Shown one piece after another: positions 1-64,000 of a stretch of DNA of 64,000 nucleotides; within the stretch, counting starts at the first letter, position 1; each line of letters opens with the position of its first letter. A program made the position numbers and the translations under genes. The stretch comes from Candidatus Saccharimonadales bacterium. GTDB taxonomy: Bacteria > Patescibacteriota > Saccharimonadia > Saccharimonadales > JAYRRP01. The stretch lies in NCBI GenBank assembly GCA_041906765.1, contig JAYRIP010000003.1:94760-158759 (forward strand). Direction: 5' to 3'. The notes under the pieces are model-generated. The model ran no database searches, was not told the DNA's origin, and saw nothing but the letters and a program-made list of their open reading frames with translations.

Positions 1-843
1 CATGGCTGCTTCTTCCAGGGTGAGGTCTTTGGCAGACTTATCAAAGTAGTCACGAGCGGCTGCTTCCACTCCATATTCAATTCCGCCATAAGGGGCCGTG
101 TTTAGGTAGCCGGTAAGTATTTCTTGCTTTGTATATGTTCTTTCTAGCTCAACAGATAAAATAAGCTCTTTTACTTTACGAGTGTAGCTGCGGTCACGGC
201 TCCAGTTTTGAGTGAGTTTCACCAGCTGCTGAGTGATAGTTGAACCACCTTGAGTGGTGCCGGAGTTTCCAAAGAAATTGTTCCAGCCGGCTCGGATTAT
301 ACCGCGCGTATCAAAGCCACCGTGTTTAAAGAAGTCCTTGTCTTCGACGGCAACTGTTGCATCCTTGACATACTGAGAGATCTCGGTGTCTTTTACCGGA
401 ATACGTTTTACGGCATCGTAATCTTCCCATAATAAGGTTTGCCCGGAACGATCATAATACCGCATACTCCCCCCGATATTACTTCCAGAAATATCTTTCA
501 GGTTGGGAAGATCTTTACGGAAGTAGGCGAATACCCCAATAAGCAACAGAAAGCCTACGGCGAAACCTATCCCTAAGACTTTGAGTGCCATAATGGCGCC
601 ATCGCGGCTAAACCAGTATTTGGCTAAGTGTCGGGGCTGCAGCCGGTAAAAGAACCTTTTAAGACGTGTCTTTGGCAATCCGGCCAACCGTTTAGCCTTG
701 CGCTGGGCACGTTCATCTTTGCGGGCAATTACCCGCTCGGCCAAACTACGGTGTACTTTAATAACCTTACCGCTTTTGGTAACAAAGTGATTCCTACTGA
801 CCCGGCGAGATTGCTTACCGGGTTGCCCTCTAAAAGCGTTCAT
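1..843 (-). CDS. Penicillin-binding protein 1A-type, N-terminal part (membrane anchor plus GT51 transglycosylase); the 3' end lies beyond the window
   Basis: Hand translation of the reverse strand from ATG (complement of 841-843) gives MNAFRGQPGKQSRR... It contains a TM segment ALKVLGIGFAVGFLLLIGVFAYF and the GT51 motifs EDKDFFKHGGFD and GGSTITQQLVK. The frame stays open to position 1. It is absent from the ORF track because it is truncated. Confidence 0.85.
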   Translation of the reverse strand, partial: MNAFRGQPGKQSRRVSRNHFVTKSGKVIKVHRSLAERVIARKDERAQRKAKRLAGLPKTRLKRFFYRLQPRHLAKYWFSRDGAIMALKVLGIGFAVGFLLLIGVFAYFRKDLPNLKDISGSNIGGSMRYYDRSGQTLLWEDYDAVKRIPVKDTEISQYVKDATVAVEDKDFFKHGGFDTRGIIRAGWNNFFGNSGTTQGGSTITQQLVKLTQNWSRDRSYTRKVKELILSVELERTYTKQEILTGYLNTAPYGGIEYGVEAAARDYFDKSAKDLTLEEAAM

Positions 844-963
844 TAATGTATCTTTGATAACTCCTTCAAGCTCATAACTATTATAGCAAATTAACCGCCT
901 TCGCAAACCATTTGCCACAAGCACTACATAGGGGTTATTTGACTGAGGTATACTTAACTTATT

Positions 964-2214
964 ATGAGTAACATGAAATTATCCGAAGAATTGGTCTGGC
1001 GCGGCATGGTCGAGCATTCGACACTCACTACCTTGGAGATCCTAGATACTTCTCAAGAGGTTTTTTATCATGGCTATGATGCCTCTGCTGACTCGCAGAC
1101 TATTGGCAACCTGGGTGCGTTAATGATGGACCGCTTGTTTTTACGTCATGGTTGGAAAGGGATTATTTTAATGGGTGGGGCAACCAGCCTTATCGGCGAC
1201 CCGGGCGGGAAAGATACTGAAAGACCATTGCAGAATGAGGATACGGTAGCCGAAAATATAAAGAAATCAACCACTCAACTTCAGCAGATTCTATCAGGGC
1301 TAGAAGTAAAATTTGTAAATAATCTTGACTGGATTCAAGAAATGACAGTCATAAAGTTCTTGCGAGACATAGGCAAGCATTTTAGTATGACCCCACTCCT
1401 GCAACGCGATTACATTGCTCAGCGGATTGGCTCCCAAGGGAGCGGCATAAGCTATACCGAATTTAGCTATACCTTACTGCAAGGATTGGATTATTTACAC
1501 TTATTTGACCACGAAGGGGTGACGCTACAATTAGGTGGATCTGATCAGTGGGGTAATTGCCTGTCGGGAGTTGAACTTATACGCCGGGCAAGGGGTAAGG
1601 AAGTGCACGTGCTTGCTCATCCTCTCATTGTGAACCGTTCAACCGGAAAAAAATTCGGTAAAAGCGAAGCTGGAGCCATTTGGTTGGATTCGCAAAAAAC
1701 CACCGTATATGACTTTTATCAATTCTGGCTCAATGTGGATGATGACAGTGTGGAAGACTACCTAAAGAAATTTACTGAGATTAATCGTGATGAACTTGAA
1801 TCGTTAATGCAACAGTTTAATGCTGATAAGGCAGGACGGACAGCACAAAAGAAACTGGCTTATGAAGTAACCAAACTGGTTCACGGGAACGATGCTGCCG
1901 AAAAGGCCAGCCAAAGCAGCCGAACTCTCTTTACAAAACCGAATTACCAGCAGTTTCATGTGGATGACTTTGAAAGCCTGCACTTATCACAATACCAGTT
2001 TGCAGCTGGCACATCGCTGGTGCAGGTGCTGGTTGAAACTGGTTTGGCGAGTTCGAATACTGAAGCAAGAAGATTCCTGCAAGACGGAGCTGTCTATATA
2101 AATGATGCGCAAGTGGATCAGCAAAAAGTTATGTTAGAGGCGGGGGATTTTGTTCAGGGTTACGTGGTGCTGCGTCGGGGTAAAAACTCTCAAGTCCTTA
2201 TCAAAATGAAATAG
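964..2214 (+). CDS. tyrS: Tyrosyl-tRNA synthetase
   Basis: 416 aa. Class I aaRS with a HIGH-region variant (HGYDASADSQTIGN), the KMSKS-type loop KFGKS, and a C-terminal S4-like domain (EARRFLQDGAVYIN). Confidence 0.95.
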   Translation: MSNMKLSEELVWRGMVEHSTLTTLEILDTSQEVFYHGYDASADSQTIGNLGALMMDRLFLRHGWKGIILMGGATSLIGDPGGKDTERPLQNEDTVAENIKKSTTQLQQILSGLEVKFVNNLDWIQEMTVIKFLRDIGKHFSMTPLLQRDYIAQRIGSQGSGISYTEFSYTLLQGLDYLHLFDHEGVTLQLGGSDQWGNCLSGVELIRRARGKEVHVLAHPLIVNRSTGKKFGKSEAGAIWLDSQKTTVYDFYQFWLNVDDDSVEDYLKKFTEINRDELESLMQQFNADKAGRTAQKKLAYEVTKLVHGNDAAEKASQSSRTLFTKPNYQQFHVDDFESLHLSQYQFAAGTSLVQVLVETGLASSNTEARRFLQDGAVYINDAQVDQQKVMLEAGDFVQGYVVLRRGKNSQVLIKMK

Positions 2215-2229
2215 TGTATACTCCTTGCT

Positions 2230-3048
2230 ATGCCACGAAAAACTGTAAATCCAAGAAAAACAACGCACTCAGCTTTTGACGCTGAAATGGCATTTGCAAA
2301 ACGGGCAGATCAGTATAATGACCCCTCTCATAACTATCTGCATTACTGGCAGGGCCGTGATTACGAAAACGAGGCAGAAGTCATGGCACTTCGGCGTTTA
2401 TTGAAGAATAGACGTTTTCACCATGCAGTAGATATAGGTGGAGGTTATGGCCGTTTATGTGTGTTACTGGCTGAATATGCCGATCATGTAACGTTGGCGG
2501 AACCATCTCGTCAACAATTGGATATCGCCAAGACTTTTTTACAGGATTACCCCGCTATTGAACAAAAATTAATGCAAGCTGACGATCTAAAATTTAAAGA
2601 CGGTTCGGTTGATTTGATAACTATGATACGTGTCATGCATCACCTGCCCGATCCCGGAACAGAGTTTAAAGAGATTCACCGCGTCCTAAACCGAAACGGT
2701 TACTTTATTCTTGAAATAGCCAACTATATTCATGCCCGGAACCGCATCAAACACTATTTACATGCCAAACGTTTGCCGCTGGAGCCAGTTGATATTCGAT
2801 CAGAAAAAAACAAGCGCAAAGATGAGATACAATTTGTCAACCACAATCCCAAAACGGTCATCAATCAGTTGGCGCACGCGGGCTTCAAAGTAGAACGGAT
2901 CCTGTCAGTATCTAACTTACGTTCACCTGCATTAAAAAAAGTGGTTCCTCGTTCGTTTATGCTGAACGTTGAAAAAGTTCTACAACCAACGCTGGCCCGC
3001 TCTTTTTTTGGCCCCAGTGTGTTCTTGCTCGTGAAGAAGGCAGCCTAA
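2230..3048 (+). CDS. Class I SAM-dependent methyltransferase
   Basis: 272 aa. Glycine-rich SAM-binding motif VDIGGGYGRL, followed by the Methyltransf_11/25-like pattern DLITMIRVMHHLPDP. Confidence 0.8.
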   Translation: MPRKTVNPRKTTHSAFDAEMAFAKRADQYNDPSHNYLHYWQGRDYENEAEVMALRRLLKNRRFHHAVDIGGGYGRLCVLLAEYADHVTLAEPSRQQLDIAKTFLQDYPAIEQKLMQADDLKFKDGSVDLITMIRVMHHLPDPGTEFKEIHRVLNRNGYFILEIANYIHARNRIKHYLHAKRLPLEPVDIRSEKNKRKDEIQFVNHNPKTVINQLAHAGFKVERILSVSNLRSPALKKVVPRSFMLNVEKVLQPTLARSFFGPSVFLLVKKAA

Positions 3049-3063
3049 GTTTATACTTAGGAC

Positions 3064-5103
3064 ATGGACATCGATAGCCCGTTAACGGCGTTGCAGGGGG
3101 TCGGGTCGGCATTGAGTGCAAAGTTTGCGCGCTTGGGTATTCGGACGGTACGTGATCTGCTAATGTATTATCCTCGCCGTTATGATGATTTCTCACACAC
3201 GGTAAAATTACGTGCCCTCAAACCTGGACAAGTAAGTACGAAAGCTGTAATTACTCAGGTGGTCGGGCGTTATGTCCGTGCTGGCCTGCATGTATGTGAA
3301 GCGCTCGTTAGTGATGATACCGGTAGTGCACGACTAGTTTGGTTTAATCAACCGTACCGTTTACACACTGTCAAAAAAAACCAGGAATATTTTATTGCCG
3401 GACAGTTTGGCTTAAAGAACAATCGCCTGGCGATCACAAACCCTTCAATTGAGCTGGCTAGCGAGATGCCGATTCACACAGCAAGAATTGTACCGATCTA
3501 TCGTGAGACAAAGGGCTTAACATCACCTCAGATACGTCGCACGTTACGTGCGGCCCAAGTTTTGATTCAGAATCTTCCGGAGACACTACCAGCGTGGATG
3601 GTGCGTCAATATAAGCTATTGCCCCGTGCTGAAGCGGTTTGGGCCGTCCATTTCCCCTCACGCACGGCACAACTGGAGATAGCACGTCGACGACTAGGTT
3701 TCGAAGAACTGTTAGAGCTTTGTCTGGCGGGTCTTATGAATCGACTTGATGTTGAATCTGTTGCTGCACGCAAAATACCATTCAATCAAACTCTAGCCCG
3801 CAAATTTGTATCTCATTTGCCGTTCCAGTTGACAGATGATCAACGCCGGGCAGTCTGGCAAATTTATCAGGATATGGATCGACCACGACCAATGAATCGG
3901 CTGGTCGAGGGAGATGTCGGGTCAGGAAAAACCGTTGTGGCAGCGATGGCTGCAGTGATGGCAATGGCTGAGGGTTTTCAAGTGGCTATGATGGCACCAA
4001 CTGAGCTGCTGGCGCGCCAACACGCGGATACGTTGCATACATTACTCAAACCGCTTGGGTATCATGAGTCGGTAAGCTTACTGGTCGGCGGTCTGAGCGC
4101 ATCAGCAAAGTTGTGCGCACACAAGGGAATAGCCGATGGAACCATTCGTCTTATAGTGGGTACTCACGCATTGGTACAGGAAAAGGTGGCCATGCCGGAC
4201 TTAGGGTTGGCAATTATTGACGAGCAGCATCGTTTTGGGGTAGATCAACGCCGAGCCTTGCAGGCAAAAGCCGGCACTGTACCGCATTTACTCAGTATGA
4301 CAGCAACTCCAATTCCGAGAAGTCTTGCACTAACAGTCTACGGTGAGCTTGAGGTGTCTATTTTAGCCATGAAGCCATCTAGTCGCAAACAAATAAAAAC
4401 TGCTCTCGTTACATTCAACGGGCGAGCAGATGTTTACAAAGAAATTGCCCAACAAGTCAGCAAAGGCAGACAGGCATTCGTGGTCTGCCCATCAATAGAA
4501 GCTGGTAACAATGCAACTGTGCGTCGTTCGGCACAGCAAACTTACCAAGAACTAACACAAGGGCTACTGGCTCGGTATAAAATTGGTTTGTTACATGGCA
4601 AGCTGAAGACAGCAGATAAGAACCAAATAATGCAACAGTTCGTGGATGGCAAATTGGATGTGCTGGTTGCAACTACTGTGATAGAGGTAGGGGTAGATGT
4701 GCCAAATGCGACATCAATGGTGATCGAGAATGCTGATTATTTTGGCTTGGCGCAGCTACATCAATTGCGAGGACGCATCGGGCGTGGTCACCACCAGGGT
4801 TATTGTTATTTGGTTACCAGTGATACTGGTTTACCCAGCCCACGATTAAATGCTATTGCTACTTCGACAGACGGGTTTAAGCTAGCAGAACTTGACCTAC
4901 GTCTCAGAGGCCCTGGGGCAATTTATGGAACACTACAGCACGGTCAACTGGATTTACGTATCGCAACTTTGACTGATGTCCACCTGATTGCTGAGGCTCG
5001 TTCGGCGGCTCATGAGTTTATCAATCGTGGACACACTCTGTTACAATATAAAGAACTGGGCACAAGGGTGACCCGCTTTCGCCAAATCACTACTTTGAAC
5101 TAA
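3064..5103 (+). CDS. recG: ATP-dependent DNA helicase RecG
   Basis: 679 aa. N-terminal wedge region plus SF2 helicase motifs GDVGSGKT, IIDEQHRFG, MTATPIPR and QLHQLRGRIGRG. Confidence 0.95.
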   Translation: MDIDSPLTALQGVGSALSAKFARLGIRTVRDLLMYYPRRYDDFSHTVKLRALKPGQVSTKAVITQVVGRYVRAGLHVCEALVSDDTGSARLVWFNQPYRLHTVKKNQEYFIAGQFGLKNNRLAITNPSIELASEMPIHTARIVPIYRETKGLTSPQIRRTLRAAQVLIQNLPETLPAWMVRQYKLLPRAEAVWAVHFPSRTAQLEIARRRLGFEELLELCLAGLMNRLDVESVAARKIPFNQTLARKFVSHLPFQLTDDQRRAVWQIYQDMDRPRPMNRLVEGDVGSGKTVVAAMAAVMAMAEGFQVAMMAPTELLARQHADTLHTLLKPLGYHESVSLLVGGLSASAKLCAHKGIADGTIRLIVGTHALVQEKVAMPDLGLAIIDEQHRFGVDQRRALQAKAGTVPHLLSMTATPIPRSLALTVYGELEVSILAMKPSSRKQIKTALVTFNGRADVYKEIAQQVSKGRQAFVVCPSIEAGNNATVRRSAQQTYQELTQGLLARYKIGLLHGKLKTADKNQIMQQFVDGKLDVLVATTVIEVGVDVPNATSMVIENADYFGLAQLHQLRGRIGRGHHQGYCYLVTSDTGLPSPRLNAIATSTDGFKLAELDLRLRGPGAIYGTLQHGQLDLRIATLTDVHLIAEARSAAHEFINRGHTLLQYKELGTRVTRFRQITTLN

Positions 5104-5109
5104 ATAAAT

Positions 5110-5934
5110 ATGTATTCAGGCACCACATTAACTCCTTTGTCGGGTCGTGTCATTGGGGCACACCAAAAAATCGATCGCATCGCACGACGACACCTGACTA
5201 AGATTGCCAAAAGTAACCGGCAGTTTCCGGCGATACGCCAAATTTTACATTTTGAGGGGCATAACGGCCCTGATGCTATTAAACGAAAGAGTCCGGCGAA
5301 GGACGAGCCCTGGCACTTCTATAGCCCTTTTAATGAGGACGATTCACAGTTGCTCGAACTTATTGATGACCATTACCAATTGCTTGTCACTCACTTGCAA
5401 AAAGGGAATGGTGAACGTGCTGCATTTGAGGCTGCTTGGCTTGCTCATGCCATTGTAGATGGCCTGACACCGGCCCACCATTATCCATATGAAGAGAAAT
5501 TAGTTGAGTTACGTGGAGGCAAGACCAACGCCTCGCGCGACAGCATTAAGAAAAAACTTGTTATCTCTGGTCAAACACCACGTCAGCGTGTTAAAAACAA
5601 TTGGAAAGTTTGGGGACCTAAAGGGCTACTGACCACTCATGGTATGTTTGAACTTGGTATTGCGACATTAATTGCACCGATGACTTTTTCGGATACTTTG
5701 CCAGTTATTCCTCAGCTTAAAACGGCTGTCCGGATAGGTCCGGTGGAATGGTTCAAACGAGCTGCCCGGGAGATTGCCGTATTGGATATGTATGAGCGTT
5801 ATTACAAGCGTGGTTGGACCGCCAAGCTTAGTCTAGACGTAAGACACAAACTGGCGCCGACTATTATCCGAGCGGTAGCGCTCGCATGGTATTGTGCACT
5901 TATTGATGCTGGATTAGAGGCCAAACCAGAGTGA
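5110..5934 (+). CDS. Hypothetical protein with His-rich, possibly metal-binding motifs
   Basis: 274-aa ORF packed between recG and rsmD, with a GTGA start/stop overlap with rsmD. The motifs HFEGHNGPD and AHAIVDGLTPAHH are reminiscent of Zn-dependent phospholipase C / P1 nuclease folds. Function is not established. Confidence 0.6.
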   Translation: MYSGTTLTPLSGRVIGAHQKIDRIARRHLTKIAKSNRQFPAIRQILHFEGHNGPDAIKRKSPAKDEPWHFYSPFNEDDSQLLELIDDHYQLLVTHLQKGNGERAAFEAAWLAHAIVDGLTPAHHYPYEEKLVELRGGKTNASRDSIKKKLVISGQTPRQRVKNNWKVWGPKGLLTTHGMFELGIATLIAPMTFSDTLPVIPQLKTAVRIGPVEWFKRAAREIAVLDMYERYYKRGWTAKLSLDVRHKLAPTIIRAVALAWYCALIDAGLEAKPE

Positions 5935-6470
5935 AAGTAGCCGCCGGCAAACTTAAGGGGAGGCTGTTTACTGCACCTCCTGGATCACGGACACATCCAA
6001 TGGCTGAAAGAGTACGCAGTGCGCTCTTCAATGCATTAGGTGACATTGAAGACTTACGGGTACTTGATGCTTTTGCCGGTTCCGGCGCGTTAGGCTTTGA
6101 AGCGCTGAGTCGCGGAGCCCACTTTGTATTGGCTATAGATATTGACCGGCGAGCACAAGAAACCATTGCCCAAAATAGAAAAAAGTTAGGCATTACACCC
6201 GCGCATTTTCGGCTCATAAAAGCAAATGCTGCAAGCTGGTCAGAGCGCAATGCAGGTGAAACATTTGACATTGTATTTGTTGCTCCGCCATATGATCATC
6301 TGCAGCTTCCTTTAATTCAACGTCTGGCAGTACATGTTAATAAAGACGGTTTGCTTGTACTGGATTGGCCTGGCAGTCAACGTTTACCTGCCATCGAGGA
6401 CCTGCAGTTAATTCGTGACAAATCTTACGGTGACGCGCAACTAGGCTTCTATAGGCGTGGGAATCGCTAG
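5931..6470 (+). CDS. rsmD: 16S rRNA (guanine966-N2)-methyltransferase RsmD
   Basis: 179 aa with a GTG start. Motifs VLDAFAGSGALGFEALSRGA and DIVFVAPPY are typical of RsmD. Confidence 0.88.
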   Translation: MKVAAGKLKGRLFTAPPGSRTHPMAERVRSALFNALGDIEDLRVLDAFAGSGALGFEALSRGAHFVLAIDIDRRAQETIAQNRKKLGITPAHFRLIKANAASWSERNAGETFDIVFVAPPYDHLQLPLIQRLAVHVNKDGLLVLDWPGSQRLPAIEDLQLIRDKSYGDAQLGFYRRGNR

Positions 6471-6507
6471 AACTTGAACTATTTATTGCGTACAATGTAG
6501 GAGACAT

Positions 6508-6592
6508 GGGCGAGTGGTGGAATTGGTAGACACGCATGCCTTAGGAGCATGTACCGCAAGGTGTGGAGGTTCAAGTCCTCTCTCGCCCACCA
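6508..6592 (+). tRNA. tRNA-Leu(TAG), type II with a long variable arm and encoded CCA
   Basis: Hand fold: acceptor GGGCGAG/CTCGCCC; anticodon stem CATGC/GCATG with loop CTTAGGA; variable arm TACCGCAAGGTGT; T arm GGAGG-TTCAAGT-CCTCT; discriminator A plus CCA. Confidence 0.9.
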
Positions 6593-6652
6593 TAGTTAAG
6601 CTTATAACCAGACTTAAAAGTGGAAGACTAGCCTCACGAAATTCGTTAGAGT

Positions 6653-7975
6653 ATGCTAATGAGTAATATGGCCTTACCGATACAGCCCTATAAAGGCGCC
6701 CGTGATTTTTATCCGTCGGACAAGCGACTGCAGAAGTACTTGTTTAAGACAATGCGCCAGGTTGTTGAGAAATACGGGTACGAGGAATACGATGCTCCTT
6801 TGCTCGAGCCGATTGAGCTGTATCTTGCTAAAACCAGTGAAGAAATTGTGCATGAGCAAACCTATGTGTTTCGTGATCGAGGTGGCCGTGATGTAGTAAT
6901 TCGACCGGAGATGACCCCAAGTGTAAGCCGTATGGTGGCGGCCAAGCGTCAGGAACTCGCTTATCCGTTGCGACTGTATAGCCTGCCGAACCTGTGGCGT
7001 TATGAGCGACCTCAACGGGGACGGTTAAGGGAACATTGGCAACTGAACGTAGATCTTTTTGGCGTTGAAGGTATTGAAGCTGAACATGAAATGATCATGC
7101 TGGCTACAGAACTATTGTCAGCCTTTGGTGCACGTAGCTCAATGTATACCATTAAGGTAAATAGTAGGAAGCTCACCAAGGACTTACTGTCAGGCTATCT
7201 CGGTCTTAGTGAGGTTGAACAAGCAACTATGACCCGCTTACTTGATAAAAAAGACAAGCTTACACACGCGGAATTTACCGCTCAAGCAGAAGCAATATTT
7301 TCTCCTTCTGCTCGTGAAGCTGACAAGCCAGCACGATTATTTGAGTTATTACAGGTAAAATCACTCAATGAACTACCTGAAACTCTACGGGCAAATAAGG
7401 GTGCCGTAGCTCTGCAGCGTGTATTGGAGATGACGCAGGCCACCGGTATTGAAAATGTTAACTTTGACATCGCTCTTATGCGAGGGTTTGATTACTATAC
7501 CGATATTGTGTTTGAAGTGTTTGATAATGATCCTGCCAATAAACGCAGTTTATTTGGTGGTGGTCGCTATGACGGATTGGTGGCCCAGTTTGGCGTTGAA
7601 CCCGTGGCTACCGTTGGGTTTGGTGTTGGTGATGTTATCTTGGCAGATTTTTTGGCAACACATAATCTTATACCGGACTTGCCATTGGATATTGACGCCG
7701 CAGTGGTTCTCATTGGCGATATTTATATGCACGCACAACCCTTGCTGCATAAATTACGTAAGAGTGGCTTGTGTCTGGCAGTCGACATGACAGCCCGCAA
7801 AGCCGCTGTCCAGATAAAACACGTAGTTAAACGCGGTTTGCCCTATGTTATTTTCATTGGTGAATCAGAACTTGAAGATGGACGATTTACACTAAAGGAT
7901 CTAAGGAGTGGTGAGGAGCAACAACTAAGTCCGGAGCGGCTTGTTTCTACTATCAAGGATTTCCGTACACGATGA
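6653..7975 (+). CDS. hisS: Histidyl-tRNA synthetase
   Basis: 440 aa class II aaRS. Motifs PYKGARDFYP, FRDRGGRDVVIRPEMTPS, RYERPQRGRLREHWQ and GGGRYD. In-frame alternative ATG starts at 6659 and 6668. Confidence 0.93.
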   Translation: MLMSNMALPIQPYKGARDFYPSDKRLQKYLFKTMRQVVEKYGYEEYDAPLLEPIELYLAKTSEEIVHEQTYVFRDRGGRDVVIRPEMTPSVSRMVAAKRQELAYPLRLYSLPNLWRYERPQRGRLREHWQLNVDLFGVEGIEAEHEMIMLATELLSAFGARSSMYTIKVNSRKLTKDLLSGYLGLSEVEQATMTRLLDKKDKLTHAEFTAQAEAIFSPSAREADKPARLFELLQVKSLNELPETLRANKGAVALQRVLEMTQATGIENVNFDIALMRGFDYYTDIVFEVFDNDPANKRSLFGGGRYDGLVAQFGVEPVATVGFGVGDVILADFLATHNLIPDLPLDIDAAVVLIGDIYMHAQPLLHKLRKSGLCLAVDMTARKAAVQIKHVVKRGLPYVIFIGESELEDGRFTLKDLRSGEEQQLSPERLVSTIKDFRTR

Positions 7976-8427
7976 CGGCAACGAATCATACGGTAACCGG
8001 CATGGCAATCGCAGCAGCAGTTGGCAATCCTTGGTTGGCTTTGCCGCTTGCGTTTGCTTCACACTTTGTACTTGATGCAATACCACATTTCGGCAACCAT
8101 GCCGTTATTAACAAGCAGGTGCGTGTGTTTAGTATTTTTCTGAGTGCAGATATGGCCGTGGCCGCTGCATTATTGTTAAGTGTTATCTTTTTGGCACCAG
8201 CAAATATGTGGATGATTGTCGCAGGGGGCGTTATCGCCGCTAGCCCGGATCTCATGTGGATACCTGAATACCTTGCAATGCTCAAAGGTCAAGCTCAAGC
8301 CAAAGGGGGCACGATCAAAACCTTCCACAGCCGATTGCAACGGGAGATGCCTAGTGCATTTGTGATTGAGGCAGCTTGGTTTGTAGGGATGTCTACTCTT
8401 CTGCTTTGGCTCATGCAACCAGTATGA
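7972..8427 (+). CDS. Small integral membrane protein (weak YdjM-like H..D..PH motif)
   Basis: 151 aa with about four hydrophobic segments. The ATGA start overlaps the hisS stop. Motif SHFVLDAIPHFG. Confidence 0.55.
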   Translation: MTATNHTVTGMAIAAAVGNPWLALPLAFASHFVLDAIPHFGNHAVINKQVRVFSIFLSADMAVAAALLLSVIFLAPANMWMIVAGGVIAASPDLMWIPEYLAMLKGQAQAKGGTIKTFHSRLQREMPSAFVIEAAWFVGMSTLLLWLMQPV

Positions 8428-8466
8428 GGATTATGTCCAGGCGGTATTCTGTTATAGTGTGTGACC

Positions 8467-9747
8467 ATGCGTGTACAAAAGAACCAACCATCTGCCACAA
8501 GACTGGTCCTTCAGATTACAGTCTCTGGCCAGGAGCTACTATCGATAAAGCAAAGGGTCGTTAAAAGCCAGGCGACCGGCGTAACAGTGCCGGGTTTCCG
8601 AGCAGGTCATGCACCGCTTGATTTAGTCGAAAAACGGCTCGACCCCATCAAACTGCAAACAGAAGTTGTTCAAGAAGCAGTAAGCCATTTTTATAGTCAG
8701 ATTCTTCGTCAAGATGACATACGGCCGGTAACTGAGCCAGAGATAAGTATGCGTAGATTCGTCCCCTACAACGAACTTGAGTTTGAAGTGGGAATTGATG
8801 TATTTGGCAAGCTGCATATGCCGGAAATTAAAAAGTTAAATGTCCCCAAAGAACAAGTTGTTGTGACAGCAAAAGATGTAAATGAGGTAGTGCATTCTTT
8901 GCAGTGCCGGCAGGCAAAAAACAAAGAAATGAAACGGGCAGCCAAAAAAAATGACGAAGTAGTAATAGATTTTCAAGGTAAAAATAGTGACGGTAAATTA
9001 CTAAAAGGCGCGGAAGGAAAAGACTATCCTTTGCAACTTGGCAGCAAAACATTTATTCCAGGTTTTGAAGAGGCGATTATCGGCATGAAATCAGGAGATA
9101 CCAAGTCTTTTGATGTCCGTTTCCCAAAGGATTATCGGGTTGGGCATTTACGCAGCCAAAAGGTTCACTTTGAAATAAAATTAAAGAAGGTGCATGAGGT
9201 AGAGCTACCAGAACTTGATGATGACTTTGCTGTTGCGGCTGGACCTTTTGCTAATTTGTCAGAACTAAAAGAAGACATTAAAAAACAACTGTCACTTGAG
9301 CGCCAACTAGAAGTTCAACAAAAATATGAGCAAGAACTGCTTGAAGAAGTTGCTAAAGCATTGGTCGTAGAGATTCCACCCAAATTAGTTGACGAGCAGA
9401 GCGAACAACTTGAAAAAGATGAGCGCGCTCGACTTGTACAACAGGGAGTCACCTGGCAAGAGCATTTATCTTCAGAAGCGGTCACTGAACAGGAACACCA
9501 CCAACGACAACGACGCCATGCTGAACAAGCAATTAAGATAAGTCTAGTGCTGAGTGAAGTGGTTGAAAGTCAAAAAATTGACATAACTGATGATGAAATC
9601 GAGACGAGGCTTACACTGCTCAGAGGTCAATATAACGATCCAGCAATGCAAAATGAACTTAATAAGCCGGAAAACAGGCGTCAGATCGCATGGCGTCTCC
9701 GCAATGAAAAAGCCCTGCAGGCACTTGTGAAATTACATAGTTCATGA
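8467..9747 (+). CDS. tig: Trigger factor
   Basis: N-terminal ribosome-binding signature PGFRAGHAP and FKBP-type core FIPGFEEAIIGMKSGD. The ORF track starts at GTG 8461; ATG 8467 (MRVQK...) is more likely. Confidence 0.92.
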   Translation: MRVQKNQPSATRLVLQITVSGQELLSIKQRVVKSQATGVTVPGFRAGHAPLDLVEKRLDPIKLQTEVVQEAVSHFYSQILRQDDIRPVTEPEISMRRFVPYNELEFEVGIDVFGKLHMPEIKKLNVPKEQVVVTAKDVNEVVHSLQCRQAKNKEMKRAAKKNDEVVIDFQGKNSDGKLLKGAEGKDYPLQLGSKTFIPGFEEAIIGMKSGDTKSFDVRFPKDYRVGHLRSQKVHFEIKLKKVHEVELPELDDDFAVAAGPFANLSELKEDIKKQLSLERQLEVQQKYEQELLEEVAKALVVEIPPKLVDEQSEQLEKDERARLVQQGVTWQEHLSSEAVTEQEHHQRQRRHAEQAIKISLVLSEVVESQKIDITDDEIETRLTLLRGQYNDPAMQNELNKPENRRQIAWRLRNEKALQALVKLHSS

Positions 9748-9817
9748 TTTTATTTGTTTGCATGTAGATTACACAGTGAAATACAGTAGTTGATATGCAA
9801 CAAAAATAAGCAAGTAC

Positions 9818-10162
9818 GTGATGAGACGATATAAACACGGCGAGGGATTATATTTTGAGAGTGAAGTCGAATTAAACGTAGTAACTGCCGCATTGCAGTC
9901 CGCCCGAATCGATGAAGAGCTTCAAGATACACACGCAAACTTGTTGAAATTTTTTGAAGAGATTCAATTACAGCGATCAAACTTGCCTGAGAGCACTTAT
10001 CGAGGTGGTATTAGTATGATCGGTCAAGAAGAGATGGTGGCGTTGGATGCAATTAAACAATTTTCGCAAACCCATTTTGACTATACTGTCGGCATGCTAG
10101 CAGGAGAAATGATTGATGATTTCAGCGCTTGGGAAACAAATAGGCTGAATAAAGAATGTTAG
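9818..10162 (+). CDS. Hypothetical acidic protein
   Basis: 114-aa ORF between tig and clpP with no motif I recognise. Its stop codon lies inside the CIRCE element. Confidence 0.45.
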   Translation: MMRRYKHGEGLYFESEVELNVVTAALQSARIDEELQDTHANLLKFFEEIQLQRSNLPESTYRGGISMIGQEEMVALDAIKQFSQTHFDYTVGMLAGEMIDDFSAWETNRLNKEC

Positions 10163-10185
10163 CACTCTTGACGTTAGAGTGCTAG
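10159..10185 (+). promoter_or_regulatory. CIRCE-type inverted repeat (HrcA operator) upstream of clpP
   Basis: TTAGCACTC-ttgacgtta-GAGTGCTAg matches the consensus TTAGCACTC-N9-GAGTGCTAA at 17 of 18 positions. It lies 18 nt upstream of the clpP ATG region. Confidence 0.75.
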
Positions 10186-10196
10186 TTTACTACAAT
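10168..10196 (+). promoter_or_regulatory. Sigma-70-type promoter for clpP
   Basis: TTGACG (10168-10173), 17-nt spacer, TACAAT (10191-10196). The -35 box sits in the CIRCE spacer. Confidence 0.55.
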
Positions 10197-10202
10197 TGAA
10201 CT

Positions 10203-10844
10203 ATGCAATCTCAAACTATTAATCAGACAAGCCCACGCCAGGTTCTTATCCCCACTGTCATTGAAAGCGAGGGAAGAATTGAGCGGGCATATGACATTTA
10301 CTCACGACTTCTAAAAGATAGGATTATCTTCATTGGTGACGATATTAACCCGCATAGTGCCAATCTTATTGTTGCTCAGTTACTGTTCCTTGATAATGAA
10401 GACACAAATAAAGACATTTATCTGTACATTAACAGCCCTGGTGGCAGTGTTTATGATGCCTTGGCTATTTATGACACCATGCACTATGTGAAAAGTGATA
10501 TTCAAACCGTTGGTATTGGCGTCCAGGCCAGCGCAGCGGCATTTTTGTTAAGCAGCGGCACCAAAGGTAAGCGTTATTTATTGCCTCACGCAACAGTGAT
10601 GATCCACCAACCTTCAAGCGGTACTAGGGGTAAGGTAACAGATCAGGAAATTGATCTGCGCGAGGCCCTACGGGTAAAGAAATTAATGGAAGAAATTATG
10701 ACCCGAAACACTGGTCAGAAAATTGACCGCATCCACCATGACATGGAGCGTGATTTCTGGATGACAGCCGAGGAAGCCCGTAGCTACGGATTAGTAGATG
10801 GCGTCATTGAGAATCCCGCTGAAGCGAAAAGAAAAAAGACTTGA
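10203..10844 (+). CDS. clpP: ATP-dependent Clp protease proteolytic subunit
   Basis: 213 aa. Motifs YINSPGGSV (catalytic Ser region), MIHQPS and [11 protein letters not shown]. Confidence 0.95.
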
Positions 10845-11019
10845 CAAGATAATTTCACTCGGTCAAACTGTTAGTCAAGAAGTAGTGTAAGTTGGGCTGT
10901 GCAGGCTTTTACCCTAAACGCACCAAAAAATACCGGCTTAGTAACCTTCGCGTGCGAAACGAAAAAATTAAGCAACTAACTATACTTTGGCATCTGCGCT
11001 AAAGGGAGTATGGAGAGGT

Positions 11020-14000
11020 ATGGCAGGAGCTTCTACAAAGGCACATGCAAAAACAAACAGAGAGTATTTCAATAAAAAAGACGAGGTTATCCAGCTTCCC
11101 AATTTGGTTGATCATCAAAATACTTCTTTTCAATGGTTTATTGAAGAAGGCTTGGGTGAGTTACTACAGGAAATCAGCCCGATTGATGATTATACTGGCA
11201 CCAAACTATCTTTATCTTTTACGGGCTATCGATTTGATAAGCCAAAATTAACAGAGGCAGAGGCAAGAGAAAACAATGTGAGTTTTGAAGCTCCACTGAA
11301 GGCAACTGTAGAACTCACAAATAAAGTAACTGGTGAAGTAAAAAAACAAGAGATATACCTTGGTGACTATCCGTGGATGACAAGTCGGGGTACGTTTGTC
11401 ATTAATGGTGCAGAACGTGTAGTTGTGAGTCAGCTTATCCGCTCAGCCGGAGTTTTCTTTACAGCCGAGGCACACGGTACCAATAATCTGTACGGCGCAA
11501 AAGTAATTCCGGGGCGGGGTGCATGGCTTGAGTTTGAGACTTCAGCGTCAGGAGCAATTTACGTAAAGATTGACCGCAAGCGCAAAATTGCCGTGACTAC
11601 CCTTTTGCGCGCACTCGGATTGAGCGAAGTCGAAATGCGTGATCGTTTTGCCCACGTTGATCAGGGCAATCTAAATTATCTTGATGCCACGCTGGACAAG
11701 GATCCTGCTCGTGGGGTTAATGAAGCACTGATTGAAGTATTTCGTCGACTGCGCCCGGGGGACCTGGCAACTGTTGACAACGCACGCAGCCTACTTGAGA
11801 ACATGTTTTATAACTTTAAGCGTTTTGATTTTAGTCGCGTTGGCCGTTATAAGATTAACAAACGACTTGATCTCGATATTCCAAATACAGTGCAAAATCG
11901 TGTGATGCGTCTTGATGACCTTGTAGCTATTGTGGCTGAGATTATTAGACTGAATAATACCCAGGAAGCACCAGACGATATTGATAGCCTCGCCAATCGT
12001 CGTGTGAAATTAGTCGGCGAGTTAGTACAGCGACAGTTCCGCATCGGTTTGCTCCGTATGGAACGGAATACTAAAGATCGTATGAGTATGAGTGAAATAG
12101 AAACGGTAACACCGGCACAACTCATAAATGCTCGCCCGGTTGTGGCAGCAGTCCGCGAGTTTTTCGCCAGTTCACAATTAAGCCAGTTTATGGATCAGAT
12201 TAATCCATTGAGCGAATTGGCTCACAAACGTCGGCTGAGTTCAATGGGCCCAGGTGGTTTGAGTAGAGAGCGTGCTGGCTTTGAGGTGCGTGATGCTCAT
12301 GCTACTCATTATGGGAGGATTTGTCCTGTAGAGACGCCAGAGGGCGCAAATATTGGACTCGTCTTAAACCTAGCGAGTTACGCACGTATTAATGAATATG
12401 GTTTTATAGAAACGCCATACCGCAAAGTACTAAACGCTGTTCCGGCCACTAAAGCAGTTGGTCACATCGCCAGTGTAAACCTTGAAGATGAGAAGGGTCG
12501 CGTAATAGTAAAAGTCGGCGAAAAAATTTCAGCCGCTACCGCAAAAAAGCTGGAAAAAATTAAAAATAGAGCAACCTGGCCAGTAAAAGCGAAGGTTACC
12601 AATGAAATAGTCTACCTTGATGCATCAGAAGAAGATCATGCAGTTATTGCTGGCGCAGGCGAAGAGATAGATAAGGATGGCTACTTTATCAGTGAACGTG
12701 TCAGTGCCCGCAATCGATTGGTATCTGGAGAAGTAGACGCAGACGAAGTAACTCATATTGACGCGTCACGTCACCAAGTTATTGGCTCAAGCGCTGCGCT
12801 GATTCCTTTTATTGAGAAAAACTATGTGTATCGATCGCTTATGGGAAGTAACCAACAGCGCCAGGCTGTACCGCTTATTAATCCGCAAACACCGATTGTT
12901 GGAACTGGCATGGAGGGTCCCGTCGCGGATAATTCAGGCCAGTTAATACGTGCTGAAGCTGCCGGTACCATAACAAAAGCAACGGCAGATGAAGTGGCAG
13001 TCAAATATAAGGAAAGAATCGCCCATTATTACCCGCAACATTTTATCCGGAGTAATGAAGGCACTTCTATCAATCAAAAAGTAGTAGTCATTACCGGTCA
13101 GAAAGTTTCAGCGGGCGACGTATTGATCGAGGGAATGTCGATTAATGAGGGTGAGCTTGCTCTTGGGCGTGATCTGGTAGTAGCTTTTATGCCCTGGGCC
13201 GGCTATAACTTCGAGGATGCCATAATTATTTCTCGCAAGCTGGTCGAAGATGACGACCTAACCTCGGTTCATATAGTTGATTTTATGACGGAAGTTCGTG
13301 AAACAAAACTAGGTCCGGAAATTGTTACCCGTGATATACCAAATGTTTCTGAAGAGGCTTTGCGCCACCTTGATGAAGACGGCATTGTACGTATAGGTGC
13401 CGAAGTACATCCAGGAGATATACTTGTGGGTAAGATTACTCCAAAAGGTGAGCAGGAACTTAGCAGTGAGGAAAGATTGCTAAGGGCAATTTTCGGTGAA
13501 AAAGCAAAAGAAGTTCGTGACACCTCACAACGTATGAGCAATGGTAAGCATGGCAAGGTGGTTGGGGTAAAAATATTTAGCCGTGAATTAGGTCATGACC
13601 TAAAGGCCGGAGTCATCATGCAAATACAGATTTACGTTGCGCAGATGCGTAAAATCGCAGTTGGTGACAAGCTTGGAGGCCGACACGGGAATAAAGGTGT
13701 GATCGCCAGAATCCTGCCAGCTGAAGATATGCCATTTATGGAAGATGGCACCCCCGTGGATATCATTCTAAACCCGTTGGGTGTACCATCGCGGATGAAC
13801 GTCGGTCAGTTATTCGAGACACACTTGGGAATGGCAGCGCGTGTGTTAGGCATGAAAGTGGCTAGTCCTTCGTTTAGTGGGGTGCCCACTGATGAAATCA
13901 AAGGCTTGCTCACAAAAGCCGGTTTACCGGACGACGGGAAACAGCAACTGTATGATGGCCGAACCGGTGAACCTTTTAACGAGCGCACAACTGTCGGTAG

Positions 14001-14607
14001 TATGTATATGATTAAACTCAACCACATGATTGCCGATAAAATTCATGCCCGCAGTACAGGACCATATACTATGGTGACTCAGCAACCACTTGGTGGTAAG
14101 GCTCAAAACGGCGGCCAAAGGTTTGGCGAGATGGAAGTATGGGCTTTAGAAGCATATGGTGTTGCCCACACCCTGCAGGAAATGTTAACTATCAAGTCAG
14201 ACGATGTATATGGCCGCTCGAAAGCTTATGAGGCGATCATTAAGAATACTGAGATAGTAGGGCCTAAAGTGCCTGAGAGCTTTAACGTGTTGGTAAAAGA
14301 GCTTCAAGGTTTAAGTCTGAAGGTTGATCTTTATACAAGCTCGAAGGTCGTTGACGCCGAGGATGTGCTGGCGACAAACATTAAAGATGAGGCGGAGCAC
14401 CTTGCTGATGTAGACGTACCAGCGCCAGAAATATCAGAAGTTGATGTTACACAGGATGCGGTAGAAGATGAGTTCGCAATACTGGGTCTTGAAGACGATC
14501 GCCCGCAAGATAGTGAAGATCAAACAGAGGCTGAGCAGCTAACCGTTACAGCTGAAGAGGTAAATGCGCCATCCGATAAAGCGATTGATGAGAAGGAGGC
14601 AGTGTAA
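11020..14607 (+). CDS. rpoB: DNA-directed RNA polymerase subunit beta
   Basis: Conserved blocks LPNLVDHQNTSFQWF, RLSSMGPGGLSRERAGFEVRD, GRHGNKGV and QRFGEMEVWALEAYG. The ORF is open from TTG 10987; ATG 11020 downstream of AAGGGAG is preferred. The C-terminal tail is acidic. Confidence 0.95.
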   Translation: MAGASTKAHAKTNREYFNKKDEVIQLPNLVDHQNTSFQWFIEEGLGELLQEISPIDDYTGTKLSLSFTGYRFDKPKLTEAEARENNVSFEAPLKATVELTNKVTGEVKKQEIYLGDYPWMTSRGTFVINGAERVVVSQLIRSAGVFFTAEAHGTNNLYGAKVIPGRGAWLEFETSASGAIYVKIDRKRKIAVTTLLRALGLSEVEMRDRFAHVDQGNLNYLDATLDKDPARGVNEALIEVFRRLRPGDLATVDNARSLLENMFYNFKRFDFSRVGRYKINKRLDLDIPNTVQNRVMRLDDLVAIVAEIIRLNNTQEAPDDIDSLANRRVKLVGELVQRQFRIGLLRMERNTKDRMSMSEIETVTPAQLINARPVVAAVREFFASSQLSQFMDQINPLSELAHKRRLSSMGPGGLSRERAGFEVRDAHATHYGRICPVETPEGANIGLVLNLASYARINEYGFIETPYRKVLNAVPATKAVGHIASVNLEDEKGRVIVKVGEKISAATAKKLEKIKNRATWPVKAKVTNEIVYLDASEEDHAVIAGAGEEIDKDGYFISERVSARNRLVSGEVDADEVTHIDASRHQVIGSSAALIPFIEKNYVYRSLMGSNQQRQAVPLINPQTPIVGTGMEGPVADNSGQLIRAEAAGTITKATADEVAVKYKERIAHYYPQHFIRSNEGTSINQKVVVITGQKVSAGDVLIEGMSINEGELALGRDLVVAFMPWAGYNFEDAIIISRKLVEDDDLTSVHIVDFMTEVRETKLGPEIVTRDIPNVSEEALRHLDEDGIVRIGAEVHPGDILVGKITPKGEQELSSEERLLRAIFGEKAKEVRDTSQRMSNGKHGKVVGVKIFSRELGHDLKAGVIMQIQIYVAQMRKIAVGDKLGGRHGNKGVIARILPAEDMPFMEDGTPVDIILNPLGVPSRMNVGQLFETHLGMAARVLGMKVASPSFSGVPTDEIKGLLTKAGLPDDGKQQLYDGRTGEPFNERTTVGSMYMIKLNHMIADKIHARSTGPYTMVTQQPLGGKAQNGGQRFGEMEVWALEAYGVAHTLQEMLTIKSDDVYGRSKAYEAIIKNTEIVGPKVPESFNVLVKELQGLSLKVDLYTSSKVVDAEDVLATNIKDEAEHLADVDVPAPEISEVDVTQDAVEDEFAILGLEDDRPQDSEDQTEAEQLTVTAEEVNAPSDKAIDEKEAV

Positions 14608-14611
14608 GGCC

Positions 14612-17600
14612 ATGAGACGATATCAAAACGGAACGAATATTGCCGACTTTGACGCAGTTCGGTTGGCTGTAGCCAGTCCAGAAGACATTTTGGACTGGTC
14701 CTACGGTGAAGTTACTAAACCGGAGACTATTAATTACCGCACACAGAAACCTGAACGCGATGGCTTATTCTGTGAGCGGATCTTCGGTCCGGTTAAAGAC
14801 ATTAGCCCCCATGACGCAAAGTACAAGGGCGTGAGGTCAAGGGAGGCAGCCGTCGATAAAAATGGTGAGATTGTGACGAAGTCGATTGTTCGCCGCGAAC
14901 GGATGGGTCATATTTCACTTGCTTCACCCGTTGCGCATATTTGGTTCTTGCGAGGCACACCCTCAGCCATTGGGCTTGTACTCGGTATGACGGTTAAAAA
15001 TTTAGAGCGCGTTACCTATTTTGCCAACTACATTATCAAATCAGTGGATACTACAAAACGTGACCAAATCGCAGCTGATAAAGAAGCGGAATTTAATGCA
15101 GCCAAAGAGGCCATTCGGCTTCGCTATGAAAAGGAAGCAGCTGAGCTAGATGCTGGTCCAACAAAGGAACTTGCTGAGCGCCAAACCAAAGAACTTGAAC
15201 AACTTACCAAAAATTACGAACAAACGAAGGGTCAGCTGGATTTGCTACAACAGTATAGCTTGATCGGTGAAACCGAATATCGCGCACTGCCAGATGAACT
15301 TCGAACCTTGATTCAGGTCGGGATGGGTGGCTCGGCATTAAAAGACCTACTGGAAGATGTTGATCTCAATAAGTTGATTGAGCAGCTAACCAAAGAGTCT
15401 GAAGAAGCAAAGGGTCAGCGAAAGAAAAAGCTAATGAAGCGGATGCGCCTACTCGAGAGTATGAGCCGTGCAGGCATTAAACCGGGCAGCCTTTGCTTGA
15501 CAGTCTTGCCAGTAATACCTCCTGACCTTCGGCCTATGGTCCAACTCACTGGTGGCAGGTTTGCCACGAGTGACTTAAATGATCTTTATCGACGAGTCAT
15601 TAATCGCAATAACCGACTGAAGAAGCTTATTGAGCTCAACGCTCCAGAAGTAATTCGGCGCAACGAGCAACGTATGTTGCAAGAGGCGGTTGATGCACTT
15701 ATTGATAATGGGAATGCAAGATCGGGCAGGGCCGTGGCTGCCACAGGCCAACGTCGTCGCCTAAAATCACTGAGTGATATGTTAAAAGGCAAACAAGGCC
15801 GGTTTCGTCAGAATCTGCTTGGTAAAAGGGTGGATTATTCTGGGCGTTCGGTAATTGTTGCTGGACCGGAACTAAAGATAAACCAGTGTGGCTTACCGAA
15901 GATGATGGCACTTGAGCTGTTCAAGCCAATGGTAATTGGTAATTTGATTACCAACGAACAAGCACACAATATTCGTAGTGCTACACGTATGATTGAAGCC
16001 GGTGAAATAGCCGTATGGGACGCCTTAGACGAAGTAATCAAGGAGAAGTATGTTCTATTGAACCGTGCACCAAGTTTACACCGTCTTAGTATTCAGGCAT
16101 TCCAGCCTATCTTGATTGAAGGCAAAGCCATCCAGTTGCATCCACTGGTGTGTAAAGGTTTTAATGCTGACTTCGATGGGGATCAGATGGCGGTTCACTT
16201 GCCATTATCTGATGCTGCCCAAACAGAAGCCGATGAGATAATGGCTGCAAATAAAAACCTGTTGAAGCCAGCTGATGGTTCACCGATCTTACATATTGAA
16301 CAGGATATTGTCTTGGGATGTTACTACCTGACCTATGAGCGACGCGGTGATAAAGACAAAGAGCCTCGCACCTTCATTAGTCTCGAAGAAGCAATCATGG
16401 CTTACGATAAAGGTACGGTAACTTTGCAGAGCCGTGTGCGTGTGCCTTTTAGAGGTGAAGTGCGTCATACAACGCTAGGACGACTGCTCTTTAATGAGTT
16501 GTTCCCTGAAGATTTCCCATTTCAGGACACGCCTATGACAAAGAAGAATCTACAGACTGTGATGACACAGGTTTATCACCGCTATGGTCAAACTGAGACT
16601 GCCGAAATTGCTGATAACCTGAAAGATATTGGTTTCACTTACGCTACCCAGTCGGGACTATCTATGGGAATGGGCGATTTCAGTGATATTAAACAGCTTG
16701 AGTCAATTTTGGCAAAAGGCGAACAGAAAGCAGTAGAGATTAGCCAACAGTACGACCAGGGGTTCATTACGGATGAAGAACGGTATCGTTTAACGGTTGA
16801 AAACTGGATGGAAACTGATGCTACAGTACAGACAGCCCTTAGCGAACAGTTTGCAGGTGAGGATAGCGCAATGTCAACTGCTGTGGTGTCTGGGGCTAGA
16901 GGAAATATTGGACAGGTAAAAACTGCGGTCGGTATGCTTGGTGTTATTGCTGATACCACTGGACGGGCAATTGAACTGCCGATCAGGTCAAATTACAAAA
17001 GTGGCTTAACACCTCTGGAGTACTTTACTGCTACCCGTGGCGCCAGAAAGGGTATGATTGATACCGCTCTTAAGACGGCCGATTCTGGTTACCTGACGCG
17101 AAGATTGGTAGATGTGAGCCAGGATGTGTTCACGATTGATGAAAACGTAGAAGACGCTGGTTTTGCTATTTTTCGTCAAGATTCCAGCAGTATAGGCGTT
17201 AGTTATGCTTCCCGATTGCAGGGTCGTTTTGCCGCTGAAAAGATTGGCAAACATGTGAAGAGAGGTGGTCTGATCTCTAAAGAAATTGCTGAGGCGATCG
17301 ACGCTGATGAGACTCTCGATGGTGTCAATATAATGTCGGTACTTAGTTGCAGTAGTGTACGGGGTGTAAGCCGCAAATCTTATGGTGTCGATCCGGCTAC
17401 CGGTGAACTTGTTTCTGATCATCATCCAATTGGTGTGATTGCCGCCCAAAGTATTGGTGAGCCAGGAACCCAGTTAACGCTTCGAACGTTCCATGCCGGT
17501 GGTGTGGCGGGTGAAGACATCACAACAGGTTTGCCCCGGGTTGAAGAACTCTTTGAAGTTCGTACCCCCAAAGGCCAGGCTTATTTGTCTGAAATTGACG

Positions 17601-18418
17601 GGGTAGTCACTGCTTGGGAAGAGGGTGATCACTATATTGTCCAAGTGCTGGCTGCTGATGCAAAAGCTATCGAGTTGCCGTTGGACGGACGACTGGCTCA
17701 AATATCAACTGGTTCCGAGGTAGCCAAAGGCGATGTGGTTGCAGCTGATAAAAACGGTAAAAAGCCACTGGTAGCACCTGTCGGTGGCACCGCAGAAGTT
17801 ATGAAAGGTGCAGTGGTGATTGTGCCAAGCGGCAAAGGACTTTTCCGCTACGAAATCCCTGGCTTTAAGCAGTTGAGCGTAAAAGATGGCGACCAGGTAG
17901 TAGCAGGACAAAGGTTAACAAATGGATCAATCAACTTGCATGAGTTAATGCGACTGCAAGGTGTCGAGGCAACGCAACGTTACATCATGAATGAGATTCT
18001 GAGAATTTTTGCCTCTCAGGGTCAGAACATTGCCGACAAGCACCTTGAGGTTATTGTGAGACAAATGTTTAGCCGTGTGCAGATAGAGGATGCAGGTGAC
18101 AGTAAATTCGTCACGGGTGATATAGTGAGCAAACAGGCGGTGGTAGATCAAAATGAGCAACTGGTAAAGAGTGGTAAGCAGCCAGCAAAATATAGCCAAT
18201 TACTGCTTGGTATCACCAAGGCTTCATTGTCTACTGATTCGTTCTTAAGTGCAGCGAGTTTTCAGGATACCACCCGGGTACTTATTAGTGCCGCCACAAG
18301 TGGCAAAGTAGACAACCTCTTTGGGTTGAAAGAGAATGTCATACTGGGCCGCATGATTCCGGTTGGTACAGGCTACAAAGAGGAGGAGGAAACTACCTCT
18401 GTTGACGATAATGAGTAA
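14612..18418 (+). CDS. rpoC: DNA-directed RNA polymerase subunit beta'
   Basis: Catalytic NADFDGDQMAVH, plus the NRAPSLHRLSIQAF and GRFRQNLLGKRVDYSGRS blocks. ATG 14612 is preceded by AAGGAGG (14593-14599). The track start at 14564 would overlap rpoB by 44 nt. Confidence 0.95.
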   Translation: MRRYQNGTNIADFDAVRLAVASPEDILDWSYGEVTKPETINYRTQKPERDGLFCERIFGPVKDISPHDAKYKGVRSREAAVDKNGEIVTKSIVRRERMGHISLASPVAHIWFLRGTPSAIGLVLGMTVKNLERVTYFANYIIKSVDTTKRDQIAADKEAEFNAAKEAIRLRYEKEAAELDAGPTKELAERQTKELEQLTKNYEQTKGQLDLLQQYSLIGETEYRALPDELRTLIQVGMGGSALKDLLEDVDLNKLIEQLTKESEEAKGQRKKKLMKRMRLLESMSRAGIKPGSLCLTVLPVIPPDLRPMVQLTGGRFATSDLNDLYRRVINRNNRLKKLIELNAPEVIRRNEQRMLQEAVDALIDNGNARSGRAVAATGQRRRLKSLSDMLKGKQGRFRQNLLGKRVDYSGRSVIVAGPELKINQCGLPKMMALELFKPMVIGNLITNEQAHNIRSATRMIEAGEIAVWDALDEVIKEKYVLLNRAPSLHRLSIQAFQPILIEGKAIQLHPLVCKGFNADFDGDQMAVHLPLSDAAQTEADEIMAANKNLLKPADGSPILHIEQDIVLGCYYLTYERRGDKDKEPRTFISLEEAIMAYDKGTVTLQSRVRVPFRGEVRHTTLGRLLFNELFPEDFPFQDTPMTKKNLQTVMTQVYHRYGQTETAEIADNLKDIGFTYATQSGLSMGMGDFSDIKQLESILAKGEQKAVEISQQYDQGFITDEERYRLTVENWMETDATVQTALSEQFAGEDSAMSTAVVSGARGNIGQVKTAVGMLGVIADTTGRAIELPIRSNYKSGLTPLEYFTATRGARKGMIDTALKTADSGYLTRRLVDVSQDVFTIDENVEDAGFAIFRQDSSSIGVSYASRLQGRFAAEKIGKHVKRGGLISKEIAEAIDADETLDGVNIMSVLSCSSVRGVSRKSYGVDPATGELVSDHHPIGVIAAQSIGEPGTQLTLRTFHAGGVAGEDITTGLPRVEELFEVRTPKGQAYLSEIDGVVTAWEEGDHYIVQVLAADAKAIELPLDGRLAQISTGSEVAKGDVVAADKNGKKPLVAPVGGTAEVMKGAVVIVPSGKGLFRYEIPGFKQLSVKDGDQVVAGQRLTNGSINLHELMRLQGVEATQRYIMNEILRIFASQGQNIADKHLEVIVRQMFSRVQIEDAGDSKFVTGDIVSKQAVVDQNEQLVKSGKQPAKYSQLLLGITKASLSTDSFLSAASFQDTTRVLISAATSGKVDNLFGLKENVILGRMIPVGTGYKEEEETTSVDDNE

Positions 18419-18441
18419 AACTGTTAATGTAGGATTTTGAT

Positions 18442-18855
18442 ATGCCCACAATTAATCAATTAGTCAGAAAGCCCCGGAGCAAAGCAGGTGCGAAATCAAA
18501 GTCACCAGCTTTAATGCGGGTGACCAATAACCTTAAAACACGCCATTATGAAAAGTCGGCACCCTTTAAACGCGGTGTATGTGTAAAGGTAACAACGAAA
18601 ACTCCCAAAAAGCCTAACTCAGCCTTGCGCAAGGTAGCTCGCGTACGCCTCACCAATGGATACGAAGTGTGGGCATATATTGGCGGCGAGGGTCACAACC
18701 TACAAGAACATGCGGTAGTACTTGTCCGTGGAGGCCGTGTTAAGGATTTGCCCGGTGTTCGCTACCATATCGTTCGTGGGAGCCTTGATTTACAGGGAGT
18801 ACAGGATCGCAAACAAGGTCGGTCCAAATATGGCACCAAGAAAGCAGGGAAATAA
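18442..18855 (+). CDS. rpsL: 30S ribosomal protein S12
   Basis: [12 protein letters not shown]... and [16 protein letters not shown]. First gene of the str operon. Confidence 0.97.
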
Positions 18856-18859
18856 GTAA

Positions 18860-19339
18860 ATGCCCCGAAAAAAAACCAAGTCTTTAGTGCGTCCAATTCA
18901 GCCAGATAGAGTGTATAAGAGTGTGCAGGTACAACGTGTCATTAATCGTGTTATGGAAGATGGCAAAAAGCAATTGGCTGAACGCTTGGTATATGGTGGC
19001 ATGCAAAAGGCAGCGGATAAGCTCAAGGTCAAAAACCCGATTGAGGTATTCGACCAGGCGTTTAAGAATGTCCAGCCACATATGGAAACACGCTCACGCC
19101 GTGTCGGTGGGGCTAACTACCAGATCCCATTTGAAGTGAAGGGCCAGCGACAGACTCACCTAACCACTATGTGGTTTGTTACAGCGGCGCGGTCGCGAAA
19201 AGGCATGAGCATGGAAGACCGCATCGCTTTAGAGTTAGTCGATGCTTATAACGGCCAAGGTGCTGCCGTAAAGAAAAAAGAAGATACTCATAAAATGGCG
19301 GAGGCTAACCGCGCCTTTGCTCACTTTGCCAGGTATTAA
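18860..19339 (+). CDS. rpsG: 30S ribosomal protein S7
   Basis: 159 aa. Motifs VINRVMEDGKK and RRVGGANYQIP. In the str operon position. Confidence 0.97.
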   Translation: MPRKKTKSLVRPIQPDRVYKSVQVQRVINRVMEDGKKQLAERLVYGGMQKAADKLKVKNPIEVFDQAFKNVQPHMETRSRRVGGANYQIPFEVKGQRQTHLTTMWFVTAARSRKGMSMEDRIALELVDAYNGQGAAVKKKEDTHKMAEANRAFAHFARY

Positions 19340-19687
19340 ATGGCTGAGTATACTTTTGAATTATTCGCAGAAAATCCTTCCTTTTCAGAGAGTGTTTCAT
19401 CGTTTACAGCTCGTATTGAACCGCCGGTTTCCGCACTACCGGAGAGGCCATTCGAAGACTATAATTATGACGGACTGGAAATAAGGCACTATGCCACTAC
19501 GGAAAGTGCATCTGTATACCGAATAGACCACACCCGGGAACAACTCACACATGCGGCACGCACACAACAAGTCGTAGATTGTCTTAATAAGATGTCAGCG
19601 ATACTGAATGGTATAGAAACGAACAACTCTGATGTATGGGCAGAAGGTGAAGAAAGAGTAAATATTCATCAGGCGGGAGAAGTATAA
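19340..19687 (+). CDS. Hypothetical acidic protein inserted between rpsG and fusA
   Basis: 115-aa ORF. Its ATG directly abuts the rpsG TAA, and its TAA lies 2 nt before the fusA ATG. No domain recognised. Confidence 0.55.
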
Positions 19688-19689
19688 GA

Positions 19690-21777
19690 ATGGTAAATAA
19701 AAAATACGCACTGGATAAGATACGAAATATTGGCATTATTGCACATATTGATGCAGGTAAAACTACTACGACGGAAGGAATTCTCTACCGGACTGGTCTA
19801 AAGCACAAAATTGGTGCAGTTCACGAGGGAGAGACAACGACCGACTGGATGGCCCAGGAGCGTGAACGAGGCATTACAATTGTCTCTGCAGCGGTATCGT
19901 GCTATTGGAAAGACCACCAAATTAACATCATTGATACTCCCGGACATATAGATTTTACCGTTGAAGTAGAGCGGTCATTACGTGTCTTGGACGGTGCGGT
20001 AGTGGTGTTTGATGGCAAAATGGGCGTCGAAAGCCAGTCTGAAACAGTGTGGCGGCAGGCTGATAAATATGGCGTACCCCGGATTTGTTTTATTAATAAG
20101 ATCAACCAAACAGGCGGAGATTTTTATAAATCACTTGATTCTATCCACCATCGATTAAGTAAACGGGCATTTCCAATCCATCTACCAATCGGTTTCGAGC
20201 AGAGTGTGAACGGCGTGGTGGATCTTATTAGTATGAAAGCCTACACCTACAAAGAATTTACGGACAAAGAACTGATGGAAGGTGAAATTCCCGCTGATCT
20301 TCTTGATAAAGCCAAAAAATATCGCAGCTTGCTTATAGAAAACGCTGTAGCAGAAGATGAAAAAATGCTTGAAAAATATTTTGAAGTTGGCGAAGAGGGC
20401 TTAACAGAGAATGAAATTAGGCAGGCAGTGCGAAGTGCAATTCTGCAAGGTAATTTTTTTGTTGTGACTGGTGGCGATGGACGAGGGGTGATTGTAGAAA
20501 AATTGTTGGATCTCGTGACTGAATTATTGCCAAGCCCGATCGATCGAGGTGCAACGTGGGGAACTCATCCCAAGACTGGAGATAAGGTAGAGCGAAATCC
20601 TGTCGAAGACCAACCCTTCGCTGCCCTGGCCTTTAAAATTGCCACTGACCCGTTTGTGGGTAAGCTTGCATATTTCAGAGTGTACTCAGGTAAACTGCAG
20701 GCTGGCTCATATGTGCTCAATAGTTCGACTGGAGAAAAAGAACGTGTAGGCCGTATCGTCCGTATGCAGGCCGATAAGCGGGAAGATGTGACGGAAGTTG
20801 GGGCTGGTGATATTGCTGCAATTGTAGGCCTTAAAGGTACGACTACCGGTAATACCTTATGTGAGCCAAATAATCCGATTGTTCTAGAAAGCATTACTTT
20901 TCCCGAGCCACCCGTCTCGATTGCGATCGAGCCAAAAACCAAAAGTGACCAGGAAAAGATGTCAACTGCTTTGCAACGCTTAGCCGAAGAAGACCCGACA
21001 TTCAGAATAAAAGTCGACGATGAAACCGGCCAGACTATTATTAGCGGTATGGGTGAATTACACCTTGAAATTATCGTTGACCGGATGAAAAGAGAATTTA
21101 ATGTGGACGCCAACATCGGCCAACCTCAAGTTGCTTATCGCGAAACTATTCGTAAAGAAGGTGTGGAAGCTGAAGGTAAATTTATCCGGCAAACAGGTGG
21201 TCGGGGTCAGTACGGGCACGTCTGGCTACGACTTAGTCAAAATGAAGCCGGCAAAGGGTTTGAATTTATCAATGCTATTAAGGGCGGTGTAGTGCCTAGC
21301 GAATACATCAGTCCCGTCAAGGCCGGTATTGAGGAAGCAATGAGTAACGGCGTCATCGCAGGCTACCCTGTGGTTGATCTCAAGGCAGAATTATATGACG
21401 GTAGCTATCATGAAGTAGATTCATCTGAGATGGCCTTTAAGATTGCGGGCTCTATTGCGCTTCAGGAAGGCGTAAAGCGTGCTGCACCAGTACTTTTGGA
21501 GCCAATCATGAAAGTAGTGGTGGTTACACCCGAAGAATTTATGGGTGACGTTATAGGCGACTTAAATTCCAAAAGGGGCCGTATTGAGCTTATGGAAGAT
21601 CTAAATCCCGGTGTGAAGGAAGTTACCGCCTATGTCCCGTTGGGTGAAATGTTTGGTTACACTACTAATCTTCGCAGCATGACCCAAGGCCGAGCAAGCT
21701 CCAGCATGGAACTTGACCACTATCAAGATGTACCAGCTAACGTTGCTGAAACTATAATCGCAAAAAGTAGTAAATAG
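19690..21777 (+). CDS. fusA: Elongation factor G
   Basis: 695 aa. G-domain motifs [17 protein letters not shown] and NKIN. Five-domain EF-G architecture. Confidence 0.97.
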
Positions 21778-21787
21778 ATTTTTACCA

Positions 21788-22111
21788 ATGTTGGGCAAAG
21801 AAAAAGATATTAGCATTGAAATAGATTGCCCTCAGAGCTGCGGCCGCTTCTGTAATCCAGGAGAAGTTGCGCGCGCAGCAGTTGTGCGCCAGATTGAGGA
21901 CATCAGCCAGACAACACCGATAGAAGTTGCACAGGCTGTAGAAGTAAACGCTCAGTTTCGTTGTGAGGGACCATACCAGGATCTTTCGGAGAGCACACTC
22001 AAGACACGCTGCGGGATGAAGATCATTAGCCTTACCTTTTATGGTAATGACTCTGTTGATCCATTGGCAGCTTATGAATATACACCGATAACGAATACCC
22101 GCCAGGCTTAA
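21788..22111 (+). CDS. Hypothetical Cys-containing protein inserted between fusA and tuf
   Basis: 107-aa ORF starting 10 nt after the fusA stop. Contains a CPQSCGRFC (C-x3-C-x3-C) cluster plus two more Cys. No domain recognised. Confidence 0.45.
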   Translation: MLGKEKDISIEIDCPQSCGRFCNPGEVARAAVVRQIEDISQTTPIEVAQAVEVNAQFRCEGPYQDLSESTLKTRCGMKIISLTFYGNDSVDPLAAYEYTPITNTRQA

Positions 22112-22152
22112 CTCCGTAGGTTTCCCTCGCTACTCACATAAGATGGGTACTA

Positions 22153-22181
22153 TTTACAAAAGAGAAGATGTTCTCTATAAT
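22153..22181 (+). promoter_or_regulatory. Sigma-70-type promoter upstream of tuf
   Basis: TTTACA (22153-22158), 17-nt spacer, TATAAT (22176-22181), about 70 nt upstream of the tuf ATG. Confidence 0.5.
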
Positions 22182-22252
22182 GCCGCAGTAATTCGTGTGA
22201 GTTGAACTTTTACTCATGCAAAAATTATCATTAAATCAGGAGAAGCATACCA

Positions 22253-23437
22253 ATGGCAGAAAATTTTGATAGGAGTAAACCACATGTTAACGTCGGCACT
22301 ATGGGCCACGTGGACCATGGCAAAACAACGCTAACCGCCGCTATCACAGCAGTACTAGCAAAGCGATTGCCGAGTAATGTCAACAAGCCAATTGCTTATG
22401 ACCAAATCGACAATGCACCAGAAGAAAAAGCCCGTGGCATCACCATCGCTACGTCGCACCAGGAATATGAGAGTGAGAAACGTCACTATGCGCACGTGGA
22501 CATGCCCGGACACGCCGATTACGTAAAAAACATGATCACTGGCGCAGCGCAAGTGGATGGCGCTATTTTGGTAGTTTCGGCTGCCGACGGCCCAATGCCG
22601 CAAACACGGGAGCATGTCTTACTCGCAAAGCAGGTTGGTGTTCCTTCTATTCTTGTCTTTATGAACAAAATGGACCTAGCTGATCCAGAACTCGTCGAAC
22701 TCGTCGAAATGGATATTCGTGAGCTTTTGAAGAAATATGACTTTGATGAGAATGCGCCAATTATTAAAGGTTCTGCTACTAAAGCGCTTGAAGGTGACAA
22801 AGAGAACGAAGATGCCGTTATGGAGCTGGTGAAAGCTATGGACGAGTATATTCCAGAGCCGAAGCGTGATCTCGACAAGCCTTTCTTGATGCCAGTTGAA
22901 GATGTATTCTCGATCAAAGGACGCGGCACGGTCGCAACCGGACGGGTTGAGCAAGGTGTGGTAAAAGTAAACGACGAAGTGGAAATTGTTGGTATCCGCG
23001 ACACACATAAAAGCGTCGTCACAGGTGTAGAGATGTTCAAGAAGAACCTGGATCAGGGACAGGCTGGTGATAATGTCGGTGTCCTACTGCGAGGCATTGA
23101 ACGTGATGACATTGAGCGTGGACAAGTTCTGGCAAAGCCGGGTTCTATCACGCCACACACTGAATTTGAAAGCGAAGTATACGTACTCACCAAAGAAGAA
23201 GGTGGTCGTCATACGCCATTCTTTAAGGGCTACAAACCACAATTTTACTTCCGTACCACTGATGTTACGGGTGAAGTTGAACTGCCTGCTGATAAAGAAA
23301 TGGTTATGCCGGGTGACACCGTTACCTTTAAAGTGAAATTACTTGCTCCTATTGCTATGGAACAAGGTTTGCGTTTTGCTATTCGCGAGGGTGGTCGCAC
23401 CGTAGGTGCCGGCGTGGTTACAAAGATTAACAAGTAA
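22253..23437 (+). CDS. tuf: Elongation factor Tu
   Basis: 394 aa. Motifs [18 protein letters not shown] and NKMD. Confidence 0.98.
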
Positions 23438-23459
23438 CAGTAACCAAACAGTTTGAATC

Positions 23460-23492
23460 AAGGGAGCGAGCAAATCGTTCCCTTTTCTTTTT
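23460..23492 (+). terminator. Rho-independent terminator after tuf
   Basis: Stem GGGAGCGA / TCGTTCCC (one G-U pair), loop GCAAA, followed by TTTTCTTTTT. Confidence 0.65.
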
Positions 23493-23600
23493 GTAAGGAA
23501 TGTTATAAAATTAGTCGGTAAATTAATCGTGATGACTAAAAGTCGCTGATTTTGTTCTATATAACGTTTCAGAGATGTTACATCACAAAAGGAGCAACTA

Positions 23601-23948
23601 ATGGCTGAGGATAAGAAGCCTGCTGTGAAGCCAGAAGCAAGTACAAACCAACGGATCCGCATCCGCTTAAAGGCATATGACCATAAAGTAATTGATCAGT
23701 CTGCCAAACAGATTGTCGATACAGCCCTGAGGACAGGCGCCACCATTGCTGGCCCTATCCCTTTGCCTACAAAACGCACCGTCTATACGGTAGTTAAAAG
23801 TCCGCATGTATACAAAAAGGGCCGAGAACAGTTCGAAATGAGAGTGCACAAACGCTTGATTGACGTGCTGGAACCAACTCCAAAAACCATTGATAGCCTT
23901 ATGAACCTTAGCTTACCCGCCGGCTGCGACGCCGAAATTAAAATGTAA
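23601..23948 (+). CDS. rpsJ: 30S ribosomal protein S10 (short N-terminal extension)
   Basis: 115 aa. Motifs [21 protein letters not shown] and [23 protein letters not shown]. Confidence 0.96.
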
Positions 23949-23984
23949 CGACTACAAGCCGGTCCTTGCACATAAGCGAAATGT

Positions 23985-24284
23985 GTGAGCTTTTGGTATG
24001 ATACTCTCATGAGACGCCATCGTTCAGCACGCCTGACGGCAAAACAATCGGATGGGACGTTTGTTTTAAAAGTGCTGCTCTACATTATTGTTGGTTCTCA
24101 GTGGCTATATATTACCAGCCCTGAAAGAAGTCAACAGTATCCTATTCCGATAGGTCTTGTTATCGGATTATTCTTTGCCTCTCATGAGCATTTCAAGTTA
24201 GACCGTAAAATAGAATATGCCGTGCTTTTGGCGGCTATGTTCATAGGCTTTTGGCTGCCCATGGGTATAAACGTAGTCCGATAG
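23985..24284 (+). CDS. Hypothetical small membrane protein
   Basis: 99-aa ORF (GTG start; downstream ATGs are possible) with 2-3 hydrophobic segments. It lies between rpsJ and rplC. Confidence 0.4.
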   Translation: MSFWYDTLMRRHRSARLTAKQSDGTFVLKVLLYIIVGSQWLYITSPERSQQYPIPIGLVIGLFFASHEHFKLDRKIEYAVLLAAMFIGFWLPMGINVVR

Positions 24285-24290
24285 AATTGT

Positions 24291-24836
24291 TCAATGATCA
24301 CCTTTGCCTAACTCTAGCATCAATGAACCGATTTGCTTAGTCATCAATATCGATCTTGGTATTGCTTCTAAAAACCGTGCCATTCGTACACCGGGATGTT
24401 GATGATCTCCTGCAGGCATAGTGAGAAAGAATCTGCTGTAGTCAGCTCTTTTAGCTGCGAAATAGTTTTTTAGTTGATCATCTACGAAGGCTGCTTCCTC
24501 TGGTTCAACCTTGTGTCTTAAGGTAGCGTACTGAAGCATCTGCGGACTGGGTTTTTTATCAAAGCCCAAAGCGGGTGATATGATTTCGTCAACTTGAGGC
24601 AGTTGTGATTCCACTTCATCCAGAAATCCTTGATCTCTATTGTTGGTGATCAATGCAATCTTTACTCCGTGTGTTGCTATTTCTCCGATTTGTTTGGCTG
24701 CCGAGGGAAAAATCTCGGGGTTATGGTAGTCCGTCAGGACGTTCTCTATGTCCACACCAATCATTTTGATTCCATTTGCGTGAATATCGTCGATAACATT
24801 TATGTCAGTAAATTGTTCTCTGTAGATTGTTTTCAT
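24291..24836 (-). CDS. HAD-superfamily phosphatase (YqeG-like subfamily IIIA)
   Basis: 181 aa. Motif I-like IGVDIENVLT, ALITNN, KKPSP and FVDDQ. Antisense to the surrounding ribosomal genes. Confidence 0.7.
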   Translation of the reverse strand: MKTIYREQFTDINVIDDIHANGIKMIGVDIENVLTDYHNPEIFPSAAKQIGEIATHGVKIALITNNRDQGFLDEVESQLPQVDEIISPALGFDKKPSPQMLQYATLRHKVEPEEAAFVDDQLKNYFAAKRADYSRFFLTMPAGDHQHPGVRMARFLEAIPRSILMTKQIGSLMLELGKGDH

Positions 24837-25115
24837 TTAGTTATCCCAAAAAATTATATTTTTAAGATATCATTAAGAGACGTTAAAGGCGAATTTAGTC
24901 AGCCACAAAGTTTCATTAATTAATTTGAAGTAGAATAGACAACAGCTTGACAGATATAGGAGTCAACTGCTACCCTATAATGGTATATTGAAAAGTGCGT
25001 GTGGTTGTAACGTAGGTCTGCCGAACATTAACGGGGGTAGAAACTGCGGGACAACCATTATTGTAAAAGTTTGTCACTTTTCACTTACCACACAAACTAA
25101 TAAAGGCCTACCACT

Positions 25116-25730
25116 TTGAAAGCATTTATCGGTCGTAAGATCGGCATGACAAGCACCATCAATGAGGACGGAGCCGTAAAGGCACTGACGGTATTGGCTG
25201 TGGAACCAAACACGGTAACCGCAATTAGAACGATGGATACCAATGGCTATGCAGCGGTTCAGCTGGCTACCGGTAAAAAACGCCTTAGTAAGGCGGTGCT
25301 GAGCCAATTTAAATCAAGCAAGCTAAGTCCTAAACATGTAAAAGAATTTCGCTTGAGTGTGCCAGATACTGCGCCGGAAGTTGGTAAAACACTACACGTT
25401 GACGAAGTGTTCGAAGTCGGTGATGTAGTGAAGGTAACCGCTACCTCCAAAGGAAAAGGGTTTGCTGGTACTATCAAACGTCATGGATTTCACCGTGGCC
25501 GTAAAACACATGGTGGCCGCAGCTATCGACGTCCAGGTTCAATTGGATCTATGTATCCACAAAAGATTTTTAAAGGTAAAAAGATGTCCGGGCAGATGGG
25601 CAGTAGTCAGGTGACGGTCCGCAATTTGCGCGTCGAGCTTATTGATCGCGATCTTGGTATTATCGGACTTTCAGGTGCAGTGCCAGGCCCACGTAAGGGC
25701 CTGGTTTTTGTTAGAGGACAAGAATCATGA
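25116..25730 (+). CDS. rplC: 50S ribosomal protein L3
   Basis: TTG start. Motifs MKAFIGRKIGMTS and GKGFAGTIKRHGF. Confidence 0.96.
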   Translation: MKAFIGRKIGMTSTINEDGAVKALTVLAVEPNTVTAIRTMDTNGYAAVQLATGKKRLSKAVLSQFKSSKLSPKHVKEFRLSVPDTAPEVGKTLHVDEVFEVGDVVKVTATSKGKGFAGTIKRHGFHRGRKTHGGRSYRRPGSIGSMYPQKIFKGKKMSGQMGSSQVTVRNLRVELIDRDLGIIGLSGAVPGPRKGLVFVRGQES

Positions 25731-26395
25731 GTGTGCTTACCTACACAAAAACCGGCAATAAGGCGACCGCCAGCACCAAGCTTCACAAGGATGTGTTCGG
25801 CGTTGAGGTAGTTAACCACGAACTATTAAAGAAAGCTTACGTGGCTTATCTCGCCAACGGACGCAAAAACTTGGCCAAAACCAAGACACGAGGGGAAGTT
25901 CGAGGCGGTGGCAAAAAACCATGGCGGCAAAAGGGTACGGGACGGGCACGATTTGGTTCTACCCGAAACCCCATTTGGACAGGGGGCGGTATTACCTTTG
26001 GCCCGACCGGACATGAAAACTATACGCAGCATCTGCCAAAAAGCCTTAAGCGGCGCGCACTTAGGCAGGCACTTTCTACGGCTGCAAAAAATAATCGTAT
26101 TAAGGTAGTGGAAACATTTGTTTCAATGGATGGAAAAACTGCGGATATGGTGAAGTTCTTGGATAAGGTTGAAGCCAGAGGCCGAATCCTAGCAGTGGTT
26201 AGTCGGAAAGATGTAACAAAAGAGCGAGCAACGCAGAATATTCCGAGTCTAAACGTAGTCTCAGCGCTTTATGTCAATGTGTATGACGTGATGAACGCCG
26301 ATACTATTCTTATTAGCCAGAAAGCACTAGCAATCCTTACCGAGTGGCTTTTAGCTGCCAACACTACTATCAAGAAGGGAGCAAAACATGAATAA
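25727..26395 (+). CDS. rplD: 50S ribosomal protein L4
   Basis: Motif GGGKKPWRQKGTGRARFGSTRNPIW. In operon order. Confidence 0.96.
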   Translation: MSVLTYTKTGNKATASTKLHKDVFGVEVVNHELLKKAYVAYLANGRKNLAKTKTRGEVRGGGKKPWRQKGTGRARFGSTRNPIWTGGGITFGPTGHENYTQHLPKSLKRRALRQALSTAAKNNRIKVVETFVSMDGKTADMVKFLDKVEARGRILAVVSRKDVTKERATQNIPSLNVVSALYVNVYDVMNADTILISQKALAILTEWLLAANTTIKKGAKHE

Positions 26396-26759
26396 ACCTA
26401 CAACCCTGCTTCCTAAGATGAGTGAAAAGGCATACGGCCAAAGCAAGGAAACCAATACATACGTGTTTGAGGTGCCACTTTCGCTGAATAAACAAGACAT
26501 TGCAAAAAGCGTTGCAGAAACTTTTGAAGTGATAGTTACCGGTGTACGTGTAGCTGTTATCAAGGGAAAACAAAAGCAATCTTACCGTAAGCGCCTACGG
26601 CCACGGACAGGACAACGCCGCACTGTGAAGAAGGCTTATGTGAGCGTAAAAGCTGGGCAGACTATTCCCATCTTTGCTGCGATTGATGAAGCTGAAGAGA
26701 AGGCCGAAAAATCTAAAGCGAAAGCCGAGAAAAAGGCCAAGAAGGATAAGGAAAAATAG
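26388..26759 (+). CDS. rplW: 50S ribosomal protein L23 (Lys/Glu-rich C-terminal extension)
   Basis: Motif YVFEVPLSLNKQDIAKSVAETFEV. In operon order. Tail EAEEKAEKSKAKAEKKAKKDKEK. Confidence 0.93.
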   Translation: MNKPTTLLPKMSEKAYGQSKETNTYVFEVPLSLNKQDIAKSVAETFEVIVTGVRVAVIKGKQKQSYRKRLRPRTGQRRTVKKAYVSVKAGQTIPIFAAIDEAEEKAEKSKAKAEKKAKKDKEK

Positions 26760-27596
26760 ATGGGTGTGACGACATACAAACCAACTACTCCGGGCAGACG
26801 CGGTATGACCTCCCAGGATATGACTGAAATAACCGCCAAAAAGCCTATCTCGTCCTTGTTGCGTCCAAAACGACGCTCAAATGGCCGCAATAACCAGGGC
26901 AGAATCACCGTGCGGCATAAAGGCGGCGGTGCTCGTAAGTTCTATCGGGTGATAAATTTTAGTCCAACGAGCGGAATGGCTGCAGTTGTAGAGGCTATTG
27001 AATATGACCCCAATCGGTCTGCTCGAATCGCCAGGGTAAAGGATGATAAAGGTATCTATCATTATTTATTGGCCACAAAAGATATGAAAACTGGCCAAAA
27101 AATTGCCATCGGACCTGAGGCTGCAATTGAAACTGGCAACCGTCTACCACTGGCAAATATCCCTGTCGGCACCTCGTTACATGCTATTGAAGTTCAGCCT
27201 GGTAAAGGTGCTCAGCTGGTGCGGAGCGCAGGCAACAGTGCACAACTTGTTGCTAAGGACGAAAAATATGCGCAAGTACGGTTACCAAGTGGTGAAGTGC
27301 GACTCGTCTTGCTTACTTGCCAAGCAAGCCTGGGAGTGGTGGGCAATGAGCAACATCAGAACATTAAGGTTGGTAAAGCGGGGCGAAATCGCCGAAAAGG
27401 CATACGACCAACCGTACGTGGTGTAGTGATGAATGCTGCCGACCATCCTCACGGTGGTGGTGACGGCGGCCGTCACGGAACTGCCAAGGATCCACGAACT
27501 CCTTGGGGCCAGAAGACTCTCGGATATAAAACCCGCCGACGTAAAAGTACCGATAAATTTATCATGAAGAATCGTCGGGCAGCAAAGAGAAGGTAA
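26760..27596 (+). CDS. rplB: 50S ribosomal protein L2
   Basis: Motif MNAADHPHGGGDGG. 278 aa. Confidence 0.97.
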   Translation: MGVTTYKPTTPGRRGMTSQDMTEITAKKPISSLLRPKRRSNGRNNQGRITVRHKGGGARKFYRVINFSPTSGMAAVVEAIEYDPNRSARIARVKDDKGIYHYLLATKDMKTGQKIAIGPEAAIETGNRLPLANIPVGTSLHAIEVQPGKGAQLVRSAGNSAQLVAKDEKYAQVRLPSGEVRLVLLTCQASLGVVGNEQHQNIKVGKAGRNRRKGIRPTVRGVVMNAADHPHGGGDGGRHGTAKDPRTPWGQKTLGYKTRRRKSTDKFIMKNRRAAKRR

Positions 27597-27605
27597 AGGA
27601 TTACT

Positions 27606-27881
27606 ATGAGCCGATCACTAAAAAAAGGACCATTCGTAAACCCAAAGCTGGCAAAGAAAGTAACAGCACTGGGTAGTGAAGACCGCACTATTATTAAGAC
27701 GTGGGCCCGCTCCTCGTCAATTGCACCAGAATTTGTTGGCCGAACTATTGCTGTCCATAACGGTAAAGTGCATGTACCGGTGTTCATTACAGAGAATATG
27801 GTGGGACACAAACTTGGAGAGTTTGCACCTACGCGTAAATTCCGTTCACACGGCGGTAAGCTTGCAAAAGGGAAGAGATAA
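27606..27881 (+). CDS. rpsS: 30S ribosomal protein S19
   Basis: [15 protein letters not shown] and [14 protein letters not shown]. Confidence 0.97.
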
Positions 27882-27883
27882 GC

Positions 27884-28285
27884 ATGAATAAGACTGCCCA
27901 CGCTACTGCAAAAGGAATTAGGATGAGTCCACGGAAAGTAGGCGTAGTGGCTTCATTGGTGCGAGGGAGAACAGTGACAGATGCCTTGACTATACTCGAT
28001 CACACCCCGCGTCGAGCTAGCCTGCCTATGAAGAAAGTTATCGAGAGTGTTCGTGCAAATGCTGATTATAATCATAAAATGAAGACCGAAACACTTACTA
28101 TCCGCGAAATTTCAGTTACACCAGGACCCAGACTAAAGAGACACCGACCAGCTGCACGTGGTCGTGCCTTGCCTTACCAAAAGCGAACCTCTCATATCCG
28201 AGTGGTAGTCGATGGTGAAGTCCGCACACCTAAACCCGCTGCGTCTAAAGACAAGACAGCTAACCAGAAGAGGGCCAAAAAATGA
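27884..28285 (+). CDS. rplV: 50S ribosomal protein L22
   Basis: IRMSPRKVGVVASLVRGRTV. In operon order. Confidence 0.95.
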   Translation: MNKTAHATAKGIRMSPRKVGVVASLVRGRTVTDALTILDHTPRRASLPMKKVIESVRANADYNHKMKTETLTIREISVTPGPRLKRHRPAARGRALPYQKRTSHIRVVVDGEVRTPKPAASKDKTANQKRAKK

Positions 28286-28313
28286 GTGTTAGTCACCGGA
28301 GCGAGGTATAACC

Positions 28314-28943
28314 ATGGGTCAAAAAGTTAATCCTATCAGTATGCGTTTGCAGGTAAACAAGGACTGGCGAAGCAAATGGTTTGCTAACAAGAGAGAATAT
28401 GCCACTTATTTATCACAGGATCTAGCTGTGCGTAGATTAATTCAGTCAAAGTTAGGTTCTCGCGCTGCAATCAACAAAGTAGATATCGAACGCTCACCAA
28501 ACCTGGTTACTGTGACCGTGAGTACAGCCAAAGCAGGAGTTGTTATTGGCCGTGGTGGTAGTGGTGCACAGGATCTAAAAACTGCTATTGAAAAGACTTA
28601 CGGTGTGCCGGTCAGGTTAAATATTGAAGAAATAAAGAAACCTGAGTTGTATGCAAAATTAGTAGCTGAGAACATTGCCTATCAACTTGAGCGTCGCATT
28701 TCCTTCCGAAGAGCCGTTAAAGCTGCAGCTGCTAATACAATGAGAGTTGGCGCGAAGGGAATACGGATTGAAGTTTCAGGACGCCTAAATGGGGCGGAAA
28801 TGTCGAGGCGCGAAAAAGAAGTAGCTGGCAGTGTACCCTTACATACGCTAAGGGCCGACATTGACTATGCGCAAATTGATGCCAAAACTGTCGCCGGTAT
28901 CGTTGGCGTCAAGGTATGGATATATAAAGGCGAGGTTGCATAA
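28314..28943 (+). CDS. rpsC: 30S ribosomal protein S3
   Basis: MGQKVNPISMRL and the KH-domain pattern VIGRGGSG. Confidence 0.97.
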   Translation: MGQKVNPISMRLQVNKDWRSKWFANKREYATYLSQDLAVRRLIQSKLGSRAAINKVDIERSPNLVTVTVSTAKAGVVIGRGGSGAQDLKTAIEKTYGVPVRLNIEEIKKPELYAKLVAENIAYQLERRISFRRAVKAAAANTMRVGAKGIRIEVSGRLNGAEMSRREKEVAGSVPLHTLRADIDYAQIDAKTVAGIVGVKVWIYKGEVA

Positions 28944-28946
28944 GAT

Positions 28947-29360
28947 ATGTTGATGCCGAAAAAGACTAAATACCGCAAAGTTCGCAAAGGAAGAATCACC
29001 GGTGTTGCCAGCAGTGGAAACACTATTGCTTTTGGTGATTTTGCTTTGCAGGCACAAGGGCAGGAGCGAATAACTTCACGTCAAATCGAGGCAGCGAGAC
29101 AAGCAATGACCCGACACATCAAGCGTGGTGGCAAAATATGGATAAGAGTATTTCCGCACACGCCCGTAACAAGAAAACCTCAAGATGTGAAAATGGGTAG
29201 TGGTAAGGGTAATCCGGAGTTTTTTGTTGCCAAGGTTCGTCCCGGTACCATCTTATTTGAAATGCAAGGTATTGCTGAGCCAGTAGCACGCGAAGCTATG
29301 CGATTAGCTGCCCACAAATTGCCGATAAAGACAAAGTTCTTGGCAAAGGAGGATATGTAA
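28947..29360 (+). CDS. rplP: 50S ribosomal protein L16
   Basis: [16 protein letters not shown] and [10 protein letters not shown]. Confidence 0.97.
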
Positions 29361-29560
29361 TGAAAATCGTAGAAATCCGTAAACTATCCACCTCAGAACT
29401 TACACATCAAAGCACTAAGTTAAGGGAAGAAATCAGTGATCTTAGGCGACGGGTCCATATGGGTGAAATGCAAAATGTCCGAGTCATTCGACATAAGCGA
29501 AAGGACCTGGCCCGTATACTCACTGTATTGAGCGAACAATTGTCGAAGGAGACTGCATAA
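29360..29560 (+). CDS. rpmC: 50S ribosomal protein L29
   Basis: 66 aa. Motif EIRKLSTSELTHQSTKLREEISDLR. In operon order. Confidence 0.93.
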   Translation: MKIVEIRKLSTSELTHQSTKLREEISDLRRRVHMGEMQNVRVIRHKRKDLARILTVLSEQLSKETA

Positions 29561-29868
29561 TGCCCCGTCAAATTACTGGAATCGTTACGTCTGATAAAGG
29601 CGACAAAACAATTGTTGTCAGTGTGCACACGCGCAAAACTCACCCGCTGTACCGAAAGCAATATACCGTCACGAAGAAATTTATGGCCCATGATGAGAAA
29701 AATCAGGCGCAACAAGGTGACACTGTTTCTATTATCGAATCCAAACCATTAAGTGCACGGAAGCGTTTTGTCTTAAAAAATATTGAACAACGTGCTGCCA
29801 TTCGGCAAAAAGACAGTGTTGAGGCAATCACTAAGGAGAAAGAGACTGCCGAGGAGAAGACTGAATGA
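29560..29868 (+). CDS. rpsQ: 30S ribosomal protein S17
   Basis: [14 protein letters not shown] and HPLYRK. In operon order. Confidence 0.94.
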
Positions 29869-30233
29869 TACAGCAGGAATCTAGGCTACTAGTGTGTGAT
29901 AACAGTGGCGCAAAGGAGCTGTTGTGCATTCGTGTACTGGGCGGGACAAGACGTCGGTATGCAAGAGTAGGCGATGTCATTGTAGCAACAGTGAAACAGG
30001 CAAACCCAAGCGGCAACATCAAGAAAAAGTCAGTGATTCGAGCCGTTGTGGTTAGGACGCGCCAGCCGCTCAAGCGACGTGATGGTTCTACGATAACGTT
30101 TGACGACAATGCCGCCGTGGTAATTGGCGAAGACAAACTGCCCAAGGCTACACGTATTTTTGGTCCTGTGCCACGAGAGTTACGTGACTTGGGCTATCAC
30201 AAGATAATTAGTCTTGCGCCGGAGGTACTATAA
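29865..30233 (+). CDS. rplN: 50S ribosomal protein L14
   Basis: [18 protein letters not shown]. Confidence 0.97.
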
Positions 30234-30566
30234 ATGAACAATGTATACAAAATTCGGCTTAAAAAAGGCGACACGGTAATAGTGAGGTCCGGTAAGGATA
30301 AGGGAAAGACTGGCAAGGTGCTTGCGACACATCCACGTCTAAATAAGGTCACAGTAGAAGGTGTCAATATTGCCAAGCGCCATATCAAACCCAACAAGCA
30401 AAACCCTCAAGGTGCTATCAGTGAGATCACTAAACCCATTTGGGTATCAAAGGTGAGCATTGTTGACCACAATACCAAGAAACCGTCACGGATAGCTTAT
30501 GCATTTGGCAAAGATGGCAAAAAGATACGTGTGTATGCAAAGACCAAGAAAGAGGTTGTCTCATGA
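30234..30566 (+). CDS. rplX: 50S ribosomal protein L24
   Basis: KOW motif KKGDTVIVRSGKDKGKTGKV. Confidence 0.95.
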   Translation: MNNVYKIRLKKGDTVIVRSGKDKGKTGKVLATHPRLNKVTVEGVNIAKRHIKPNKQNPQGAISEITKPIWVSKVSIVDHNTKKPSRIAYAFGKDGKKIRVYAKTKKEVVS

Positions 30567-31162
30567 GTCCTTCCTCAGCAGTCAAAGCACCATCGAGACA
30601 AATAGCCCGCCTCAAGCAACTTTATAGTGACAAAATACTGCGGGAGTTAGTTAGTGAACTGCAACTTCACAATGTGCATCAGGCACCTCGTCTGGAAAAA
30701 ATTGTCATTAACGTTGGTCTTGGCAAAGCTAAAGATGACAAGAAAATGATCGAAGCCGCTGCAAATACGCTCAAGAAAGTCACTGGTCAAACTCCCATTT
30801 CGACTGTCGCAAAAAAGTCGATAGCGTCCTTTAAGCTACGTGAGGGCAACCGAATAGGACTAAAGGTTACCCTGCGGGGTGAAAGAATGTATGAATTTTT
30901 AGACCGATTAGTAAATATTGTCTTGCCTCGATTACGTGATTTTCATGGAGTAAGCTTAAAGGCATTTGATAAATCAGGGAATTATAGTATCGGTTTAAAC
31001 GACCAATCGGTGTTTCCGGAGCTTTCATTTAGCGAAACAACCACTGTCCATGGTTTGCAGGCAGTATTAGTAGTGCGTGCACAGTCCGCACCACATGCTC
31101 AAGCTTTGCTTGAGAAGTTTGGCTTACCTTTTGAGAAAACTACCAGCAAAGGAGAGAAATAA
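30563..31162 (+). CDS. rplE: 50S ribosomal protein L5
   Basis: [13 protein letters not shown] and [19 protein letters not shown]. Confidence 0.96.
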
Positions 31163-31431
31163 TGGCGAAGAAATCGATCATTGCACGAGATCTAAAACGG
31201 CAGAGAATGATTAAAAAGTATGCTGCCAAACGTGCCGAGTTAAAGGCGCTGGGTGACCATGATGGCTTACATAAACTGCCGCCAAACTCCTCGCCGACCC
31301 GTCATAAAAACCGTTGTCAGGAAACGGGACGGCCGAGGGGATATATGCGCACCTTTGGCCTGAGCCGAATATCATTTAGGGAACACGCCAGCAGGGGTGA
31401 AATACCAGGTGTAACGAAATCGAGTTGGTAG
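31162..31431 (+). CDS. rpsN: 30S ribosomal protein S14 (long, non-zinc form)
   Basis: 89 aa ending [39 protein letters not shown]. No CxxC pairs. Confidence 0.95.
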
Positions 31432-31439
31432 GAGCAACT

Positions 31440-31841
31440 ATGACAAAAGTAACCACAGATCCAATTGCAGACATGTTGAGCCGAATCCGGAATGCACTAG
31501 CAGTACAAAAAGCCGAAATTGTCTTGCCACATTCTAAGGTGAAAGAGGCAGTTGCAACAATATTGCAAAAGAACAAGTTTATTGATAAAGTAGCCGTCAG
31601 TAAAAACTCGGTTGGCAAAGACTTGCATCTTGTTTTGGTAGGTGCCGGACAAAATCCACGAATTACTGAAATTTCCCGGGTTAGTACACCGGGACGGCGC
31701 CATTACGTCAATGCACGGGAGATCCCTACGATTAAGCAGGGGCGTGGAATAGTGGTTGTTTCAACCTCGAAAGGTATGATGACAGGTGAAGAAGCACGCA
31801 AAATTGGGGTCGGCGGAGAATTGATCTGTAAGGTATATTAA
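31440..31841 (+). CDS. rpsH: 30S ribosomal protein S8
   Basis: MTKVTTDPIADMLSRIRNA. ATG 31440 follows GGTAGGAG. The track start at 31425 overlaps rpsN. Confidence 0.95.
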   Translation: MTKVTTDPIADMLSRIRNALAVQKAEIVLPHSKVKEAVATILQKNKFIDKVAVSKNSVGKDLHLVLVGAGQNPRITEISRVSTPGRRHYVNAREIPTIKQGRGIVVVSTSKGMMTGEEARKIGVGGELICKVY

Positions 31842-31843
31842 GA

Positions 31844-32383
31844 ATGAGTAGAATTGGCAAATTACCAGTTACACTTCCAGATAATGTGAACGTTACTATT
31901 GATGGCTCACTCATTGTTGCTGACGGCCCTAAGGGCAAACTTGATCAGAGACTATTGCCCGGCATTGCGGTGAAGCAAGAAGAACAAACTCTGGTCTTTA
32001 CACGTATCAACGACGAACCCGTTAATCGGGCAAACCATGGTCTTATGCGCGCACTCGTGCAAAATATGGTCACCGGTGTAAACCAAGGTTTTACTAAAAA
32101 ATTAGAAATTACGGGTGTCGGCTTTCGCGTCGCCTTGTCCGGTAATGAGCTGCGTTTTTCTTTAGGGTTTTCACATCCTGTTATCTATCGTTTGCCGGAA
32201 GGTGTTACTGCCACAGTTGAACAGAATATTATTACTGTAAGTGGTATCAGCAAACAGCAGGTTGGACAAGTCGCCGCTGAAATCAGAGCATTAAAAAAAC
32301 CGGAGCCCTATAAAGGCAAAGGTATAAAATATGTCGGCGAGCGGATTATTCGCAAGAGCGGGAAGTCTGGTAAGGATAAATAA
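31844..32383 (+). CDS. rplF: 50S ribosomal protein L6
   Basis: MSRIGKLPV and PEPYKGKGIKY. Confidence 0.96.
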   Translation: MSRIGKLPVTLPDNVNVTIDGSLIVADGPKGKLDQRLLPGIAVKQEEQTLVFTRINDEPVNRANHGLMRALVQNMVTGVNQGFTKKLEITGVGFRVALSGNELRFSLGFSHPVIYRLPEGVTATVEQNIITVSGISKQQVGQVAAEIRALKKPEPYKGKGIKYVGERIIRKSGKSGKDK

Positions 32384-32736
32384 TGGATGGATTGATGCAC
32401 AAGCGACAAGCTGAAGTGTTGCGCAAGCGACGCATCCGGGCAAAAGTTAAAGGCACCGGTGAAGTACCCCGATTAAGTGTGCATATCAGCAATAAACACA
32501 TGTCTGCACAAATAATTGACGATAGTTCAATGCGAACACTAGCGGCAGTGACAACCGTCGGGCAAAAGGTAGACGGATCAAAGACAAAATTGGCTGAATG
32601 GGCAGGGGGACAAATTGCGGCTAGCGCGAAAAAGGCTGGCATCAAAAAGGTTGTCTTTGATCGCAATGGCAAGTTATACCATGGGAGAATTAAGGCGCTG
32701 GCAGACGAAGCCCGGCGGGGAGGACTGGAGTTTTAA
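32383..32736 (+). CDS. rplR: 50S ribosomal protein L18
   Basis: PRLSVHISNKHMSAQIIDD and FDRNGKLYHGRIKALAD. Confidence 0.95.
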   Translation: MDGLMHKRQAEVLRKRRIRAKVKGTGEVPRLSVHISNKHMSAQIIDDSSMRTLAAVTTVGQKVDGSKTKLAEWAGGQIAASAKKAGIKKVVFDRNGKLYHGRIKALADEARRGGLEF

Positions 32737-33279
32737 ATGGCAGAGGGAAATAGACCTGTTCGAGCCGGTGCTGAAGAAAAACAGTTCGATGAACGAGTAG
32801 TACACATCGACCGCGTAGCCCGCGTAGTGAAAGGCGGACGTCGTTTCCGGTTTCGAGCGTTAGTGGTAGTTGGTGACCCGAAGGCAAACCGGGTTGGCGT
32901 TGGGTCAGCAAAAGGCGCGGATGTGACGGCAGCGGTTGCAAAAGCCGTGGACGTTGCCAAGAAGAATATGATTGTAGTTCCAGTTTACCGAGGAACCTTG
33001 CCCCATGAAGTAACTATGAAAGTCAGTGGTGCACAGGTACTCATCAAACCGGCAAGTCCTGGTACTGGACTTATCGCAGGTGGAGTAGTGCGAACCATCC
33101 TTGAGTCTGCTGGTCTGCACAACGCCTTGAGCAAATCATTAGGTTCCACCAACAAGACAAATATCGCCTATGCAACAATAGAAGGTTTGAAAGCAATTCG
33201 TCCAGCCACAGAATGGGTGACCCGTCAAAATGTCCAAGAACGTAAAACTGCCAAAGCAAGCGCGAGGGCAGGCAAATGA
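32737..33279 (+). CDS. rpsE: 30S ribosomal protein S5
   Basis: VVHIDRVARVVKGGRRFRFRALVVVGD. Confidence 0.96.
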   Translation: MAEGNRPVRAGAEEKQFDERVVHIDRVARVVKGGRRFRFRALVVVGDPKANRVGVGSAKGADVTAAVAKAVDVAKKNMIVVPVYRGTLPHEVTMKVSGAQVLIKPASPGTGLIAGGVVRTILESAGLHNALSKSLGSTNKTNIAYATIEGLKAIRPATEWVTRQNVQERKTAKASARAGK

Positions 33280-33776
33280 AGTATCACGAATTACAAGTAT
33301 CACGGTCAACGAAATCCACTAGGGTCGGCCGAGGGATTAGTGCCGGTAAAGGAAAGACAGCCGGAAGAGGGACGAAAGGCCAGAAATCCCGTAGCGGCTA
33401 TCGCCGTCGTCCTGGATTTGAAGGTGGCCAGAACCCTCTTATGCAACGCTTTCCTAAATTAAGAGGCTTCCACTCTCAGCGCATTAAGCCAGAGGTAATT
33501 TTTACTGATCAGCTGAATGATCTTGGTGCAAAAGTAGACAACCTTATGTTAGCCGAGCGTGGACTCGTCTCAAGTCCTTATGTAAATGTAACACTGCTTA
33601 CCCGCGGCGAATTAAAGAATAAAGCAAAAATAGAGCTGCAGAAAGCTAGTAAAACAGCACTCGCCATGATCGAGAAAACCGGCGGTACGTTCACGCCAAC
33701 TCCACAAGTACCACGACCAGCCTCAAAAGGAAAAGATTCGCAGGAGCCTACCTCCAAACAAAGTAAAGCCAGCTAA
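33276..33776 (+). CDS. rplO: 50S ribosomal protein L15
   Basis: GRGISAGKGKTAGRGTKGQKSRSG. It follows rpsE directly, with no rpmD between them. Confidence 0.95.
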   Translation: MKYHELQVSRSTKSTRVGRGISAGKGKTAGRGTKGQKSRSGYRRRPGFEGGQNPLMQRFPKLRGFHSQRIKPEVIFTDQLNDLGAKVDNLMLAERGLVSSPYVNVTLLTRGELKNKAKIELQKASKTALAMIEKTGGTFTPTPQVPRPASKGKDSQEPTSKQSKAS

Positions 33777-33783
33777 TATATTT

Positions 33784-33812
33784 TTGACAAACAAAGCTTG
33801 CTATACTTAAAT
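33784..33812 (+). promoter_or_regulatory. Possible internal promoter upstream of secY
   Basis: TTGACA (33784-33789), 17-nt spacer, TTAAAT (33807-33812). The -10 box is weak. Confidence 0.3.
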
Positions 33813-33841
33813 GACGACAGTTATGGGGGAAACAACCTAGT

Positions 33842-35347
33842 ATGAGTTGGAAAACAATTTGGCGCTCATTGAAAAATGCCGATATGCGCAAGCGTATCCT
33901 TGCGGTACTTGGCATGTTGCTGGTGTTCCGAATTTTTGCCCATATTCCCGTGCCACTGAGTGATCCTAGTACTCTCAAGCAAATACTGGAAAACGTCTTT
34001 AATTCACAACAAGCTCCCCAGCTACTTAGTTTTATTAATATTCTTTCTGGTGGAGCGTTGGCAAACTTCTCTATCATGCTGGTAGGCCTGGGGCCATATA
34101 TTAACGCCTCAATTATTATGCAACTGCTTACCAGAGCCATCCCTAAGCTTGAGGCACTGAACCAAGAGGGCGAATACGGACGCAAGAAGATTAACCAGTA
34201 TACCCGTATGCTGACGTTGCCGTTGGCTATTATCCAGTCAATTGGTGCCATTTATCTGGTACGACAGTCAGCTGCAAGTATTGGAGGTCTGGGCGATATC
34301 ACTGCTAATGCAAACATATGGCAGTGGGTGTTGATGGTCTGTGCAATGACTGGTGGCTCGATGATACTGATGTGGCTTGGTGAACTTATTACCGAGCAAA
34401 ATATTGGCAATGGTATCTCTCTAATTATTACTGTCGGCATTGTCAGTAGCCTGCCAAAAACTATTATTAACCTTGTTAATACAATATCCAGTGGCGGTGA
34501 ACACAAATGGACAATTTTTGGCAAACAATTGCCAATTAACAAAGCAGGAGTGCTATATTCACTACTCATTATCGCCATTGTGGTGGTGATAACGATATTG
34601 ATCGTAAAACTTAACGAAGCGTCAAGAAAGGTAACTGTTAATTACGCCAAGCGTGTGCAGGGCAACCGAACATACGGAGGTGTTACGACTATTCTGCCCA
34701 TCAAACTGATTACTGCCGGCGTAGTACCGATTATATTTGCAGTCGCTTTTTTGAGCGTGCCTAGTTTTGTGGGCCAAATTTTATCAGGAGCAAGTAGTGC
34801 CAGACTTCAATCTATAGGCCAAGAATTAGTCCGTCTATTCCAAAACCCAAGTGTGCAGAGTTTTCAACAGGGTGGCTGGCAGCCTTACCTTTACCCAATC
34901 GTATACTTTTTACTTGTCGTCCTGTTTACATTCTTCTATACCAATATCGCCTTTAATGCGAAAGAAATCGCTGAAAACCTACAGAAACAGGGTGGTTTTA
35001 TTGCTGATGTCCGATCAGGCAAACAGACTGAGCAGTACTTATCTCGACTAGTAAACCGACTCACGTTGTTTGGCTCAATATCACTAGGCATTTTGGCCAT
35101 TTTACCGATAATTGGTCAGATATTCCTAAAAACCAATATTACCATTGGTGGTACCAGCGTTTTGATTCTGGTTTCTGTTGCACTTGAGACCTTACGCCAG
35201 CTTGAATCCCGGGCACTTATGGTGACATATGATCAATACGAACAACCTGACTTTTATTATGATGTGACCGTACCTGCTGACGCTGCTACCGGTGGTCGTC
35301 GTTTGAGAGTTTTGCCCCGCCGTTTACGTTCTCGAAACAAAAAATAA
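33842..35347 (+). CDS. secY: Preprotein translocase subunit SecY
   Basis: 501 aa, about 10 TM segments. Motifs GPYINASIIMQLL and GELITEQNIGNGISLII. Basic C-terminal extension. Confidence 0.96.
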   Translation: MSWKTIWRSLKNADMRKRILAVLGMLLVFRIFAHIPVPLSDPSTLKQILENVFNSQQAPQLLSFINILSGGALANFSIMLVGLGPYINASIIMQLLTRAIPKLEALNQEGEYGRKKINQYTRMLTLPLAIIQSIGAIYLVRQSAASIGGLGDITANANIWQWVLMVCAMTGGSMILMWLGELITEQNIGNGISLIITVGIVSSLPKTIINLVNTISSGGEHKWTIFGKQLPINKAGVLYSLLIIAIVVVITILIVKLNEASRKVTVNYAKRVQGNRTYGGVTTILPIKLITAGVVPIIFAVAFLSVPSFVGQILSGASSARLQSIGQELVRLFQNPSVQSFQQGGWQPYLYPIVYFLLVVLFTFFYTNIAFNAKEIAENLQKQGGFIADVRSGKQTEQYLSRLVNRLTLFGSISLGILAILPIIGQIFLKTNITIGGTSVLILVSVALETLRQLESRALMVTYDQYEQPDFYYDVTVPADAATGGRRLRVLPRRLRSRNKK

Positions 35348-35355
35348 AAAACCCT

Positions 35356-35384
35356 TTGCAACACCTTAGAAATACTGCTATAAT
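35356..35384 (+). promoter_or_regulatory. Sigma-70-type promoter upstream of infA
   Basis: TTGCAA (35356-35361), 17-nt spacer, TATAAT (35379-35384). Confidence 0.5.
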
Positions 35385-35401
35385 TACTCAGTTATATATT
35401 T

Positions 35402-35623
35402 ATGGCCGGAAACAAGGAAGTCATTGAGCTGGGTGGTACGATTGTAGAGACCCTACCGGGGACACAATTTCGTGTCGAACTTGAGAACGGTCATCAAATA
35501 ATAGCTCATGTCGCCGGGAAAATGCGCAAGCACTATATCCGCATCGTACCGGGCGACAGCGTGACGGTTGAGTTGACCCCTTACGATCTTACGAAGGGGA
35601 GAATCACCTATCGCAAATCATAA
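35402..35623 (+). CDS. infA: Translation initiation factor IF-1
   Basis: 73 aa. S1-like fold sequence [42 protein letters not shown]. Confidence 0.96.
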
Positions 35624-35666
35624 GTAAGCAGTGTGTTATGCACCGTAAGTAAGGAGCATGATCCGC

Positions 35667-35783
35667 ATGAAAGTGCGTGCCAGCGTCAAGAAAATAAGTC
35701 CAGATGACAAAATCGTCCGTCGAAAAGGGCGAGTATATGTCATCAATAAGATGAAACCGAAGCACAAGCAACGGCAGGGTTAA
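35667..35783 (+). CDS. rpmJ: 50S ribosomal protein L36 (Cys-less form)
   Basis: Hand-translated 38 aa: [38 protein letters not shown]. Lies between infA and rpsM, with AAGGAG 10 nt upstream. Below the ORF-track length cutoff. Confidence 0.9.
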
Positions 35784-35785
35784 GT

Positions 35786-36172
35786 ATGGCAAGAATCTCC
35801 GGTGTTACAATTCCGTCTGAAAAACAAGTGCAAATTGCACTTACTTATATTTATGGAATCGGGCGAAAAACAAGCAATGAAGTGCTGGAGGCCGCCAAGG
35901 TTGATCCAATAGTCCGCGTAAAGAACTTAACAGACGCAGAGATTTCACGGATACAAGATGTCATTAATGAAAAGTGTATGGTGGAAGGCGAACTGCAAAG
36001 AATTGTAACCGGCAACATTAAACGCCTAAAGGATATTAATGCATACCGCGGTCTTCGTCATAAAGCTAGCTTGCCATCACGTGGTCAACGAACCCGCACC
36101 AATGCGCGAACGCGCCGTGGCAAAAAAATGACGGTAGGTGGCACGGCTAAAAAGGCACCTTCAAAGACTTAG
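35786..36172 (+). CDS. rpsM: 30S ribosomal protein S13
   Basis: MARISGVTIP and YRGLRHKASLPSRGQRTRTNART. Confidence 0.97.
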   Translation: MARISGVTIPSEKQVQIALTYIYGIGRKTSNEVLEAAKVDPIVRVKNLTDAEISRIQDVINEKCMVEGELQRIVTGNIKRLKDINAYRGLRHKASLPSRGQRTRTNARTRRGKKMTVGGTAKKAPSKT

Positions 36173-36190
36173 CAGATTATAGGAATAATA

Positions 36191-36607
36191 ATGGCTGAAA
36201 CGAAAGCAACCACACCAGCAACAAAGGCAACTCCGAAGAAAAAACGGGCGAAACGGCCTGTACCACATGGCCGGATGCATATCCTGGCGACCTTTAACAA
36301 CACTATTGTGACGTTTACTGATCAAAATGGAGGAGCGTTGACTGCAGCCAGTGCTGGAGGCAGTGGGTTCCGTGGATCAAAGAAGGGTACCGCGTATGCT
36401 GCCCAGGTCGCAACTGAGAAAGCCGCCCAGGCTGCCAAGCAAAACCATGGTGTTAGCAAAGTCGACGTCTATGTTCGTGGCATTGGGTTGGGACGAGAAG
36501 CAGCAGTAAGAACCTTGCAGAACGTCGATATTCAGGTAGAGAGTATCCATGATATGACTGGTGTACCACACGGCGGTGTACGTCCTCGAAAAGCGAGAAG
36601 GGCATAG
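36191..36607 (+). CDS. rpsK: 30S ribosomal protein S11
   Basis: GRMHILATFNNTIVTFTD and GFRGSKKGTAYAAQ. Confidence 0.97.
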   Translation: MAETKATTPATKATPKKKRAKRPVPHGRMHILATFNNTIVTFTDQNGGALTAASAGGSGFRGSKKGTAYAAQVATEKAAQAAKQNHGVSKVDVYVRGIGLGREAAVRTLQNVDIQVESIHDMTGVPHGGVRPRKARRA

Positions 36608-36610
36608 ATT

Positions 36611-37234
36611 ATGGCTCGAGATACACAATCTATTGTAAAAATGAGTCGACGGGAAGGGTATGCCCTGCATCCAAAGGCCCACAAAGTGTTAATAAAACGA
36701 ACTGGGCCTCCTGGCCAGCAAGGTACTGGTCGCCCGCCACGCACTAAAAATACCCAGTATGGTCTGCAGCTTCGTGAAAAACAAAAAGTTAAGAGGCTTT
36801 ATGGCTTGCTGGAACGACAATTTCGCAAGCTTATGCAAGAAGCGATGCGTGGAAAAGGTGAAAGTGGCCACCAACTGCTTGAATACCTTGAACGTCGTCT
36901 TGACAATGTAGTTTATCGAAGCGGTTTTGCCTCAAGTCGTCGGGCAGCGCGCCAATTGGTGTCACATGGACATTTTTCATTAAACGGAAGACGGGTCGAC
37001 ATTCCATCCATACGGGTACAAATTAAGGATACGATCATTCTACGGCCAAAGAGTCAGAAAAATGACTATTTTACCCATTTGGACGATAATAGCCCGATAA
37101 GCCCTGATCAAATCCCAGGCTGGCTAAAGGTCAACCGCAAGAAATTTGAAATTTCAATCGCAAGCTTGCCGTCAAGGGAAGACGTCGAGCCTGATATAAA
37201 TGAACAGTTAATAGTTGAGTACTATTCACGTTAA
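36611..37234 (+). CDS. rpsD: 30S ribosomal protein S4
   Basis: YGLQLREKQKVKRLYG plus S4 domain RLDNVVYRSGFASSRRAARQLVSHGH. Confidence 0.96.
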   Translation: MARDTQSIVKMSRREGYALHPKAHKVLIKRTGPPGQQGTGRPPRTKNTQYGLQLREKQKVKRLYGLLERQFRKLMQEAMRGKGESGHQLLEYLERRLDNVVYRSGFASSRRAARQLVSHGHFSLNGRRVDIPSIRVQIKDTIILRPKSQKNDYFTHLDDNSPISPDQIPGWLKVNRKKFEISIASLPSREDVEPDINEQLIVEYYSR

Positions 37235-37251
37235 GGGAGGTCTAAAGCCAC

Positions 37252-38196
37252 ATGTCAAAAATAATCCACACACCCGGTCTTGCCCACATCGATGACCACG
37301 GACAGAATTCAGCCACATTCAGAGTTGAACCTCTGTTGACCGGTTACGGTATGACACTTGGAAATTCACTGCGAAGAGTTTTGCTTTCAAGTATTGCCGG
37401 TGCCGCTATTACTTCCTTCAAAATAGAAGGTGCGACACACGAATTTACTACAGTGCCTGGCGTCAAGGAAGATATCGTCGACATAATGATGAATCTCAAA
37501 AATATCCGGTTTAGGCTTTTTAGTGACGAGCCACAGAAGTTAAGGATTAGCAAGTCAGGTAAAGGCACCGTCACGGCAAAAGATATTACGTTAAATGCAG
37601 ACGTTGAAGTGGTAAACCCAAAGCAAATGATTGCTACCATGGACACCACCAGCGCCAAATTTGTCATGGATTTAGTGGTTGAAAAGGGTCGAGGTTACCG
37701 CACGATCGAAGAAACGACACATCACAAATCAAGTGACATGATCGCTTTGGATGCAATTTTCAGTCCTGTCTTGCGGGTACGATACAAGATTGAAAATACT
37801 CGTGTCGGCCAAATGACTGACCTTGACCGATTATTGATTACGATCGAAACAGATGGTTCTATCACCCCTAGAGACGCCTTTGAAGAAGCGGCAGCCATCT
37901 TAGTCAACCAGTACACGGCGCTCGCAGGTCAAACAAGGGTAGAAAGCGGTTCCCCCATCACCGGCCAGCCAGAAGCTGATGCATCTGCCGAAGATACCGA
38001 TGAACCGACTGAACTTATGACACCAATCGAAGACCTGAACCTTTCAGCCCGTACTACCAACGCCCTAGTCAACAATGACATTCATACCATCAAGGACTTG
38101 TTTAGTCTCAACGATGCTGAATTACGCGACCTCAAAGGGTTTGGCAGCAAAGCACTTAACGAAGTAAAAGATAAGTTAGCGGAGTTAGAGCTGTAA
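37252..38196 (+). CDS. rpoA: DNA-directed RNA polymerase subunit alpha
   Basis: 314 aa. N-terminal domain GMTLGNSLRRVLLSS and C-terminal domain LNLSARTTNALVNNDIHTIKDL. Confidence 0.96.
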   Translation: MSKIIHTPGLAHIDDHGQNSATFRVEPLLTGYGMTLGNSLRRVLLSSIAGAAITSFKIEGATHEFTTVPGVKEDIVDIMMNLKNIRFRLFSDEPQKLRISKSGKGTVTAKDITLNADVEVVNPKQMIATMDTTSAKFVMDLVVEKGRGYRTIEETTHHKSSDMIALDAIFSPVLRVRYKIENTRVGQMTDLDRLLITIETDGSITPRDAFEEAAAILVNQYTALAGQTRVESGSPITGQPEADASAEDTDEPTELMTPIEDLNLSARTTNALVNNDIHTIKDLFSLNDAELRDLKGFGSKALNEVKDKLAELEL

Positions 38197-38198
38197 CC

Positions 38199-38645
38199 AT
38201 GCACCGTCACGGGTATAAGGGTCGCAAATTCGGCCGAGAGCGAGACCAAAGGCAAGCCTTATTAAAAGGCTTAGCGGGGACATTGGTTGAACATGAGTCG
38301 ATCGAAACGACGCTACCCAAGGCAAAAGAGTTGGTACCCTATATGGAGCACCTTATTACCAAGGCAAAGGTGGGCGACTTGCATAATCGCCGGCAAATCA
38401 TTGCTGCGCTCCAACCTTCGGTGATGGCTCACAAACTAGTGGATGAAATTGCTCCTCGGCTTAAGAAACGACAGAGCGGCCATTTACGCATCCAGAAATC
38501 TGGAATGCGGCGAGGCGACAATGCTCAAATGGCAAAAGTAAGTTTTGTTGATAAGGCAGAAATCACTAAACCAGCTGATGTAAACCAAACGAACCCCCCA
38601 AAAGACGACACACCTAAAACTACTCCAACGGAGAAAAAGAAATGA
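38199..38645 (+). CDS. rplQ: 50S ribosomal protein L17 (C-terminal extension)
   Basis: MHRHGYKGRKFGRERDQRQALLKGL. In operon order. Confidence 0.95.
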   Translation: MHRHGYKGRKFGRERDQRQALLKGLAGTLVEHESIETTLPKAKELVPYMEHLITKAKVGDLHNRRQIIAALQPSVMAHKLVDEIAPRLKKRQSGHLRIQKSGMRRGDNAQMAKVSFVDKAEITKPADVNQTNPPKDDTPKTTPTEKKK

Positions 38646-39076
38646 AAACGTTCAGCTCAAAGCCATACGAAGTTACCCGAACATGGTATTTGCTAGACGC
38701 AAGTGAGGCGCCACTGGGAAGGTTGTCCACTAGAATTGCTACCTTGCTAACAGGTAAAGGTAAGCCAAGCTTTACCCCACACGTTGATGGCGGTGATTTT
38801 GTTGTAGTCGTGAACGCAGACAAGCTGGTGGTAACCGGTAACAAACGTGAGCAAAAGCAGTATTACCGACACTCACAATACCCGGGAGGCCTCAAGACTT
38901 CTACACTATCAAACCAGCTCGAAAAAGATCCTACCCAAGTCATTGTGAAAGCAGTAAGAGGAATGTTACCGGTTAATAAGTTGCGTGCCGGACGGCTTGC
39001 TCGCTTAAAGGTGTACGCCGGCGATACGCATCCTCATGACCCGCAAAAGCCAACTAAAATTTCACTTAGAGGTTAA
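38642..39076 (+). CDS. rplM: 50S ribosomal protein L13
   Basis: TRTWYLLDASEAPLGRLSTRIATLLTGKGKPSFTPHVD. Confidence 0.96.
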   Translation: MKTFSSKPYEVTRTWYLLDASEAPLGRLSTRIATLLTGKGKPSFTPHVDGGDFVVVVNADKLVVTGNKREQKQYYRHSQYPGGLKTSTLSNQLEKDPTQVIVKAVRGMLPVNKLRAGRLARLKVYAGDTHPHDPQKPTKISLRG

Positions 39077-39082
39077 TATTTT

Positions 39083-39481
39083 ATGCCAAAAACGACTTAC
39101 CATTACGCACTTGGCCGACGCAAAAGCTCAACCGCCCGAATTCGCCTTCAAAGTGGCAAGGGTAACCTTATTATTAATGGCAAACCGGCCAATGAATATG
39201 TGGCTGGCAGCAAGTATCTGCTTGAAAAATTAGAGCAGCCTTTTTCAGCTGTCGAACTGAACAATAAATACGACATTTCCGCAGTCGTCAGTGGCGGAGG
39301 TATCAACGGACAGGTCGAAGCAATTCAACTTGGCATTGCCAAAGCTCTGGCAACAATGAATGAGGACCTGAAATCTACCTTGAAACGGGCAGACCTTCTA
39401 GGCCGGGACCCCCGCGAAAAAGAACGCAAAAAATTTGGCCTCAAGGGTGCCCGCAAAAAACGCCAGTACACCAAACGCTAG
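39083..39481 (+). CDS. rpsI: 30S ribosomal protein S9
   Basis: YALGRRKSSTARIRL, ending RKKRQYTKR. Confidence 0.96.
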   Translation: MPKTTYHYALGRRKSSTARIRLQSGKGNLIINGKPANEYVAGSKYLLEKLEQPFSAVELNNKYDISAVVSGGGINGQVEAIQLGIAKALATMNEDLKSTLKRADLLGRDPREKERKKFGLKGARKKRQYTKR

Positions 39482-39617
39482 ATGCTAGCAAAAATGATAG
39501 TTTGATAAAAGTCTCAAGCGACATTAATGTAATTTTTATGACAAAACAATTTTTCTCAGTTTTTTATTGGTCTTCACCCCATAAGTGGCGGTAATCACAT
39601 TATCGTATGAAGAAGCT

Positions 39618-39642
39618 AAAAACCGCCACCCAGGCGGTTTTT
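39618..39642 (+). terminator. A/T-flanked GC hairpin, probably the terminator closing the ribosomal block
   Basis: AAAAACCGCC-accca-GGCGGTTTTT. It lies after rpsI and inside the 5' part of track ORF 39607. Confidence 0.55.
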
Positions 39643-39660
39643 ATATTAAAGGAGAACGAG

Positions 39661-39828
39661 ATGGATAATCAGGAAGCACGCAAGTTACTTCAGGAGCACC
39701 GAGTGTTGATTGCCTTTGAAGATGATCGATCACCTCTGGAAATTGCACATAGTCTTGGATTGATTACTTTACAGAATATAATAGAGAGCACTGAGGAAAC
39801 CTCAGGTATAATGGAAGCAAATGGGTAA
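39661..39828 (+). CDS. Hypothetical small acidic protein (55 aa) upstream of trpS
   Basis: ATG 39661 is preceded by AAGGAG (39649-39654) at 6-nt spacing. The ORF overlaps the trpS start by 8 nt. The upstream ATG 39607 is rejected because the terminator hairpin lies between the two. Confidence 0.45.
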   Translation: MDNQEARKLLQEHRVLIAFEDDRSPLEIAHSLGLITLQNIIESTEETSGIMEANG

Positions 39829-40852
39829 GCCAGTTATTCTGACGGGTCTTAGGACCAACAATGATTTACACTTAGGAAACTACTTAGGTGCAATGTTGCC
39901 GATGGTCAAGTTGCAACACCACCATGCGGGCAAATATCAAATCAACATGTTCGCACCAGATTTACATAGTTTTACCACGCCTATCGATCATACACGGCTG
40001 TATGCACAGACGCTACAAAGTATCAAAATGTATGTGGCAGCAGGCTTGGACCTTGAGGAGCCAGATACTTATCTCTATCGTCAGAGCTTTATATCTGCAC
40101 ACTCAGAATTAACTGTCATTCTTAATAACTTTACCTACATGGGCGAACTCAGCAGGATGACACAATATAAAGAAAAGGGCGCTCAGCAACAAAATGTTTC
40201 CGCCGGACTGTTTGATTACCCGGTGCTCATGGCGGCCGATATTCTCCTGTATGGTGCTCAGTATGTACCAGTAGGAGACGATCAATCACAACACGTAGAA
40301 TTAGCCCGAAACATTGCCCAAAGGGTGAACAATAAATTCAAGCGTGATTTATTCGTATTACCTGCCAATGAAAAACAGCAAGTTGCTTTCACCAACCAGC
40401 AAGAACGGCTTCGTATACGCGATTTAATGGACCCATCTAAGAAAATGAGTAAATCTGACGCCAGCGGCAAGGGGGTGATTTTCCTCAACGAAGAGCCCGA
40501 AACGGCGGCCAAAAAAGTTATGTCAGCCACGACAGATAATATTGGGTGTATTACCTATAACATGGCGGAACAACCAGGCATTGGTAATCTTCTCCAACTT
40601 CTAGCCGCCCTTACCAATGTACCGCTCAGTGAAGTCGTAAAAAACCACGAAGGGCAAACTAGTTATGCAACACTTAAAACCGAGCTTGCTCAAGCCGTGG
40701 AATCATTCCTGAGTGACTTCCAGCAAAGTCTCGCAATGATAGATGAGCAATCTTTGCAGGCAAAACTTGTTTCGTCTGAAGCGGCGATGAATGAGAAAGC
40801 CAACGAGACTTTGAGCCGTGTCCAACAAGCTGTTGGCCTACGTCAACCGTAA
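39821..40852 (+). CDS. trpS: Tryptophanyl-tRNA synthetase
   Basis: 343 aa. HIGH-type region NNDLHLGNYLG and the KMSKS motif KKMSKSD. Confidence 0.94.
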   Translation: MGKPVILTGLRTNNDLHLGNYLGAMLPMVKLQHHHAGKYQINMFAPDLHSFTTPIDHTRLYAQTLQSIKMYVAAGLDLEEPDTYLYRQSFISAHSELTVILNNFTYMGELSRMTQYKEKGAQQQNVSAGLFDYPVLMAADILLYGAQYVPVGDDQSQHVELARNIAQRVNNKFKRDLFVLPANEKQQVAFTNQQERLRIRDLMDPSKKMSKSDASGKGVIFLNEEPETAAKKVMSATTDNIGCITYNMAEQPGIGNLLQLLAALTNVPLSEVVKNHEGQTSYATLKTELAQAVESFLSDFQQSLAMIDEQSLQAKLVSSEAAMNEKANETLSRVQQAVGLRQP

Positions 40853-40858
40853 GTTTAT

Positions 40859-41713
40859 ATGCCATCCTATAAAGTATCTACTGAAGATCAAAACAAGCGG
40901 GCAGATGTATTTTTGGCTGCACAAACAGACCTGAATCGCTCCTCGCTCAAGAAACTATTTGCGACCGGGCAGGTACAGATCGATCAAACTGCCATTAAAG
41001 CTGGCTACAACCTAAAGACTGGTGAGGTCATTGCCGTTCATCTGCCAAAAGCATCTATCCAAGAAGTAAAATTAGACATACTCTACCGTGATGATGACTG
41101 TGTAGTTATCAACAAACCGACAGGTATGTTGAGCCATAGTAAGGGTGCCTATCTGGAAGAGCCTACCGTGGCCAGTTCATTAGTACCTTGGTTAAAAGAC
41201 CTTGGTGGCGAGCGAGCAGGCATTGTACATCGGCTTGATCGGGCAACTTCCGGTGTTATGATTTGTGCCCGGACAAAAGAAGCTATGAAAACGCTGCAAC
41301 GCCAATTTGCCAAACGCACAGTAGTAAAACGTTACCATGCAATTACTCAAGGTGTACCCAAGCCTACAGAAGCTGTTATCGATATGCCGATCAGCCGCAA
41401 CCCGCATAAGCCCCAAACATTTACCACTCATTTGAGCGGTAAATCTGCAACCACGCACTACAAGGTAATCGAAGCACGAAACGATAAGGCGCTCGTACTA
41501 CTCGAACCACGCACCGGCCGTACCCACCAACTCCGGGTACATTTGCAGAAAATTGGCGCACCAATAGTGGGGGATACCATTTATGGTGGTCCTTTGGCTG
41601 ATCGGCTGTATTTACATGCATCATCATTAGAAATCACCTTGCCAAATAAAGAAAGACGTACGTTCACTGTACCACTGCCACCGGAATTTCAAGAAGCACT
41701 GGAAACAAAATAA
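40859..41713 (+). CDS. RluA-family pseudouridine synthase (RluD-like, with S4 domain)
   Basis: 284 aa. N-terminal S4-like region and catalytic motif HRLDRATSGVMICA. Confidence 0.88.
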   Translation: MPSYKVSTEDQNKRADVFLAAQTDLNRSSLKKLFATGQVQIDQTAIKAGYNLKTGEVIAVHLPKASIQEVKLDILYRDDDCVVINKPTGMLSHSKGAYLEEPTVASSLVPWLKDLGGERAGIVHRLDRATSGVMICARTKEAMKTLQRQFAKRTVVKRYHAITQGVPKPTEAVIDMPISRNPHKPQTFTTHLSGKSATTHYKVIEARNDKALVLLEPRTGRTHQLRVHLQKIGAPIVGDTIYGGPLADRLYLHASSLEITLPNKERRTFTVPLPPEFQEALETK

Positions 41714-42582
41714 TGGATCTTCTTCTGCACCCAGATAGCCGACATCAACTAGACCATGTAGTACAAGACATGCCGCAAGCCATACTTATTATTGCTCCCG
41801 ATGGTGCCGGCAAATCTACATTGGTCCGTTATTTAACTTCGCAGCTTCTTAAAGTAGATCAGAATAAGCTCAGTAATTATCCGTATTACCATGAAGTAGG
41901 TGACGGTGAAAAGTCAATAACAATAGAGGATGTTCGTACACTGCAATCCCAATCACGTCTTAAGACACCCGGGCAAGCGGCAGTCCGACGGGTTTTTTCG
42001 TTATTAGGCGCAGATAACATGACACTTGAGGCGCAAAACGCCCTTCTGAAGCTCTTGGAAGCACCACCGACAGATACTATCCTCCTGCTCACTGCCACTT
42101 ATCCCAACAATCTCTTACCCACAATCCGTTCACGCACACAGGTCATTCCTATCAAGCCGCCCACTCTAAGCCAAGCCAGCATGTACTTCACTTCACAAGG
42201 ATTTGCAGAAAGTGATATTCGCAAAGCATATTTATTGAGTGAAGGTAGTATGGGTTTATTGAGCGCGTTACTTCACCATCAAAGCGACCATCACTTGTCA
42301 AAAGCTATAGAAGAGACAAAAAGCCTTCTCAAACTACCCGTTTATGAGCGGCTCGTAAGGTTAGAAAAAATATCTAAGAACCAAGAGATCGAGCCAATCG
42401 TTTTGCTCGATGCTTTAGGGCGTGTTTGTCGAGCATTACTGCAGGAATCAGCCAAGCGTGGTGATAGAGAATCGACAGCTAGATTTCGTAAAATTCTTGC
42501 GAATATCTCCAACTCAGAAATTTATCTTGCAGCAAATGTTTCCAGCAAATTGGTTATGACTGAGCTGGCGTTGCACATATAG
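41713..42582 (+). CDS. holB: DNA polymerase III subunit delta'
   Basis: 289 aa. AAA+ clamp-loader pattern IIAPDGAGKSTL, NALLKLLEAPP and SRTQVI (the SRC-like position). Confidence 0.75.
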   Translation: MDLLLHPDSRHQLDHVVQDMPQAILIIAPDGAGKSTLVRYLTSQLLKVDQNKLSNYPYYHEVGDGEKSITIEDVRTLQSQSRLKTPGQAAVRRVFSLLGADNMTLEAQNALLKLLEAPPTDTILLLTATYPNNLLPTIRSRTQVIPIKPPTLSQASMYFTSQGFAESDIRKAYLLSEGSMGLLSALLHHQSDHHLSKAIEETKSLLKLPVYERLVRLEKISKNQEIEPIVLLDALGRVCRALLQESAKRGDRESTARFRKILANISNSEIYLAANVSSKLVMTELALHI

Positions 42583-42604
42583 ACTTTGTTATAATCAAAC
42601 ACGT

Positions 42605-43258
42605 ATGCTGGAGCTTTTAATGGTGTTAGGCTTTGGGGCCATCGCAGTTCACGGCGCAAATGTACGCGATGAGGAGCTCACTGGTTTGCCTCGTAGAATT
42701 AGCGACAAACTGGGCCGTCTGTGGGATATCGCCCATCAAGGGATGCGGGAAAACCGTTTTTTGCGGGCTGAGAAAGCATTATTAACGATTCTTAAAATTG
42801 ACCAAAAGAACGCAGCGGCTTATAACCGGCTCGGTATCCTCTATGCCAAACAAAAAGAATACAAAGATGCCATCGACTGCTTCGAAATAGCCTCAAGTAT
42901 CGAGTCAACACCATCCAGCTTACATAACTTGGGTCTTATCTACTACGAGACCGAAAACTATGAAAAGGCTGCTGTAGCCTTTGAGCGCGCCATGTCACTC
43001 GAAGATAACCTGGCTGCCCGCCACATTGCTTACGCCAAAGTGCAAGAGAAGTTAAGCAATGACAAATTGATGTTACAACACCTCCAAAAAGCGGTGGAAC
43101 TAGAACCGAACCAAGAAACGTACACCTTATTACACAAAGCCTACGAAGGGCGCGGTATGGAACTTGAGGCTGATCAAATCCAGGAGAAGCTCAAGAAACT
43201 CGTGGTTCCTTCAGGCAAGCCCAAACGAGTGCTTCGACCAAAAAGAGTTGTCATTTAG
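42605..43258 (+). CDS. TPR-repeat protein with an N-terminal hydrophobic segment
   Basis: 217 aa. Repeated TPR-like units (AAAYNRLGILYAKQKEYKDAIDCFEIA, LHNLGLIYYETENYEKAAVAFERA). Confidence 0.75.
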   Translation: MLELLMVLGFGAIAVHGANVRDEELTGLPRRISDKLGRLWDIAHQGMRENRFLRAEKALLTILKIDQKNAAAYNRLGILYAKQKEYKDAIDCFEIASSIESTPSSLHNLGLIYYETENYEKAAVAFERAMSLEDNLAARHIAYAKVQEKLSNDKLMLQHLQKAVELEPNQETYTLLHKAYEGRGMELEADQIQEKLKKLVVPSGKPKRVLRPKRVVI

Positions 43259-43274
43259 AACGAGCTACCTTACA

Positions 43275-43303
43275 TTGCCTCTCTACCGGTGTTCTGCTAT
43301 TAT
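43275..43303 (+). promoter_or_regulatory. Possible promoter of the tRNA cluster
   Basis: TTGCCT (43275-43280), 17-nt spacer, TATTAT (43298-43303), about 15 nt upstream of tRNA-Thr. Confidence 0.4.
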
Positions 43304-43317
43304 TGAGCAGTCCTTTT

Positions 43318-43393
43318 GCCGACGTAGCTCAGCTGGTAGAGCAGCTGTTTTGTAAACAGCAGGTCGCAGGTTCGAGCCCTGTCGTCGGCTCCA
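43318..43393 (+). tRNA. tRNA-Thr(TGT), encoded CCA
   Basis: Hand fold: acceptor GCCGACG/CGTCGGC; anticodon stem GCTGT/ACAGC with loop TTTGTAA; T arm GCAGG-TTCGAGC-CCTGT. Confidence 0.9.
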
Positions 43394-43412
43394 GATTTTA
43401 TTCTGGCGTTTC

Positions 43413-43553
43413 GCAGGGATAGTGAAGCGGTCAAACACGGCAGACTGTAAATCTGCTGGCATTCGCCTTCGGGGTGAGAACTGCCGGTGGCAGTTTGCAA
43501 GGAAATTCCGCCAGCGGCGGATTTCGGGGTCGCCGAAGGTGACTCGAATCCCT
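43413..43553 (+). ncRNA. Aberrant tRNA-Tyr(GTA)-like element: an intact 5' two-thirds, a 74-nt structured insertion at the T-arm position, and no 3' acceptor strand or CCA
   Basis: Positions 43413-43470 parallel tRNA-Tyr, with the same acceptor 5' strand, D loop, anticodon loop CTGTAAA and variable hairpin, and with compensatory stem substitutions. These are followed by two GC hairpins and then TCGAATCCCT. See findings. Confidence 0.45.
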
Positions 43554-43574
43554 TAAAAACTTAATCATTCTTGT

Positions 43575-43660
43575 GCAGGGATACTCAAGCGGTCAACGAG
43601 GGCTGACTGTAAATCAGCTGGCATACGCCTACGGGGGTTCGAATCCCTCTCCCTGCACCA
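43575..43660 (+). tRNA. tRNA-Tyr(GTA), type II, encoded CCA
   Basis: Hand fold: acceptor GCAGGGA/TCCCTGC; anticodon stem GCTGA/TCAGC with loop CTGTAAA; variable arm TGGCATACGCCTAC; T arm GGGGG-TTCGAAT-CCCTC; discriminator A plus CCA. Confidence 0.9.
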
Positions 43661-43683
43661 GGGATAGAAGGATTGTGAACGCT
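43658..43683 (+). repeat. Direct repeat copy 1, starting at the CCA end of tRNA-Tyr
   Basis: CCAGGGATAGAAGGATTGTGAACGCT matches copy 2 at 23 of 26 positions. Confidence 0.7.
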
Positions 43684-43697
43684 CAAAATTTCTGAAT

Positions 43698-44141
43698 ATG
43701 AAACCGCATAAAGAAGCAGTATCAATTATTGTTAAACAGCCAAGTGGTGATTTTTTGGTTGTAAAACGTCCAGATGACCCAAATGACGATTTGGCAGGTG
43801 TTTGGGGTTTTCCTGCAGTTACACTTCGTGATGATGAAGTTGAAATTGATGGAGTAAAACGAGCTGCCAAAGACAAGCTCGGAATAGAAGTAGATATTAT
43901 TAAAAGACTTGGCGAAAGCACTCATGAGCGGCCAAGGCACATATTAAAACTTGCTGATTACGAAGTCTTCGTTACGAAAGGAACCCCAAAAGTTCCTCAA
44001 TCAGATGCCTCAGTTACACAGTACACAGAGTGTAAGTTTACCGACGACCCTACAATATTAGTTCCAGCTGCTAAAAAGGGTTCACAATGTACTCAAATAT
44101 TTTTGGAAGACTTAAAAATTGACTGGCAAAACACGAATTGA
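43698..44141 (+). CDS. Nudix-fold protein with a degenerate Nudix box
   Basis: 147 aa. GVWGFPAVTLRDDEVEIDGVKRAAKDKLGI aligns to the Nudix box pattern G.W.FPGG..E.GE....A..REL.EE.G, but the REL.EE acidic residues are replaced by RAAKDK. Confidence 0.6.
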   Translation: MKPHKEAVSIIVKQPSGDFLVVKRPDDPNDDLAGVWGFPAVTLRDDEVEIDGVKRAAKDKLGIEVDIIKRLGESTHERPRHILKLADYEVFVTKGTPKVPQSDASVTQYTECKFTDDPTILVPAAKKGSQCTQIFLEDLKIDWQNTN

Positions 44142-44189
44142 CATATAATTACCCATGTATAGCGTTATAACAGTGTTGATTACGCTATA

Positions 44190-44215
44190 CCAGAGATAGA
44201 AGGGTTGTGAACGTT
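44190..44215 (+). repeat. Direct repeat copy 2
   Basis: CCAGAGATAGAAGGGTTGTGAACGTT. It follows a 9-bp hairpin (GTATAGCGT 44157-44165 / ACGCTATAC 44182-44190). Confidence 0.7.
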
Positions 44216-44250
44216 AGAACTTTTCTTTGATTAACTTTTGTTATTATTAA

Positions 44251-44795
44251 TTGATGACACAACTTACACTAGTGACCGGCAATTTAGATAAACTTACCGA
44301 ATTGCAGGCCGTCTTTCCACCAGAAGTTGAGTTAACTCACAGAAAACTAGACATTGTCGAAATTCAGGGCGAACCCAGCGAAATTGTTATCGACAAACTG
44401 CAGAGAGCTTATGAAGCAGTGAAAGGTCCAGTAATAGTTGAGGACGTTTCTGCCGAACTTGCTTGCCACAACGGCTTGCCCGACCATATATTAAGTATTA
44501 CGAGAAAAAGCTGGGTAAAGATGCACTTTGGAAGCTTGCCCAACATGCTGAAGATAAGTCTGCAGCCATCCGTTGTACTATGGGTTTCTTTAATGGAAGT
44601 ACAAAGACTATTGAGGAGGGCTTGGTGCACGGTAAAGTGGTTTCGCCCCGAGGAGAAAATGGATTTGGTTTTGATTTCGTATTTGTCCCAGAAGGCCACA
44701 CCAGAACAACTGCCGAAATGTCACCATCAGAAAAAAACCAAATTAGCTGGCGAGGTCTAGCTGCAAGAGCGCTCGTCGCAAGGTTGTACGGTTAG
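44251..44795 (+). pseudogene. rdgB: Non-canonical purine NTP pyrophosphatase (HAM1/RdgB/ITPase family) interrupted by a 1-nt frameshift
   Basis: The N-terminal part (LVTGNLDKLTELQ...VEDVSAELACHNGLP) is in the frame of 44251. The C-terminal part (PYIKYYEKKLG...FGFDFVFVPEGHTRTTAEMSPSEKNQISWRG) is in the frame of 44463. The expected GLPGPYIK junction is restored by adding one G near 44482. Confidence 0.8.
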
Positions 44796-44911
44796 ACTGT
44801 GCGAAAAACTAATTTATTCCTAACAGCGTCTATCATCCTGCACCACGATTTTCACATCTGTTATATTGAATAGAGCATTAGTACGTTAAAACTAAACACG
44901 GGAAACTAAAG

Positions 44912-45403
44912 ATGGCAAATGTAAAAAAATGGATCCTCAAAAGTAAGAACAATTCTCTGCAACCTGGTGAAGAACTTCTAGCCGCTTTAGGTGTTGCGGT
45001 AAGAGATAAAGTCAAATATATGGCTGCTGGGTATCTTGGTGGTGCAGTTGGCGAAGTGACTGCGGTAAAAAAACTCAACGAGCAGAATGAAGCAGACTTG
45101 TCCCAAAAAGTACCGTCAATTGAAAAATACCCACCTGGTGCGGTAATCATTGGGTTAACCCCGGCTCGATTATTAATATATAAACTAAATTTCTTAGGCA
45201 GACCCAAGGAGTTAGGCGCCGATTATGCAAGAAATGAGGTTGTGAAAGCAGAAATGGAGAATAAAAAAATAAACTACTCTCTAGTTCTATTTTTCGCGGA
45301 TGGCGGGAAGATTACTCATGATGTTAGTCTGACGCAAGGAGATGAACTTAAACAGTTTGTAGGCCTTATCAATCAACACCTAAGCAGCGTTCCTACTTCG
45401 TAG
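44912..45403 (+). CDS. Hypothetical protein (possibly a bacterial PH-like fold)
   Basis: 163-aa ORF. The pattern GAVIIGLTPARLLIYKLN loosely resembles bacterial PH domains. No confident assignment. Confidence 0.5.
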   Translation: MANVKKWILKSKNNSLQPGEELLAALGVAVRDKVKYMAAGYLGGAVGEVTAVKKLNEQNEADLSQKVPSIEKYPPGAVIIGLTPARLLIYKLNFLGRPKELGADYARNEVVKAEMENKKINYSLVLFFADGGKITHDVSLTQGDELKQFVGLINQHLSSVPTS

Positions 45404-45455
45404 CATGCTGCATTAAATTTGCTCTAAGCTGTAATTTGTTGTTATTGTATACGCT

Positions 45456-45887
45456 ATGAAAAATATGGAAGCCTTCTTGGCGTATCGACACACAGGCGAG
45501 CAACCTGAAGATTTGGAAGTTCTATTAGGTAATACACGCGATGCTCTTGCTCGAGCTGGGGTTAATGCATACTGTACTTTTTTTGATGAGGATGAATTTC
45601 AAAATAAATCATTTGGTGCTCGCCAGATAATGGACCATGCTTTTGAAACCATAGAAGCTAAAGATATGCTCTTTGTACTGCAAACCTCAGAAAATAAAAG
45701 TGAAGGTATGCTTATGGAAGTCGGATATTGCAGAGCTAGAGGCATCCCAGTTGTTGTGGCTTCTAAGAGTGACGTGGAGCACACTTACCTACCTGACATG
45801 GCCGATATCGCAATTAGATGGAATGATCCAGAAGACTTACATCAACAAATTGAAGCTACAGATTTTTCAGCTTTAGCGCGAAGCTAA
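45456..45887 (+). CDS. Nucleoside 2-deoxyribosyltransferase-like (Rossmann-like) protein
   Basis: 143 aa. MLFVLQTSENKSEGMLMEVGYCRARGIPVVV resembles the conserved Glu/Gly segment of the family. Confidence 0.55.
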   Translation: MKNMEAFLAYRHTGEQPEDLEVLLGNTRDALARAGVNAYCTFFDEDEFQNKSFGARQIMDHAFETIEAKDMLFVLQTSENKSEGMLMEVGYCRARGIPVVVASKSDVEHTYLPDMADIAIRWNDPEDLHQQIEATDFSALARS

Positions 45888-45959
45888 TTCACAATATAAT
45901 TATCACGCTGCACGCACTTATGCTTGCATGTACAATTACGTTAAGAGATTATTATAGAT

Positions 45960-46469
45960 ATGGAGCGACCAGAGCAATTCAGAGATCCTCAACTTGATAC
46001 TTCTGGTGATATTATTGGGTTTTATCCACGCGAATTTTATACCTTTGATAACTTCTCGTCATTCCAAGTCGATTACGCTGGTAGAAGATGGCCAACATCG
46101 GAACATGCGTATCAAGCTTCTCATTTCTTTGATACAGCACCAGAGCTCGTAGAGGAGATTTTTAATGCACGTTCAGCACACGATGCTTACAAAATTGCCA
46201 AGACCAATGGTCACAAGGCTCCTGAAAATTGGGAAGACATCAAGGTAAGTATTATGTACGAGATATGCAAGCTTAAGCTATTCCAGAATCCATATGTACA
46301 ACATAAACTTGAGCTTAGTGGCGACCTTAATATAGTAGAAGATTCCCCCAAAGACAATTTCTGGGGCTGGGGAGCCAACCGCGATGGTCGTAACGAGCTT
46401 GGCAAAATTTGGATGCGATTAAGAGACGAAGTGCGTTCTGGCGCTATAGAGGTCGAGCAAGTAGAATAG
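45960..46469 (+). CDS. NADAR (YbiA/DUF1768) family protein
   Basis: 169 aa. Motifs FYTFDNFSSFQVDYAGRRWPTSEHAYQASHF and NFWGWGANRDGRNELGKIWMRLR match the family hallmarks. Confidence 0.8.
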   Translation: MERPEQFRDPQLDTSGDIIGFYPREFYTFDNFSSFQVDYAGRRWPTSEHAYQASHFFDTAPELVEEIFNARSAHDAYKIAKTNGHKAPENWEDIKVSIMYEICKLKLFQNPYVQHKLELSGDLNIVEDSPKDNFWGWGANRDGRNELGKIWMRLRDEVRSGAIEVEQVE

Positions 46470-46514
46470 TTCTAATAGCGTAGATCGCGCTGCATCACTG
46501 ACAGAAGGGTATGA

Positions 46515-46952
46515 ATGTTAGAAATTATGGCTAAAGACAACTGTCCATTTTGTAGTCTTAACGAACGTGTCCTAAAAGAAAATGACAAAGCAATATTATT
46601 CTTAAGTAATCCAAGAATAATGGAGGGACATTTTTTAATATCCCCAAAGCGTCACGTTGAAAAGCCATGGGAATTAACAAATGACGAAGTTTCATCAATC
46701 TTTAATTTAGTACGCCTCGTACAGGAGTTTATTACCGAGAATTTAACTGACGGGTGTGATGTACGCCAAAATTATCGTCCATTCCTTAAACAGAGCAAGC
46801 TGAAAGTAAACCATGTTCATTATCATGTCATGCCAAGGAACTTTGAGGACGAGTTGTATCAAAAAGTCGAGAAGCATGAAACTCAAATGTTTAAGGATTT
46901 AGGCAATAACGAGCACGAAAGAATTGCCAAGATGCTTGAAGAAGCCTTATAA
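46515..46952 (+). CDS. HIT-family nucleotide hydrolase/transferase
   Basis: 145 aa. Histidine triad HVHYHVMPR. N-terminal CPFC. Confidence 0.8.
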   Translation: MLEIMAKDNCPFCSLNERVLKENDKAILFLSNPRIMEGHFLISPKRHVEKPWELTNDEVSSIFNLVRLVQEFITENLTDGCDVRQNYRPFLKQSKLKVNHVHYHVMPRNFEDELYQKVEKHETQMFKDLGNNEHERIAKMLEEAL

Positions 46953-47295
46953 CATCCTCTTTTCCGATTTGCGATAGATAGAGGTATTATTGATAAGATG
47001 CAAATATCCCTTCGTTTTGCTTATGCTTGCAATAAATATTATATGGAAAGAAAATGGTTCATATGTCCGACTTAGAAAATGAACACATTTCAGCAGCAGA
47101 AGTTGAATCAGCGGCCTTGAATGAGACTGCGTTGCACGCACTGCAATGTGAACGTTGTGCCAGATTGATAATCCACTATGCTCAGACTCGTGAAAATACG
47201 CCACTAGAGCAATACCCCACTGCGGAGTAGTTTACCCACTTTGTACTCAGTGCTGCATCACGAGTAGACGAAAACGGTAATTATGTTATAGTAAC

Positions 47296-48030
47296 ATGAT
47301 TATGCCTGCTATAGAGACGTTCGGAGTTATTGGATGCGGAGAGTTTGGTAGGATAGCTGCAACTCATTTAGCTCCTCCAGAATCTGAAGTCCAAATATTC
47401 GATTCAAACCCTGAAGTAGATATACCATCAGCAGCTCGAAGAGTAGGATTTGAAGCCGTATCTCGTGCGGATGTAATTATGCTTGCTGTCCCTTTTGATT
47501 CATATGATATTGTGCTGCCTAGATTAACTGATTGTGTCAGACCAAATTCACTAATTGTTGATGTATGTTCTGTGAAAATTCTCCCCGAAGAAACTTTTGC
47601 GAGCTACCAGCTATTGGAGCGTGAAAACACACTCATGACCCATCCATTATTTGGCTCACAATCTATTGATGATAACTCGGTTGATAAACACATCGTTATT
47701 ACTCAGCAATCAGGAAATCTGACCACTGAACTCTTAGACATTTGGCAGAGTAGAGGCATAACTACTACCGTTATGACAGCTGAACAACATGACCGTGAAA
47801 TGGCTAAAGTTCATGCCCTAACTTTCTTCATTGGGAGAGCTTTACTCGAAATGGGCGTGGAATCGTCTGCTACAAATACACCATACTTTAACGAACTACT
47901 AGATCTTATTGAAGTTGAAAAGCATCATAGTTTGGAATTATTTAATACCATACAGCGTCACAACCCATTTGCAGCAGATATGCGACAAGAATTCATGAAT
48001 AAGTTACATGGTTTAGACGACCGAATATAA
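47296..48030 (+). CDS. Prephenate/arogenate dehydrogenase (TyrA) family protein
   Basis: 244 aa. Rossmann motif VIGCGEFGRIA, plus ADVIMLAVPF, DVCSVK, HPLFGSQS and EQHDREMAKVHALTFF. Confidence 0.7.
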   Translation: MIMPAIETFGVIGCGEFGRIAATHLAPPESEVQIFDSNPEVDIPSAARRVGFEAVSRADVIMLAVPFDSYDIVLPRLTDCVRPNSLIVDVCSVKILPEETFASYQLLERENTLMTHPLFGSQSIDDNSVDKHIVITQQSGNLTTELLDIWQSRGITTTVMTAEQHDREMAKVHALTFFIGRALLEMGVESSATNTPYFNELLDLIEVEKHHSLELFNTIQRHNPFAADMRQEFMNKLHGLDDRI

Positions 48031-48168
48031 AAAATTTTGAATAAGCAGGATAAATAATTACATTCTGGATTAAAATAGTTGCTAAGTGGTACAGTATGTG
48101 GCACTATATCTTATATTTGCATATATGCTTTTTACTTTTAGATAATAGAAGCTCACAAGGGGAGAATC

Positions 48169-48600
48169 ATGGAGGCAGAAGAAGCTGGTCGTCTTTCGCA
48201 GAATACAGCTGAAAGAATGCGGATTATCGCTGAATCTGCTCGTGAAATTGCCCAACGAGCGGTTGAAGCAGAATCACAGAAACGGGAAGAAGCAATAACT
48301 GCCACTGTTCACGCGCAAAGAGAAATAGTTGATGCAGCAATAACTAAAACTGCTGAAATGGGCAGGAATTCTGTAAACCATAAGTACTCAGAAAGAATCT
48401 CGGCGTCCCGAAATTCACGTGAGGAAATAGCAGCTATTGAAGATTTTGCCAATATTGTCACTGAAAGGTTACAGGCGGGGTTGCAAAAAGACGGATTTGA
48501 TGTCCATACTCGAAGTGAAGAAGTTATTGATTTTCGTGAGAGTGAGAGTTTTAACAGCCCTCCCGAGTATTATGATACGACTATCACTATTCAGTGGTAA
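48169..48600 (+). CDS. Hypothetical Glu-rich protein
   Basis: 143-aa ORF preceded by GGGGAG 5 nt upstream. No domain recognised. Confidence 0.5.
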   Translation: MEAEEAGRLSQNTAERMRIIAESAREIAQRAVEAESQKREEAITATVHAQREIVDAAITKTAEMGRNSVNHKYSERISASRNSREEIAAIEDFANIVTERLQAGLQKDGFDVHTRSEEVIDFRESESFNSPPEYYDTTITIQW

Positions 48601-48670
48601 TCATTATCATTGTTTATACTTGCTCAAAACAGCGTAACCACGAATATTAATCGGTTAATAACAGATACAT

Positions 48671-50125
48671 ATGAGTGAGACTCCGGCATACCCAGAAGGT
48701 TTAAATCACATACAGCTTGAAGCAGCAGTTTGTAATAATGATTTCGCGCAAGAAGCGCTTAAGTACTATTACGAATCTGTAAAAGCCCATGAAGAAGGTG
48801 AAGATTTTGGTGAGTTTAGGCAAGGAGAAAAGCCGAAAGACATCGAAGTAGCAATGACTCAATTAGGTCTGGTCTTAGATAAACCGGCTGTAGGAGCACA
48901 CTTTGCAACGCATCTACCACTTAGCAGACAGATGGACGTATATTTTGATGCTATCATGTCCCCTAATCAAGCAGGTGAAGCAGTTCTGTCCCAGTTAGGA
49001 AACATCAAATCAAAACTTGAACAATACCCCGGTGCCTACTGTAAGTTTTTGATCCGTGAAATTGCTGATTTGCACCAGACTGATACCGTTGATATTGATA
49101 AAAACACGAGAGACGTCTTAACTCTAGTAAGTGATAAGGTACTATTTCCAGACCCAGATAATTCTGAGCTCGATAGGTTGATTAACTACATTAATTATTA
49201 CGATGACTATAGTTATGATGACTATATGAACGTAAACTTGTCAAGCAGCAAGAACGAATTAAAAACAGCACTTAATAATGGCTTAATGAAAGCTGATCGA
49301 CCTGATCTTTTGGTGGCCACGACCACGCAAAATTTAGAGCAAGTACAAGAAACTGCCACCCAATTCCAGTTGGTTGGCAAGAGTGAGCACGATCAACTTA
49401 ATTGGCGAGAAAAGCATCGCTTGCGTAAAGTTGCTCAGTCAGTGTTAAATATCACACGGTACTCTGTTCATTATTGGGAATCCAGCGAGGGCCGAAGCAT
49501 GGAGGAAGAGTTCCTTATCGTAAAACCTACTTCTAAAATATTAACTGCAGTGCTTGCCTTAGCACTTGTTGACGATCAAAAGAAATTACAATCCGACCAC
49601 TTTAATCATTGGCAAGTAACACCACGGGGGTTTGCTCAAAAATCTGCCAGATCATTTATTGAATCACGACCAAAGTTCATCACAGAGGCTTATAAGCGCA
49701 ACTTTCCCGAAGAAGCCTTGAAAGGAGGAGCTGATCTTGAGGATGTATTGGCGCTCCAATCCCTCCCTACTTCACTCCAACAAACCTCTGCGGAAGAGTT
49801 TTATACGAGATTGGTAGAAGACGAGAAAAAACCACCAACCGATAAATTGCTGGCAGCTGTTAGTATGGCAAAATTTTTTAATGATGAGATGTCGGGTACG
49901 AAACAACAAGCCTACTGCATGACATTGTTAGACATGCTTCAGTCAGAGACTAGCAGGATTAATGAGCTAGATGGACTCGTGGCAAAATCACAACGTCACC
50001 AAGAGCTAAGCAAAGAACTAAACTCTATTATCAAACAAATTAACCAAATAGGAAAAGCCGATCCTCGCGACGCATTGTTAAAAAGAGTTGAGATAATAAA
50101 GGATCAGCTTGCATCGGGGTATTAG
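48671..50125 (+). CDS. Hypothetical protein (484 aa)
   Basis: Long uninterrupted ORF whose stop lies 2 nt before the MazG-like gene. No domain recognised. Confidence 0.65.
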   Translation: MSETPAYPEGLNHIQLEAAVCNNDFAQEALKYYYESVKAHEEGEDFGEFRQGEKPKDIEVAMTQLGLVLDKPAVGAHFATHLPLSRQMDVYFDAIMSPNQAGEAVLSQLGNIKSKLEQYPGAYCKFLIREIADLHQTDTVDIDKNTRDVLTLVSDKVLFPDPDNSELDRLINYINYYDDYSYDDYMNVNLSSSKNELKTALNNGLMKADRPDLLVATTTQNLEQVQETATQFQLVGKSEHDQLNWREKHRLRKVAQSVLNITRYSVHYWESSEGRSMEEEFLIVKPTSKILTAVLALALVDDQKKLQSDHFNHWQVTPRGFAQKSARSFIESRPKFITEAYKRNFPEEALKGGADLEDVLALQSLPTSLQQTSAEEFYTRLVEDEKKPPTDKLLAAVSMAKFFNDEMSGTKQQAYCMTLLDMLQSETSRINELDGLVAKSQRHQELSKELNSIIKQINQIGKADPRDALLKRVEIIKDQLASGY

Positions 50126-50127
50126 AA

Positions 50128-50433
50128 ATGAATAACCTAACCATTAATCAGTACCAAGACCTTATAAAACAGTTAGTTATTGAGCGTGGTTTTGATAAAG
50201 AAACGGTGCCTGAAGTCTTTACTTTATTAGTAGAAGAAATCGGCGAATTGGCTAAGGCTATACGGAAGCAGAATGGACAAAAGGTTGACAAGAAATCAAA
50301 ACATCATGAAGTAGAAGAGGAAGCTGCTGACGTTTTTTGGTTATTGCTCGACTTATGCAATAGACTGGAGATTGATCTTGGCAAGGCCTTTCGTGACAAA
50401 GAAATCAAGAATACAAAGCGAAAGTGGGAGTAG
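50128..50433 (+). CDS. MazG-like nucleotide pyrophosphohydrolase (small, all-alpha type)
   Basis: 101 aa. EEIGELAKAIRK ... EEEAADVFWLLLDLCNRLEIDL matches the paired EExxE/D metal-binding helices. Confidence 0.75.
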   Translation: MNNLTINQYQDLIKQLVIERGFDKETVPEVFTLLVEEIGELAKAIRKQNGQKVDKKSKHHEVEEEAADVFWLLLDLCNRLEIDLGKAFRDKEIKNTKRKWE

Positions 50434-50531
50434 ATAAAGCTCTACTCTACGATCTGTTTATCAAAGCAACAGGATCTAATGTATCTCTTGTCTCCTATCC
50501 GCTATAGTATGTGATAAACTTGCTGTGATAC

Positions 50532-50547
50532 GCCGTCGTAGCTCAGC
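50532..50547 (+). other. Orphan 16-nt tRNA 5' fragment
   Basis: GCCGTCGTAGCTCAGC matches the first 16 nt of tRNA-Thr(TGT) at 43318 (GCCGACGTAGCTCAGC) at 15 of 16 positions. No remainder of a tRNA follows. Confidence 0.5.
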
Positions 50548-50561
50548 AATGAACAATCATT

Positions 50562-51161
50562 ATGATTTCTAAAGAAGCTCTAAATCATTTATATACTGAA
50601 GAAAAATTATCAGTTGCGAAGGTTGCCAATGAATTAAACGTTTCTGAAGGTGCCGTTAATTGGTGGATAAATAAACACGGGATTATAAAAAGAAACAAAG
50701 TCGATGCGGCATATGTGCAGCACAATAAAAGTTTTCACATTAGTACAATAAACAGTCTAGAAGATATGTTTTTGATGGGTTTAGGCCTAGGGCTATATTG
50801 GGGCGAAGGAAATAAGACTAGTCCCTATAGTCTTAGATTAGGCAATACTGATCCTATAATGATAAAAATTTTCGTCAAGTTTCTAATAAACATTTGTGGC
50901 GTTAACTCCAATGAAATAAAATATGGTTTGCAGATATTTAATGACGCAAGTCCTAAAACTTGCTTACAGTATTGGATGAAGGAGTTAAATTGCGAGAGAA
51001 CAAAGTTTCACAACATTATATCTGTAATACCTCCGCAAGGTAAGGGCACTTACAAGCGAAAAAACAAAAAAGGAGTTCTTCAGATATATGTAAACAACAA
51101 ACGTCTTAAAAACTGGATATCCACAGAAATTAATAATTGTGCCGACATAGCTCAGTGGTAG
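50562..51161 (+). CDS. HTH plus LAGLIDADG-like putative homing endonuclease; the ORF runs 21 nt into tRNA-Thr(GGT)
   Basis: 199 aa. N-terminal HTH LSVAKVANELNVSEGAVNWWINKHGI, then a single LAGLIDADG-like motif FLMGLGLGLYWGEGNK followed by LRLGNTDPIMIKIFVKFL. The sequence is visibly more AT-rich than its neighbours. Confidence 0.5.
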   Translation: MISKEALNHLYTEEKLSVAKVANELNVSEGAVNWWINKHGIIKRNKVDAAYVQHNKSFHISTINSLEDMFLMGLGLGLYWGEGNKTSPYSLRLGNTDPIMIKIFVKFLINICGVNSNEIKYGLQIFNDASPKTCLQYWMKELNCERTKFHNIISVIPPQGKGTYKRKNKKGVLQIYVNNKRLKNWISTEINNCADIAQW

Positions 51162-51215
51162 AGCACCATCATGGTAAGATGGGGGTCTCGGGTTCAAGTC
51201 CCGATGTCGGCTCCA
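51141..51215 (+). tRNA. tRNA-Thr(GGT), encoded CCA
   Basis: Hand fold: acceptor GCCGACA/TGTCGGC; anticodon stem CCATC/GATGG with loop ATGGTAA; T arm TCGGG-TTCAAGT-CCCGA. Confidence 0.9.
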
Positions 51216-51238
51216 TTTTTACATAAGAGTTAAATATT

Positions 51239-51763
51239 ATGAAATTCGAAGCTTCCACTCATGCACTTGCTTATTTGGGCGATGAAGAACACTTTCCTGA
51301 TGATTTAGACATATTGGGCGAAGCATTAGAGTTCATAACAGATGCTGGGTGCGAAATTACTGTGCCGCGTATTTGGATACAAGAAGACATCATAAGTGTG
51401 TATGGACTGCGTGAAGTAGCCTTTCCTGGGATTAGTATTGATAGATTAAATCATGAATCTACCACTGATTTGGCGCACTTAGTGCTAGATAGGTGGAAAT
51501 TGCCAGATCAAATGCTAGCCTCACACGAAATTAACATACGTTCGGGCTTCATAGATTTAGAGCTTGACTTACTACAGAACGAAAGCCTACCAAAAGAAGT
51601 GCCTGAGTGCATGCATGGTGGCATAGCGGATGCCTTGAGTACCACCTACGGAGCGGTTGCGTTATTTCAAGGAGCACCACTCGTTGTAAGAGATGCTTCA
51701 GCTATCTATAACGAAATAATGATCCCTGCTGCTCGCAACAAAGATCAATATAGAAGTAATTAG
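51239..51763 (+). CDS. Hypothetical acidic protein
   Basis: 174-aa ORF between tRNA-Thr(GGT) and rpmG. No domain recognised. Confidence 0.5.
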   Translation: MKFEASTHALAYLGDEEHFPDDLDILGEALEFITDAGCEITVPRIWIQEDIISVYGLREVAFPGISIDRLNHESTTDLAHLVLDRWKLPDQMLASHEINIRSGFIDLELDLLQNESLPKEVPECMHGGIADALSTTYGAVALFQGAPLVVRDASAIYNEIMIPAARNKDQYRSN

Positions 51764-51800
51764 GTTTGTAAAAAGCTTATAATCTGTTAAGATAAACTTT

Positions 51801-52004
51801 ATGGCCAAGAAAACTGATAAGCGCAAAATTATAGGCTTGGTGTGCGAAGAGAGCGGACACCGGCATTACTACACGACCAAAAATACCATGAACACCCCAG
51901 ATAAATTGCGTCTGCGCAAGTACAATCCATTACTCCGAAAATACACGTGGTATAGCGAGACCAAGAAAAGTTTGGGACGCAACGAAGTAAAAGGCCGCAG
52001 GTAA
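51801..52004 (+). CDS. rpmG: 50S ribosomal protein L33 (zinc ribbon largely lost, C-terminal extension)
   Basis: 67 aa. KIIGLVCEESGHRHYYTTKNTMNTPDKLRLRKYNPLLRKYTWYSETK aligns to the L33 pattern, with only one of the four Cys retained. Confidence 0.88.
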   Translation: MAKKTDKRKIIGLVCEESGHRHYYTTKNTMNTPDKLRLRKYNPLLRKYTWYSETKKSLGRNEVKGRR

Positions 52005-52019
52005 ACCTTTCCTTTTACG

Positions 52020-53960
52020 TTACGACTTCACTAAACTAGCTAAATCAAGTGCGGTATTAAGAAACTCGGCGTGGCTCCAGACAAGGGGTGTGACAGAAAT
52101 TGGCCGACCATCACTTGGATTCACTTGCTCAGACAACACTCCACTTGACAGGGTATGCTGTGCCACCCACTCCATGTAGTGACGTGCTTTTTTAGTTTGG
52201 TTGGTACGAATGAAATATTGTGCCAGCCATAAAGTAGCCACAAACCACGGATTACCTTTGTAAGCTGGATCAGACGCAAAATATTTGTCGTTGTCATATC
52301 TAGGTAAACCGCCAGCAGGCGACTGGTCAAGCAAGAGTTTCTCGATTTGTCCCGCACATTGCCGCAAATATTCTGGTTTTGAGTAGTAACCAAACATCAA
52401 CGGCCCATAGAGACTGGAGATATCGAGTGTAGTATCTACTGTGCGACTGCCATCAGGTTGCAGCAAAAATCCTTTTATAAAACTGCCTTTGTGTTCATCA
52501 AAGAAAATATCTGCCTGGCTTTTAATAGCCGATGCGGCCTCCCGCCAACGCACGCCGTCATCAGGGTACTCAAATTCGTCAGAAAACTCCGCAGCCACGA
52601 GAAGCGCCTGATACACCACTGCTGTCGTATAAGTGGTAGTAGAGAACTTTTCTTCCCACAAGTCATAACTGGCATGTGGTAATTTTGTTTCGCGATCAGT
52701 AAACGTTGCCAGAAAATTAGCGGCTGGCTGCACCAATGTGGCATACATATTATGAACATAATCCCTGTCCTTGGAAAAATGATAAAACTCGCTCAACATA
52801 TAAATGACGATGGCTGTCTCATCTTCTTGTATGGCTAATTCTTTCCGTTTGCCGTGCAACAAAGGATGCCAAGTGCTGCCAATAGAACGGTCCGGCTGAT
52901 ACTTATGCATTAAGTAACCTTCGGGCGTGAGAATATCCCGACAGAATTCAAAAAACTTTTTCGGCTCTTCAGTATATCCCAGGCGAATAAGCGGCCAGAT
53001 TACAAAGGCTCCATCGCGTGGCCATACATAGCTATAATAATCGCGACCAAAATTGTATATAGACGAATCACACGATGCAATAATGCCGCCACGCTTATCA
53101 GTATGCGCCTTGATAAGCATCAAGGATTTTTTTGCCAGATCAAGATATTCCTTATCAACCGTGTGAAGACCATTGGAGCCGATAGCCAACCAATCTTTCC
53201 AGTATTTTCGGGTTTTCATAAGCCGCAGCACAAGTTTTTCGCGCAGGATACGTTCGTGAATCTTCTCGGCTGAATATTGTGAGTCGGCAGCGATAATCCA
53301 GTAATCTACTGTCGTTTTTTCATTTGCCGCCAAAGAGCACACAAAACGCATAACGGAATCTACGCCACCATGTTCGACAGCACTGCCAGACAATTCGCCA
53401 TCTTCAGCGTCGCGATAAGTGCCTTCTTTGCCTTCAATGCCATAATTGCCAATAGCGAATTGGTCGTACACTGTACCGTCCTCATGCTGACCGTAAATCA
53501 ATAAACTACACCGGCCTTTATAATCGAGAATATAATTTTCTTCTGGCACGAACAAAGCAGTGTCGGCCCGCCCAGCTCGTGAGATTTGAAAAACCTGGTG
53601 CAAAAATAACCTAACCTCACGATGAGACGAATAAGTATTTTTAACCGTAATACGTCGGCCAAAAAGATTATGGTCACTATCAACAAAATCCTGGAAATCG
53701 AGCTGTATGCCTAATTGATCGTGGCACATAGTGATATTACTAACCAGAGCATCCGTTTCAAACGTCACATTTGTTTGCCAGCCTTCACCATCAACCCAGC
53801 TAAACGTGCCCTCGACCCATACGCCAATCTTATGGTGCATGCTGCGAGCGGTGGTTAAATTATCCAGTCCAACATAGGGATAATAAAAATCATGCACCAG
53901 TCCATGCTCATTCAGCCCGACGGTAAGGCTGCCGTTTCCAAGCATCACCGGCCGTCCCAT
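52020..53960 (-). CDS. Glycoside hydrolase family 15 (glucoamylase-like)
   Basis: 646 aa. N-terminal beta-sandwich plus (alpha/alpha)6 region with YSYVWPRDGAF, and the acidic segment WEEKFSTTTYT. Confidence 0.85.
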   Translation of the reverse strand: MGRPVMLGNGSLTVGLNEHGLVHDFYYPYVGLDNLTTARSMHHKIGVWVEGTFSWVDGEGWQTNVTFETDALVSNITMCHDQLGIQLDFQDFVDSDHNLFGRRITVKNTYSSHREVRLFLHQVFQISRAGRADTALFVPEENYILDYKGRCSLLIYGQHEDGTVYDQFAIGNYGIEGKEGTYRDAEDGELSGSAVEHGGVDSVMRFVCSLAANEKTTVDYWIIAADSQYSAEKIHERILREKLVLRLMKTRKYWKDWLAIGSNGLHTVDKEYLDLAKKSLMLIKAHTDKRGGIIASCDSSIYNFGRDYYSYVWPRDGAFVIWPLIRLGYTEEPKKFFEFCRDILTPEGYLMHKYQPDRSIGSTWHPLLHGKRKELAIQEDETAIVIYMLSEFYHFSKDRDYVHNMYATLVQPAANFLATFTDRETKLPHASYDLWEEKFSTTTYTTAVVYQALLVAAEFSDEFEYPDDGVRWREAASAIKSQADIFFDEHKGSFIKGFLLQPDGSRTVDTTLDISSLYGPLMFGYYSKPEYLRQCAGQIEKLLLDQSPAGGLPRYDNDKYFASDPAYKGNPWFVATLWLAQYFIRTNQTKKARHYMEWVAQHTLSSGVLSEQVNPSDGRPISVTPLVWSHAEFLNTALDLASLVKS

Positions 53961-55168
53961 TATGCCACCCCCTCAATTTGACTTAGTCTTGCTCTCACAT
54001 CATGCCACACATTCATATAGGAGATAAAAGCATCGTATGGGGAAGTGTACGGGCTAAAGTAGGCATGAATATCGCCATCGTTGAACCATTTTGTACACAT
54101 GTAGTAAAAATGGTCTGACGTCTGCAGGCGACGCCAGTCACGTATTAAGTCTTCGTTCTGGCTTGCTAAAACCTGTGGGGCTAGCTCATAAAGAGCATGG
54201 ATAGCTTGCTGTTGCATGTTATTACCCAGCCAGGCAGATAAATCACGTTCAGTATCTGCCCAAGTGATGGTTTGCGGAACATCTACAGTGTCAACCGGTT
54301 CAAAATTATCAGCCGCTTCACCTACTGTCATAAAAGTATGGTCCGTATGTGTCAACCAACGAGCCGGTAGTTCTTCAAGGAAATCAAAAATGCCTGTATC
54401 TGCCCATTGGTGCTCGCCAAACGTTTCATAATCCATAAACAGGTTAAAATTGGTAGCCTGTTGGTCCCGACCAAGCCAATCAACAAATTTCTCGGCTGTA
54501 AGTGGCCACTGTTGCCAGTTCTTATCACCGAATCGGAAAGCAATGTCATCGCTTAACCGGTAGTTCTTCATCAATAATTTAATTTGCTGCGCATAAGCAG
54601 AGCGATATACATAGTTGGCATTACGCCATCCCAACACCTTGTCCCAGCCTTCGGCCAACACCGCTTTATAACCTTGTTGGTCCGCCCAATAAGCTAAATC
54701 GTTGTTATAAGCCAGCTCGGTGTTACGAAATACTTTGGGGGTTTGGTTGAATTCCCGTTCCACCATTTCACAATGCATCGCTACCTGCCGCTCAAATTCG
54801 GGACGTGAATAGAAGAACGCTAAACTGTGGTGGTATGTTTCGGCCACAATTTCAACTTTGCCACTAGTAGTAAGATCCTTGAACGAATCCAATGCTTCTG
54901 GCGCCCATTCGGCCATTTGCTCAACTGCAGTGCCGGTAATTGATAAGCTCACTTTAAAATCAGGATGCGCAGCAAGCAGTTTTTTGAGACGAGCATTCGT
55001 GGGTATGTATGATTTTTCGACTACCTTACGCATAACTGCACCGTTATTGGTAAGTTTCTCGCCCGCCTCGCTAAAATAATCATGATTGATGCCAGCGTCA
55101 AATAAACTATAGTCACGCACCCTGTACGGCTGATGTACGTGCAAATACAATACAATCGCCCGCTTCAT
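53960..55168 (-). CDS. Glycoside hydrolase family 57 (alpha-amylase / glucanotransferase-like)
   Basis: 402 aa. N-terminal LYLHVHQPYR is typical of GH57. Also FMDYETFGEHQW. Confidence 0.85.
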   Translation of the reverse strand: MKRAIVLYLHVHQPYRVRDYSLFDAGINHDYFSEAGEKLTNNGAVMRKVVEKSYIPTNARLKKLLAAHPDFKVSLSITGTAVEQMAEWAPEALDSFKDLTTSGKVEIVAETYHHSLAFFYSRPEFERQVAMHCEMVEREFNQTPKVFRNTELAYNNDLAYWADQQGYKAVLAEGWDKVLGWRNANYVYRSAYAQQIKLLMKNYRLSDDIAFRFGDKNWQQWPLTAEKFVDWLGRDQQATNFNLFMDYETFGEHQWADTGIFDFLEELPARWLTHTDHTFMTVGEAADNFEPVDTVDVPQTITWADTERDLSAWLGNNMQQQAIHALYELAPQVLASQNEDLIRDWRRLQTSDHFYYMCTKWFNDGDIHAYFSPYTSPYDAFISYMNVWHDVRARLSQIEGVA

Positions 55169-56358
55169 ACCATTTGCTCCGCGACTGATTGTCGATAAAT
55201 TGAAAAGACTCGGTCAGCTGCTTGCTGCCAGTTACGGCGTTGCAATTCTTGGCTGGCGTTGGTGGTTAATTCATTCCTAAGTGCTTCACTCCGTACTGCA
55301 GCCACTATCTGATCGGCCATTTTGTGCACATCCCAGAAATCAACTCTGAGTGCATGGTGCAAAACTTCTGCTACACCAGACTGCTTACTTAGTAACACAG
55401 GAGTACCATAGCCAACCGATTCGAGCGCAGTGAGGCCAAACGGTTCGGAAACCGAGGGCAGCACAAAGAGATCAGCAATCGCAAATGCATCTCGCCAATT
55501 TTTGCCCCGCTGAAAACCGGCAAACAAGACATTTTGGCTAATGCCAAGTTCCGCCGCTTGTTCGATGAGTTCATGATATTGTTCGCCTGTCCCGACAAAT
55601 AAGAAAATCGTTTTAGGCTCATGTTCGACTACAATTGCAGCAGCCTTAAGCAAGTTCATAAGGCCTTTTTGGATAGTCAAACGCCCAACATTCGTGACAA
55701 CCTTATACCCCTGGCGTTTCATTAGCTCAAGGTACACGTACGCACTGGTAGCATCGAGTGGTTCTAGCTCGTCTGCATTAATGCTGTTGTGCACCACCTC
55801 TACCTTATCGGCAGGTATGCGGTAATCCTCTACAATCATATGTTTGGTGTGTTGGCTAACTGCAATGACTTTGTCGGCTATTGCCAGCGCGGTTTGCTCA
55901 ATCTCGCGCACAAATGGATTGCCAGGATTGCCGCCTGCGCGATCTCGTTCGATCGAATGCACATGGGCAATCAAAGGCTTGCCACTCAGTTCATGGACAC
56001 GCAAGGCAGCCCGGAATGTTAACCAGTCATGCGCATGAATAATGTCAAAGGTCCGTTGCTCTGCAAATTGCACCGCTGTCCGTTCATAAGCCTCTAAATA
56101 TGCCTGGTGGGAATGTTTCGCTTGACCAGCGAACTGTCCACTTTCATATACATTCAGAAACTGGCCTGGGGTTGATATAGGGTCAGTATCTGCAGACAGT
56201 ACCCGCATAAAAGAGATGGAATGCTGCGCACGATAGGGAAGAATAAAGTCAATGTCAACACCACTGCCTGCCAGTGATTTGCAGAGATGAAAACATGCGA
56301 CCCCTAGTCCGCCGCTGTTATGTGGGGGCAATTCCCACCCTAACATCAGTGCTTTCAT
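55165..56358 (-). CDS. Glycosyltransferase, glycogen-synthase-like (GT-B fold)
   Basis: 397 aa. N-terminal LGWELPPHNSGGLGVA and the C-terminal EPFGLTALES motif. Confidence 0.85.
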   Translation of the reverse strand: MKALMLGWELPPHNSGGLGVACFHLCKSLAGSGVDIDFILPYRAQHSISFMRVLSADTDPISTPGQFLNVYESGQFAGQAKHSHQAYLEAYERTAVQFAEQRTFDIIHAHDWLTFRAALRVHELSGKPLIAHVHSIERDRAGGNPGNPFVREIEQTALAIADKVIAVSQHTKHMIVEDYRIPADKVEVVHNSINADELEPLDATSAYVYLELMKRQGYKVVTNVGRLTIQKGLMNLLKAAAIVVEHEPKTIFLFVGTGEQYHELIEQAAELGISQNVLFAGFQRGKNWRDAFAIADLFVLPSVSEPFGLTALESVGYGTPVLLSKQSGVAEVLHHALRVDFWDVHKMADQIVAAVRSEALRNELTTNASQELQRRNWQQAADRVFSIYRQSVAEQMV

Positions 56359-56586
56359 GTCTTTTCGTTTTTCCCCTATTTTGTTTACTTAAATTATAGA
56401 GATACCAGGTGTAAAACACAACCGTTATGTTAGTTAAAGGCCAAGCAAAAAACGGTTGCACTAATTAAACTATCAATTGAGTTTAGGACTATGGTTAAGG
56501 GCTATTTCGACAATAAACAAATTACAAGGTAGTCTAGCAACCTAAACCTTAAGCAACAGTGTTGCGAGTAAAATGAGGCGTATAGT

Positions 56587-57369
56587 ATGAGCATGGATCA
56601 GTACAAAAATTTGATAAATCTAAACAACAAAACAGTCCTCATCACAGGCGCAGGTTCGGGTATAGGCCAAGCCGCTGCAGTGCTTTTTTCCAAACTAGGC
56701 GCCCGGCTTGCATTAATCGATATCAACCTCAGCGAGCTGGAAAAAACTAAGCAGCTATGCGCAGGCGAAGTTGATCTATACCAAGTTGATCTATCAAAAA
56801 AGAAAGATATTGAACAACTCTGGAGCCAACTAGCAACTACCCCCAATATCATCATCAACAACGCCGGCATTTATCCCTTTGTCAATTTTGACGATCTTGA
56901 TGAGAAAACACTGACACAAGTCATGGATATTAATCTGAATGCGATTTTTTGGATGTGTCAAGAGTTCGTTAGACACAAAAAGAAAGACGGTGTCCTTATC
57001 AATGTTTCTTCAATCGAGGCTATCTTGCCGGTCAAAAAAGACATGGCACACTACGGTGCAAGCAAGGCCGGAGTTATTGCTCTGACGCGTAGCCTTGCAC
57101 ATGACTACGGAAGGAAAGGGTTTAGGGCTAATGTAATAATGCCAGGCGCCATCATCACGCAAACGACAAAGAAGTTAATGATTAGCTCGCTTAAAAAAGT
57201 TGATCTCAAATTATTCAAAACCGGTTATGATTTCAAATCCCGGCTGCCGCTGGGCAGATGGGGGAAGCCGGAAGAAGTGGCTAAAGTGATGGTGTTTTTG
57301 GCAAGCGATATGTCGAGCTACGTCAATGGAGCTGTTTTAACAGTCGACGGCGGCTTCTTATCTTCCTAG
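56587..57369 (+). CDS. SDR-family oxidoreductase (FabG-like)
   Basis: 260 aa. Motifs TGAGSGIGQA, NNAG and the catalytic YGASKAG. Confidence 0.88.
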   Translation: MSMDQYKNLINLNNKTVLITGAGSGIGQAAAVLFSKLGARLALIDINLSELEKTKQLCAGEVDLYQVDLSKKKDIEQLWSQLATTPNIIINNAGIYPFVNFDDLDEKTLTQVMDINLNAIFWMCQEFVRHKKKDGVLINVSSIEAILPVKKDMAHYGASKAGVIALTRSLAHDYGRKGFRANVIMPGAIITQTTKKLMISSLKKVDLKLFKTGYDFKSRLPLGRWGKPEEVAKVMVFLASDMSSYVNGAVLTVDGGFLSS

Positions 57370-57449
57370 CTTGAAATCAAAGTACCAGCCAAGCTGCGCT
57401 ACAATTGCTTGCTTTAGCGATAATTTTAAGGCCCAGTTGTAATAGTGAA

Positions 57450-58160
57450 TTAATGTAAATTAAAAGAGGATGCTTTACCGTCTGCCAGAATCCCTTCGTG
57501 GTACTCGTGCAAGGCATCAATAGCACCATTATCAATCCGCCCGTTATCAAGCAAGAAGCGTGCAGCTTTTGATAGCGTGGTAATTGAATTAACCTCAAAA
57601 CCGTAGTCATTTTCTAACGTCTGTATGCCACCCTCTTCACGATCAAATTGCAGGGTAATAGCTACAGGGTTTAGTCCTACGGCAGTTAACACTTGCGAGC
57701 CTTCTACTTTTGACTTGCCATCTGTTGCAACATCGTCAGCCATAAGAACGGTATCATTGGCTTCGTAATCGCCCTCAATTTTTTGATGATGTCCGTATGT
57801 TTTATGTGGCTCATCCACACGTTCCCAAATATACGACATACCTGCTTCATAGGCTGCTACCGCCGCGGGAGCAGTGGCTGCCTGCGCTTTACCAAAAACA
57901 TGATCAATCGGATATTTAATTTCAAAGAATTTAGCTGCATAACCAGCTGCTAGGGCTCGCCTAAAATCACTTTGTTGTTCAAAACTCATTTGGCCGCTTT
58001 GGTCTAATTCTCTACTAAACGAAAGACTGCCACGCATATTGTAGTAGTAAGGCGATTGGCGACCCGACTTAAGCGTAATACCATCCTCAGGAAAACCAAG
58101 CAGGCCCCTATCAAACATTCCTACGGCTATCTGTTCTTCTTGGTGTTCGGAAAGTGCCAT
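57450..58160 (-). CDS. pyrE: Orotate phosphoribosyltransferase
   Basis: 236 aa. ITLKSGRQSPYYYNMR and the PRPP-binding loop VLMADDVATDGKSK. Confidence 0.8.
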   Translation of the reverse strand: MALSEHQEEQIAVGMFDRGLLGFPEDGITLKSGRQSPYYYNMRGSLSFSRELDQSGQMSFEQQSDFRRALAAGYAAKFFEIKYPIDHVFGKAQAATAPAAVAAYEAGMSYIWERVDEPHKTYGHHQKIEGDYEANDTVLMADDVATDGKSKVEGSQVLTAVGLNPVAITLQFDREEGGIQTLENDYGFEVNSITTLSKAARFLLDNGRIDNGAIDALHEYHEGILADGKASSFNLH

Positions 58161-58870
58161 TACATCGCTCCTTCAATTTCAGCTACAAGGGCTTCATATG
58201 CTTGAGCAGGATCTTCTGCTTGGGTAATTTGTCGGCCAATAACGAGCAGGTCAGCACCATCTTGAATTGCAGTGGTCGGTGTACCCACGCGTGCCTGATC
58301 AGCGTGTGAGATAGCAGAAGAACGAGTGCCCGGTATCATGGCGAACAGATCTTTTGTGGCAGGATCCTTCTTGATTGCATGGATTTCACGTGGTGAAGAC
58401 ACCACTCCCTGTAAGCCAGCGTAAGCTGCATCACGAGCTAGTTCCATAACCTTTTGCTCCACAGGTACACGGTATATGTGATTAACTTCATTTTCATTAA
58501 TAGAGGTTAATATGGTGACGCCAAGCATTTTAATGGTTCCAGCTTCTTGCTGAGCGCTACGCATGGCTTCAATACCGGCAGTGGTATGCATCGTAATTCC
58601 GAAAGGCGGATGGTCAAGACTTTTTAGGTTCTTAACTGTCTGCCTTACGGTATTTGGTATATCATTCAATTTTGCGTCTGCTACCCACTCCTGCCCATGT
58701 GCTGCAGCTAGTTCCGAACAATACTGCCAGCTAGTGGCACTTGATAATTCCAAACCCAGTTTTATAAAGCGTGCTCCTGCCTTTTGGGCAGTGGCAGCGA
58801 AATGTTCTGCGTCTTTCTCTTGAGACGTGTCAATTGCCAAAGCAATACGCTCTCGAGCTGGTAATTTCAT
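58160..58870 (-). CDS. pyrF: Orotidine 5'-phosphate decarboxylase
   Basis: IALAIDT, FIKLG and DAKLNDIPNTV motifs. Start taken at the ATG complement of 58868-58870 (MKLPARER...); the track start is 58897. Confidence 0.85.
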   Translation of the reverse strand: MKLPARERIALAIDTSQEKDAEHFAATAQKAGARFIKLGLELSSATSWQYCSELAAAHGQEWVADAKLNDIPNTVRQTVKNLKSLDHPPFGITMHTTAGIEAMRSAQQEAGTIKMLGVTILTSINENEVNHIYRVPVEQKVMELARDAAYAGLQGVVSSPREIHAIKKDPATKDLFAMIPGTRSSAISHADQARVGTPTTAIQDGADLLVIGRQITQAEDPAQAYEALVAEIEGAM

Positions 58871-58909
58871 CACTCTACCTACTTTCACCCACCACATATT
58901 TATGTAAAC

Positions 58910-58986
58910 TGGCAGGGGTGGAGGGATTCGAACCCGCGACCTTTGGTTTTGGAGACCAACGCTCTAGCCAACTGAGCTACACCCCT
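58910..58986 (-). tRNA. tRNA-Trp(CCA), encoded CCA
   Basis: The reverse complement folds with acceptor AGGGGTG/CACCCCT, anticodon stem TTGGT/ACCAA and loop CTCCAAA. The T arm GCGGG-TTCGAAT-CCCTC has one C-U mismatch. Confidence 0.85.
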
Positions 58987-59121
58987 TTAATGAAGATGCC
59001 GGCAGGAACTATTTATGATCATGGGCATCTAAGAGGTGATGATAACAAAAAAGACGATAACTTGTCACCTCTTGCCACCTTTTCAAGAGTCTCCTTTTTA
59101 TGTTATACAATAGGGAGCATT

Positions 59122-59793
59122 ATGAGCAAAATTGTCCCGAATAAACCCTTGTTAGTCATGTTGTACGGTTATCCTGGAGCCGGCAAAACACATTTTGCCA
59201 GACAATTGTGCAGCAGTTTTCAGGCAGCCCATTTACATGGCGACCGTATTCGACATGAATTGTTCGAGAAACCCCGTTATGACAAACAGGAAAATGATAT
59301 TGTTACGCATTTGATGGAATATATGGCCGAAGAATTTCTGCAGGCAGGTGTCAGCGTAGTGTTTGACGCCAATGCAATGCGTCTCTCGCAGCGTCGAGTT
59401 TTACGTGATATTGCCCGTAAGACTGGAGCCCAGGCACTTTTGGTATGGCTACAAATCGACATAGAAAGCGCCCTGTTACGAGTAGGTAGGCGTGACCGGC
59501 GCAAAGCCGATGACAAATACGCTATGCCACTTACGAAAGAATCCTTTCTTACTCTCGTAAAAGCTATGCAGAATCCTAATAATGAAGATTATATGGTAAT
59601 AAGTGGCAAGCATACTTTTAACACACAACGCAGCGCTGTTATCAAAAAATTATATGAACTGGGGGCAGTTGAAGCCAACAGTGCTTCTGCCGGTGTTATT
59701 AAGCCGGGCATGGTCAATCTCGTCCCGCAGCCCTCTTCGGGGACACTAGTCGGTCGTGTTGACCAATCGCGCCGGAATATCGTAATACGTTAG
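59122..59793 (+). CDS. P-loop kinase-like ATPase (AAA_33/zeta-toxin-like fold)
   Basis: 223 aa from ATG 59122 (MSKIVPNKPLLVMLYGYPGAGKTHFARQL). The upstream part of track ORF 58771 crosses tRNA-Trp and is rejected. Confidence 0.75.
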   Translation: MSKIVPNKPLLVMLYGYPGAGKTHFARQLCSSFQAAHLHGDRIRHELFEKPRYDKQENDIVTHLMEYMAEEFLQAGVSVVFDANAMRLSQRRVLRDIARKTGAQALLVWLQIDIESALLRVGRRDRRKADDKYAMPLTKESFLTLVKAMQNPNNEDYMVISGKHTFNTQRSAVIKKLYELGAVEANSASAGVIKPGMVNLVPQPSSGTLVGRVDQSRRNIVIR

Positions 59794-59801
59794 CTAACTC
59801 C

Positions 59802-60527
59802 ATGCCGGTAAAATATGCGTCTATACCTGGAGTCGGCCAAGTCAAACTGGTAAAGCGCCGGGGTGCCCGTTCAATACGTCTTTCCATAGACAGTCGTAAC
59901 TGCTTGCGTATCAGCTTGCCCCCTTGGGTAAGTTACCAAACCGCACTTGGCTTCGCTGCTAGCCGCAAAAACTGGATTGAATCCCACTGGGAAAAGACAG
60001 AGCCACTCAAGGACAAGGAACACATCGGCAAAGCACACATATTGTGCTTTATACCAAAAGAGCAAATTTCCCGCCCCTCTAGCCGCCTTCTCGGCAATGA
60101 AGTCCGCATATTGTATCCGAATCATCTTTCAAGCTCTGATACGTCCGTACAATCTGCAGCCCAACGGGGCGCAATTAGGGCACTCACCAACCAAGCCGAG
60201 ACACTCCTACCGCGCCGGCTGTTGGAGCTGAGTAAAAAACATGGCTTCCAATTCCACTCCGTGCAAATAAAAAAAATTCATTCCCGTTGGGGAAGTTGCA
60301 GCACCAACCAGGAAATCACACTCAATATATTTCTTATGCAACTACCCTGGGAACTAATTGATTACGTTATTATGCACGAACTTGTTCATACCGAAATATT
60401 GCATCACCAAGCAGCGTTTTGGCGACGGTTAGAGCAATGTTTGCCCAAGACCAAACAGTACAAAAAAGCCTTACGCAACTATAAACCATCGTTGTCTTCG
60501 TACGCTTATGGCATAATGGACGTATGA
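59802..60527 (+). CDS. YgjP/DUF45-type zinc metallohydrolase
   Basis: 241 aa. SRWGSCS and HELVHTEILHH (HExxH) with downstream FW are typical of DUF45. Confidence 0.8.
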   Translation: MPVKYASIPGVGQVKLVKRRGARSIRLSIDSRNCLRISLPPWVSYQTALGFAASRKNWIESHWEKTEPLKDKEHIGKAHILCFIPKEQISRPSSRLLGNEVRILYPNHLSSSDTSVQSAAQRGAIRALTNQAETLLPRRLLELSKKHGFQFHSVQIKKIHSRWGSCSTNQEITLNIFLMQLPWELIDYVIMHELVHTEILHHQAAFWRRLEQCLPKTKQYKKALRNYKPSLSSYAYGIMDV

Positions 60528-61630
60528 AAATCAGGAGTGTAAAATCCGTTGCCGCTGTGTCTGATATTGAGCATCAACGGCTTGTGAGTTTGATCAACAG
60601 TATGGGTGACGCAGTAATTGCCGTTGATCGACACCTTAAAATTGTTACTTACAATGGTGCCGCCTTAAATATTTTAGATCGCAACATTTTAGTCTCCGGC
60701 ACACTGCTTAGTAGTGTGTTGCGGTTGATTAATAAACGTAACCAGCATGTCAACTTGGAGCGACTTGTTGAAAACGCACACAAATCACTATCAAGCCGAG
60801 ACTATCGGATTGTTTATAAAGATGAAAATGCCGCTAATGTGTACCTCAGCATCGCGCCAGTGCGACTTGGTTACGGCAAGGGTGCCGATCAGGGTTTTGT
60901 TCTTTTACTTCGTGACATCACACATGAAAAGTCGCTCGAAGAAGAACGCGAGGAATTTATTAGTGTGGTAAGCCATGAACTGCGCACCCCGTTGGCTATA
61001 GCAGAAGGAAACATCAGCAACGCCCAATTAATTGTTAAGAAGCATCATGGCAATAGAATGGTAAACGAGGCTTTGCGACAAGCTTATGACCAAATACGTT
61101 TTTTGTCAGACATGATCAATGACCTTTCCACGCTCTCGCGAGCTGAGCGCGGTAAACTCACGCTAAATATAGAACCAATCAACATTACTGAGCTCGTACA
61201 TGATCTGATCCAAAATTATCAGCCGGAAGCTAACGGTAAAAGCTTACAACTACATAGTGAAGTTGATCCAGGTCTGGAACTGTTAAACTCCGATCGTCTG
61301 TATGTCCGCGAAGTTTTGCAAAATTTCATCACTAACGCTATTAAATACACCGAGAAAGGTTCGGTTACCATTTCCGCAAAACCACACCCTGAGGGAGGCG
61401 CCATTTTTACAGTGCGGGACACCGGTATTGGCATAAGCAAAGCAGACCGTGAGCGCGTTTTTGAAAAATTCTTCCGTTCAGAGGATTTTCGCACCCGCCA
61501 AAACAAGGGTACCGGCTTGGGTCTTTATGTCACCATGAAACTTGCCAAGTTGCTGCACGCCCGCATTAACCTGGACAGTGAACTGAACAAAGGTTCTGAA
61601 TTTCGAATAACAATACCAAGCCTCGCTTGA
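60524..61630 (+). CDS. Sensor histidine kinase (PAS, HisKA, HATPase_c); cytoplasmic
   Basis: 368 aa. H-box VSHELRTPL, N-box NFITNAIKYT, and the G-boxes RDTGIGI and GTGLGLYV. No response regulator is adjacent. Confidence 0.9.
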   Translation: MKIRSVKSVAAVSDIEHQRLVSLINSMGDAVIAVDRHLKIVTYNGAALNILDRNILVSGTLLSSVLRLINKRNQHVNLERLVENAHKSLSSRDYRIVYKDENAANVYLSIAPVRLGYGKGADQGFVLLLRDITHEKSLEEEREEFISVVSHELRTPLAIAEGNISNAQLIVKKHHGNRMVNEALRQAYDQIRFLSDMINDLSTLSRAERGKLTLNIEPINITELVHDLIQNYQPEANGKSLQLHSEVDPGLELLNSDRLYVREVLQNFITNAIKYTEKGSVTISAKPHPEGGAIFTVRDTGIGISKADRERVFEKFFRSEDFRTRQNKGTGLGLYVTMKLAKLLHARINLDSELNKGSEFRITIPSLA

Positions 61631-61665
61631 CTGGAGAGACAACATAGGGTACGCTTGACAAAGAC

Positions 61666-61694
61666 AGGCCTATACAACATAGGTCTTTTTGTTT
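61666..61694 (+). terminator. Rho-independent terminator after the histidine kinase
   Basis: Stem AGGCCTAT / ATAGGTCT (one G-U pair), loop ACAAC, then TTTTGTTT. Confidence 0.55.
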
Positions 61695-61703
61695 GGAGAG
61701 GAA

Positions 61704-62114
61704 ATGGCAAGAGATAAAGCAAAGAAGGCACGAACAGAGACAATTCGTCAACGGGCTGGCAAATCGCTACCTCACGACAAGCCAAGACGGCTTCGCAAAA
61801 CTGCCCACGCTGCCAGCACCCCGTTCCGTTTTATTGGTGTCTGGCTCGGTCGGCTACTAAAGCCTTTCCGATTTCTACTCTGGCCATTCAAGACAAAACC
61901 TGCCCGTTTCATCGGACGTATCCTGGCGTCTATATTTTTCTTACGGTACTTTCGGGATTCATGGCGCGAATTACGACAGGTAACTTGGCCCAATAGAAAG
62001 GAAACATGGCAATTAACTTTTGCTGTTTTTATGTTTGCGATAATTTTCGGCCTAATGGTATCCATTACCGATTATGGATTAGACAAAGTATTTAAAAGGG
62101 TATTACTAAGATAA
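61704..62114 (+). CDS. secE: Preprotein translocase subunit SecE (basic N-terminal extension)
   Basis: C-terminal WRELRQVTWPNRKETWQLTFAVFMFAIIFGLMV. ATG 61704 follows GGAGAGG. The track start TTG 61689 lies inside the terminator hairpin tail. Confidence 0.88.
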   Translation: MARDKAKKARTETIRQRAGKSLPHDKPRRLRKTAHAASTPFRFIGVWLGRLLKPFRFLLWPFKTKPARFIGRILASIFFLRYFRDSWRELRQVTWPNRKETWQLTFAVFMFAIIFGLMVSITDYGLDKVFKRVLLR

Positions 62115-62656
62115 TGAGTAAACGGTACGACACAACCAAACAATGGTACGCCATTCACACCTACAGCGGTTACGAAGAAAAAGTAGCTGAGAGTATCCGC
62201 CAGCGTGCAGAAAGCCTGGATATGAAGGATAAAATCTTTCAGGTGCTTGTTCCAAAAGAAAAGATGATTGAGATAAAAAATGGTAAACGCAAAGTAGTTG
62301 AAAAACGTATCTTCCAAGGCTATGTAATGGTGCAGATGAAACTGAGTGAAGACGCCTGGTACATTGTGCGTAACACTCCTAGTGTTACTGGCTTTGTTGG
62401 TAGTGGAACCGAACCCACCCCAATCAGTCAGGATGAAATGGACAAAATCAACAAACGGATGGGCTTGGAGCAACCTAAACACAAAATTGATTATCGCGAA
62501 GGCGAGGTCGTGAACATCATCGACGGACCGTTTAAAGGTTTCGATGGCACCATCAACGAGATAGATGCAGCTAAGGGTAAGCTCAAGGTACTGGTAAATA
62601 TGTTCGGCCGTGAAACACCTGTAGAACTTGATAGTTTACAGGTTAAACGAGTCTAG
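62114..62656 (+). CDS. nusG: Transcription termination/antitermination factor NusG
   Basis: 180 aa. WYAIHTYSGYEEKV, and KOW region GEVVNIIDGPFKGFDGTI. Confidence 0.96.
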   Translation: MSKRYDTTKQWYAIHTYSGYEEKVAESIRQRAESLDMKDKIFQVLVPKEKMIEIKNGKRKVVEKRIFQGYVMVQMKLSEDAWYIVRNTPSVTGFVGSGTEPTPISQDEMDKINKRMGLEQPKHKIDYREGEVVNIIDGPFKGFDGTINEIDAAKGKLKVLVNMFGRETPVELDSLQVKRV

Positions 62657-62723
62657 ACGATCTAGGCTGTTTATAGTAAAATATGTTTTAGTTTTAATGC
62701 GGGCAAGGAAACGGAGTCATTGA

Positions 62724-63161
62724 ATGGCAACCAAAAAGCAAGTAAAGGCAAATCTGAAAATGAAAATCCGGGGCGGGCAAGCTAGTGCCGCACCACCGGT
62801 TGGGAGTACGCTTGGTCAGTACGGGGTAAATATGATGGATTTTATCAACCCCTTTAATGAAAGAACGAAACCGATGCAGGGGAAAATGGTCACTGCACAT
62901 ATCACGATCTATGATGACCGGAGCATGGATTTCCGAGTGGTAGGCGAACCGACTGATGACCTAATCCGTGCCAAGCTTGGTATCGACAAAGGTTCAGGTA
63001 AGCCAAACAGCGAGAAAGTAAGCAAGAAACTTTCTGATCAAGCCTTACAAGAAATTGCCGAAGCAAAAGCTCAAGACATGAATACCGACGATGTTGCAGC
63101 TATTAAGAAAATGGTAGCAGGAACTGCCAGAAGTATGGGTGTGGAGATTGAGAGTAGTTAA
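62724..63161 (+). CDS. rplK: 50S ribosomal protein L11
   Basis: KMKIRGGQASAAPPVGSTLGQYGVNMMDF. Confidence 0.96.
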   Translation: MATKKQVKANLKMKIRGGQASAAPPVGSTLGQYGVNMMDFINPFNERTKPMQGKMVTAHITIYDDRSMDFRVVGEPTDDLIRAKLGIDKGSGKPNSEKVSKKLSDQALQEIAEAKAQDMNTDDVAAIKKMVAGTARSMGVEIESS

Positions 63162-63165
63162 TACC

Positions 63166-63450
63166 ATGGAAAGGCTGCATAGTATAAATCCAATAGAGCA
63201 CTGCAACACACGGAGTGACATGCCGGTAGAAGCAAAAGTAAAAGAAAAAGAGGTTTTAGACGAACTGGAAAGCATCGCTGCAAGAATCAAAGGTGTATGC
63301 GATGAACTCGGTAGTGATACTATTGAACATACGCCTGCAATGGATGAAGCGATAAGTGGATTTTCTTCAGACGCATGCCAACTGTACTTCCTCTACTTCG
63401 AAGGACATGAAGCAGGAAACCCCATAATTATCGACGAGACTGATTTATAA
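63166..63450 (+). CDS. Hypothetical acidic protein inserted between rplK and rplA
   Basis: 94 aa from ATG 63166, which is 4 nt after the rplK stop. The track alternative GTG 63139 overlaps rplK. No domain recognised. Confidence 0.45.
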   Translation: MERLHSINPIEHCNTRSDMPVEAKVKEKEVLDELESIAARIKGVCDELGSDTIEHTPAMDEAISGFSSDACQLYFLYFEGHEAGNPIIIDETDL

Positions 63451-63504
63451 ACTAACTTTGTGGGAGGCTGAAATTCAGTCGTTTGCACCACGAAAGGAGC
63501 ACAT

Positions 63505-64000
63505 ATGGCAAAAGAAACTGCCGAGAGCAAGAGTAAGACTAAAGAAAAAGAAGAGACATCTACAGTAAAAGAAGTCGTGACCGAAAAAAAGACTGCTAAA
63601 AAGCAAGAAGAAACCCAGGCGAAGCCAACGGCAAAAGCGGGCAAACGCAGTGCTAAATCCTTAAAGGAAGTAGAAGAAAAACAGGCTAAAGAAGCTCGCA
63701 AGGTAGCCACAAAAGAAACCGAAGTTCAAAAGACAAAGCCCAAGCAAACCCACAAACCACCTAAGTCACGTCTTGAGCGGCGCGGTAAGAAGTATCGTGA
63801 AGCAGCCAAACTCATAGACACCAACAAAGAATACGGGCTAGGCGAAGCCTTAAAGATCATCGGCAAAACAAACCCGGTGAAATTCGACGCCAGCGTAGAG
63901 TTGCACATTAGATTAAACGTAGACCCGAGACAAGCTGACCAAAATGTACGCGACAGCGTTATCTTGCCAGCCGGCTCCGGTAAGACAGTAAAAGTGGCGG
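63505..64000 (+). CDS. rplA: 50S ribosomal protein L1 with an N-terminal Lys/Glu-rich extension of about 85 aa; the 3' end lies beyond the window
   Basis: Hand translation from ATG 63505 (AAGGAG 5 nt upstream) gives [17 protein letters not shown]...[74 protein letters not shown]. The frame stays open to the window end. Confidence 0.9.

Follow-up and report, generated by a model that had tools for sequence, protein, structure and literature searches.

Known arrangements of partial and interrupted tRNA genes

The tyrT operon of Escherichia coli yields rtT RNA and contains repeated pieces of the 3' part of tRNA-Tyr. Introns interrupt other tRNA genes, among them group I introns in the anticodon loop in bacteria and, in archaea, non-canonical introns at positions that include the T loop. 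In tDNA islands an intact tRNA gene is accompanied by a cognate partial copy, and 159 of the 3,919 islands recorded by Islander are of the 5'-fragment type (PMC4383910). Foreign DNA can also be acquired by homology-facilitated illegitimate recombination (HFIR), in which one end of the incoming linear DNA is joined by homology and the other end illegitimately (PMC3240628). Natural competence has been shown for Saccharibacteria, which take DNA into their genomes through homologous recombination (PMC10633639).

The locus described here lies in a 64-kb stretch of DNA, hereafter the window, among genes for ribosomal proteins, rpoA, trpS, a pseudouridine synthase, holB and a TPR protein, all on one strand. 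The TPR protein encoded directly upstream of the element matches thousands of homologs, 75-95% identical, and where a source is named it is Candidatus Saccharimonadales or Saccharibacteria; the window is part of a Saccharibacteria (TM7, Patescibacteria) chromosome. A phage origin was rejected, as 50,697 phage records gave generic tRNA matches only. We think it likely that the element is a recent tRNA pseudogene remnant at a junction of horizontal transfer and that the foreign block brought in a replacement tRNA-Tyr. This explanation is an ordinary one, and the locus is a fresh instance of an already known phenomenon.

Structure of the tRNA-Tyr-like element

ARAGORN and Rfam locate tRNA-Thr(TGT) at 43318-43393 (70.8 bits in Rfam) and an intact tRNA-Tyr(GTA) at 43575-43660 (55 bits), both on the + strand, and the latter is the sole tRNA-Tyr gene of the window. 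An earlier note, made from the sequence, had described a second tRNA-Tyr-like sequence nested between these two genes, and every sequence feature that it listed was found in place. Over 62 nt, positions 43413-43474 form a direct repeat (85% identity) with the start of the intact gene; they cover the acceptor 5' strand, the D arm, the anticodon arm, the variable arm and bases 1-4 of the T stem. This part, which we call the stump, differs from the intact gene in the D stem (GTG/CAC versus CTC/GAG), the anticodon stem (GCAGA/TCTGC versus GCTGA/TCAGC) and the variable arm. It is preceded by a 19-nt spacer, GATTTTATTCTGGCGTTTC, at 43394-43412.

The stump is followed by filler at 43475-43530 with two GC hairpins, CTGCC-GGT-GGCAG at 43481-43493 and CCGCC-AGC-GGCGG at 43508-43520, and with the second copy of an octamer, TTCGGGGT, that occurs at 43468-43475 and 43523-43530. 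Next comes CGCCGAAGGTGACTCGAATCCCT at 43531-43553, a degenerate variable-arm end and T-arm-like piece that agrees with 43626-43648 of the intact gene at 18 of 23 positions; its last 10 nt, the T-loop-like TCGAATCCCT at 43544-43553, match tRNA-Tyr exactly. By local alignment this piece is closer to tRNA-Tyr than dinucleotide shuffles are (p = 0.002). When an nhmmer profile of the family's tRNA-Tyr genes was used, the stump matched profile positions 1-62 only (E = 1.3e-16). Judged by these alignments, the tRNA resemblance of the element is true homology and not chance.

What the element lacks is a 3' end. An A/T-rich leader of the intact tRNA-Tyr, 21 nt long (43554-43574), occupies the place expected of the resident 3' acceptor strand and CCA; 3' of the T-arm-like piece there is no TCCCTGC or CCA, and TAAAAAC is found there instead. 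A scan of the 64 kb for the last 25 nt of tRNA-Tyr, tolerating up to three mismatches, returned a single site, that in the intact gene.

Tests for a functional or intron-containing tRNA

The Rfam tRNA model (RF00005) gave 24.4 bits for 43413-43489, below its gathering threshold of 29, and the alignment took in the 5' part only, skipped the T arm and closed the acceptor spuriously with two mismatches. At the gathering threshold Rfam found nothing at the stump. ARAGORN made no call on the element at its default settings, with introns allowed, or at thresholds of 80% and 70%; a minus-strand "tRNA-Ser with 234-nt intron" reported at 70% is an artefact stretching across the two real tRNAs. A 7-bp acceptor stem with a discriminator and a CCA or CCA-addition site cannot be formed, with TAAAAAC in place of TCCCTGC, and computational excision of 43475-43543 as an intron joins GGGG to TCGAATCCCT and leaves the acceptor 3' strand still missing. 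The idea that the element is a tRNA with an unconventional insertion is thus excluded by the missing strand, the lack of an ARAGORN call and the low Rfam score. The locus resembles intron-containing tRNAs in that a tRNA-like sequence is broken by extra nucleotides at the T loop, but its 3' exon would be incomplete, having neither T-stem closure nor acceptor 3' strand nor CCA, and a group I intron would need far more than the 69-74 nt present.

A cmscan search of 43250-43720 against all 4,227 Rfam families (release 15) at E <= 10 returned the sub-threshold tRNA and weak, chance-level matches only. The rtT family was not matched over this range, and the precedent that the note had seen in rtT finds no counterpart there. 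The two cases have in common a part of tRNA-Tyr within a tRNA operon transcript, from which a processed by-product RNA is conceivable. They differ in that the window has a 5' fragment upstream of the gene, whereas rtT has 3' repeats downstream, and in that the window element is not conserved in relatives.

Comparison with related genomes

Eighty related genomic loci around the TPR gene were fetched and scanned for tRNAs. The usual order in these loci is tRNA-Thr(TGT), with tRNA-Tyr(GTA) close by, followed in most of them by tRNA-Thr(GGT). The nearest sequenced relative, here L001, encodes an adjacent TPR protein that is 95% identical. Its complete Thr-Tyr spacer is the 19-mer GATTTTGTTCTGGCGTTTC, which has a single mismatch to 43394-43412 of the window (18 of 19 positions; A at 43400 in the window, G in L001) and abuts an intact tRNA-Tyr that agrees with 43413-43474 at every one of its first 62 positions. 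Where the window has the A/T-rich leader, L001 has CTCCCTGCACCA. The blastn alignment of L001 with the window stops exactly at 43474 and restarts at 51780, and between these points there is only tRNA-level resemblance, in the two tRNAs downstream of the stump. Identity between the two genomes is 75/76 for tRNA-Thr(TGT) and 62/62 for the stump; it is 77/86 for the intact tRNA-Tyr and 65/75 for tRNA-Thr(GGT).

Because the L001 spacer and the first 62 nt of its gene agree with the window up to the very point where the alignment ends, the element, compared in this way, is the resident tRNA-Tyr gene, still where it lay in the ancestor and truncated after base 62. It is a tRNA pseudogene in the usual sense of orthology to a functional gene combined with a disabling lesion: flanks, spacer and the 62/62 identity tie it to the L001 gene, after which T-arm integrity and the 3' acceptor strand are lost. 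Of the three possibilities raised earlier, a decaying duplicate comes nearest, although the stump is not a duplicate; the original gene is still in place, and the intact copy downstream is the newcomer.

The same comparison bears on two further proposals of the note. The orthologous Thr-Tyr spacer could be compared in 53 related genomes with both flanking tRNAs, where it measures 1-564 nt, and a 5' tRNA-Tyr fragment was present in none of them. Conservation of the element finds no support, as it is missing from every relative examined, L001 included. The stem differences between the two copies had been taken as compensatory changes pointing to selection on the structure of the element. Such differences do exist. 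Since the stump is identical over 62 of 62 positions to the functional tRNA-Tyr of L001, they are the differences between two functional alleles of separate lineages, and two such alleles standing side by side give no evidence of selection on the stump.

The age of the truncation may be judged from the flanking TPR gene, whose third codon positions are 44.5% identical to those of L001, so that neutral sites are saturated. The stump shows no substitution relative to the functional tRNA-Tyr of L001. If the stump is neutral, its unchanged state at this level of divergence would make the truncation very recent relative to the split of the L001 and window lineages; purifying selection would also give zero substitutions. 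A recent truncation fits with the available copies of the element, all of which represent one clone: contigs of six sequencing runs in Logan match the window at 100% identity over as much as 7.8 kb.

The incoming tRNA genes and the foreign block

The stump has the D arm that is the norm of the family, TAGTGAAGCGGTCAAACAC (GTG/CAC), found in 51 of 56 tRNA-Tyr genes. The D arm of the intact copy, TACTCAAGCGGTCAACGAG (CTC/GAG), is shared with three of the 56 only, those of L063, L075 and L072, and the intact gene is closer to L063 and L075 (81/86) than to L001. The tRNA-Thr(GGT) at 51141-51215 (+ strand) shows, against that of L001, paired changes in the acceptor stem as well as in the anticodon stem; the L001 copy is at most 1 nt from several relatives, and the best match of the window copy among the 80 loci is 67/75. 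By their sequences, both tRNA genes are outliers for the lineage and foreign in character, and tRNA-Thr(GGT) was probably imported with the block.

The block as a whole extends from 43475 to about 51779 (~8.3 kb) and stands in place of 424 nt of L001, with a GC content of 0.39-0.41 from about 44000 onwards, compared with 0.45-0.47 in the flanks. Its main part, 43661-51140 on the + strand, is a set of accessory genes that is missing in L001 and was delimited by the synteny break, the GC content and the genes themselves; within this break the distance between the two tRNAs is 424 nt in L001 and 7.65 kb in the window. The genes encode a NUDIX protein, a frameshifted Ham1, a nucleoside deoxyribosyltransferase, NADAR, HIT and MazG proteins, a prephenate dehydrogenase and several unknown proteins. 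No integrase or recombinase domain was found in 43475-51779, and the block proteins had no relatives in viral contigs. At the right end, 51216-51779 (+ strand) contains a 174-aa ORF with no Pfam match where L001 has 30 nt, and the DNA alignment with L001 resumes immediately after it.

The NUDIX gene was used to search for a donor. Its homologs are rare: 47 were found, whereas the TPR gene on the flank has over 7,800. Those at 78-85% identity occur in different contexts, with no donor-like sequence among them; the best non-self homolog, at 85% identity, has a different tRNA context. In L095, which belongs to another lineage, a NUDIX gene again lies directly 3' of tRNA-Tyr.

Sequence between the stump and the intact gene

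The 100 nt from the end of the stump to the intact gene, filler included, had no homolog in 88 related loci (blastn-short), in the long Thr-Tyr spacers of other lineages when these were aligned with them, or in viral contigs (0 matches). Scanning JGI metagenomes for the two-hairpin pattern returned 28 matches, none homologous to the filler: 27 are chance occurrences in high-GC DNA (GC 0.50-0.73), and the remaining one is an unrelated AT-rich locus (L109). Comparison with direct and inverted copies of the neighbouring tRNAs was significant for the T-arm piece at 43531-43553 alone, and not for 43475-43530 on either strand. The hairpin CTGCCGGTGGCAG was likened to hairpins beside tRNA-Tyr in L065 and L029, and this alignment was not significant (p = 0.12).

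We take these 100 nt, with the two GC hairpins and the degenerate T-arm piece, to be junction DNA or spacer DNA of the donor, and they may be divided in two ways. Foreign DNA may start at 43475 and include its own upstream spacer with a degenerate tRNA remnant, which takes one event. Given the exact 10-nt TCGAATCCCT at 43544-43553, it is also possible that resident bases 1-62 and 65-74 were both kept with a 69-nt insertion between them, and that foreign DNA begins at 43554; this requires two lesions, the insertion and a separate 3' truncation. Neither division accounts for the duplicated octamer TTCGGGGT.

Predicted folding and transcription

The note had proposed that pairing between the two sides of the filler closes the hairpins into a three-way junction. 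The long-range complementarity was found, between 43463-43472 and 43533-43542; the model is at odds with itself in that the variable hairpin GGC-N4-GCC and the long-range stem both use bases 43465-43467 and so cannot coexist. The 181-nt stretch has a minimum-energy fold of -66.9 kcal/mol (z = -3.3 against shuffles), and at -33.6 kcal/mol the three-way junction is disfavoured. In the predicted ensemble, pair probabilities are 0.01 for the D stem, 0.04 for the anticodon stem, 0.02 for hairpin 1 and 0.01 for the long-range stem. The A/T helix suggested to close the whole element reaches just 0.02-0.05, and hairpin 2 is the only proposed helix with a high value (0.96), the others being at or below 0.05. 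As modelled, the stability of the stretch comes from three ordinary GC hairpins. When the precursor 43394-43660 is folded, the intact tRNA closes its acceptor stem with a probability of about 1. The stump's GCAGGGA, considered as a competitor for the 3' strand of this stem, is not predicted to act as one, and the stump is predicted neither to hinder nor to help the folding of the real tRNA.

A promoter-like site on the + strand (43275-43303; TTGCCT-17-TATTAT with a TG extension, a simple consensus match) lies upstream of tRNA-Thr and is probably the promoter of the whole transcript of tRNA-Thr, remnant and tRNA-Tyr. Since a simple consensus scan found no promoter-like + strand site between 43394 and 43574, the intact tRNA-Tyr is probably read through from the tRNA-Thr promoter and the stump transcribed as a spacer. 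Release of this spacer by RNase P/Z processing is a reasonable inference and carries no implication of function. A conserved structured ncRNA, another of the earlier suggestions, is unsupported, given relatives that lack the element, a filler that lacks homologs and the disfavoured three-way junction.

Origin of the remnant

We propose that the window lineage recently gained the foreign DNA now found at 43475 to ~51779 in exchange for its resident sequence between the T arm of tRNA-Tyr and a point just beyond tRNA-Thr(GGT). The incoming tRNA-Tyr and tRNA-Thr(GGT) would have taken over the job of the resident genes, leaving the resident tRNA-Tyr as a promoter-proximal stump that has no 3' acceptor strand. 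Stump and filler would presumably be transcribed as the 181-nt inter-tRNA spacer, excised by RNase P and 3' processing and then degraded, in which case they would have no function. The most economical route would be a single event with the right side anchored by homology in the conserved genes past 51780. The left junction within the T arm of tRNA-Tyr would be illegitimate, which together would amount to HFIR. This mechanism fits the locus because the left junction is abrupt and inside a tRNA and the right end lies beside conserved genes. As in HFIR by its definition (PMC3240628), foreign DNA replaces resident DNA, with conserved homologous genes on one side and an abrupt non-homologous transition on the other, and the host belongs to a naturally competent phylum (PMC10633639). 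HFIR is recognised by comparison with the donor, which places one junction inside donor-recipient homology and the other at a short microhomology; here the mechanism is deduced from the recipient sequence.

Other explanations could be envisaged for the same layout. Like the Islander tDNA islands (PMC4383910), the locus combines an intact tRNA gene with a cognate partial copy in one orientation, the 5' fragment being upstream and broken in the T-stem/T-loop region; compositionally deviant foreign DNA adjoins, and the function of the disrupted gene is restored by incoming DNA. It could be the scar of a site-specific integration, a reading that we regard as unlikely. An island with the 5' part of tRNA-Tyr in its attP would have entered at the T-loop region and displaced the host 5' fragment upstream, an intact gene being rebuilt with its 5' part from the island and its 3' part from the host; the body of the island would later have been deleted to 100 nt, and the 7.6 kb downstream would be unrelated hot-spot content. 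The 62-nt fragment, 100 nt upstream of the gene and like it on the + strand, has the place, orientation and break point expected of a 5'-fragment island, and comparable repeats occur in relatives: in L063 a 3' fragment of tRNA-Tyr follows the gene at a distance of 755 nt, in L029 the 3' end of tRNA-Tyr is repeated over 22 nt from the identical TCGAATCCC onwards, and in L093 the 3' end of a tRNA-Arg is repeated. Islander islands, however, measure 2-200 kb and have a tyrosine integrase between fragment and tDNA, whereas the interval here (43475-43574) is 100 nt long, below the 2-kb minimum, and contains no ORF, and the adjacent 8 kb, up to 51779, has no integrase or recombinase domain either. 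The foreign bulk lies downstream of the intact gene and not between the copies, and the incoming DNA seems to bring a whole tRNA-Tyr and tRNA-Thr, not a partial attP copy. A scar would also take three events (integration, near-total deletion and downstream replacement including the xenologous tRNA-Thr(GGT)), as against one for the replacement proposed above.

We consider it highly improbable that stump and hairpins have been exapted as a structured RNA, kept as a processed spacer RNA of ~180 nt or as a module for folding or processing of the tRNA-Tyr precursor, with rtT from the E. coli operon as a loose parallel. The stability of the 181-nt stretch relative to shuffles and the unsubstituted stump would agree with such a role, and transcription would be obligatory should the intact tRNA-Tyr lack its own promoter. 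Ordinary GC hairpins (three) explain the stability, though, and the proposed junction lies far above the minimum-energy fold, with all but one of its helices hardly populated. Nor is the stump predicted to assist or disturb the real tRNA as it folds. None of the described Rfam families reaches threshold at the element, the filler is without homologs in related loci, JGI metagenomes and viral contigs, and even the nearest relative lacks the element. We give a very slight chance to co-option of the stump-hairpin spacer, as a stable RNA of ~180 nt freed from the Thr-Tyr precursor or as a cis module tuning both read-through and processing of what would be the sole tRNA-Tyr in a reduced Patescibacteria genome; if it were true, the perfect preservation of the stump would reflect selection and not recency. 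Hardly credible is an assembly artefact, that is, a metagenome chimera in which tRNA-Thr, spacer and the 5' part of tRNA-Tyr from an L001-like strain were joined to another strain via shared tRNA k-mers. Many assemblies do break at these tRNAs, and the Logan contigs end inside tRNA-Thr on the left and begin at 43445 on the right, so that 43365-43444 is supported by the window's own assembly alone. Against a chimera, independent Logan assemblies from two samples (L085 and L086) cross the junction from 43445 at 100% identity and fuse 30 nt of the resident-type tRNA-Tyr (43445-43474) to the filler, so the junction exists in real reads, and the spacer carries the lineage's own variant, A at 43400 instead of the G of L001.

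Implications

If the element is, as we propose, the remnant of a resident gene beside its foreign replacement, it raises no new question of RNA biology. It does offer a correction: orthologous tRNA alleles juxtaposed by horizontal transfer can mimic compensatory change, and such change is no proof of selection on the broken copy. For the Saccharimonadales, the tRNA cluster Thr(TGT)-Tyr-Thr(GGT) is a hot spot of accessory DNA in the order. The locus represents a small and clean case of xenologous replacement of essential tRNA genes, that for Tyr and probably that for Thr(GGT), in the reduced genome of a naturally competent member of the Saccharibacteria.

Gene content of the low-GC block

From tRNA-Tyr to the conserved genes past tRNA-Thr(GGT), the window carries a block of about 8 kb with a GC content of 0.39-0.41 (43661-51779), which the relative L001 lacks. 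The block is enriched in genes for nucleotide house-cleaning and salvage (NUDIX, Ham1/ITPase, nucleoside 2-deoxyribosyltransferase, NADAR, HIT and MazG) and also encodes a prephenate dehydrogenase. Several of its proteins, one of them 484 aa long, had no Pfam match, and no integrase was found within the block.

The Ham1/ITPase gene (44251-44795) appears to be frameshifted, as the Pfam domain Ham1p_like is split over two overlapping ORFs, with domain positions 1-78 in 44251-44760 and positions 80-185 in 44463-44795. Since independent Logan assemblies carry the same sequence across this region, the frameshift is probably not an assembly error. The gene could be a pseudogene or be subject to programmed frameshifting.

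The tRNA-Thr(GGT) of the window (51141-51215) is a sequence outlier. It is identical to its L001 counterpart at 65 of 75 positions and to the best match among 80 related loci at 67 of 75, and its acceptor and anticodon stems carry paired changes. By contrast, tRNA-Thr(TGT) shows 75/76 identity between the window and L001. Judged by sequence, tRNA-Thr(GGT) is probably a xenolog that came in with the block.

The tRNA cluster in related genomes

Many independent assemblies stop inside or just ahead of tRNA-Thr(TGT), directly past the TPR gene, including the related loci L004, L005, L013, L041 and L062 and Logan contigs L081-L084. These shared ends suggest that assemblies repeatedly break at the tRNA cluster, owing to shared tRNA k-mers and strain-variable downstream content.

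Immediately 5' of tRNA genes in several relatives we observed a conserved leader motif, consisting of GGGAAAAGAGCAG, a variable GC hairpin and GATGAGAAAAACCGTnAGGTTTGTCTCAT. It occurs in the Thr-Tyr spacers of L010, L048 and L066, and also in L063, where tRNA-Thr and tRNA-Tyr each have a copy in front of them (3264-3350 and 3510-3588). Rfam at the gathering threshold assigned no family to the motif in L063; it could act as a promoter or leader, or could be an RNA motif not yet described. Long Thr-Tyr spacers of a second family (95-263 nt; L002, L003, L012, L031, L036, L042 and L055) have in common the blocks GCATTTGCGAGAGTAT, GTGAGGG and AGAAGGTGTTACAATA, followed by a hairpin. The block AGAAGGTGTTACAATA resembles an extended -10 element. 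These spacers may supply tRNA-Tyr with a separate promoter in those lineages.

In L065, the region downstream of tRNA-Tyr (3468-3640) contains a long terminator-like hairpin. Its tip, CTGCCAGTGGCAG, is nearly identical to the window hairpin at 43481-43493, a likeness that is not significant (p = 0.12). After the L065 hairpin comes a minus-strand sequence resembling a tRNA 3' end, TGGAGGCGAAAGAGGGATTCGAAC, for which neither ARAGORN nor Rfam made a call. L029 has a truncated version of this arrangement.

Fragments and 3'-end repeats of tRNA genes were also observed. In L063, another Saccharimonadales genome, an intact tRNA-Tyr is followed by a 205-aa ORF and a tRNA-Tyr 3' fragment (3589-4497). 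The fragment comprises 69 nt (4429-4497; profile positions 18-86) and has the D-arm strand of the other allele type. This arrangement matches the classic signature of an island border, although the copies are only 755 nt apart and there is no integrase. In L029 (3413-3625) the last 22 nt of tRNA-Tyr, beginning TCGAATCCC, are repeated about 105 nt downstream, while in L093 (93-360) the 3' end of tRNA-Arg(TCT), CTCCCTCCCGGGGTACCA, is repeated about 170 nt downstream. Both inserts are very small and bounded by tRNA 3'-end repeats. Elements that target tRNA genes, in miniature or eroded form, may be common across the order Saccharimonadales.

Follow-up and report, generated by a model that had tools for sequence, protein, structure and literature searches.

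Foreign tRNA alleles and 5' remnants of the resident genes delimit a probable flexible island upstream of rpmG in a Saccharibacteria chromosome

In a Saccharibacteria (CPR/Patescibacteria) chromosome, a run of genes just ahead of rpmG (L33) separates tRNA-Tyr(GTA) from tRNA-Thr(GGT): is it an ancestral region or a later acquisition? This question was addressed in a stretch of 64,000 nucleotides (the window), for which the original prediction had described a mosaic, horizontally acquired segment of eleven same-strand ORFs bounded by the two tRNA genes. ARAGORN and Rfam recovered both of these tRNA genes as well as the neighboring tRNA-Thr(TGT), all eleven ORFs of 43661-51161 were found on the + strand (Table 1), and the horizontal origin is supported by absence from the closest relatives, foreign tRNA alleles and lower GC. 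The reading that accounts best for these data, to which we assign a probability of roughly 0.6 as a whole, is that positions 43475-51779 form a lineage-specific flexible island of about 8 kb, its genes inserted between two tRNA genes, which would have been built by recombination and, judging from sequence, would carry nucleotide sanitation and salvage genes.

Table 1. Position of the features at and around the inserted segment.
Feature	Position	Strand	Remarks
tRNA-Thr(TGT), resident	43318-43393	+	ARAGORN and Rfam; left flank, outside the insert
Resident tRNA-Tyr 5' remnant, 62 nt	43413-43474	+	cut at start of T arm; without 3' acceptor strand
Filler, 100 nt	43475-43574	+	between tRNA-Tyr remnant and new tRNA-Tyr
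Functional tRNA-Tyr(GTA), xenologous replacement	43575-43660	+	ARAGORN and Rfam
Direct repeat, copy 1	43657-43691	+	begins at ACCA end of tRNA-Tyr
Nudix-fold protein	43698-44141	+	Pfam NUDIX, E 1.8e-7, 31.7 bits (cut-off 21.1)
Direct repeat, copy 2	44189-44223	+	83% identical to copy 1
Ham1/RdgB ITPase pseudogene	44251-44795	+	Pfam Ham1p_like
163-aa orphan protein	44912-45403	+	no family
Nucleoside 2-deoxyribosyltransferase-like protein	45456-45887	+	Pfam PF05014 (Nuc_deoxyrib_tr), E 3.2e-8, 34.2 bits (cut-off 28.8)
NADAR (YbiA-type) protein	45960-46469	+	Pfam NADAR, E 1.4e-26
HIT-family hydrolase	46515-46952	+	Pfam HIT, E 1.6e-11; histidine triad HVHYHVM present
TyrA-like (prephenate/arogenate) dehydrogenase	47296-48030	+	Pfam PDH_N, E 2.1e-11
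143-aa orphan protein	48169-48600	+	no family
484-aa orphan protein	48671-50125	+	no family
Small all-alpha MazG-type NTP pyrophosphohydrolase	50128-50433	+	Pfam MazG, E 3e-8; PHROG pyrophosphatase families
Resident-type tRNA-Thr(GGT) 5' remnant, 15 nt	50532-50546	+	GCCGTCGTAGCTCAG; cut in D loop
199-aa ORF	50562-51161	+	N-terminal HTH, GLYWGEGNK core; last of the eleven ORFs
Functional tRNA-Thr(GGT), xenologous replacement	51141-51215	+	ARAGORN and Rfam
174-aa protein, no assigned family	51239-51763	+	inside the insert
rpmG (L33)	51801-52004		shared homology restarts just before, at 51780

The segment is missing from the closest relatives, L003 and L005 (amino acid identity of 95% for TPR, 97% for L33 and 87% for GH15). 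Their gene order is holB-TPR-Thr(TGT)-Tyr-[101-aa ORF]-Thr(GGT)-L33-GH15, with about 408-430 bp from Tyr to Thr(GGT), and blastn homology to them ends at 43474 and starts again at 51780. The insert is wider than the 43661-51140 initially proposed, as it includes both bounding tRNA genes and the 174-aa ORF. In other Saccharibacteria the same site is empty or holds different cargo: tRNA-Tyr and tRNA-Thr(GGT) are separated by a 1-nt spacer in L106/L108, by about 0.6 kb in L012/L013, by 1.6 kb in L010, and in L099 by 6.1 kb that hold seven unrelated genes. Insertions recur in this interval, a hotspot whose cargo differs among Saccharibacteria, and the expected interruption of a tRNA group is borne out by this synteny. 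Moreover, the island genes have a GC content of 0.34-0.45, compared to 0.462 +/- 0.022 in the 53 other, mostly ribosomal, genes of the window (Mann-Whitney p = 1.5e-6); the lowest value (0.34) belongs to the last ORF, in agreement with the AT-rich right end noted before.

At each end the resident tRNA gene has been displaced by a foreign allele, and a 5' remnant of the resident gene persists undecayed; this xenologous replacement at both ends, with the remnants left behind, is the new observation here. On the left, tRNA-Thr(TGT) shares 75 of its 76 nt with the L003/L005 gene, and the piece that follows it, which received no tRNA call from ARAGORN or Rfam, is identical (62/62 nt) to the intact tRNA-Tyr of L003, L005 and L030. 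The functional tRNA-Tyr matches the type of its own clade at only 77 of 86 nt (89.5%), its D stem and anticodon stem carrying paired changes, and has 95-97% identity to its counterpart in L105-L113, a more distant clade of soil Saccharibacteria. The filler separating the two contains a T-arm-like fragment (43531-43553) and has a stable fold (z = -3.2); it has no Rfam family match, no other match in the window and, among the collected loci, a chance-level 18-nt match (E 0.22). The truncated tRNA-Tyr at 43413-43474 had gone unnoticed in the original prediction, which did report the orphan tRNA fragment found on the right.

That right-hand fragment agrees at every position with the first 15 nt of tRNA-Thr(GGT) from L003/L005 and L099, in which the 199-aa ORF is absent, and no comparable remnant was identified in the 40 other loci with this ORF. 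The functional tRNA-Thr(GGT), in turn, is identical over 75/75 nt to that of L010/L011, which are distant from the window (TPR 69%, GH15 61%), and shares only 65 of 75 nt (87%) with that of L003/L005, from which the acceptor and anticodon stems differ by paired changes. Since the remnant type (GCCGTCG) is also present in the distant L099, the remnant was possibly brought in from a donor instead of deriving from the recipient's own gene.

Regarding the cargo, the predicted folds were upheld by Pfam for the NUDIX, Ham1, Nuc_deoxyrib_tr, NADAR, HIT, PDH_N and MazG families, all above curated cut-offs, while the LAGLIDADG-like assignment of the last ORF found weak support. Six genes had been proposed to act on nucleotides; their families stand, and two of the products are probably inactive. 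The Nudix box, as read from the translation, is degenerate (RAAKDK instead of REUxEE), two of its three glutamates being gone. The announced frameshift in Ham1 was also recovered: profile positions 1-78 fall in 44251-44760 and positions 80-185 in 44463-44795, which places the frameshift near 44480, and the sequence is identical in two Logan assemblies. In the MazG, HIT and deoxyribosyltransferase-like proteins the motifs appear intact by eye, the MazG motif EExxE...E..D being visible in the translation. The TyrA-like protein matches NCBIfam prephenate dehydrogenase models down to E 6.7e-26, below the model cut-offs. Among the orphans, the 163-aa protein had no match in Pfam, NCBIfam, PHROG or PADLOC and only 3 homologues (65-66% identity), the 143-aa protein had no family match in Pfam or NCBIfam, and the 484-aa protein has only 15 relatives in 1.84 billion representative proteins, with no consistent domain in the family. 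The 143-aa ORF was also considered as the missing N-terminus of the 484-aa gene, which was ruled out on checking.

Several of these genes belong to a pool shared at the same locus by other Saccharibacteria. In L102, a homologue of the 163-aa protein directly follows tRNA-Tyr, with a Nuc_deoxyri_tr2 gene after it; in L042, a NADAR homologue (58% identity) adjoins the locus, where a Nudix gene is found too; L010 has a Nudix gene (Pfam) and a MazG-like ORF recognized by eye from the sequence; and the best homologue of the 484-aa protein (43-45% identity) lies directly after L33 in L099.

The 199-aa ORF, which terminates at the TAG in the tRNA-Thr(GGT) D loop, has more than 150 homologues, and its family is encoded by 150 GTDB species representatives, mostly labelled CPR/Patescibacteria. 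In 38 of 80 genome loci the family abuts tRNA-Thr(GGT), the tRNA starting at an offset of -44 to +44 nt relative to the ORF stop. All 7 of the distant viral homologues, detected by HMM (E 1e-12 to 1e-22), are flanked by tRNA genes, in tRNA arrays on large viral contigs. E82 of the GEG motif is invariant in the family. Weak Pfam LAGLIDADG_3 matches were obtained, none of the Pfam LAGLIDADG models reached threshold, and hhalign against I-CreI was negative; structurally, matches to LAGLIDADG endonucleases were found in BFVD, and Foldseek searches of the PDB with full-length and C-terminal models returned nothing at E <= 1e-3. A nuclease fold is weakly supported and a LAGLIDADG fold is not established; the protein is a candidate free-standing homing endonuclease. 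Across genomes, the identity of the ORF follows that of its flanks (Spearman 0.59) and the ORF is strongly conserved, a pattern easier to reconcile with long vertical inheritance, or with domestication for a cellular role, than with frequent homing. Neither this tRNA-gene-associated CPR family nor the hotspot with its different cargo figured in the original prediction.

As the tRNA-Tyr allele points to one clade, and the tRNA-Thr(GGT) allele together with the 199-aa ORF to another, we infer that recombination with DNA of other Saccharibacteria took place at least twice. Each event would have joined one side illegitimately inside a resident tRNA, in the T arm for Tyr and in the D loop for Thr, presumably with no integrase involved. 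The 199-aa HTH/GEG protein may have triggered the event on the right: acting as a free-standing homing endonuclease, it would cut the ORF-less tRNA-Thr(GGT) allele and pull its own resistant tRNA allele, together with neighboring DNA, into the break. That a nuclease drove tRNA replacement is plausible but unproven. The cargo would consist of small accessory enzymes of nucleotide-pool sanitation and salvage (MazG, HIT, deoxyribosyltransferase-like and NADAR, with Ham1 and Nudix apparently decayed), the remainder being the putative TyrA-like dehydrogenase and four orphan proteins. The broken Ham1 and degenerate Nudix box weaken the notion of a selected sanitation module.

An unlikely alternative for the cargo is a role in defence or counter-defence, whereby NADAR, Nudix, HIT, MazG, the deoxyribosyltransferase-like protein and the 484-aa orphan would break down nucleotide second messengers or undo ADP-ribosylation, in a variable hotspot resembling those of defence islands. 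PADLOC gave domain-level matches (Nudix-PDC-S07, E 1.9e-10; HIT-ThsC, 1.3e-8; NADAR-PDC-M42C, 5e-6), NADAR and MazG have PHROG relatives, and one distant member of the 484-aa family has a SAVED domain. However, no match reached a system-level or curated threshold, PADLOC and NCBIfam revealed no recognizable defence architecture in the island, and the partner genes of DarT, Thoeris and CBASS systems are absent (PADLOC). Against the 'NADAR family anti-phage protein' model, NADAR reaches E 3e-21 and 75 bits, short of the 240-bit cut-off, yet it passes the YbiA-type TIGR02464 (89.8 bits, cut-off 73.7); moreover, the island DNA has no phage matches and two of its genes are decayed. Sanitation/salvage and conflict had both been offered originally; neither is proved, and the former fits better, given the apparently intact MazG, HIT and deoxyribosyltransferase motifs, the YbiA-type NADAR and the lack of a PADLOC system.

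As to origin, it is quite unlikely that the common ancestor of these Saccharibacteria already possessed a large interval between Tyr and Thr(GGT), the 199-aa ORF among its genes, and that relatives lost different parts of this interval and the window kept most. Cargo homologues at the same locus in distant Saccharibacteria are 43-66% identical, close to the values for housekeeping genes, and the 199-aa ORF occupies the same site across CPR lineages with identity correlated to that of its flanks. With homologues elsewhere only this similar and no donor identified among the compared loci, differential loss keeps some probability. Nevertheless, the remnants show 0 substitutions over 62 nt and 15 nt, whereas the flanks have diverged by 20-30% (nucleotide), so the truncations are recent; in addition, the functional tRNAs match two different distant clades and not the sister lineage, and the segment's GC is lower. 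A classical island that targeted tRNA genes by means of an integrase (prophage or ICE remnant, or tycheposon-like) and has since lost its recombinase is very unlikely, even though the segment adjoins tRNA genes, contains partial tRNA copies, deviates in composition and is absent from relatives, and partial tRNAs are described as scars of serial integrations in Prochlorococcus islands (10.1101/2020.12.28.424599). Pfam, NCBIfam and PADLOC revealed no integrase, as already stated in the original prediction, and together with PHROGs they gave no tyrosine or serine recombinase and no phage structural or replication gene. Each 5' remnant is followed by a complete foreign tRNA and not a hybrid, the distal end has no 3' tRNA fragment, and there is no similarity to phage records. 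Finally, an assembly chimera is barely credible: the source contig is of the MAG type and Logan contig L001 begins inside the tRNA-Tyr remnant, but L001 (12.9 kb) and L002 derive from two other sequencing runs and show 100% identity over the remnant/filler junction and the whole island, through the right flank to the GH15/GH57 genes, and the remnants are exactly those expected from a real recombination junction in this lineage.

The direct repeats reported at the left end are present as two 35-nt copies bracketing the Nudix gene, with a 19-nt core that occurs 2 times versus 0.02 expected by chance. A similar motif follows the tRNA-Tyr of L030, and a looser version follows that of L105, L111 and L112.

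The foreign segment predicted between tRNA-Tyr(GTA) and tRNA-Thr(GGT) proved to be real, but its proposed limits were too narrow. In blastn comparisons, homology to the closest relatives, loci L003 (GCA_041910055.1) and L005, continues until position 43474 and restarts at 51780, and the lineage-specific part was therefore set at 43475-51779 (8.3 kb), which takes in both bounding tRNA genes and an additional 174-aa ORF. In both relatives the order is holB, TPR protein, Thr(TGT), Tyr, one 101-aa ORF, Thr(GGT), L33 and GH15, with amino acid identities to the window of 95% (TPR), 97% (L33) and 87% (GH15). As anticipated, Tyr and Thr(GGT) lie near each other in relatives (408-430 bp apart in L003 and L005), and the island is absent from these two loci. 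A scan of genome contigs with holB returned no relative; the relatives were found via the 90% cluster that contains the GH15 protein, and all syntenic ones carrying a taxon label are Saccharibacteria or Saccharimonadales. The island is preceded by rpoB/rpoC, the S10-spc-alpha ribosomal protein genes, trpS, a pseudouridine synthase gene, holB and the TPR protein gene, and is followed by rpmG (L33), GH15/GH57 glycosidase genes, tRNA-Trp, secE, nusG and L11. Outside a single NCBI contig and a few Logan assemblies, no exact copies of the window proteins were found. Over the island and its right flank, two of these assemblies are 100% identical to the window, and an assembly artefact is therefore disfavoured.

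Most of what had been read from the sequence of this interval was borne out. Eleven ORFs, all on the + strand, lie between Tyr and Thr(GGT), and seven fold assignments scored above the curated Pfam cut-offs (table), while the 163-, 143- and 484-aa ORFs had no family match in Pfam, NCBIfam and further libraries. The direct repeats at the left end correspond to a 35-nt repeat that brackets the Nudix gene, its core occurring twice against 0.02 expected by chance, and the orphan tRNA fragment was located at 50532-50546. Island genes have a GC content of 0.34-0.45, compared with 0.462 +/- 0.022 for the remaining 53 genes of the window, which is rich in ribosomal genes (Mann-Whitney p = 1.5e-6), and the AT-rich right end is reflected in the last ORF, which has the highest AT content among the island genes. 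Moreover, no integrase was detected among all ORFs with any library searched (Pfam, NCBIfam, PHROGs and PADLOC).

Features of the island and extent of the corresponding interval in related loci
Feature	Position or extent	Strand	Basis or content
tRNA-Thr(TGT)	43318-43393	+	ARAGORN + Rfam
tRNA-Tyr(GTA)	43575-43660	+	ARAGORN + Rfam
NUDIX	43698-44141	+	Pfam, above curated cut-off
Ham1	frameshift near 44480, as profile positions 1-78 and 80-185 fall in different frames	+	Pfam
Nuc_deoxyrib_tr	45456-45887	+	Pfam, above curated cut-off
NADAR	45960-46469	+	Pfam, above curated cut-off; YbiA-type TIGR02464 also passed
HIT	46515-46952	+	Pfam, above curated cut-off
PDH_N (TyrA-like)	47296-48030	+	Pfam, above curated cut-off
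MazG	50128-50433	+	Pfam, above curated cut-off
tRNA-Thr(GGT)	51141-51215	+	ARAGORN + Rfam
Tyr-Thr(GGT) interval, L106/L108	1 nt
Tyr-Thr(GGT) interval, L012 and L013	~0.6 kb		homologue of the last ORF as sole content
Tyr-Thr(GGT) interval, L010	1.6 kb		MazG-like ORF (by eye from sequence), Nudix gene, homologue of the last ORF
Tyr-Thr(GGT) interval, L099	6.1 kb (3512-9598)		seven unrelated genes, without the 199-aa ORF

The main new observation was that the two tRNA genes bounding the island have been replaced. At 43413-43474, a stretch of 62 nt matches without mismatch the first 62 nt of tRNA-Tyr in L003, L005 and a further locus, L030; it ends where the T-arm starts, lacks the 3' acceptor strand, and lies upstream of the functional tRNA-Tyr, 100 nt away. 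The functional gene itself matches the L003/L005/L030 type at only 77 of 86 nt, the D stem and the anticodon stem both showing paired changes. A metagenome scan with a distinctive 41-mer recovered nine contigs of soil Saccharibacteria; their tRNA-Tyr genes are 95-97% identical to the functional window gene, even though their housekeeping genes are far more distant (TPR 75-79%, GH15 52-61%). On the other side, the 15-nt fragment at 50532-50546, GCCGTCGTAGCTCAG, corresponds exactly to the 5'-terminal 15 nt of tRNA-Thr(GGT) in L003/L005 and L099. The L003-type allele, which is not accompanied by the last ORF, begins with GCCGTCGTAGCTCAGTGG..., whereas the functional tRNA-Thr(GGT) of the window starts with GCCGACATAGCTCAG and has changes in the acceptor and anticodon stems that compensate each other. 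This functional gene is identical to that of the distant locus L010 (75 of 75 nt), as opposed to 65 of 75 nt for L003. As the functional Tyr and Thr alleles match two different clades, we infer at least two acquisition events. In addition, since the 62 nt of the Tyr remnant carry no substitution while the flanks have diverged by 20-30% at the nucleotide level, the remnant, if neutral, is probably young. When the 25 nt at the 3' end of tRNA-Tyr and of tRNA-Thr(GGT) were searched for in the window with up to three mismatches, no additional copy of the kind expected of att-type fragments was found, and the junctions look like illegitimate joins within the resident tRNA genes rather than integrase crossovers. 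The region of the Tyr remnant including the 100-nt filler (43405-43575) has a stable fold and gave no match, and an Rfam scan of 40-60 kb returned tRNAs only. The idea that a Thr 5' remnant is a general part of the module was rejected: upstream of the last ORF in 40 other loci, eight motif matches were found, of which seven are, judged by position, apparently intact Thr(TGT) genes, the eighth being in L090.

The interval between Tyr and Thr(GGT) is a recurrent hotspot and not the site of a single insertion, as its extent and content differ widely between loci (table). The cargo of L099 comprises an Exo_endo_phos protein, an amino-acid kinase, an RRM protein, a Ddl-type (D-Ala-D-Ala-ligase-like) ligase and three unknown proteins; neither this cargo, nor that of L013 and L003, nor the Nudix and MazG-like genes of L010 showed homology to the window. 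Other island genes do recur at the same place. In L102, a homologue of the 163-aa ORF directly follows tRNA-Tyr and is itself followed by a deoxyribosyltransferase-type gene, as in the window; the homologues of this ORF are 65-66% identical, and no others were found. Likewise, L042 carries a NADAR gene (58% identity) and a Nudix gene adjoining Thr(GGT), and the best homologue of the 484-aa ORF comes after L33 in L099.

The last ORF of the island (199 aa, 50562-51161) starts 14 nt past the Thr remnant (15 nt past the part identical to the relatives' gene) and runs into the new tRNA-Thr(GGT), the TAG of the tRNA D loop serving as its stop codon. More than 150 homologues of approximately 195-200 aa were found in Saccharibacteria, Amesbacteria, Wolfebacteria, Pacebacteria and other CPR groups, and sampling one genome per GTDB species yielded 150 relatives. 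In five individually examined contexts the ORF lies between tRNA-Tyr and tRNA-Thr(GGT), and it is found at the 5' end of Thr(GGT) in L010, L012, L013, L015 and L017. At 38 of 80 further genome loci, a tRNA-Thr(GGT) gene on the same strand starts within -44 to +44 nt of the ORF stop, and most other loci of the 80 have Tyr, Trp, Thr(CGT), Met or Asp tRNA genes near the ORF. Seven distant homologues, which likewise contain the HTH and GLYWGEG core (HMM E-values of 1e-12 to 1e-22; matches at ~4001-4600 in each locus), were identified on IMG/VR contigs of 45-497 kb (L114-L120). All seven sit between tRNA genes in tRNA arrays and several run into the adjacent tRNA, from which we conclude that the association with tRNA genes is a property of the ORF family. 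Neither the island DNA nor the ORF protein matched any phage record, and literature searches returned no description of a tRNA-abutting family of this kind.

With regard to the ends of these reading frames, the window ORF has no stop of its own. Its TAG comes from tRNA-Thr(GGT), where it occupies tRNA positions 8-10 or lies in the D loop (window 51141-51161), as is also the case in L010, L012, L013 and many of the loci L019-L098; three classes of ORF/tRNA overlap are seen, -10, -21 and -38 nt. If the two genes were co-transcribed, RNase P processing would strip the stop codon, and protein expression might be held low as a result. Several of the viral ORFs end in the translated antisense of the adjacent tRNA T-arm (e.g., ...GFEPAS).

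The ORF is missing from L003/L005, L099, L102 and L106-L113, and is thus patchy among relatives at one conserved site. Nevertheless, its identity between genomes tracks that of the flanks (Spearman 0.59), with few incongruent pairs, such as those involving L030, which suggests that it is mostly inherited vertically and only occasionally swapped or lost. It could therefore be a domesticated protein and not an active homing gene. Most Thr(GGT) alleles lacking the ORF carry T5-C6 in the acceptor stem (GCCGTCG, GCCGTCT, GCCATCT), L102 (GCCGCGA) being the exception, while no surveyed ORF-bearing allele does; as the samples are not phylogenetically independent, this split may serve as a lead only.

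The original description of the last ORF as LAGLIDADG-like found only weak support. In its favour, the Pfam profile LAGLIDADG_3 matched five of 40 family members weakly (best E 0.0018), and the best Foldseek matches in BFVD (E 1e-3 to 7e-3) are annotated as viral LAGLIDADG or DNA endonucleases. However, the window protein itself had no LAGLIDADG match in Pfam even at E <= 1, and no profile scored above threshold. Structural models were confident (pLDDT of 91 for the full-length and 95 for the C-terminal model), and neither retrieved anything from the PDB at E <= 1e-3; the best LAGLIDADG-type matches of the C-terminal model were weak, namely the TliVMA intein endonuclease domain (TM 0.42, E 0.28) and I-Tsp061I (TM 0.36, E 0.39). 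Profile searches of the PDB with the family returned HTH matches only, and hhalign gave a probability of 0.3% against I-CreI (sequence verified), so that membership of the LAGLIDADG family was not supported by these tests. In favour of a nuclease of this type, the ORF family shares the GLYWGEGNK motif, in which E82 is invariant.

No donor of the island DNA was found, and the best-supported reading is that of a flexible island built by recombination with DNA of other Saccharibacteria at a conserved tRNA/L33 hotspot. Each event would have combined one homologous anchor with one illegitimate junction, which would leave 5' remnants exactly as seen. An integrase-mediated island accounts for the position next to tRNA genes, the foreign composition, the accessory cargo, and the patchy distribution with absence from close relatives, all of which the insert shares with classical tRNA-targeting genomic islands (PMC2704930). 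It is nevertheless considered unlikely, as neither a tyrosine or serine recombinase nor a remnant of one was found with Pfam, NCBIfam, PHROGs and PADLOC, and there is no distal attR; the window lacks the 3'-tRNA direct repeat of such islands and shows replacement of whole tRNA genes instead of reconstitution of a tRNA 3' end. The flexible islands and tycheposons of Prochlorococcus, which are flanked by tRNA genes and bear partial-tRNA scars (10.1101/2020.12.28.424599), are closer in that a streamlined genome carries a conserved tRNA-adjacent hotspot with partial tRNA scars, deviating composition and cargo that varies among relatives. They differ from the window in their host, here a CPR bacterium, and in that no tyrosine recombinase or other mobility gene was found in it; its scars are 5' parts of resident tRNA genes followed by a complete foreign tRNA, and not att-type half-tRNA repeats as in tycheposons. 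The island thus is a familiar tRNA-linked flexible region, distinct in its xenologous replacement of whole tRNA genes with 5' remnants left behind.

As to what may drive such recombination, the 199-aa protein would cut tRNA-Thr(GGT) alleles lacking the ORF, so that the tRNA and adjacent DNA are replaced; by analogy with SegB (see below) this is plausible but unproven, and we regard it as less likely than not. The closest parallel is SegB of phage T4, a free-standing GIY-YIG homing endonuclease within the T4 tRNA gene cluster that recognises the conserved T-psi-C motif of tRNAs and causes itself and the tRNA genes around it to be inherited preferentially (PMC2330249). Like SegB, the window ORF is free-standing among tRNA genes, adjacent tRNA alleles have been replaced with breakpoints that fall in conserved tRNA arms, and distant relatives occur in tRNA arrays of viral contigs. 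Unlike SegB, it has an HTH and GEG core instead of GIY-YIG, its cleavage activity is only predicted, it resides on a bacterial chromosome, and it is kept at one site, tRNA-Thr(GGT), across CPR lineages with apparently largely vertical inheritance. CPR rRNA insertion sequences carry LAGLIDADG homing endonucleases (PMC11270868, which does not mention tRNA), and the window likewise places an ORF with a LAGLIDADG-resembling motif at a conserved RNA gene in a group rich in such endonuclease genes; those genes lie inside the rRNA, whereas the window ORF abuts an uninterrupted tRNA gene and did not match a LAGLIDADG profile above threshold. Altogether, we put at roughly 0.3 the probability that the ORF represents an undescribed family of tRNA-gene-targeting homing endonucleases, present in CPR bacteria and on 45-497 kb viral contigs, that forces whole-tRNA replacement together with cargo. 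If true, the Tyr-Thr(GGT)-L33 locus would be a nuclease-driven gateway for gene flow in bacteria without classical mobile elements, and the window a case caught in the act, the remnants of both displaced tRNAs being still undecayed.

The genomes of Saccharibacteria and other CPR bacteria are tiny, and these organisms depend on their hosts for nucleotides and carry few classical mobile elements; to our knowledge their gain of accessory genes is poorly understood. The window points to a concrete route, a conserved tRNA/L33 hotspot with lineage-specific cargo, where gene gain coincided with the exchange of two essential tRNA genes for foreign alleles, apparently without the help of an integrase. 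The ORF family, with 150 species representatives and members in viral tRNA arrays, offers a testable enzyme candidate for such events.

Regarding the cargo, the functions of which were deduced from domain families alone, all six nucleotide house-cleaning families (MazG, HIT, Nudix, Ham1, NADAR and deoxyribosyltransferase) pass the Pfam gathering scores. Inspection by eye located the HIT HxHxHxx and MazG EExxE...ExxD motifs and the motif Glu of the deoxyribosyltransferase, and the NADAR protein corresponds to the YbiA type. The Ham1 gene is a pseudogene, and the Nudix box is degenerate as had been described, with RAAKDK where the MutT pattern has REUxEE and two of the three box glutamates gone. 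Two roles had been proposed, accessory nucleotide sanitation and salvage, or a part in biological conflict. We lean towards the former, at slightly less than even odds, because the same enzyme classes recur at the hotspot (L010, L042, L102) and L020 has purK/purE/purC-like ORFs; a conflict role, for which PADLOC returned isolated domain-level matches and no complete defence system, appears unlikely, although the tests run do not discriminate between the two. Sanitation and salvage genes may thus belong to the exchangeable gene pool of these epibionts. The ORFs of L020, a Saccharimonadales MAG, were recognised by eye at 1080-3734, directly upstream of the ORF/tRNA-Thr(GGT) pair, with no tRNA-Tyr within 4 kb. 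Only 15 members of the family of the 484-aa protein could be detected in a set of 1.84 billion representative proteins, and unrelated Pfam domains are matched by individual members (RRM_1, SAVED in one, Peptidase_M60_C and others). The window protein is about 110 residues shorter than its closest homologue; it simply lacks these residues, and the 143-aa ORF was rejected as its split-off N-terminus.

A few further observations concern the surroundings. A motif around TAGAAG...TGA lies 3' of tRNA-Tyr in several Saccharibacteria (L030 at 3057-3077; L105, L111 and L112) and is duplicated in the window, flanking the Nudix gene at 43657-43691 and 44189-44223; it might act as a promoter or processing signal, or single-gene cassettes might recombine there. 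Between tuf and the S10 operon, a HAD-family hydrolase gene on the opposite strand (24291-24836, -) has the lowest GC content among the non-island genes (0.418) and coincides with a local dip in AT skew, and may be a further small insertion in the ribosomal gene array. Protein identity to L003/L005 is only 54% for holB (41713-42582), as opposed to 95% for the adjacent TPR protein (42605-43258), and nucleotide identity climbs from approximately 70% to 80% near 42.5 kb, a step that could reflect differing constraint or a recombination boundary near the hotspot. Finally, a second variable spot was noted 5 kb from the island, where a short-chain dehydrogenase gene (56587-57369, +), located between a glycosyltransferase gene and the gene adjoining OMP decarboxylase, is replaced in L003/L005 by an unknown ORF of 520 aa.
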